Shown: one piece after another, positions 1 through 28,935 of the stretch | How positions within the stretch are numbered: the stretch's first letter is position 1 | Layout: the number at the start of each line of letters is the position of its first letter | Program-made: the position numbers and the translations under genes | Notes under the pieces: generated by a model | Told to the model about the DNA's origin: nothing | Database searches by the model: none | The model's input: the letters and a program-made list of their open reading frames with translations, nothing else | Source of the DNA: Catajapyx aquilonaris | Lineage: Eukaryota | DNA: 28,935 bases | Assembly (NCBI GenBank): GCA_000934665.2 | Contig: KZ538255.1 | Coordinates: forward strand, 62,001 to 90,935 | Direction of reading: 5' to 3'

Positions 1-26
1 GCAGCGCAAGATTGATGGTGACAAGT

Positions 27-889
27 TTATTGATCTCGTACGGTGTAATTGAATTCTGGTTCGGTTTTGGGTAGTACATCCGGTTCGGTTGTTAGTTGGA
101 CAGGGTGTTCATCCGCATTTGGCTGTTCGCTGTACAGTTCGCCATTGGAGCTGTCCGAGGAGTTCCTTCCTTTGAAAACGGGATCAAAGTGGCTTTTGAC
201 GTGACGCACAAAGTTGGAGATGATCCACCGCTTTCCATCCCGTTTGGTACTCGTCTGTAATGGACAGGAATGAGCATTTTGTACGGTACGTCCAACTGTG
301 CCGCACTTACTTGCGAAACCTGAGTACGTCCGTGACATATAGGACAGTTGACGTGCGCTGAAAGTTTAAGTTTCTGCCCGTCTGTTGTATCGGATGCTAT
401 GATTTCCACAGCCAGTTCCTCGCCCACACAGTCGGGCACGTACTTCATGAGCCATGCCGTAATTAGCTGCTGCACTTTACATCTCTCCTCATCCGGTCCG
501 ACAGACGCTGCTGCTGTATCCTCTGTGGTCTCCGCATGACTCCGCTTCTTCCGAGGCGGCTCAGCCCTCGTCTCCTTGAAGTACTCCAGCGGCTTCTGTG
601 TGCAGTGATCCTTGATGGCCTCCAGCAGATGCATGTGTCCGGGAAGGATCTGGAACTTGTGCGGCCTCTCGTGGAATATCCCAAATGCAATCTTCATGTC
701 CCCCTGCGGCACCAGGTCCTTCATCTCTGTCCGGGCGAACATGAGCATCTTCTGGACGTCCTGCGCGTCCATCAGCCTCACAGACACTGGGTTGTCGAAC
801 CCTGTGATGGACATCAGGTGCTTCAAGTACGGAGGCATCGTGATGTCCAGATCACGGCTTATTATGTCCCAAAAGGGGCTGTCCTCCAT
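27..889 (-). CDS. Uncharacterised ~268 aa protein with a C-terminal BED-like zinc finger (2 exons: 889-311, 254-27)
   Basis: A 56-nt GTAAGT...TACAG intron (310-255, phase 0) joins ORF 92..931 to ORF 27..338, giving CPICHGRTQVSQ|TSTKRDGKRWIISNFVRHVKSH (CxxC...W...NF.RH...H). A splice acceptor lies just upstream of the MEDSPFW ATG. Confidence 0.6.
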
Positions 890-899
890 TGCCTGGAAA

Positions 900-2370
900 T
901 GATTACAAAATTGACTACACTGTGAAATCATGGAGTAATCAAGGCATGTAAATCTTGCTAATTACGGAGTGTAATCTGGGGGGCATACGGCAAGGCCTGG
1001 AAGAGCGAAGGAGACTACTGGTGGGAGCCATCTCGAGTAAGCGATGAGTGTAATCATGATGATTACAGTTTAGATCAGTCAGATTACTCGTACCTGTTAC
1101 GTATGTGCCATCATCATTATGATTACACAGATTATTACTTGTCAACTAATGTATTCATCACGAAACTGTAATATCATCATGATTAGACTCAGACCACCGT
1201 GTCCTCACAGTCTCCATTGCCCTTCCAGGAGTTGTAATCATCCTCATGATTACACTGATTACTCTGTAACGATTGTAATCATCACGAAAAACTGTCATGA
1301 TTACCCTGATTTATGCTAGTTACGGCAAGGTTACGGTATGTGTCCTTCCAGGCTTTGTGACCATCTTGATGATGAAGGACATGATTATCGTAATCATCTT
1401 GATAACGTGCTAGTTATTGTAATCATCATGACTATTGAATTACTCGGCAATTATTGTAATCATCACCAAACTTCAATCATCATTAGGCTAATTACTCGGC
1501 ATTGCCAGTTACATGTACAAGTGCCCTCGTAGTGTCCTTCCAGCATCTTGATGATGATGGTCATGATTATTGAAATCATCATGATTACACAGATTACTCT
1601 GTAAGTAATCATGAAATTGTAATCATGATTTCAATGATTACTGGGTATTGCCAGTTAGTGTCCTCGTAGTGTCCTACTTCCAGGCTTTGTAATCATCATC
1701 ATGATTACACTGATTTTACTGGGTAATTAGTGTAATCACCACCAATATGTAATCCGTTAACGCTGGTTATGTGCAGCCTACAGCGTAACAGAGACTGTGA
1801 GGCCACTGCAGCGTCCTCGCAGTCTCCGTTGCCCTTCCAGGCTTTGCAATCATGATTACACTGATTACCACACATATGGTAATCACCACGAAACTGTAAT
1901 ATAATCATATGATTACACTGATTACTCGAAAATTATTGTAATCATTACAAATCGGTAATCATGATTACTCAGTTGTGCGTAGTAGTGTATTCACAGTCTG
2001 CGTTGTCCTCTCTCCTGTAAGCATCGTCATCATCATGGAAATCATGAAATAGTCATTACTCTGCAGTTGTAATCATCACCAGCAAACATGATGAAGCTGT
2101 AATCGTCATGAACTCATGATGATTGGGGGACTCACTCTTCCGATGGGCTTCCTCTCCTCTCCAGTTGTGGTCTCCTCCTCCTCCTCTTGCTTGCGGTGGT
2201 CTCCTCCTGTGCTCCAGGCCTAGCCGGACTCCCCCCTGGATTACACCCTGATTACCCCTCCTGATTACCCTCGTAATTAGCGCCATTTTGTGTCCCGCCC
2301 TCCCCCACCCACAGCAGATGGCAGCACCGCTGGGACCCAACATGGCAGCCACATGAGTAATCACTTGAAA
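900..2370. repeat. Degenerate tract of TGATTAC/GTAATCA motifs in both orientations
   Basis: Dozens of gattac and gtaatc words, often as gtaatcatgattac-type palindromes, plus recurring ccttccaggctttg segments; no credible ORF. Confidence 0.8.
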
Positions 2371-2453
2371 TCATCATCATCAGAGAGAGACAGGAAAGGG
2401 TGTGGACACTTCTCCTTATCCGGTTGAGAGGACACTTTGAGGACACTCCAACA

Positions 2454-3170
2454 ATGCCGGTGAGTGCAACGTTTTCATGGAGGGTACAGTATGAGTGTGT
2501 ACATTTGCACTGTGCTTGTTGCAGGCGTACCACTCCCAGTACCTGCACCCCCCTGCGCTGGTGGGGAACATCGCAATGCTGCCCCTCCGCACGCAGTTCA
2601 GGGGGCCAGCGCCAAAGGACAACGGGGACATGGACGTCATAGACGAGGCCATGAACTACTTCAAGGCTAACGTCTTCTTCCGCACTTACGAGATCAAGGT
2701 TGGTACGGCTCACCTTTGCGCCCTGCGCTGCTCTCACATGCGCACGTTATACGCAGAACGAAGCGGACCGTCTCCTGATCTACATCACGCTGTACATAAC
2801 GGAGTGCCTGAAGCGCCTGGTGAAGACGTCCAACCGCAACCAGGGAGGGCAGGAGATGTACAGCCTGGCCATATCCAAGTTCGACATCCCAGGGGAACAA
2901 GGGTTTCCGCTCAACTCCGTCTACGCCAAGCCTGCCACCACGCAAGAAGCAGGTACTTGATCGCTCCTCGCTTCCAATTCCAGAGGCGTAACGCTTCGGC
3001 TTCTATTTCCAGACCTGATGCGCCAGTACTTGCTCCAAGTGCGGCAGGAGACGGGGAACCGCGTGTGCGACAAGGTCTACCACACGGAGGACGGGAAGCC
3101 CTCCAAGTGGTGGCTCTGCTTTGCCAAGAAGCGCTTCATGGACAAGTCCCTCTCAGGACCTGGACAGTGA
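2454..3170 (+). CDS. ARPC3: Actin-related protein 2/3 complex subunit 3 (p21-Arc), 177 aa; exons 2454-2459, 2525-2698, 2757-2952, 3013-3170
   Basis: Spliced product MPAYHSQ...[17 protein letters not shown]...[33 protein letters not shown]...[18 protein letters not shown]...[23 protein letters not shown] matches ARPC3; all introns GT-AG with consistent phases. Confidence 0.97.
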
Positions 3171-3273
3171 TACCAGCCATTTGATAATAATTGTTATGTG
3201 CGTCTTGCTTAAATCGATTCAAGAGCGGAAACTGCCATTGTTACAAGTACGCCCCCCCAGTAAACAAGTTTAA

Positions 3274-3410
3274 GGCTGTTGCTTACATGTGAGCGACATA
3301 ATCAGCGATGAGCGATGAAGCCAATTGTTTGCTTCCAAAACGCGATTGTTACTTTCGCGCCAAACAATTGGTTTCATTGCTGATCATATCGTTCACATGT
3401 AAACACAGCC
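3274..3410. mobile_element. Hairpin MITE, PIF/Harbinger (Tourist)-like
   Basis: Ends ggctgttgcttacatgtgagcga / tcgttcacatgtaaacacagcc are imperfect inverted repeats; internal ccaattgtttg/caaacaattgg arms; flanked by TAA at 3271-3273 and 3411-3413. Confidence 0.7.
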
Positions 3411-3809
3411 TAAAAATCGCATATATCCGAGATACAAGAATGAAAGTTGTTGTCTGCATGCTTGTGGTAATTAAGAATAATAAATAATTACAGTTTTATT
3501 GTGGCTCGGTGTCGTCACTGAAATCGGTGACATTCAGGCAATTTTCCATAACAGTTTCTTTATTCTTTAATTGACAGGTATACAAAACGGAATTGAGACA
3601 TATTTACTTGTTACACATGCTTCAACGAATAGTTTAATTCACAAGTAGTGAGTTTGGTAAGCAGATGTAATTAATTATATCTGAATTCTCTAACAATACG
3701 TTACATAACCTTCCGTACATTGGCCGCAGCTTGATTATTCACAGTTGCGCTTTAAGTTCTCATGACCGTTCTCAACATGAACTTATCAAGCATGCGAGCC
3801 GCTTGACCC

Positions 3810-4622
3810 TTAGTGCATCTGCACCTTTGCCCTGATGGCAGCCCTTTTCCCCGTGACGGCCTTGAACCCTGGCTTGACCTGGGTCACCGTGTATTTGGAG
3901 AGGCAGTCCTCGCACTGTAAGAAGAGCAGACGTGCCTCCTTCTGCAGGACAGTGTTTGCCGAATGGCATGTGTGGCAGGTGACGTACTCCCGGATGTACC
4001 TCCGCAGCACCGTCTCCATCTGCATCTGCTGGAACCTCCCTCGCACCACCAGGCTGTTGTTGGAGTCCACCGATCCCGTGGTGCCCAGCTCGGACAGAAA
4101 GTAGTCCAGCAAATGCTTGGGCTTCCGATGAAGAGCCTTGCAAGCCTCCCAGAAGTTGACCATCGCCGTCTTCTTGCTGCCAATTCGGATGACCTATTGA
4201 GAAGGATGTGATTAGAGCGTACATTGGGGGGGGGGCAAGACAGGGAAACAAACCTGTGGCGGACGCATGACAAACTTCTGGTTGACTCCGGACTTGATAT
4301 TTGGGTTCTTCTCGCGCATTGTGTCGACTGCGCGCTTCAGTAGCTCATCGTATGTGTAGTCCTCGTTACCATCCCGGCACCAGCCTTCCGCCTCGTCTCC
4401 CTCCGTCTTGTAACCGGAATCCAAGAACAACTCGTCTGCACAGTTCCTCTTCCTCCGCTTCTTCTTGGATCCTAAAAAGTCCAAGTCCAAACTGGACAGC
4501 ACTGAAGCCACCTTGTCCACATCCGGCTCCACGTTCTCCTTTCCGCATGTCTCCACAGCCTTCCCCATGACACTCTTCTTCTTCTTCTTCTTAACCGACA
4601 TATCAAACGTAACTTCCTCCAT
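3810..4622 (-). CDS. EIF2S2: Translation initiation factor eIF2 beta subunit-like, ~250 aa, divergent; exons 4622-4254, 4193-3810
   Basis: Lysine boxes KKKKKK and [46 protein letters not shown]...LQCEDC C4 zinc finger, [10 protein letters not shown]; 60-nt GT-AG intron in phase 0. Confidence 0.92.
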
Positions 4623-5039
4623 ATCTGCAAGTACCTAAAAAGTACATGCAATTATTGACAGTTGTGATGCAACTTGTGAAACACACTGTTGGTGTTACAT
4701 CATTTTTGAATTATCCTTACTAATTGTTTTAATTTTTTTTTGGCTAGCATTCAAGTGTACACGGTACAACAGTATGTTCTGCACTCACCTGAAGTCTTGC
4801 TCTTGGGACACCCCCAAAAATTGCTTCAGAAGAATCTTCAGATCGCTTCAGACCTGTTTGAAAGTGTTCGATTTGCGCGCCTTTATAACTAACATTTTTA
4901 AAAATAAAGCATAAAAAGGTTAATAACCTCAATATATGTATGAATATAAGTAATGTAATTAACAAATTATACACACGTTATAATTAGCTAATTAGTTTGA
5001 GCAGGTTTTTTTTGCGGTTGGCACCATTGGCATGTAATC

Positions 5040-5052
5040 CAAGATGGCGCCG
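5040..5052 (+). promoter_or_regulatory. YY1/Pho-like motif in the divergent promoter region between eIF2-beta and the zinc-finger gene
   Basis: CAAGATGGCGCCG resembles the YY1 consensus AAGATGGCG; it lies between two head-to-head genes. A similar CGCCATTTTG lies at 2281-2290 upstream of ARPC3. Confidence 0.35.
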
Positions 5053-5297
5053 ATTCGTTCCAAATTTTTGTTCTGAAGCTGAAATTTCCAAGTTTCTGAC
5101 GGGTAATTAGACGTGTAATTAGACACCAGGATTACTAGAGTCGGATACAGGACATGCCAGCCATGCTCTGTACTGTCAGCGAGAGTAAGTGAGGCTCAGG
5201 TGGTTCGAAACATTTGTTGTTAACTCTATGGTTTTTCTCACACAGAAATGTTCTTCCAATGCAGCAGCTGGGGTTGACATACGTGGCCTGTAGGACC

Positions 5298-6408
5298 ATG
5301 GCATCGTTTGGTGTGAGGGTGAAGAAGGAGGAAGAACTGGAGGAAGATGGGAGCGTAACGGTGGAGGAGACATGGCAGTTGACCCTGAAGGAGGAGGCTC
5401 CGTCACGCTTCGTAGAAGACACGCTGCGGGAGATCAAGCAGGAGGGAGCGGAAGAGGAGGAGGAACAGATGGTGGTGGACACGTGTGGCGCGGTTGACGA
5501 CCAAGATGACCCATTGGGAGTCTTTTCCGGAATAATCAGTGGGGTACGTCCAGCTGAAGTATTGCAATGGTGATTAAAACAAGCTCAGTTTTTCTGATTC
5601 ACTATTTCAGATCGGGTCGGAGACCACTGAAGATGGAGTAGGAAAGAAGGGGAGCTGCCGTTATTGCCAGCAGAAATTCCGCAGTTCAAGTGACTTGAAA
5701 ACTCACATGCGAAGTCATGCTGGGAAAACAACATTTCAGTGTGATATGTGCCAGAAATACGTTCCTTGTCTAAGCAAGTTGAAACAGCACATGCGGATTC
5801 ATACGGGAGACAAGCCATTTAGTTGTGAGGTGTGCCTGAAAAAATTTCGCAGTTCAAGTAATTTGAATGTTCACATGCAAATTCATGCGGGAGTGAAACC
5901 AATTCAATGTGATGTGTGCCAGAAAAAATTGTATCACACGAGGAATTTGAAACGGCACATGCAAAGTCATGTGCGAGAAAAACCGTTTAATTGTGGTGTG
6001 TGCCTGAAAATATTTCGCAGTTCATGTACTTTGAAAGTTCACATGCAAATTCATACGGGAGACAGGCCGTTTAATTGTGACATGTGCCAGAAAAAATTTG
6101 GTGATTCGACAAACTTGAAATATCACATGCAAAGTCATACTGGAGAGAGACCGTTTCAATGTGAGGTGTGTAAGAAAACTTTTCCTCTTGCAAGGAATTT
6201 GAAATGACACATGCAAAGTCATAACGGAGACAGGCCATTTAAATGTGAGGTGTGCCAGAAAAAATTCGGTGAGTCAAGTAGTTTGAAATATCACATGCTA
6301 TGTCATACGGGAGAGAAACCGTTTCATTGTAACATGTGCCAGAAAAAATTTCGCTGTTCCAGTCATTTGACATTTCACATGCGAGTTCATGCAACGGAGC
6401 ATGTATAA
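5298..6408 (+). pseudogene. C2H2 zinc-finger gene (acidic N-terminus, 9 fingers) with an in-frame TGA at 6205-6207; truncated allele or pseudogene; exons 5298-5543, 5611-6408
   Basis: Phase-0 intron joins MASFGVRVKKEEEL... to IGSETTED...CRYCQQKF; nine CxxC-x12-HxxxH units with TGEKP-like linkers; finger 7 reads ARNLK*HMQSH and the same frame continues through two more fingers. Confidence 0.8.
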
Positions 6409-6551
6409 TTACTGTTGAGTCGTGCAATAAGAAATTAAGTAATTCACCATCATGAAATGTGTGAGATTGTGTGGAAAGGTTTGCTTTCATTTCACCAGTA
6501 CCATAATTATGTGAATGAACCATTTTTGAATGTTTCCGCGCCAGTGAGGAC

Positions 6552-7110
6552 ATGTATGGGTTGCACTATAAGGAGTTTGTGGGAGACGGCGACTCCAGTG
6601 TCCATAAAAACCTCCTGGAGCGTGTGCATTACGGCCATTTAATTACAAAAATTGAGTGTGCCAATCACTGCGTTCGGAATTACACCGGCATCTTCACAAA
6701 TTGGCTGCCAATACAAAGTTGGACTGCAAAGGCAGGAAGAGACTCCAAGGCCTCATACCACGCCTTACAGCTGCAGCACGTGGAGCCATCGCTAACTGTG
6801 CTGCGGCGGGGGAGAGCATTCAACAATTGCAGGAAGACTTGCTGTTGAATGGGCCCAGCCACGTTTTTGGCAACCACGCCAAATGCTGAGAGTTGTACTG
6901 CAAGAGGAAAGACTTGCTAGAGGAGAATCATGTACCGGAAGTGAAGACGGCCCGGAAGATCTGGCAGACATTGAGAAATCAACACGGCAACAAAGTCAGT
7001 TATGGGACACTCACCATCGTCCTTGCTTAACGGCGTCAAACTTCGGCGAGGTATGCAAAAGGAAGAAAGACAGACCTGGCGGACCACTCGCCAAGAGACT
7101 GCTGAGTTCG
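6552..7110 (+). mobile_element. Decayed DNA-transposon fragment: Kolobok/Mutator-like DDE transposase core followed by a YqaJ-like nuclease N-terminal motif
   Basis: YKEFVGDGDSSV and KIECANHCVRNY, a frameshift near 6685, then LLNGPSHVFGNHAKC*ELYC, then in another frame STRQQSQLW...LTASNFGEVCKRK. No TIRs identified. Confidence 0.7.
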
Positions 7111-7988
7111 TCCAAAGTTTTCATCCAAAGTAGAAAAATGTGAGCTTAGCGAGGGTTTTTCTAGTCAATATTTAATGACACATGCTTCGTATTCATGTAT
7201 TTTATTCATGCATCAAGACAGACTAATTTAAAAAAAGGTGAACATATGGACATGGACATGACGACAAAATAAATATTAATTAAATGCTTACGTCGGGCTT
7301 GACTACAACTCGTCACTGTCTAGGCAATTGCGGCTTGCACAGAGTTGGCCACACCAATTATTACGTGCAATCCCCAGATGTTGCGTACATTTCGACCAAA
7401 GTTGGAGCGTATTGCGTAAGAGTAGTTGCGTATAATATTTGCAGAAATTCATTCTTCAAGCAGTAGAGTGGTTAGCGACGTGTGTGTAAAAACTTTTTGG
7501 CAACTATTCCTGTATTATTAGGAACATTTTACATATATCGTAAAGTCATGGAACAAGTCATGAAGCATTGCTGACGTACTGGAAAAATATTAGTGGCAAC
7601 AATGATAGTTGCGTAAAAGTATGTGATTCTCTGCTGGTCATTTCCCGACAATACTACAATTATTCTAACCTCGAAAATGCACAGGAATATTCTGCGGAGA
7701 CAAAGCTCTTTGTGTACGCACTCCCATGAGCTAGTTCGTACCACCTAGCAGTACATCTCTCACAAGCCTACGTTGTATAGCACCTGCTGATGTATATCAC
7801 AGAGGAATTTTTTTAACAATTAATGAACAATAGCTCTCTCACACATATCTCTCGATGGATGCCTGCAAGCATCCTACGTGAAGGACAACTCTGTGCGAGC
7901 CAGCAACAAACAAGTTAAAACGATCCTTAGTCAGATCCCAAAATCACATGTTGTCATCAGCTGATCAGTCGGCTCAATCGGCCGATAG

Positions 7989-10900
7989 TCAGGTAGTGTC
8001 GCTGTGTATGCTGATGCTGGTCATGTCGTGGCAGAGACGAGACTCGCTCATGTCCTCGGCCAGGACCTCGATTATATCCAGGAGGAGGTCCCTGCTCAGC
8101 GTCTTTATCCTGGAGAGTCTGGCAACCTGGAACGGGACACGGTGGACGTTGAAAATGAGGTACGGATCAAATTGTGCCCCGATATTTACCTTTGGAAAGT
8201 GATGCACAATCAGGTTGAGGGCATACTTCTTCATGTCCTGCGCCTGGATTCGATCTGCAGCTTCCAATATTTGGATCACGTTCTCGGAGGTGACGTTCAT
8301 CTCGAGGTTTTGCTTGCAGAATGCCTGGAAGTATTCGATACGATATGCTCAATTCGTCAAAACACAAGTGCGGTACATCTGTTTAGGGTTCCTCGTAAAT
8401 GCAAAGCGCTCTCGGAAAGTTCCAAAAGCAACGTGAAATGGTTCTGTTCTGTTTTCTGGAGCGTGATGCTTTCATAATGAATGAGCCACAAACCTGCAGC
8501 CGATTGTTGGTGAAGCCATAAAAGAACGGGGCGCTGAACAAATAAAGGGAATCTTCTGGAGGCATGTTGACTTCTCCGTAGTAGATGTACCGCATCAACG
8601 AGTCGAAGCTCTGCCTTGAAGGGATCATCTCGCCAATCTGAATCTGAAACAATCGTGACGTTAATCATACAAAATTTAAGAGATAATCATCTCAAGTATT
8701 GTGCTACGACAACAGCTGACTGATGACGACGCGAGAAATTAAAGTGTCTAAATTACATGAACAATGTTGTCTTCCGGCATGAAGGAACGAAACATGGCTT
8801 CGAAGTAGGAGCACCTCGCAGCCAGTATCGCCTTATGGGCAGGAATCGGAACACCGTCCAACATTAGCGTGATGTCGCAGAAGTCACGTCCAGTCGACTT
8901 CAGAAACAGCTCCATGTCCTGTTCCAGCGACGTGCCTGCACCAAACATGATTATTCACCTGGAAGTACACATTCCGCCAAGTACTTACCGCATGAGTCGA
9001 ACTGCGGCTCAGTGATGACCCTGGAGTGTGGCATCTGCCTCCTCCGAATGATCTCCACCATCAAGGGCTGGTCTAACGTCTCAAACTCCTTGCTCATCAC
9101 AATCTGGGTGTAGTTGGTGTCTTTCACCACAAACTTCAGGCAGAATTCCTTCAGAAAGTAGAGCTTCAGGTGGGACGCATTGCAGAGGGCCTCCAGAACA
9201 TTGTGGTGGTTGATGGTGGCTTCGAGGTACTGGATGCACAGCTGCTCCAGGCGTCGCATGTGGAACTGGAAAATGGGCAACGTTCGTAGTTAAAAATTTC
9301 GTATGTTTCAATGGTCGATCTATTGTAGACCTTGCACATGTTGGAAAGCAAGAGTACCTGCACGGCCAATCTGTATACGTCCATCATTAGAAGCACGATC
9401 TTATTGCACGCAGGTTCCTTGCCTGAAAGTTCACGCTTGTTAATATTCATGCTCATGGCCTAATCGAGTCGGAACTGACTTTTTCCAGTGGGGTCAATCC
9501 TATCCGTGTAGATGTAGTTCAGCACCATCTGGAATGCTTCGGGTACAGCGTCCTTCAGATGCACCTGAAGCGCAGGAAGGTCCTTGCTGTTCAGACTGCT
9601 GTTGCTGCTGTTGCTGCTCTTCTCGGACGCTCTGTCTCTGGTCTCTTTGGCTTGTCGCACTTTGTTCCGCAGCCACTGCGATCTGGCCGAGACCAGTGCG
9701 ATGTGCGCACCCACTTGTACTTCCTCCGACCCAACAGTGAACTCCACGTCCTGCAACTGCTTGCTCTCCAGCAGCTTCCCGAAGTCCTCTTGCAGCGTGC
9801 ATTTCGGATAGCACGAAAACTGCGGGTTGAAATGGGTCAGTGAAGGGCCAAGTATGACAAAATAATGTGAACGCACCTGAAATCTGTACATGTCTCCGCT
9901 CCTGACGTTGTTGTCGACAGTTCCGCCAAAGACATACATTGCATCCCCAACAACGGCAGCTGCATGAAAGAGCCGCCCTGACGGCACCTGCGAGTCGGCA
10001 GCTGGCTGGACAATATACCACGTCTGGCTGTCCAGGTCGTAACAGTGAAGATCATTCGGAAGGGTGCTGTCTGCAGCTCCTCCAAACACGTACAGATGAC
10101 GGTCAAACGCCACCATGGTGTGGCCATAGCGGCGGGTCGGAGGTGGCGGTGCGCCACGGAGTATATGCTCAGTGGAAATACGTGTCCAGCTATGGCGTCG
10201 CATTATTAGTACAAGTTCAACGGTCCCGTAAAGTAAATGTCTTACAATTTCTCTCGGAAGTGGAACTGGAAGAGGCTGTTGGTGATCTTAGCCCCACTCT
10301 GCCCGCTGAACACGAACATAGAGTCACGAGCAACGGCCACTGGGAAGTTGCAACATGTGGGCGGACACTCGCCCCCTTGCGCCACCTCCTCCCAGCACTT
10401 ACTATCGCCCTGGAAAAAAACTCATAAGCACACCGGACAGATGGCCATAAACTGACGGCATACCTGAAGCGATATGGTCCACATGTCGTTCAATCGAGCA
10501 TTCCCATCGTATCCAGCAAAGATCCAGAGCTTCCCGTCGTACACAGCGCTGCCGTGAGCCGACCGTGGGACGGGCGTCCTACAAACATGATTATAGCAAC
10601 GGCAGTACCGCGAAACCGTAAAGTGCACTTACTTTCCAGCAAATTTCCACTCGGTCCATTGCCCCGTGTGAAACTTGTATTCGAAAAGGTCATTCTTGTT
10701 GGTCAGATTGGAGTTGGAATGGATGTCGCCCGTGTAGCCTCCAAACACAAACATGGAATTGTTGTGAACCTGCCGGGAAAATATCATCAGGCACCTGCTC
10801 TTTGGTTTACGTACTATAAAAATGTCTCACCACTGCGGAGTGGTGATATCGTGGCGCGGGAGGCGACCCGGTGGAGAACGCTCGCCCCCACGACTTCTCC

Positions 10901-11201
10901 TTGACGTCGAACCTCAGCAGGTCATTCAGCATGCTCTTCCCGTTGTCCCCTCCAAACACGTAAATGGCCTCCTTGTACGCAACCACCGTGTGCTTGCTCC
11001 GCCTGCAATTAATCCACACCTTACAACCTCCCCTAGTTACGACAACACGTGTCCTCACCTGGCCCCGACAAACTCGTCGCACTCCGGCATCATCCTCCAG
11101 CGATGCACAGTCTCGAACGGACCGAAATCTAAAGTGAGACACTCTGCAGACTCTGGCCACCCATGCTCAAAGTCCATCTGCAACGGCTGGGCCATGGCCA
11201 T
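7989..11201 (-). CDS. LZTR1: Leucine-zipper-like transcription regulator 1 (Kelch repeats plus two BTB-BACK), about 13 exons
   Basis: [16 protein letters not shown]...[126 protein letters not shown]; short GT-AG introns. Confidence 0.96.
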
Positions 11202-11843
11202 GGCTCATCCTGAAAAAGGATGCTCTTTAAGACGTGCCTGACAGGTGCTGTTTTCACCACTGATTAATTAATTAGTGAGCGGTGGCAGCTCGTTAAGTCT
11301 CCCATGGAGCATTCATAATGCGACATATTGGACACCCTCAGCGATGCTTTTGCAGTTGGTGCAGTTGTTCCTTTGTGATTAGTACACACTAATTAATTAA
11401 CTGTCATTTAATTAATTTAATTAATGAGTAATGTGACAGCACCATGCGGAACACTCTTGTGCGGAAGGTGCTGCGGCTTAATATTTCCTAATAAGCAGCA
11501 GTCACTACTGATCTAATTAGACGCACTGCATGCTCCTTACTCTATTAATTGGTTGATTAATTAACAAGAAATTAAGAGCAGAAGAGAGAGACATTCTCAC
11601 CCACACACTAATCAAGTAAAACAAACGATCGATCGAACACTGATGATGCTATCGAGCAACTATCGAGTATGGACTCAGCTGCTACGCGACATCGCCCCCC
11701 TTGTTTTTAAATCGGCTATAACAGCTACATGAATAAAGCAGCGATTTGTAGCAGTTCAAAGTTCAAAAATATGAATGTTGGGAAAGTTTATTGAAATTGT
11801 TTATTGTAATGGTCATATTGGGGGACCGCATGAAGTACAATTC

Positions 11844-12731
11844 CTAACATTGGGAGCGGTATTCGCAGATGACGCTGAAGAGTAAGTTGCAATTCCGGTT
11901 GTTCCAACGGTACTGGAGGCCTCGAGCCAAGGTGGCCACGCAGTGCTGGATCCCTCCAGGGGCGTTGGGCTCCCCATTGTTCCAGTAGAAGACTTTCATT
12001 GGGGAGAAGGAGGAGAGCCAGTACCAGTTGAACTCGTGGGTCGTGTCGTAACCTCCGATCCAACTCTGCCCTTGATGGTTGGCTGTCAATAAACGAAACA
12101 TGTTTACAGTGTCAGGATATGTAGTACAGAGCAGAAGACGTGAAGCCCAAAATGATGCACCCTGTACTTTTCCGAACATTATCGTGCACTTTCTGTGACA
12201 TCCTGTACTTTTCCCAGCATTATAGTGCAATTTTATTTGGGACACCCAGTCCAACTACAGGGTGACCCAAATGTCTGGACACATAATAAGGTGGCCAGTT
12301 GTGTACTCGTACAAAAATATTGGCGCAGCTAGCTGTGTGTATCACATGACATAAAGATGAAATTATCACTGCGACGTACCGTGCCTGGCAGGGCCACAAG
12401 ACAGTCATTGTGCATTGCTATACGTACTTGTCAGAAGGTACGAGTTGACTGCGGACAGTTCTTGGGTAGTCTCGAAGGCGACTAGGTCACCTCCGAGTGC
12501 CCTGCAGTACTCCGAACCCCGGTACCAGTTCATTCTCTTAACTCCGCTGAAATGGTAGCATCCCGTTGACAGTCCGATGTACTGGCTCTGGCACTGCGGG
12601 GCACCTTCTGTACTGTTGTCTGCTGACGGTACAGTTCAATTCAGTCGTACAGTATGCAACGCGCAGTATTCGAAATAATACGTACCTTCGCTACCTGCAA
12701 CTGCTGTGACCAGAAGCAGAAGTAGAAACAT
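11844..12731 (-). CDS. Secreted single-domain C-type lectin, EPN motif, 159 aa; exons 12731-12686, 12622-12428, 12082-11844
   Basis: Signal peptide MFLLLLLVTAVAG, GCYHFSG...NWYRGSEYC, SWIGG, WNNGEPN...HC...WNNRNC...VICE; phase-1 introns; TATAAAA on the minus strand near 12771-12777. Confidence 0.9.
12158..12352. repeat. Dispersed repeat in lectin intron 2, homologous to 22224-22425
   Basis: Shared caccctgtact...acattatcgtgcactttctgtgaca, gtccaactacagggtg and aaggtggccagttgtgtact segments in the same order. Confidence 0.8.
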
Positions 12732-13033
12732 TTTGTTGTACACACCAGACTACCGACAACTTATCATACCTTTTATACCAAGTTTAATACTGACTTGTAC
12801 TTATCAGTCTGTACACATGACCCAGAATAGCTCAAGTACCTGTCCACATATGCTACACCAACTGTTGGCAGTTGACTGATAAGATTTGTGTGTACAAGAT
12901 GGTCAGTTTTGACAATGAATCCGGTCCAGTCTGCCCGCGACAGGTATTGCGGTACTGTTGAACCTGTCCACTTGAGATGATAGTGAGCCGTGCTATAAAA
13001 GCAACGCCTTGGGCCGGATTTATGGTCAGCAAG

Positions 13034-13560
13034 ATGAAGGCACTAACCACTCTTCTGGTGGCTTCCATCGTCGCAGTGTCTGCTGTAGGATCATACACGT
13101 ACTGCCAGCGCCCATTCATCAACATCGGTTCAGGATGCTACCTGTTCAGCGGAGCAGCCAAGAAGTTCAGCTGGTTCGGTGGTGCAGAGTACTGTGCTGC
13201 ATACCAAGCAAACCTGTTGACCATCGACGACGCAGCTGAAAATGACAACATAAAGCAGTACCTCCGTGCATGTAAGTACACTTTTAAATTGAGGACGTAC
13301 CGGTGTGTTTCATACCCTATTTTACAGCTGGTTGGCAGACCACTAGCTTCATCGGTGGGTATGACCTAGGCCACGAGAGAGAGTGGCGTTGGTTGTCCTC
13401 CTTCGCTCAAATGGCCTTCACCGACTGGGCACCCAAACAGCCGGACAACCAGGGAGGTAACCAGCACTGTCTCTCCCTCAGTGGACAGTACGACTTCAAG
13501 TGGGAAGACTCCAGGTGCTTCGACACAAAGAGCGTCATCTGCAAGGCTATCCAATGTTAG
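13034..13560 (+). CDS. Secreted single-domain C-type lectin, QPD motif, 156 aa; exons 13034-13271, 13328-13560
   Basis: Signal peptide MKALTTLLVASIVAVSA, GCYLFSG...SWFGGAEYC, SFIGG, WAPKQPDN...HC...WEDSRC...VICK; TATAAAA near 12994; AATAAA at 13563. Confidence 0.92.
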
Positions 13561-13628
13561 GGAATAAAACCAGTTCTTTCCGTAACCATTGTTTATTTTT
13601 TCATCCCCCATACCATACTGGAGACAAT

Positions 13629-14901
13629 TTAGTAAGCATCGCAGTATGCAGCCTGAGTGTTGACTCCGCACCTGTTCTTGTTCCTCGCCATCTTAAGGTA
13701 ACCCTTGTCACCCCACCAGACACCCCAGCTGTTCTTTAGCAGCCAGAAGTCCTTCCCTTCTTCGTTCCCATAGCCAACGACAGTCACAGCATGGGTCGTG
13801 CTGTTAGGACAAGACACGTCATCGTACACGCCTGACTTGTAGTGCTGGAAGGACTGCATGTGTGCGTTCAGGGCGACTGCGATCGGACCATTGCTTCCAA
13901 CCTGAAGCCTCATTTGCTCTTCGTCTCTTTCGATCACCCCAGGGTTTGATATTTGGGCTCCTACATACTTACGTTGGTACACGCAATATTGTTGCTGCAA
14001 TAAGACGATCAGAGAATGTGTCGTAATGTCAGTTATTGTGTTGTACCTTTCCGATATAAGGATAGGTGTCCCAGGTCATCAAGCTGTACTCCAGAAGGTA
14101 CTTGCTCATTACTCGGTATGGCCATCCTCCGTTGCATCCACCTTCCTTCATATCGCAGTCCACTATTTGCTGAGCGCTAACAAAGAGCAACATATCAGAT
14201 CACACAATACCTGCCGTACCGGTACACTATGGCAAACCTTAGATCCTGCGGAGCTCGGTTCCTGCTGATGGCCTGTCGACTCTCAATTGTTGCTGCTGTC
14301 GCAAAGGCATAGCAGGACCCGCATTGTTCCTGGTTCTTCACTCTGGTCACAACACCTTTGGTCCTCCAGTCAATCTGAATTCACCAATTAATTATTTGCT
14401 AATAAATTATAATTACACAGTTGCTCGTAGCGGATACTTACACTGTCTGAAGCAGGAGTTGTGTACTTCAATTCCGTTGCTTTCAGTTTCATAACGTCAT
14501 GGTTGAAGCATGTGGTTGTCTCACGGAATTCTTGGTTGGTCTGTAGGTGAAAATAATTAGTGACGAATGACATGAGCAACACACCGGACTTACCAGGTCA
14601 GTGAATGGTCCAAGACCCAGTGTGAAGGAGTGTAGTCCACGAGCCGCTTCCAGGTTGTGTTTGGAGATGTAAGCCAGGTTGTCCTCCCAAATCAGACGAC
14701 GCTTCGCCTCATCCTCCAATGACTGGTACTCCCTCTTGTACACAATCTGAAATGCAACAAGTCGTACAACAAAAGGTACGGTCGGTATGGCAGTATCATT
14801 ACCTTGTAAGCTTCCCAATCAGAGTTGTACACCGAGTGTGCCTTCCGAATTGAGACGCAACTGGCCGAAGCCACCAGCAGGAACAGAATTACGGTGCTCA
14901 T
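13629..14901 (-). CDS. Cathepsin L-like papain-family cysteine protease, 327 aa; exons 14901-14803, 14746-14594, 14540-14442, 14374-14238, 14176-14047, 13994-13629
   Basis: Signal peptide, ERFNIN-like propeptide ([21 protein letters not shown]), [42 protein letters not shown]; catalytic Cys/His/Asn present; frames join. Confidence 0.93.
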
Positions 14902-15144
14902 GGTATGGCACTATGCATTGTTCAATCCGGTTTGGATTTATATACAGCTTAACCCAAATACATATACCGGTATCTCTGTAAGTGTATAGTGTATTTACTA
15001 TTTTGATAAATAGAGTTCATAAAGTGTAATGACAGATAGTGTGACATAATCACCTGCCGACGCCACAAAACCTGCACAATGTGTACACACCATGTAAAAT
15101 AGTGTTTTACTACAGTAGGCTATACAAAAAAAACTAAATATCAA

Positions 15145-17221
15145 CTACATTAAAATGTTGGGCAACTTGGTCACTGTGCCCTGCGGACAACGGTGTTCCT
15201 GTTCCCCTGCCACTCTTCCTCCGCAGCTTCCGCACAGTTCCGCTTCCTCATCAGCCAGGCCGCAGTGGCTGTTGAGCTGCTCGAAGAAGTTGCGGATGAC
15301 CTGCTCCTTCTCCTGCCAGGTCATCCCCACCCACACGTCGTCTCGTGTCTGGACGGGCGTCTTCTTGGCCACTCCAAGCCGTACACCCCACTTCTTCTTC
15401 GGCATCTCGACCAACTGTGACCCAGAGGTGGTTAGTTGACACGCTGGGAGCACCTTTGGCGCAGGGCTCTTCCTTCGTCTGGGAGATTTCTTGTGTTTGG
15501 CTAGATCAGCACTTGTCCTGCAATTAAACGCATGGTCATTCAATAGTATTAGACACCGGATGAACTCTGACCTCTCCCGCTTGGCTTGCTCCCTGGCGTA
15601 GACGAGAGCGTTGAGCAGGAAGGCCCTTGCGGTGCTGTCCGAAGCCTCGGAGTCGGCCTCCTTCACGTATGCTCCTTGTACAGGTATGGTGTTGGTGCTT
15701 GAGTCTTTCTTGGGCACCTTCCCCATCCGCACCATGATCCTGCTCTGGACCCTCTGCACCTTGCCCTGCCACACGGCCCTGTCGTCCAGGAGGCTCTTGT
15801 GCAAGGCCTCTCTCTGGGCCTTCTTAGACTGCAGGTGGTCATTCAGCTCCTTCTCCAGCTTCTTCACCTGCACTCCCAGCTAACAAAGAGCGTCAAATGA
15901 AACCGCTGGACACCCCCAATGCCATCGTTACCTGCATTATCTTCTGTGTCATCTCCGACATCTGACTCAAGTTCTTGGCCAGTTTCTCCTTCTGCTGGTC
16001 CGTCTCCTTCTTGATCTTGTCGTTCTTGTAAGTTAACACTTCCAGTTTCTGAGAGTCCACGCCGTCGTCCTGCATCATGTCTCGAACCATGATTGTCAGC
16101 GTCAGGTTCTGCTCGTAGAAGAAAGACGTGGTCCCCTTCATGTCCCTGCGGTTGAATTCTGTTATTAGGAGAAACAGTAGAAGAGTTCAGTTCAACAGAG
16201 AAGTGGAGGAACTGACTCTAATGCACTGAGGAAGGCCTGTCTGACCACGATGTCTGCTTCCTTCTCTGAGGACTTGACCATCCGTCGCTTCTCGGTCAGA
16301 CACTGATCCTGGACCAACTGAATCATGTTCTGATGCTCCTCCTTGGCCTCCTCCACCGAATTGGTCAGCTGCAAGCAATAGATATGGAGGTCAACTACGT
16401 TCTACTTACAACCTTAATGTGGAGGAATTATTATCATACCTCTTCGACCATGGCGACGACAGTGTCCTTGTTGGCGATGAAGTGTCTTCCGCATTTGACC
16501 TGGGTACGTAGTGCAGCCATCTCTTCTCTTTGAGCAGTCACAGTTTGGCGAAGTTGCAGCATCTCCTCCAGTATCTTCTTCCTGGTGGAATTTGCATCCG
16601 CCCCTGCGAACAACGAGACCATCAGAACACGCTGGATCCATCCGCATTGTCTCTGATCTTACTGAATGACTCGCAGTGCCTCTGGGCTTCGACCACCATT
16701 TCCCTTAGCTCCGTCTGGTACCTCAGATGCTGCCTGCTGCTTTCAACAGAGTTCCAGTCTCTTTCCATGCAAAGAGTGGCCAGCTGCTGATGCAGTACCT
16801 CGTTATCCGCCTTCACCTCATCCTCGCTTCCCCTGAAAAAGACAGTATAATGTTTGCGGCCAACTGATGCTGCGTTATTACTTGTAGTCCTGGTTTAGCT
16901 GGAGGAGCGTGTTGAGTCGAGCTGACATCATACGTGTCCTCTTCTGCAGATCCAGAATTTCAGCCTGTTGCTCCTCAGTTGGCTTAGCCCTCCTTGTCTT
17001 GGTACTATTTTGAGGAAATTGCATGTACAGCATATGACTACTACACAGTGTAACACGTACATTGGCGCTTCCGAAGACGTGGTGTCGCTGGTGCTGGCTC
17101 CTGTCTTCTTGCTCCTGCCTGCTGACTTTTTTCTGCGGTCACCGCCACTCTTAATGGATCTGTCCTCACTCTCGGCAGTCCCAGTACTTTCGGTCGACGG
17201 CCTCCTGGAGGTGGGCTCCAT
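15145..17221 (-). CDS. Multi-exon coiled-coil protein, BBOF1/CCDC176 (DUF4515)-like; start uncertain
   Basis: About 7 exons joined by short GT-AG introns; heptad-rich; segments EKRRMVKSSEKEADIVVRQAF, TTSFFYEQNLTL, RAFLLNALVYAREQ and MTWQEKEQVIRNFFEQLN resemble remembered BBOF1 motifs such as LTWEQKEKVLRLLFAKMN. Confidence 0.6.
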
Positions 17222-17558
17222 CACTGGACTCTTACCGACAGGCCGAGGAAAGTGCGAAGGATCCCAAGAGAAGTGGGACGCCTTCTATTCTGTAGAACAT
17301 AAAATTGAAAAACACAACATATCCACGGTAACGTTTCATAACAGTCAATGCCAATTGTTGTAACAACTAGTTACTCAGCAATCAGGATCAGTTGTCTAAC
17401 GCAGTACTTGCAATATTAGTGATGAGAATACCAACAAATTTTATTCAGAAGAATACTCTGTACAAAAGTTTTTGGTCTCATGTTCAGGACGCAAGAAGAA
17501 AGAGGAGCCCATTTGTTTTTTTTTGTTTTTAAAAAAAGGTGATGGCCTCCAATAAAAA

Positions 17559-20500
17559 TCACACGCATTTTCTGTCGAAGAAGTGGTCAAATCCTTTCAG
17601 GATCTTCTGCAGTGCTTTTCCGGGACAGCAGGTGTCGGACAGTTGTCTGTGTCCGGCCAACTTGTACTTGGGATGCAGGTAGCCCTTGTCGAGACCGCAA
17701 GCCAAGAGCGACTTCAGAGAATCCAGCTGCTCCTCGGGAGGCGGCTCACCTACGGGAAGGGTCATTTGTTAGCATCAAATAATAATAATAATCATTGTGA
17801 ACGTTCAGAACACTACGACAGACAATTATGTACACATATAGTGCAAGGAGATTTCCGTCCGATTGAAATCTGAAATGAATTTGCACTCCCTGCACCTTCT
17901 GGTTATCGGCCGCAATTTTGCAGAATTCCGTACGGTAGCTAGTCTGCAGATATTAAGCCATATTACGCACAATATGTACACTTTACAAACATTACCTACA
18001 GTAACGGCACATTTAAAAAAATGCATGTGATGCTGTGAATGTGAGTGACATGTAGAAGACACACCGAACAGAGTGACGCCAACTAGACAAACACTAGGCA
18101 CACCAATACAGTAGTGTAATAGGAGAAGAGCAAGGTGACAAGTACTGTGTTTGTGATGTGTGTAAGCTGCGGAGATGACTTTCACATTTATAAGAGAAAA
18201 TACATTGAGGAAACTGAGAGAACGATCTGACGTCATCAAGGTTTCCATTGAAAATAACCTCACAGAACAACAGTGTCAACAAAAAGCAACAATGGAACAA
18301 ACGATGACGTCAGATCGTTCTCTCGTTTTCCGAACATGATGTCAATTTATTTCTAGAGTAATGAGAGAAAGCCGTTTGCATTAACGGCAGATATTCTGAA
18401 ATTCCAATGAACTCAGCTCTTTTGCGATGTTACCAACACAGCATTTCAGTTGAGACGTTAACAAATTTTGTACACAGTGCTAAAGAGTGCTGTAAAAGTG
18501 TGCTTGTGAAAAGTGTCAGTTGTGAAGCATACACAGGTATACACAGACGCAGTTAGAGAGAGGAAAAAAAGCCTGTGAGACAGCAATGATTAGGAGTCAC
18601 ACCGAAAACAAACAACCACAACCAACGAGCAACACTTCTCCTCAGTACGGCAACAATGCGGTTAACACCACACCACAAAGCCTTTTTTTTTTCCTTCCAG
18701 AAGTTATACAGAGCACGACTACGTGACGAAGTATGCTCCCAATTGCTTCTGCTGCAGGGACGGCCAGCCTTTGGATCAAATCGTCCAGCTTATTTCACGT
18801 TGGCCGTCCCTGCACAGATGCGATTCAATTGAAAGCGTACAGTACAAGGGTGAACACACAGTTGCTGTATTTTTCCACTCATGTTACATACTCTTGAAGT
18901 TGCCTGTGAGCGCCACACCAAGAGATTTGACGTTGTAATTGCTGACATGCGATCCTCTGGTATCCCATCCCCTGCCTTCAAAGATGGTTCCATTTCCACC
19001 GATCACAAAGCTGCAAAGTCCCACGCTTTGCAGTATGCAATACTACACAGGTTCCAACCATTACGTGTTGTTTGGTATTGTGAATATGTTATGCACTTAT
19101 CAACAGAGGTTTTTTTTTTAAAAAAAGATGATATATGAAATTGACTTTCAGTGCATTATTACAAGATGGTTGAATATGACTACACAAAGTTATTAAGTCC
19201 CCATGAATAAGATGGCAGAATAGAACCATACTTGTATCCGATGTCGCACCATCTCTTGGTCCTCATGTGGTACCGCTGAATATCCTGTATCTTTTGATGG
19301 CAGGTGTCATTGGAGTAGCAGTTCTTTCCATTCGTGTGATGGATCACCACGAACTCCCACGGCAGCAGTCTGGCAGGCTTGCCGACAGGGTTGGATGCAT
19401 TCCAGTCATCACGAGGAACAACTGGTGGACACTCTGAAGGCGAACAAGAAGTTTAATTGGAGGTAAATGTTGAAATCCGACATCAACGAGGATTTTTTTT
19501 TCTGACTTAAGCCGCGTTTACATACGAGCAATTTATCAGCGATGTTGCTAAAGTAACAATAGTGATAACTACATTTTTGCCCTAAATAATATTGGTCTCA
19601 TTGCCCAGCGATGTGCAACGTCGCTGATAAATCGCCGGAATATAAACGCAGCTTATGTTTGAGACAGACACAATTTTTTACTTTAAAAGTCCGCATTTGG
19701 CAACTTTATAGTTCTCAAGCAGCTGTTAAACGAGGTTAGGAAATAAGAGAGTAATTATCATTCACATGTACACATTTATTTTCAGATAAATATTACAAGA
19801 CTAGAAATGCACCCTGATCATGATTACTCAGAGAGTTGTCTCGGCATAGTTTCGTCGACTGGTTGGATCACCCAAGGTAAGGACTACTCTTGACCTGATA
19901 CGACATTTTAAAAGTCTGTGCTCTGGCAACGGCTGACCAATAGCATCTCGAGGTGATCTGGCGCCACGCTTTGACCTTCAGACTGCAGCACATTTTGGTA
20001 AGCCGGAAAGGAATGTTCTACGTCGCAAGCGACCACTGGTGCAAACACATATCTCGACAGAGCATCTGGCTTCACTTCTTGCAGTGCTTCCGATGCATAG
20101 TCACTCTGACCGTTCAGAACCCGACTGATCCCCTGCAGCGTTTCTAACCCTGGGTTGCTGCTCACTAAACTGGAGAACATTTCCATGACTTTACCACCAG
20201 TTGATTCGGGTGCATTGCTGATGGCCGTTTTGATAGATTCAAGAGTCACCATTGCTTCACTGAGGGTGAGTCCTGCGCCTTTCATTTTAGACTTTGCGGT
20301 TGACAAAACGGAAAAGTGATCCTTGATGTACGCTAAGTTTTCTAGTATGGAGCTGCTTACAAAGGCTTCTTTCACTTTGGTCACACACGCCGTATCACTT
20401 GTTAATGAGTCGACAACCTTCAAAAGAAACAATTCAGAGGTATTAATTATTTCTGCAAAGTTACCGCATTTACATGATATCTACCGCTCTGATTGCCGTA

Positions 20501-22124
20501 AAATTCTTCTCCATGAAAAGTGCAGCATCAATCCATGATTTATCCGGCGCTGGTGGCAGCGGCAAGTCCTCATTGGCCTCCCTATATTTCTGTATCCGAA
20601 CAGGTGACCCTGCAAACGCAAGGTGGGCCGCCTCCAACAGTTGGTCAACTTGTGTGAACTCTTCCTTCACGCACTCAATCAGTCCCTCCAGCATCGTAAA
20701 CAAACATGTGCAGTGGGTGACATTTGGGTAGAAGATCTGAAGGGAAGTCGCAGCTTCAAGCATGTAACTCGCTGAGTCGGTCAGGAGCAGCAGCAGACGA
20801 GATTCGTGCCCACCGTACGGCCAGAGAAGTTCTGTTGGAAGACATGCGTTAGGATAAAGTACGACACTGTTTACGGTATGGAACGTACTCAGCGAGTCGT
20901 TAATGAAGCGAGCGATTGTAATGTGCGTGGTTTTTCTCATCACTCTGACACCGATCAGATGCGGCGTTGATGGTCCGTCAGCTTCCATCTTTCCGACCAC
21001 CATGTTGGCTATACATCTGCATCCAACCTGGTCGACGGTCACGCCAACGGAAGCCCAAATGTACGAATCACCCAGGCTGTCCCGTACCAACTCGATCGCC
21101 TTCGGATGAAAGAAATCATGTGAATGTCCGTATTTCAATGTGAACGTTAGGACCGTACCATTTCGTAGCATCTGGGTACGTAATTTTGCACCAGTGTGAC
21201 CTGATCCGGTATGGTTCTCTGCATGTATTTCTCCAGGAAGCTTCTAAACGTCTGGTTGTCCAGTACGCTCCATGGCGTACCTGAGGCGGACAGAACGTAG
21301 GCCAGCTCCCCTTCAAAGCTGTCTTCCGGATCGCTCTGGCTGCACGTCGGCTTGGTCTCAACCATACACATTTGGTTGCTAAACGTGTTCTGCAAGTTCC
21401 TCTGGTGCATACCGGTCATATTGTGCTGGACCAGCTGGAATTTCCGTTCGCATGGAATCTGCCGGATGAAACCATGTTAATGAACATGTGAAACGACAGC
21501 GTACAGTTGAGGGCGTACCAGTTTGCAGCAAGGGCTGCAGTAGACGGTGACTCCGTCCGTGGTGTAGCTCGGATACTGCGAGACCCACTGGTGCAACAGT
21601 TGGCGAAGGGGTGTCCGCACCTTGGGCATTATCCCGGCAAACCCAAACTCTCTCTCTCTCTACTCCTCTTTATATTCCTATGCCCCTGAAGAGCAATTTT
21701 CTCTTTAAAAAAGATTTCTTCATCCGCAGTCCGCACTGCACATGACAGCGCTCCAGTACTGAGTGCTGCATTACGCTTAATTATTTTTATACCAAAATGT
21801 ACTACATGCTGTACTGAACCTTCTGCCCTACATACCTTGCCTACAACCTACACGTAATTGCACAGTAAATAATTATTGAGGAAAAAAAATATATTCATGC
21901 AGCAAAAGGCGTCCATGTTGCTCCTGAGGGGGTGCCAACAGCACGGTTGGCAATCCTGATTACAAGCGCGAAGTTTCAAAATAATTTAATTGCAAATTCA
22001 CGAATATTTTGCTACGGGCTATAGACCTTCCTATTAAGCAGTCGATAGACTTACCGACAGCAGCCATGATCGGCGCAGGTGCCAGGATCGCCAACAAAAG
22101 GCAGCTCATCCAATAATAAGCCAT
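17559..22124 (-). CDS. Short secreted peptidoglycan recognition protein, amidase type (PGRP-A), 193 aa; exons 22124-22055, 19433-19232, 19010-18892, 17749-17559
   Basis: Signal exon [68 protein letters not shown], TCCPG; intron phases 1,2,1 give one open frame. Mostly missed by the ORF track. Confidence 0.9.
18209..18331. repeat. Inverted repeat containing TGACGTCA in PGRP-A intron 3
   Basis: gagagaacgatctgacgtcatc pairs perfectly with gatgacgtcagatcgttctctc (22 bp), with weaker pairing extending on both sides. Confidence 0.75.
19510..19653. mobile_element. Hairpin MITE related to the 3274-3410 element
   Basis: agccgcgtttacat / atataaacgcagct termini; internal atttatcagcgatgttgc / gcaacgtcgctgataaat arms; TA-containing flanks. 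Confidence 0.65.
19908..21629 (-). CDS. hAT-transposase-derived (CGGBP1/DUF659-like) protein, 492 aa, nested in PGRP-A intron 1; exons 21629-21519, 21458-21159, 21099-20889, 20831-20485, 20417-19908
   Basis: MPKVR...YTTDGVTVYCSPCCKLIPCERKFQLVQHNMTGMH zinc finger, FRSFLEKY...IPD, LLWP, LLLLTDSASYM, FYPNVTHCTC, PLPP, APVVACDVEHSF; four short GT-AG introns with consistent phases and no stop. Confidence 0.85.
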
Positions 22125-22223
22125 GGCTGCAAATCAATATTATCAAGAGGGCTCATGAAACACACATAAATTCACACATGCTACACACTCTACTGTTCCA
22201 ACATTTTTGGTGGCAAAATTGTA

Positions 22224-22457
22224 TGTGACACCCTGTACTCTTCTGACATTATCGTGCACTTTCTGTGACACCCTGTACTTTTTTCCAACATTTCTGTGAC
22301 ACCCTGTACTTTATACCAACATTTTTGTGACACCCTGTCCAACTACAGGGTGTGTGACATAAGGTGGCCAGTTGTGTACTATAACGCACAAAAAGATTGT
22401 CGCACTGTGCGTATCACATATAACTATACATGGATATAGTGTGCGACAATCTTTTTG
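22224..22457. repeat. Composite repeat: tandem gtgacaccctgtac units, back-to-back CACCCTG/TACAGGGTG ends and a 17-bp hairpin
   Basis: Four gtgacaccctgt units; caaaaagattgtcgcac (22389-22405) is the exact reverse complement of 22441-22457; homologous to 12158-12352 and 24522-24585. Confidence 0.8.
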
Positions 22458-22961
22458 CTTGTCATTGCACTTATATGGGCTCAGCTTGTAGTGCCAACAC
22501 CTGTTTTTGTTTACACACGTGACTACGTGTATAACAATGAACTTGCCTGGCTGTGTTGCCAAGTGTCCACCACACTCTAAATTGGACGGTCAGGCCACAG
22601 AGGACCTGCTGGGTTGGATGGACAACTATCACCTGGGACTAGTACAGGTCTATAAGGTAGGGGGTATGGAGGAGGTTGGGGGGGGGGTAAAAGAGGGTTT
22701 TGTGGATCGATAAATACCCCCGACGTGCAATCCCAGTATCCCCACGCCCTTTTCCTGGGACTATAACAGCGACGATTCTAGTCCATAGCTCTAGGAGGGC
22801 ATGTAATAATAGACTTGTGGATGAGTCAGAGAGCCAACAACTTGGCAGTTTATGTATATTTTGTTTGGCAACATTGCAAGAAAGGGTTATATTTATGATA
22901 TACGCCAACCCTGGGGGTTAACCACTCCACTTTTATAGCAAGTAATCGCAGTAATATTATA

Positions 22962-23226
22962 CAGGGTGTAAATCCTAAGCGTGTCACCAGAAAAGGTGGT
23001 GGTAGAGGGCGCAGGTGTGAGCATTTTTGCATAAGGAACTAGGGGTCGGAAACGCACCCTCACCGAGTTACGCCCCTTTCAAGTTTGCGGCAGGCAGTGT
23101 GCACGCGGCGGAGTGACTCGGTGAGGGTGCGTTTCCGACCCCTAGTTCCTTATGCAAAAATGCTCACACCTGCGCCCTCTACCACCATCTTTTCTGGTGA
23201 CACGCACGCTTAGGATTTACATCCTG
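22962..23226. mobile_element. Foldback MITE, Tc1/mariner-type ends, ~110 bp TIRs
   Basis: TA|cagggtgtaaatcctaagcgtg...caccctcaccgagt is mirrored by actcggtgagggtg...cgcttaggatttacatcctg|TA with few mismatches and one 4-nt indel; TA on both sides. Confidence 0.9.
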
Positions 23227-23334
23227 TATTGCTCTTACGGTACTTACACGTTGTGCCCATTGCCGAAGGCTGGGCACGTCTCGTTTCCATGCCGGGACAA
23301 GCGAAGTTACGTTTCCAAGTCGGGAATATAATTG

Positions 23335-28935: not shown

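Follow-up and report, generated by a model that had tools for sequence, protein, structure and literature searches.

Gene structure and transcription

The window, a 28.9-kb stretch (28,935 nt) of the Catajapyx aquilonaris contig KZ538255.1, carries on its minus strand a gene derived from a hAT transposase, together with exons of two neighbouring PGRP genes (PGRP-A and PGRP-B). As read on the window sequence, the 492-residue frame of the hAT-derived gene runs from an ATG at 21629 to a stop codon at 19910-19908, and its 1479-nt coding sequence (492 codons plus stop) is divided into five coding exons (21629-21519, 21458-21159, 21099-20889, 20831-20485 and 20417-19908) by introns of 60, 59, 57 and 67 nt, all of them GT..AG. 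A preliminary description of this DNA had proposed the frame with its four introns; the coordinates were verified on the sequence, and a 1337-nt contig from sequencing run X5 removes exactly those introns, with exact joints at each. The same contig also joins across a fifth intron in the 5'UTR (21686-21835), which was absent from the earlier gene model. X5 is a separate sample from a separate study whose run type is unrecorded, and it was taken to be cDNA because its contigs are spliced; none of the splice joints of the gene was seen in the DNA runs X1 and X4. Every one of the ten splice-site dinucleotides is preserved, and the pieces of the X5 contig differ from the window by 0 letters at this gene. 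The hAT-derived gene is transcribed and correctly spliced, with an intact frame and a host-type structure.

The transcript opens with a non-coding first exon (21836..21934, minus strand, as are all the exons below) that reaches at least as far as the end of the contig, X5 record 19 joining 21685 to 21836 and extending 100 nt beyond; this exon contains a 22-codon uORF, as read on the sequence. It is followed by the 5'UTR intron (150 nt, GTATGT..CAG) and by the start-codon exon (21519..21685; sequence and X5), which encodes residues 1-37, the zinc ligands C31 and C34 among them. Coding intron 1 (21459..21518, GTACG..CAG; X5 joint 21458/21519) interrupts the zinc finger, and the next exon (21159..21458; sequence and X5) encodes residues 38-137, comprising the ligands H49 and H55 and a helical DNA-binding region. 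Beyond coding intron 2 (21100..21158; X5 joint), alignment to relatives places the opening of the RNase H-like core in the exon at 20889..21099, with the G156 codon at 21045-21043. Coding intron 3 (20832..20888; X5 joint) is in frame and of phase 1; reading through it would add 19 residues that are absent from relatives, phmmer matches split there, and the stretch is the sole one with low pLDDT in a fold of exons 3-4. The fourth coding exon (20485..20831) contains, by alignment, D226, C250-L-F-T253 and a 4-residue gap between D304 and K305 (about 20544-20539). After coding intron 4 (20418..20484, GTAGAT..AAG; X5 joint), the last exon (19812..20417) covers the all-alpha insertion domain and, ahead of the stop codon, the C-terminal DVEHSF motif (E457). 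The 3'UTR extends to at least 19812 (X5 record 18 spans 19812-20220), and a candidate poly(A) signal, AATAAA, is predicted from the sequence at 19775..19780 (minus strand), outside the X5 contigs.

Family membership and fold

A phmmer search with exons 3-4 returned 939 matches at E<=1e-3, of which 292 reached E<=1e-10; many of the matches are 480-500 aa long, and the closest relative is 47% identical to the window protein. According to PMC3985635, DUF659 (PF04937) is a domain of hAT transposases in which active-site residues of the RNase H-like type are conserved. It was found by Pfam in all 20 relatives scanned (E<=0.01), and Dimer_Tnp_hAT (PF05699) in two of the 20, with relative P0006 above the cut-off (25.3 vs 21.4 bits). 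The family is represented in arthropods and nematodes by hundreds of fragments and full-length copies. With the window piece as query, a feature search of a protein atlas led to clusters of the DUF659 and ZBED1 RNase-like kinds (score 0.92), and a word-based search of longer proteins gave a cockroach REV1 fusion as its sole match. The separate exon translations of the window, as opposed to the spliced protein, matched no hAT family in Pfam at E<=1; their matches to RSF (E 2.4e-4, below its cut-off) and densovirus VP1 (E 0.047) were dismissed as chance-level. Also rejected as spurious was a locus from the metagenome search (L001), with 31% identity over 54 residues and neither flanking TIRs nor a matching ORF. 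For a cathepsin L exon, the best matches, in a scale insect, rotifers and an abalone, were no more than 44-60% identical.

P0006 shares 42% identity with the window piece (phmmer, E 1.2e-31). Its AlphaFold model (pLDDT 91.3) has the Hermes transposase as its top Foldseek match (E 1.2e-11) and superposes on Hermes with a Z score of 24.9 and an rmsd of 3.3 A over 347 residues (VIA-align). A family profile run against PDB sequences recovered neither a Hermes nor a CGGBP chain, its top match being the U1-C zinc finger (E 0.026), so that the link to Hermes is one of fold comparison. Exons 3-4 of the window gene themselves fold at pLDDT 87.4 with the same order of strands and helices, but it is the aligned relatives that drive this fold, which is no sign of the protein's stability. 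These results support the derivation of the window gene from a DUF659-type hAT transposase. The preliminary description had called it CGGBP/DUF659-type; the DUF659 half of that label agrees with the Pfam and fold results, and the CGGBP half found no named match among the best 120 of 218 short matches.

Active site and zinc finger

The residues essential in Hermes are reported in PMC6027215 as D180, D248, R318, W319 and E572. Their positions in the family were assigned by topology and spacing rather than by residue-by-residue superposition: in P0006, strand 1 carries D148, D216 follows closely on strand 4, and the helix after the all-alpha insertion carries E448, and the spacing from D148 to D216 (68) equals that from D180 to D248. 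Motifs were compared with 42 full-length relatives, and residue counts were taken from those of 151 aligned relatives that have a residue at the column concerned.

The first catalytic D is conserved in 126 of 128 relatives and is G156 in the window protein. Both members of the R-W pair (R in 111/119, W in 110/118) are deleted, the family's P-V-L-T-R-W-G-T-W reading P-D-(4 residues gone)-K-S-W. A CxxH after strand 5 is the motif that defines hATs; its histidine, present in 132 of 147 relatives, is T253 here. The second catalytic D (142/150) and the catalytic E (69/73) are retained as D226 and E457. Comparison with the full-length relatives bears out the motif changes first read from the sequence, namely SIDETTD to SVGVTVD, CLAH to CLFT, DVERSF to DVEHSF and a reduced TRWGTW. 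The N-terminal zinc finger is intact, as had also been described, with all four Cys/His ligands (C31, C34, H49 and H55) in place; P99 and P121 match family-conserved columns, and two positions before the first Cys the protein has V, where the family consensus is L.

Three of the five Hermes-essential residues (the first D, the R and the W) are missing, from which we infer that catalysis has been lost. The stronger earlier wording, 'catalytically dead', fits the absence of the first D, the R-W pair and the CxxH histidine; residual activity may still be conceivable because D160, D226 and E457 remain.

Copy number and element ends

No element ends were recognised around the gene, in agreement with the preliminary description. 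A scan of the intron flanks for 11-nt TIRs with 8-bp TSDs gave 0 candidates, a low-powered result given that shuffled controls also gave 0/30, and a scan for YARNG ends with TSDs gave 0 candidates against a shuffled mean of 0.275, again at low power. A general repeat search between the PGRP exons gave no pair suited as hAT TIRs. The gene lies on a single contig in X1 (18303-22687) and likewise in X4, at the depth of its flanks (33.9 in X1, 20 in X4), and neither DNA run has a second contig with at least 90% likeness over it; near-identical copies with ends, as a mobile family would leave, were therefore not found at that level. Four nearby repeats, by contrast, have summed depths between 283 and 14,550 in the DNA runs. 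No further fragment of the family occurs anywhere in the window.

Among those repeats is a palindromic MITE-like element (19505..19658, no strand assigned) between the hAT-derived gene and PGRP-A exon 2, with 44-nt arms that are 82% complementary and a summed depth of 283 as against 33.9 for the gene (X1). An array of CAGGGTGT upstream of PGRP-A was considered as a hAT end and set aside, since the same terminus occurs on a palindromic element at 22959-23229. That element, read by eye, has TA at both flanks and no 8-bp duplication, which suggests that the element sharing the CAGGGTGT terminus is a MITE of the Tc1/mariner type and not a hAT.

Position relative to PGRP-A

Downstream of the hAT-derived gene on the same strand lie PGRP-A exon 2 (19232..19433), where the Amidase_2/PGRP domain begins, and exon 3 (18890..19010). 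Both exons and the intervening 221-nt intron are supported by one X5 contig (record 17), which covers 19434-19232 and joins to 19010. The exons carry the Amidase_2/PGRP domain: Pfam Amidase_2 matches 18884-19042 with E 1.4e-5 (25.9 bits vs a cut-off of 26) and, weakly, 19180-19452 (E 0.062), and the exons are 39-57% identical to those of the neighbouring PGRP-B (39% for exon 2), one exon of which scores 29.4 bits for Amidase_2.

The predicted first exon of PGRP-A (22055..22124, minus strand) encodes a 23-residue hydrophobic leader and ends, in phase 1, at the donor CG/GTAAGT. With this exon, the hAT-derived gene is predicted to lie on the sense strand within a PGRP-A intron, its transcript starting at most 120 nt downstream of the exon. 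The nesting in intron 1 that had been proposed stands to this extent: 22124-22055 is the sole signal-peptide-like, phase-compatible first exon among 55 ATG-to-GT candidates in 19434-22700, and none lies below 19908, the exon itself being a prediction. It is rather unlikely, and a matter of location separate from the readings of function weighed below, that this exon is wrong and that the hAT-derived gene simply stands between two tandem PGRP genes. In its favour, the predicted exon has no RNA support, and PGRP-B appears, by eye, to have a first intron of only about 48 nt and a non-hydrophobic leader. X5 has no coverage on 22008-22341, which includes the predicted exon, or on 19435-19811 except for the MITE, and none of its contigs joins the hAT-derived gene to the PGRP exons; nothing is concluded from these gaps. 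The arrangement would have to do without the CG/GTAAGT donor at 22055 and without the only strongly hydrophobic leaders, those of four candidates on 22124/22109 (2.69, the next best of the 55 phase-1 candidates scoring 1.48). It would also need a first exon elsewhere, whereas no ATG-to-GT candidate exists between 19434 and 19908, the in-frame stretch upstream of exon 2 has a stop and no ATG, and the X5 PGRP contig breaks off at the predicted exon 2 acceptor (19434).

Because the predicted nesting is on the same strand, PGRP-A transcription would need to run through all six exons of the nested gene and past its candidate poly(A) signal. It is very unlikely that the full-length, disabled protein is a sequence-specific regulator functionally tied to the surrounding PGRP-A immune gene; were this the case, transcription of one of the two genes would gate the other.

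Domestication or decay

The reading that we consider reasonably probable is that of an immobilised, domesticated hAT transposase acting as a DNA-binding protein. The gene would be a single-copy, immobilised descendant of the DUF659-type hATs (transposases of about 490 aa), a former transposase that has become an ordinary, transcribed host gene with introns. Its protein retains an N-terminal zinc finger of the C2H2/BED-like kind, a helical region for DNA binding and an RNase H-like core, and in the absence of the first catalytic D, the R-W pair and the CxxH histidine it would neither cut nor join DNA. Binding without cutting or joining would be expected because the zinc finger and the DNA-binding region are kept while catalytic residues are lost; judged by its residues, the protein should still bind DNA and probably self-associates, and it may have taken on a transposase-derived DNA-binding or regulatory role. 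This reading also supposes selection for a host function.

Conservation gives a mixed picture. Of 77 columns with 80% or more conservation in the family, the window protein matches 50 (family median about 0.91), the second lowest value of 43 rows; it keeps 11/14 such columns in the N-terminal region, 30/43 in the core and 9/20 in the C-terminal region, where no other of the 43 rows scores as low. When 27% amino-acid change was simulated under neutral substitution, the frame remained open in 0.23% of 3000 runs, with indels uncounted and on the premise of neutrality for the additional changes along the whole gene, some of which could instead be inherited from an unknown active subfamily. Together, the column losses and the simulation argue indirectly for constraint on the frame.

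A doubtful but possible alternative is that the gene is a dead, not-yet-broken transposon copy, which has lost its ends and catalytic residues and is transcribed, from a promoter of its own or one close by, without a host function, its frame being open by luck or through recent inactivation. The divergence of the window protein is spread across its whole length and fits a decaying copy as well: conserved columns are lost in all three regions, most severely in the C-terminal third, and no other terminal branch of the tree is as long (1.02 vs a median of 0.64). Neither phmmer, with no relative above 47% identity, nor the metagenome search gave an orthologue or close relative, and a handful of mutations would suffice for the catalytic losses. 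What a dead copy explains poorly is the preservation of 492 codons and ten splice dinucleotides with introns spliced out in RNA, when simulated neutral change so rarely leaves the frame open even before indels are considered; a recently dead copy of an active family should moreover have sister copies, and none was present at 90% likeness or above in the DNA runs. That the gene is still mobile, as a non-autonomous element or one with very short or degenerate ends mobilised in trans by an active relative, is extremely unlikely. The family does appear active elsewhere, with its hundreds of copies in arthropods and nematodes, and the TIR scans had little power; against mobility stand the failure to find a TIR or TSD between the PGRP exons, the single contig at flank-level depth in both X1 and X4 and a 28.9-kb window free of other family fragments.

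Comparison with known systems

Repeated domestication of hATs, including the DNA-binding type, has already been described (PMC8097297), and the window gene would be a further case; it opens no new category, because independent domestications of related hATs are documented there. If domestication is correct, one more hAT transposase has been turned into a host gene, unusual in that the transposase is kept whole, at about 490 aa, rather than as the DNA-binding head alone, and in its predicted sense-strand site inside an innate-immunity gene. It would offer a concrete test case for the role of a full-length, catalytically disabled hAT protein.

The P0006 model (106-481) shares the fold of Hermes (PDB 6dwz, 4d1q and 2bw3; chain 135-605). 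In both, a first D on strand 1 is followed by a second D past strand 4, then by the CxxH, the R-W pair, the all-alpha insertion and finally the E. P0006 differs in sequence, being 12-14% identical, and the family, at about 490 aa, is shorter than the aligned Hermes chains. Unlike Hermes, the window protein has neither the first D nor the R-W pair, and no TIR or TSD was detectable at its gene. Relative to other DUF659 hATs, it breaks the active-site pattern that PMC3985635 calls conserved.

Dozens of independent hAT domestications that combine a zf-BED with a Hermes-type DNA-binding region were reported by Yellan, Yang and Hughes 2021 (PMC8097297), according to whom domesticated hATs are often intron-bearing, non-syntenic and lineage-restricted and the CGGBP type belongs to the hAT-19 subclass. 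The window protein has the features by which CGGBPs are recognised in that paper, zf-BED-like ligands and a Hermes-type region with prolines. Its gene likewise looks like a domestication-type event, with the Cys/His ligands and P99 and P121 kept, and differs from the CGGBP-type hATs described there in retaining the full length of about 490 aa.

The window gene also points to look-alike 'dead' relatives annotated as host genes, in Musca autumnalis and M. domestica (P0103/P0156) and in Polistes (P0023/P0157), which are full-length (488-491 aa) and have several catalytic positions replaced. In the alignment P0103 has D216N, H243D and W297T, and P0023 has D148N, D216N, H243N and E448T; each is in a 90%-identity cluster with a second congeneric species. 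These proteins differ from the window protein in having other substitutions at each site and are about 33-38% identical to it. They group with it weakly (SH-aLRT 83, branch 0.044), and a common origin is not claimed, since the grouping is weak and long-branch attraction is possible. On a bold and very unlikely reading, the window protein would be no private domestication but one of an ancient group of full-length 'dead' DUF659 proteins that flies and wasps share.

Structure and transcription of the hAT-derived gene

The hAT-derived gene is encoded on the minus strand as a frame of 1479 nt (492 codons), running from an ATG at 21629 to a stop at 19910-19908 through five coding exons (21629-21519, 21458-21159, 21099-20889, 20831-20485 and 20417-19908), which are separated by GT..AG introns of 60, 59, 57 and 67 nt. 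The gene is real and had been correctly characterised in the preliminary description, its frame, exons and introns all being confirmed on the sequence. The window around it is of animal type and densely packed with genes whose introns are about as short; they include ARPC3, eIF2-beta-type, C2H2 zinc-finger, Kelch/BTB, C-type lectin and cathepsin L genes and two PGRP genes. The closest matches to a cathepsin L exon reach 44-60% identity. The third coding intron is in frame and its coding use is conceivable; the 19 residues of this read-through are absent from relatives, the phmmer matches splitting there, and form the sole low-confidence stretch (residues 74-89) in the fold of exons 3-4.

Contigs from sequencing runs were compared with positions 18000-23000 of the window. 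Runs X1-X4 are DNA, possibly from the source sample, while X5 derives from a different sample and study, its kind not being stated in the record. A 1337-nt X5 contig joins exactly across all four predicted coding introns and also removes a fifth intron of 150 nt in the 5'UTR (21686-21835, GTATGT..CAG), missed in the preliminary description; a non-coding first exon therefore extends from 21836 to 21934 or beyond. None of the intron joints of X5 is present in the DNA runs X1 or X4, and X5 is therefore taken to contain cDNA, as we infer from its spliced contigs. A second X5 contig spans 19812-20220, and an AATAAA that is a candidate poly(A) signal (19780-19775, minus strand) lies beyond X5 contig cover. 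A 22-codon uORF in the X5-supported 5'UTR exon (21836-21934, minus strand) stops ahead of the splice donor.

Descent from a hAT transposase

The exon translations of the window protein are not recognised by Pfam, and a protein-atlas feature search pointed, as a lead only, to DUF659 and ZBED1 RNase-like clusters (score 0.92). A phmmer search of 1.84 billion representatives with exons 3-4 (P0001) returned 939 matches at E<=1e-3, of which 292 also pass E<=1e-10; the top ones are 42-47% identical and many are 480-500 aa long, with named members from mites, nematodes, cockroaches, flies, wasps, flukes, aphids and beetles. Pfam DUF659 was matched by all 20 relatives scanned (20/20), and a few of them also gave weak matches to zf-BED or to the hAT dimerisation domain. 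One source describes DUF659 as a domain of hAT transposases in which RNase H-like active-site residues are conserved (PMC3985635). A family profile search by sequence found no Hermes chain. The AlphaFold model of the family relative P0006 (pLDDT 91.3) has Hermes transposase as its top Foldseek match (E 1.2e-11), and VIA-align aligned model residues 106-481 with chain residues 135-605 (Z 24.9, rmsd 3.3 Å, 347 residues); P element transposase, the best-scoring match outside this family, reaches Z 12.7. There is therefore good support for the window protein having descended from a hAT transposase.

Catalytic and zinc-finger residues

The P0006 model shows the usual DDE layout, with D148 on strand 1, D216 immediately behind strand 4 and E448 on the helix following an all-alpha insertion. 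D148 and D216 are 68 positions apart, as are D180 and D248 of Hermes, and sites were mapped onto Hermes by topology, order and spacing rather than by residue-level superposition. D180, D248, R318, W319 and E572 are listed as essential in Hermes (PMC6027215).

Residues were counted in 151 relatives aligned to the family HMM, taking in each column only sequences having a residue there. The first catalytic D (126/128 relatives) is G156 in the window protein, the CxxH histidine (132/147) is T253, and both members of the R-W pair (R in 111/119, W in 110/118) are deleted. The second catalytic D (142/150) and the catalytic E (69/73) are kept as D226 and E457, and retention of all four zinc ligands (C31, C34, H49 and H55) bears out the earlier report of an intact N-terminal zinc finger. 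The motif readings made from the sequence also proved exact against the relatives, with SIDETTD appearing as SVGVTVD, CLAH as CLFT, PVLTRWGTW as PD----KSW and DVERSF as DVEHSF.

Several catalytic positions are likewise replaced in the full-length family members P0103/P0156 (Musca), P0023/P0157 (Polistes), P0085 and P0128; where named, such altered members are annotated host genes, each sharing a 90% cluster with a second species. The Musca and Polistes proteins group with the window protein in the tree, weakly. At the end of the E-R-S-F-S motif, P0023, P0103, P0128 and the window protein carry proline in place of the S that follows the conserved F in relatives, which reflects either convergence or common descent.

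Predicted setting within PGRP-A and neighbouring features

PGRP-A exons 2 (19433-19232) and 3 (19010-18890), both on the minus strand, are covered by an X5 contig in which the 221-nt intron between them is seen and which ends at the predicted exon-2 acceptor; the last exon lies near 17741-17580 (minus strand). The first exon is predicted at 22124-22055 (minus strand), with a 23-residue hydrophobic leader and the phase-1 donor CG/GTAAGT. Among 55 ATG-to-GT phase-1 candidates in 19434-22700, clear hydrophobicity is confined to the four built on the 22124-22055 site, and none of the 55 supplies a first exon below 19908, a location that the preliminary description had named as contrary to nesting. 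The hAT-derived gene is thus placed inside a PGRP-A intron by prediction from sequence. If the predicted exon 1 is correct, the first known exon of the nested gene would begin at most 120 nt downstream, and PGRP-A pre-mRNA would then have to traverse the six exons and poly(A) signal of the nested gene.

Besides its 221-nt intron, PGRP-A has one of about 1.1 kb and, provided that exon 1 is correctly predicted, another of 2.6 kb; both of these large introns contain repeats. Intron sizes of the tandem PGRP genes contrast sharply (24100-24930 versus 17580-22124), those of the upstream copy being roughly 50-110 nt by eye.

An array of five CAGGGTGT copies (22228-22353), four direct (about 31-40 nt apart) and one inverted, precedes the predicted start of PGRP-A by 100-230 nt. 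This sequence has 9 matches in the whole window against 1.05 expected, a number reached in 0 of 100 shuffles, and it recurs as the terminus with which the palindromic element 22959-23229 begins, an element that has TA on both flanks; the five copies may constitute a promoter array that originated from MITE ends. Around the hAT-derived gene lie four small palindromic MITE-like repeats (18209-18331, 19505-19658, 22376-22470 and 22959-23229), whose bins have summed depths of up to 283 to 14,550 in X1, where unique sequence has 33.9. As judged by eye, a shorter version of the 22376-22470 unit is present near 24520-24590, within an intron of the second PGRP gene.

The two PGRP genes are separated by a degenerate 'GATTAC'-type satellite whose period is roughly 22 nt (23341-23589 and about 23720-24090). 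Upstream of the second PGRP are two minus-strand tRNA-Lys(CTT) genes (25400-25478 and 25773-25846), spaced 370 nt from each other; one of them, 79 nt in length and with the anticodon at position 40, exceeds the other by about 5 nt. A Mutator-like transposase ORF fragment is present at 6519-6845 on the plus strand (PF20700, E 3e-12); a C2H2 zinc-finger ORF (5578-6204) adjoins it.

Mobility, constraint and probable domestication

Membership of a still-mobile element is very improbable for the hAT-derived gene. Scans between the PGRP exons found 0 cases of 11-nt TIRs (at most 2 mismatches) with an 8-bp TSD and 0 of YARNG-type ends with a TSD (shuffles average 0.275), and a repeat search around the gene gave no suitable TIR pair, in agreement with the earlier failure to see TIRs; the scans are of low power because shuffled sequence also yields about zero. 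More telling on mobility is contig depth in the DNA runs, where the gene lies on a single contig of 4385 nt in X1 (18303-22687) and of 4682 nt in X4, and bin depth across 19670-21506 equals that of its own contig (33.9 and 20, respectively), so no other contig at least 90% alike, the detection threshold for copies, is placed on it. The many near-identical copies that would have spoken for a mobile family are thus not seen in X1 or X4, and no other fragments of the family occur elsewhere within the window.

Evidence of selection is the weak point of the case for domestication. In a simple substitution-only neutral simulation with ~27% of residues changed, the amount needed to explain the divergence of the protein from its family, and omitting indels and the ten splice dinucleotides, the frame was still open in just 0.23% of 3000 runs, which argues indirectly for some constraint on the frame and against a relic. 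Losses in the window protein nevertheless extend beyond the catalytic sites, which counts against constraint and favours a relic: conserved columns are kept at 11/14 in the N-terminal DNA-binding part, 30/43 in the core and 9/20 in the C-terminal third, the last being the lowest of all rows. Of the 77 columns conserved to at least 80% among 42 full-length relatives, the protein matches only 50, which ranks it second from the bottom of 43 rows (family median about 0.91), and no end branch in the tree is as long as its own (1.02 versus a median of 0.64); some of its differences may come from descent within an unknown subfamily. Neither phmmer among the 1.84 billion representatives nor a metagenome scan detected an orthologue or a close paralogue. 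On balance a relic appears unlikely, if by no means negligible, and the hAT-derived gene is probably a domesticated transposase.

Domestication here would be of modest interest as one more case of an already described process. The closest described phenomenon is that of the CGGBPs, which represent the same kind of event: hATs with zf-BED and a Hermes-type DNA-binding region, mainly of the hAT-19 subclass, were repeatedly and independently domesticated, and the resulting genes are often intron-bearing and non-syntenic (PMC8097297). The window protein differs from the cases described there in keeping the full length of ~490 aa.

Follow-up and report, generated by a model that had tools for sequence, protein, structure and literature searches.

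INTRODUCTION

CGGBP1 and the non-amniote CGGBPs are independent domestications of a hAT transposon subclass as DNA binders, and the subclass label hAT-19, or CGGBP-like, comes from the same study (Yellan et al. 2021, PMC8097297). Many CGGBP genes contain introns, their distribution is patchy and without synteny, and most of them encode truncated DNA-binding modules of less than 200 aa (PMC8097297). Zinc ligands and a pair of conserved prolines mark the N-terminal part of CGGBP proteins (PMC8097297). The ZBED family and the plant SLEEPER/DAYSLEEPER genes are further cases in which the host has retained a hAT transposase for DNA binding or regulation once transposition was lost (passages of PMC11351766; for ZBED also PMC8097297). 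In the Hermes transposase, the structural prototype of hAT enzymes, D180, D248, R318, W319 and E572 are reported to be essential (in the relevant part of PMC6027215).

Here we describe a transposase-derived gene on the minus strand of contig KZ538255.1 of Catajapyx aquilonaris, within a stretch of 28,935 nt that was analysed as a whole (hereafter the window). With a probability of roughly 0.7, we consider it to be a host gene that arose from a captured DUF659/CGGBP-like (hAT-19-like) hAT transposon and that encodes a catalytically dead, putative DNA-binding or regulatory protein.

RESULTS AND DISCUSSION

Structure and splicing of the transposase-derived gene

The gene (21629-19908, minus strand) encodes an intact protein of 492 aa in five coding exons (21629-21519, 21458-21159, 21099-20889, 20831-20485 and 20417-19908), which join to 1479 nt; the joined frame contains 492 codons and a terminal stop and is otherwise free of stops. 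The four coding introns are 60, 59, 57 and 67 nt long, and all four have GT..AG ends. Contigs of an independent run, X5, omit exactly these four introns, whereas the contigs of the DNA runs X1 and X4 are uninterrupted across them. The RNA nature of X5 was deduced from such intron-less contigs, which are not present in the DNA runs, and with X5 taken as RNA by this deduction the gene is transcribed and correctly spliced. X5 also revealed a fifth intron of 150 nt in the 5'UTR (21835-21686, GTATGT..CAG), spliced out at the joint 21684 to 21835 (cut +1), which was found in X5 only and not in X1 or X4. The preliminary description had put forward an intact 492-aa frame with four host-sized introns; the frame, the four GT..AG introns and their splicing are upheld, and their size agrees with that of the introns of LZTR1, a host gene that the window also contains (roughly 50-170 nt), but the fifth intron had been missed.

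The transcript consists of six exons, the first of which is non-coding and extends from 21836 to at least 21934 (X5 contig record 19 spans 21835-21934 and is joined to 21684/5), although transcription may in fact start further upstream. From the sequence, this exon contains a uORF of 22 codons (ATG at 21916, stop at 21848). Exon 2 (21685-21519) carries the remaining 5'UTR and coding exon 1 (ATG 21629-21627, 37 codons) with both zinc-finger cysteine residues, as read from the sequence and X5. The zinc finger is interrupted by coding intron 1 (21518-21459, 60 nt, phase 0, GTACGC..CAG; X5 joint 21458 to 21519) and is completed in coding exon 2 (21458-21159, 100 codons), which contains both zinc-finger histidine residues and an N-terminal helical DNA-binding-like region, again from the sequence and X5. 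Coding intron 2 (21158-21100, 59 nt, phase 0, GTACGG..AAG; X5 joint 21098 to 21158, cut +1) is followed by coding exon 3 (21099-20889), to which the alignment and the fold model assign the first RNase H-like strands. Coding intron 3 (20888-20832, 57 nt, phase 1, GTACGT..CAG; X5 joint 20831 to 20889) is open in frame, so that exons 3 and 4 (20831-20485) appear as a single ORF of 257 aa. Coding intron 4 (20484-20418, 67 nt, phase 0, GTAGAT..AAG; X5 joint 20415 to 20483, cut +2) precedes the last exon (20417-19812; X5 records 18 and 19), comprising coding exon 5 (169 codons, stop 19910-19908), which encodes the all-alpha insertion domain and the hAT-like C-terminal motif CDVEHSFP with Glu457, and at least 96 nt of 3'UTR. 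The X5 contig stops at 19812, 32 nt upstream of an AATAAA (19780-19775) that probably serves as the polyadenylation signal of the gene. Three of the introns begin with GTACG and resemble one another weakly, which may point to a shared origin.

Relationship to DUF659-type hAT transposases

A phmmer search with exons 3-4 retrieved 944 cluster representatives at E<=1e-3 (295 at E<=1e-10). The relatives form a large family of DUF659-type hAT transposases of ~490 aa that are colinear end to end with the window protein, and a profile built from 40 of them covered positions 1-488 of 490 of the spliced protein with 442 bits. DUF659 was matched by all 22 relatives scanned at E<=0.01, in 19 cases above the Pfam cut-off, and Dimer_Tnp_hAT was matched weakly by four of the 22. 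The separate exon pieces of the window protein reached no Pfam family: scanned one by one, the exon translations gave no match to DUF659 (PF04937; gathering cut-off 34.7 bits) at E<=1, and exon 5 gave none to Dimer_Tnp_hAT (PF05699). Its CDVEHSFP aligns with CDVERSFS of the family. Language-model leads for the window protein pointed to DUF659/ZBED1 RNase-like clusters (score 0.92).

Structure models, which depend in part on the alignment of the relatives, gave the same picture. The model of one relative (P0003; pLDDT 91.1) had the Hermes transposase as its top Foldseek matches (E 2.9e-11) and superimposed on it (VIA) with a Z of 24.6 and an rmsd of 3.7 A over 347 residues. The exon 3-4 piece of the window protein was predicted to form an RNase H-like core (pLDDT 87.1), in which the only low-confidence stretch, residues 72-90, is translated intron 3; it could be aligned from end to end with Hermes 158-346 (Z 8.5-9.3) and with integrase cores (Z about 10). 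We conclude that the gene descends from a DUF659/CGGBP-type hAT transposase, whose RNase H-like core is split by an all-alpha insertion domain as in Hermes; the origin suggested at the outset is borne out by the family profile and by the Hermes superposition of the relative.

The window protein is nevertheless distant from all relatives found. Among 1.84 billion representatives searched, the closest was 47% identical, over a fragment only, and full-length identity to the best relative was 34.6% by BLASTP or 36% in the tree alignment; no relative exceeded 47% and no orthologue was found. Its terminal branch in the tree was 1.21, compared with a median of 0.67. This long branch could derive partly from unsampled transposon lineages and not from time spent as a host gene.

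Loss of catalytic residues and retention of the zinc finger

Aligned with 50 full-length relatives, whose consensus motifs read S.DETTD, TDAAPYM, H.TCLAHGLHR, PV.TRWGTW and DVERSFS, the window protein reads SVGVTVD (exon 3), TDSASYM, HCTCLFTMLEG and PD----KSW (exon 4) and DVEHSFP. The first catalytic aspartate is replaced by Gly156, and the second (D226) and the glutamate (E457) are kept. The CxxH motif, which matters in hAT enzymes, is not intact after the second aspartate, as C250 is retained and the histidine has become Thr253. An in-frame deletion of four residues takes out T-R-W of the RW motif. Among 80 full-length relatives, the key positions D-D-C-H-R-W-E are all kept in 68 and key residues are changed in ~9% (7/80), whereas the window protein reads G-D-C-T-gap-gap-E. 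The alignment therefore contains no complete D-D-E triad and R-W pair for the window protein, which lacks counterparts of Hermes D180, R318 and W319. Of the 79 strongly conserved columns, 31 are changed, so that 61% are kept compared with a median of 92%, and in the catalytic domain many of the conserved basic residues have given way to others. The zinc finger, by contrast, has all four of its ligands (C31, C34, H49 and H55) in the family spacing C-x2-C-x14-H-x5-H, and the family-conserved P99 and P121 are also present. The motif losses and the intact N-terminal zinc finger noted in the preliminary description were thus recovered in the alignment, and the DDE triad mapped on to the family and Hermes proved not to be intact. 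The retained D226 and E457 could still support some residual metal binding.

Copy number and transposon ends

A single DNA contig covers 18303-22400, with a depth of 33.9 compared with 33.8 in the flanks in X1 (repeats nearby reach 283 to 12,959), and the gene-body depth of 20 in X4 is the same as that of its flanks. No other DNA contig was at least 90% identical over the gene body, and no second copy lies elsewhere in the window. The gene is a single copy in the DNA contigs, copy number being judged from k-mer contigs and not from a finished genome. A scan for TIRs with 8-bp TSDs around the gene gave two weak pairs compared with 0.87 expected in shuffles, neither with a hAT-like YARNG start, and the repeat search found nothing flanking the gene. 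The same scan returned plausible elements of 1.9-2.2 kb at the loci of two relatives (L022 and L032), with 12-bp TIRs of the YARNG type and TSDs matching at 7/8 positions. The lack of TIRs reported at first and the single-locus status, free of near-identical copies with TIRs among the DNA contigs, both hold.

These results bear on whether the gene could be a still-mobile, intron-bearing hAT element, autonomous or mobilized in trans, whose ends escaped recognition. Such a reading would draw on the remaining D226 and E457, on the shortness of hAT TIRs, which can go unnoticed, and on a copy number obtained from k-mer contigs only. With the equivalents of D180, R318 and W319 gone, a single copy at flank depth and TIR/TSD pairs not above chance, we regard it as extremely improbable.

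Host gene or decaying copy

At 30 of 80 related metagenome loci an ORF ran without interruption for at least 440 aa, and the family is usually intronless, although the introns of the window gene could already have been present in an unsampled parent element. Under simulated random substitution, 5% of runs retained an open frame at 5% divergence, 0.3% at 10% and none of 3000 at 20%; an open frame of 492 codons is unlikely to persist by chance. Several features expected of a domesticated gene are present, namely an intact frame, transcription and splicing (X5), immobility and a single locus.

We propose that a hAT DNA transposon was captured as a host gene, with the transposase length of ~490 aa kept. 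Its cutting chemistry would have been disabled by the change of the first aspartate to glycine and of the CxxH histidine to threonine and by deletion of the Arg-Trp pair for hairpin formation; the transposon ends would have been lost, leaving a single copy with five spliceosomal introns, a 5' exon of its own and its own polyadenylation signal. The protein most likely acts as a sequence-specific DNA-binding or chromatin-associated factor. The intact C2H2 (U1/BED-like) finger at its N-terminus, together with the helical domain next to it, would contact the target, and binding may be by an oligomer that assembles through the C-terminal hAT region still present. Maintenance of the gene by selection and DNA binding by its product are both presumed. 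Of the initial proposal of a catalytically dead, retained DNA-binding protein, the first part agrees with the residue losses, the intact finger, the single copy, the lack of TIRs and the splicing, and DNA binding is the part that we infer.

Expression alone is no proof of function, and the gene could instead be a dying, immobilized hAT copy. After insertion near PGRP genes it would have lost both its ends and its activity; its transcription would be incidental, and its frame would still be open only for want of time to decay. No orthologue was found, degenerate open copies do exist (the seven of 80 full-length members with changed key residues), and the two samples are identical in sequence across the gene, so that polymorphism is uninformative on constraint. 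However, although 31 of the 79 conserved columns have changed, the 492-codon frame, all five pairs of splice sites and an in-frame deletion of four codons remain consistent with a full-length protein, while simulated neutral change shuts the frame fast. In addition, five introns in a normally intronless family and the complete loss of TIRs point to long residence as a gene. A dying copy is thus distinctly unlikely, and we favour a retained host gene.

Position relative to PGRP-A

Exons 2 (19433-19232, start of the mature PGRP/amidase_2 domain), 3 (19010-18892; Pfam Amidase_2 E 1.4e-5 on an overlapping ORF) and 4 (17749-17562, the coding part with the stop) of PGRP-A, on the same minus strand, are joined in X5 contigs (record 17, which extends to 17488). 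Exon 2 has no in-frame start and opens at a phase-1 acceptor, so that an upstream exon is needed. The candidate is 22124-22055, which encodes 23 residues plus 1 nt, is signal-peptide-like and ends in a phase-1 GTAAGT donor; this assignment uses sequence features only. Within 19434-24100, no other hydrophobic segment that starts with ATG has a consensus donor of matching phase. A first exon below 19908, which would have placed the gene outside the intron, was looked for and none was found. From these features, the transposase-derived gene appears to be nested in intron 1 of PGRP-A. Same-strand nesting is the rarer arrangement.

Alternatively, the first exon of PGRP-A may lie elsewhere, or 22124-22055 may belong to another transcript, and the gene would simply be a neighbour between two PGRP genes. 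Neither the candidate exon nor the 22055/19433 junction is seen in the X5 joints, the PGRP-A contig stops at the exon 2 boundary, and the nesting depends solely on features of the candidate exon. On the other hand, no rival segment with a signal-peptide-like sequence and a phase-1 GTAAGT donor exists in 19434-24100, and the phase-1 G|AG acceptor recurs in PGRP-B, which makes a separate leader exon a family trait. Furthermore, the X5 contig departs from the genome one base past a G shared by the ends of the intron and of the candidate exon, which is compatible with splicing. We therefore consider the neighbour arrangement unlikely and retain nesting as the working model.

If the genes are nested, they could be functionally coupled by transcriptional interference, by competition of the nested polyadenylation site with PGRP splicing, or by promoter elements shared within about 200 bp. 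They lie on the same strand, the first exon of the nested gene (at least 21934) begins ~120 nt below the candidate PGRP donor (22055), the presumed PGRP intron contains an AATAAA in sense orientation, and both transcripts are found in X5. However, X5 lists no chimeric joint between the two genes, and the nesting itself comes from inference, which leaves coupling quite improbable. A more speculative scenario, to which we give similarly little credence, is that an intronless hAT gene gained all five introns de novo after capture in a compact, arthropod-like genome and, nested in sense with a promoter ~120-200 bp below the PGRP leader, makes PGRP-A output depend on read-through of the nested exons and polyadenylation site. 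If true, an immune receptor gene would be switched by a sequence of transposon origin; we offer the link to PGRP-A as a hypothesis only.

Comparison with known systems

The nearest system is the DUF659-type hAT transposons themselves (~490 aa, N-terminal C2H2 finger), with which the window protein shares colinearity over its whole length, the finger spacing, the RNase H-like core with an inserted helical domain and the C-terminal DVE.SF. The transposons are usually intronless (30/80), read DDCHRWE (68/80) and, in at least some cases, have YARNG TIRs and 8-bp TSDs, whereas in the window gene there are five introns, the key positions read G D C T - - E, neither TIR nor TSD is seen, and the copy is single. 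Hermes (PDB 4D1Q, 6DWZ and 2BW3) has a fold like that of the family, and the 68-residue D148-D216 spacing of the family equals that of D180-D248 in Hermes (numbering from the part of PMC6027215 concerned). Identity to Hermes is only 12-14%, and the family profile gave no sequence-level match to any PDB chain.

CGGBP1 and the non-amniote CGGBPs resemble the window gene in being host genes whose zinc finger and DNA-binding region go back to a hAT N-terminus of the same kind, but they are mostly truncated, whereas the window gene retains the entire transposase including the degenerate catalytic core and the C-terminal region. ZBED and SLEEPER/DAYSLEEPER illustrate the same principle in another hAT subclass and in other lineages. 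Full-length members of ~490 aa with substituted key residues also occur in Polistes (P0019, NNCNRWT), Rhagoletis (P0148, DNCLRWE), Musca (P0092, DNCDKTE) and Paragonimus (P0149, DDCNRWE). Such degenerate members are mostly common to two to four congeneric species (two of Polistes, two of Rhagoletis and four of Paragonimus), as expected for host genes. The window protein groups weakly with P0019 and P0092 (SH-aLRT 88), which may be long-branch attraction, and its full-length identity to P0019 (31% by BLASTP) is not above that to intact relatives. Most simply, the degenerate members and the window gene are independent events.

The gene thus adds a further case to the recurrent domestication of this hAT subclass, documented here from the gene model and its splicing to inactivation at the residue level, copy number and the missing ends. 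Intron gain could be studied cleanly by comparing the intronless parent family with its five-intron derivative. Whereas the CGGBP-type genes known so far are mostly truncated, the window gene has kept the whole transposase body; together with the members from Polistes, Rhagoletis, Musca and Paragonimus, this suggests that full-length, catalytically dead versions have been retained repeatedly in animals, which, if so, would provide a tractable set for asking why a dead catalytic core is kept.

Gene structure and expression of the transposase-derived gene

The transposase-derived, probably nested gene reads on the minus strand from an ATG at 21629 to 19908, and joining its five coding exons (21629–21519, 21458–21159, 21099–20889, 20831–20485 and 20417–19908) gave 1479 nt: 492 sense codons followed by the stop, the frame being uninterrupted. 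All four coding introns (60, 59, 57 and 67 nt respectively) have GT..AG ends. Since intron 3 is itself open in frame, exons 3 and 4 had appeared as a single 257-aa ORF in the mechanical ORF list. A search of public sequencing runs found four DNA-like runs from one sample (X1–X4) and a further run from the same organism but another sample and study (X5), which held 0.43 of the sampled words, and contigs from X1, X4 and X5 were compared with positions 17400–22400 of the window. The X5 contigs left out precisely the four predicted coding introns, together with a fifth intron of 150 nt in the 5′UTR (21835–21686, GTATGT..CAG), whereas the X1 and X4 contigs were continuous across all five, with no joints. 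Because it skips introns that X1 and X4 contain, X5 was treated as cDNA-derived, a status deduced from this skipping; none of the runs listed is on record as RNA.

Six exons make up the nested-gene transcript, of which the first is non-coding (21836 to at least 21934, minus strand, from X5 contigs) and the other five are coding. A uORF of 22 codons (21916–21848, minus strand) lies in the transcribed 5′UTR exon, and the 3′UTR extends at least to 19812 in X5, 32 nt ahead of an AATAAA signal at 19780–19775. No differing letters were present over the gene in any of the X5 records listed. In addition, the spliced protein had no gap at the exon junctions when aligned with its family, which provides independent support for the splice model. 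The intact 492-aa frame with four introns proposed in the preliminary description was thus borne out by the stop-free join and by the X5 contigs, and is improved by the extra 5′UTR intron and the RNA support.

The surrounding window is gene-dense, with ARPC3, eIF2-beta, a C2H2 zinc-finger gene, Mutator-like transposase fragments, LZTR1, a head-to-head C-type lectin pair, a papain-family (C1) cysteine protease, coiled-coil genes and two PGRP (peptidoglycan-recognition-type) genes. The LZTR1 piece matched insect sequences at up to 71% identity, those of horseshoe crabs at up to 69% and those of decapods at up to 66%, which marks the host as arthropod-like, without close kin among the proteins searched. 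The LZTR1 introns are roughly 50–170 nt long (one, of 57 nt, in frame), showing that the nested-gene introns are of host size. Coding introns 1–3 (21518–21459, 21158–21100 and 20888–20832) start with GTACG, and the PGRP and 5′UTR introns with GTAAGT or GTATG. The pairwise similarity of introns 1–3 was marginal (z 2.2–2.5, with 4–8 of 300 shuffles as high), and we claim no common origin for them. Elsewhere in the window, ORF fragments at 6519–7143 (plus strand) matched a Mutator-like transposase (PF20700, E 3e-12) and represent another transposase remnant or gene beside the C2H2 zinc-finger gene at 5578–6207. The C-type lectin genes lie at 11844–12254 (minus) and 12962–13560 (plus), a 289-aa open frame at the window edge (92–961, minus) had no Pfam match, and position 28050 is a single N.

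Family and fold of the encoded protein

The exon translations of the window, scanned singly against Pfam, reached no family and gave only a sub-threshold RSF match. Searched exhaustively with phmmer, the exon 3–4 translation matched 944 cluster representatives at E<=1e-3, of which 295 passed E<=1e-10 and three E<=1e-30, the highest identity being 47%; many of these relatives are 480–505 aa long and aligned at the same relative position. DUF659, described in PMC3985635 as the hAT transposase domain with an RNase H-like fold, was matched at E<=0.01 in all 22 relatives scanned and above the Pfam cut-off in 19 of them, and the hAT dimerization domain was matched weakly in four. A profile built from 40 relatives aligned with the spliced window protein over positions 1–488 of 490 at 442 bits. 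A word-indexed search of exons 3–4 against longer proteins gave a single match, the cockroach REV1 fusion. This Periplaneta americana protein (P0001, 1094 aa) is annotated as REV1 and also carries a stretch 44% identical with the window protein; a copy of the transposon has probably been absorbed into this gene model.

The AlphaFold model of one relative, P0003 (pLDDT 91.1, pTM 0.78), had as its best Foldseek matches chains of the Hermes transposase, the hAT structural prototype (E 2.9e-11 to 2.9e-8), followed by the P element transposase. Residues 106–481 of this model aligned with Hermes 135–605 using VIA-align at Z 24.6 and an rmsd of 3.7 Å over 347 residues, the next family being at Z 12.8. 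The exon 3–4 piece of the window gene, modelled with its relatives as the alignment, had a pLDDT of 87.1, with low confidence confined to residues 72–90, which are translated intron 3. Over its full length the piece aligned with Hermes 158–346 at Z 8.5–9.3 (167–172 residues), and with retroviral integrase cores at Z about 10 over 83–86 residues. A search of PDB sequences with the family profile found no Hermes chain and gave only weak U1C-type zinc fingers (E 0.023), and the link to Hermes is a structural one, drawn from predicted models. DUF659/ZBED1 RNase-like clusters in the Atlas (score 0.92, 148–160 shared features) serve as a lead only. Taken together, the profile score, the DUF659 matches of the relatives and the Hermes-like fold of P0003 uphold the origin in a DUF659-type hAT transposase that had been proposed.

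Loss of catalytic residues and retention of the reading frame

Five residues of Hermes, D180, D248, R318, W319 and E572, are described as essential in a review-type source (PMC6027215), and changes at D180, D248 and E572 are reported to affect activity (PMC2533014). The family has near-invariant D148, D216, R296, W297 and E448 (P0003 numbering), which sit at matching places within the Hermes structural-alignment ranges, and the D148–D216 spacing of 68 is that of D180–D248. From spacing and ranges, rather than residue-level superposition, these residues were taken as the equivalents of those of Hermes. Among 80 full-length relatives (440–560 aa; 50 database proteins and 30 metagenome-locus ORFs), the set D-D-C-H-R-W-E was complete in 68; five had a gap at the first or last key position and were otherwise intact, and seven carried substitutions. 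In the window protein the corresponding positions are G156, D226, C250, T253 and E457, and T-R-W is deleted. Thus the altered catalytic motifs reported from the first reading hold against the family, and the triad is incomplete, with D226 and E457 kept and glycine (G156) in place of the first aspartate. Across 79 columns conserved at 80% or more, the window protein keeps 61%, compared with a median of 92% for the relatives (range 59–99%), and many of the residues it has lost are conserved lysine or arginine. The zinc ligands C31, C34, H49 and H55 are retained, in agreement with the intact N-terminal zinc finger previously noted, as are hydrophobic core positions.

Random substitutions in the CDS, in a simulation that ignores indels and splice sites, left the frame open in 29% of cases at 2% divergence, 5% at 5%, 0.3% at 10% and 0/3000 at 20%. 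The window protein is altered at about a third of the most constrained columns of the family, and in a quick tree its end branch was 1.21 substitutions per column compared with a median of 0.67; the tree tool reported its composition to be unlike the rest of the alignment. Some of this branch length may have accrued in an unsampled lineage of transposons. If much of the change post-dates the loss of transposase function, it is very unlikely that the frame would still be open, with all five pairs of splice sites intact and a 4-codon deletion that preserves the frame, unless purifying selection had acted. The core of the proposed interpretation, that the gene would encode a catalytically disabled, retained hAT-derived protein, is well supported, with retention argued from indirect evidence.

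Copy number and transposon ends

The nested gene lies in a single DNA contig (18303–22400) with word depths of 33.9 in X1 and 20 in X4, equal to those of a neighbouring unique contig (33.8 and 21.3 respectively). No other DNA contig of X1 or X4 was 90% or more identical across the gene body, and no second copy was found within the window. The gene is therefore single at flank depth in both runs by the copy-number check. Two repeats lie nearby, one at 18068–18401 with a depth of 1,830–12,959 and one at 19404–19570 with a depth of 283. The first, a high-copy repeat with its core at about 18209–18337, is in PGRP-A intron 3, where many DNA contigs end (unique depth about 34). A MITE-like inverted repeat at 19505–19658, with 44-nt arms that are 82% complementary and a 66-nt loop, lies between the nested polyA signal and PGRP-A exon 2; its depth bin was 283 compared with 34, and at 19548 lies the loose end of an X5 contig.

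A scan for terminal inverted repeats (11 nt, up to two mismatches) with an 8-bp duplication matching at 6/8 or more, within 1–1.3 kb of the gene, gave two weak pairs compared with 0.87 in 30 shuffles, and neither had a hAT-like start, in accordance with the earlier failure to see such ends. Inverted pairs I2 and I3 were dismissed as chance, one arm of each being inside coding sequence. A stricter scan (12 nt, duplication 7/8 or more) covered those of 80 related loci, the best 80 of 156 confirmed out of 194 pattern matches, in which the ORF was complete and the flanks were long enough. Matches were obtained in ten loci, two of them convincing: metagenome locus L022, with a perfect 12-bp TAGGG... 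pair, a 7/8 duplication and an element of 2200 bp, and L032, with a CAGAG... pair (11/12), a 7/8 duplication and an element of 1938 bp. The AT-rich matches are probably chance. In 30 of the 80 loci an ORF ran without interruption for at least 440 aa, indicating that the family is normally intronless.

Position relative to PGRP-A

X5 joins the PGRP-A pieces 19433–19232, 19010–18892 and 17749–17488. Exon 2 opens at a phase-1 acceptor with no upstream in-frame start, and the second PGRP gene, PGRP-B (24137–24852, minus strand; 35–54% identical with PGRP-A per exon, with short introns), likewise begins its mature domain at a G|AG acceptor in phase 1; the best candidate for the PGRP-B leader exon is 25883–25829. 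A word-indexed protein search with PGRP-A exon 2 gave no candidates. Within 19434–24100, the segment 22124–22055 is the sole hydrophobic ATG-started one with a phase-1 consensus donor. The alternative, a PGRP-A first exon below 19908 that would place the gene outside the intron, was considered in the preliminary description, and a search for hydrophobic ATG-started phase-1 donor segments found nothing suitable there. Intron 1 (22054–19434, 2621 nt) is thus the most likely home, and we put at roughly four chances in five the same-strand placement of the transposase-derived gene within it, as predicted from the candidate leader. X5 is neutral on this nesting: 22055–22124 is uncovered, the 22055/19433 joint was not seen and the PGRP-A contig ends at the exon 2 boundary. 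From the candidate leader donor it is about 120 nt down to the first exon of the nested gene, and any regulatory coupling of the two is speculation.

Comparison with other domesticated hAT transposases

A literature search for sense-nested domesticated transposases turned up nothing specific. The most interesting features of the present gene are its apparent gain of five introns, the keeping of a whole dead transposase body and a possible interplay with an immune gene. According to Yellan et al. (PMC8097297), the N-terminal zinc finger and DNA-binding region of hAT elements has been domesticated independently dozens of times in fish, insects and fungi, chiefly from the hAT-19 subclass, and the majority of the resulting genes have introns and/or are truncated; a hAT-19 type for the window protein is a lead.

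The seven substituted full-length relatives include P0019 (two Polistes species in one 90% cluster), P0148 (two Rhagoletis species), P0149 (four Paragonimus species) and P0092 (Musca autumnalis, a single species). Sharing between congeners is a pattern of host genes, and these four seem to be additional full-length domestications that are apparently undescribed. In the quick tree, the window protein clustered weakly with P0019 and P0092 (SH-aLRT 88, not starred). Since the lost residues differ from one protein to the next and the identities with the window protein are about 31%, we take these to be independent events, with their grouping likely to reflect long-branch attraction.
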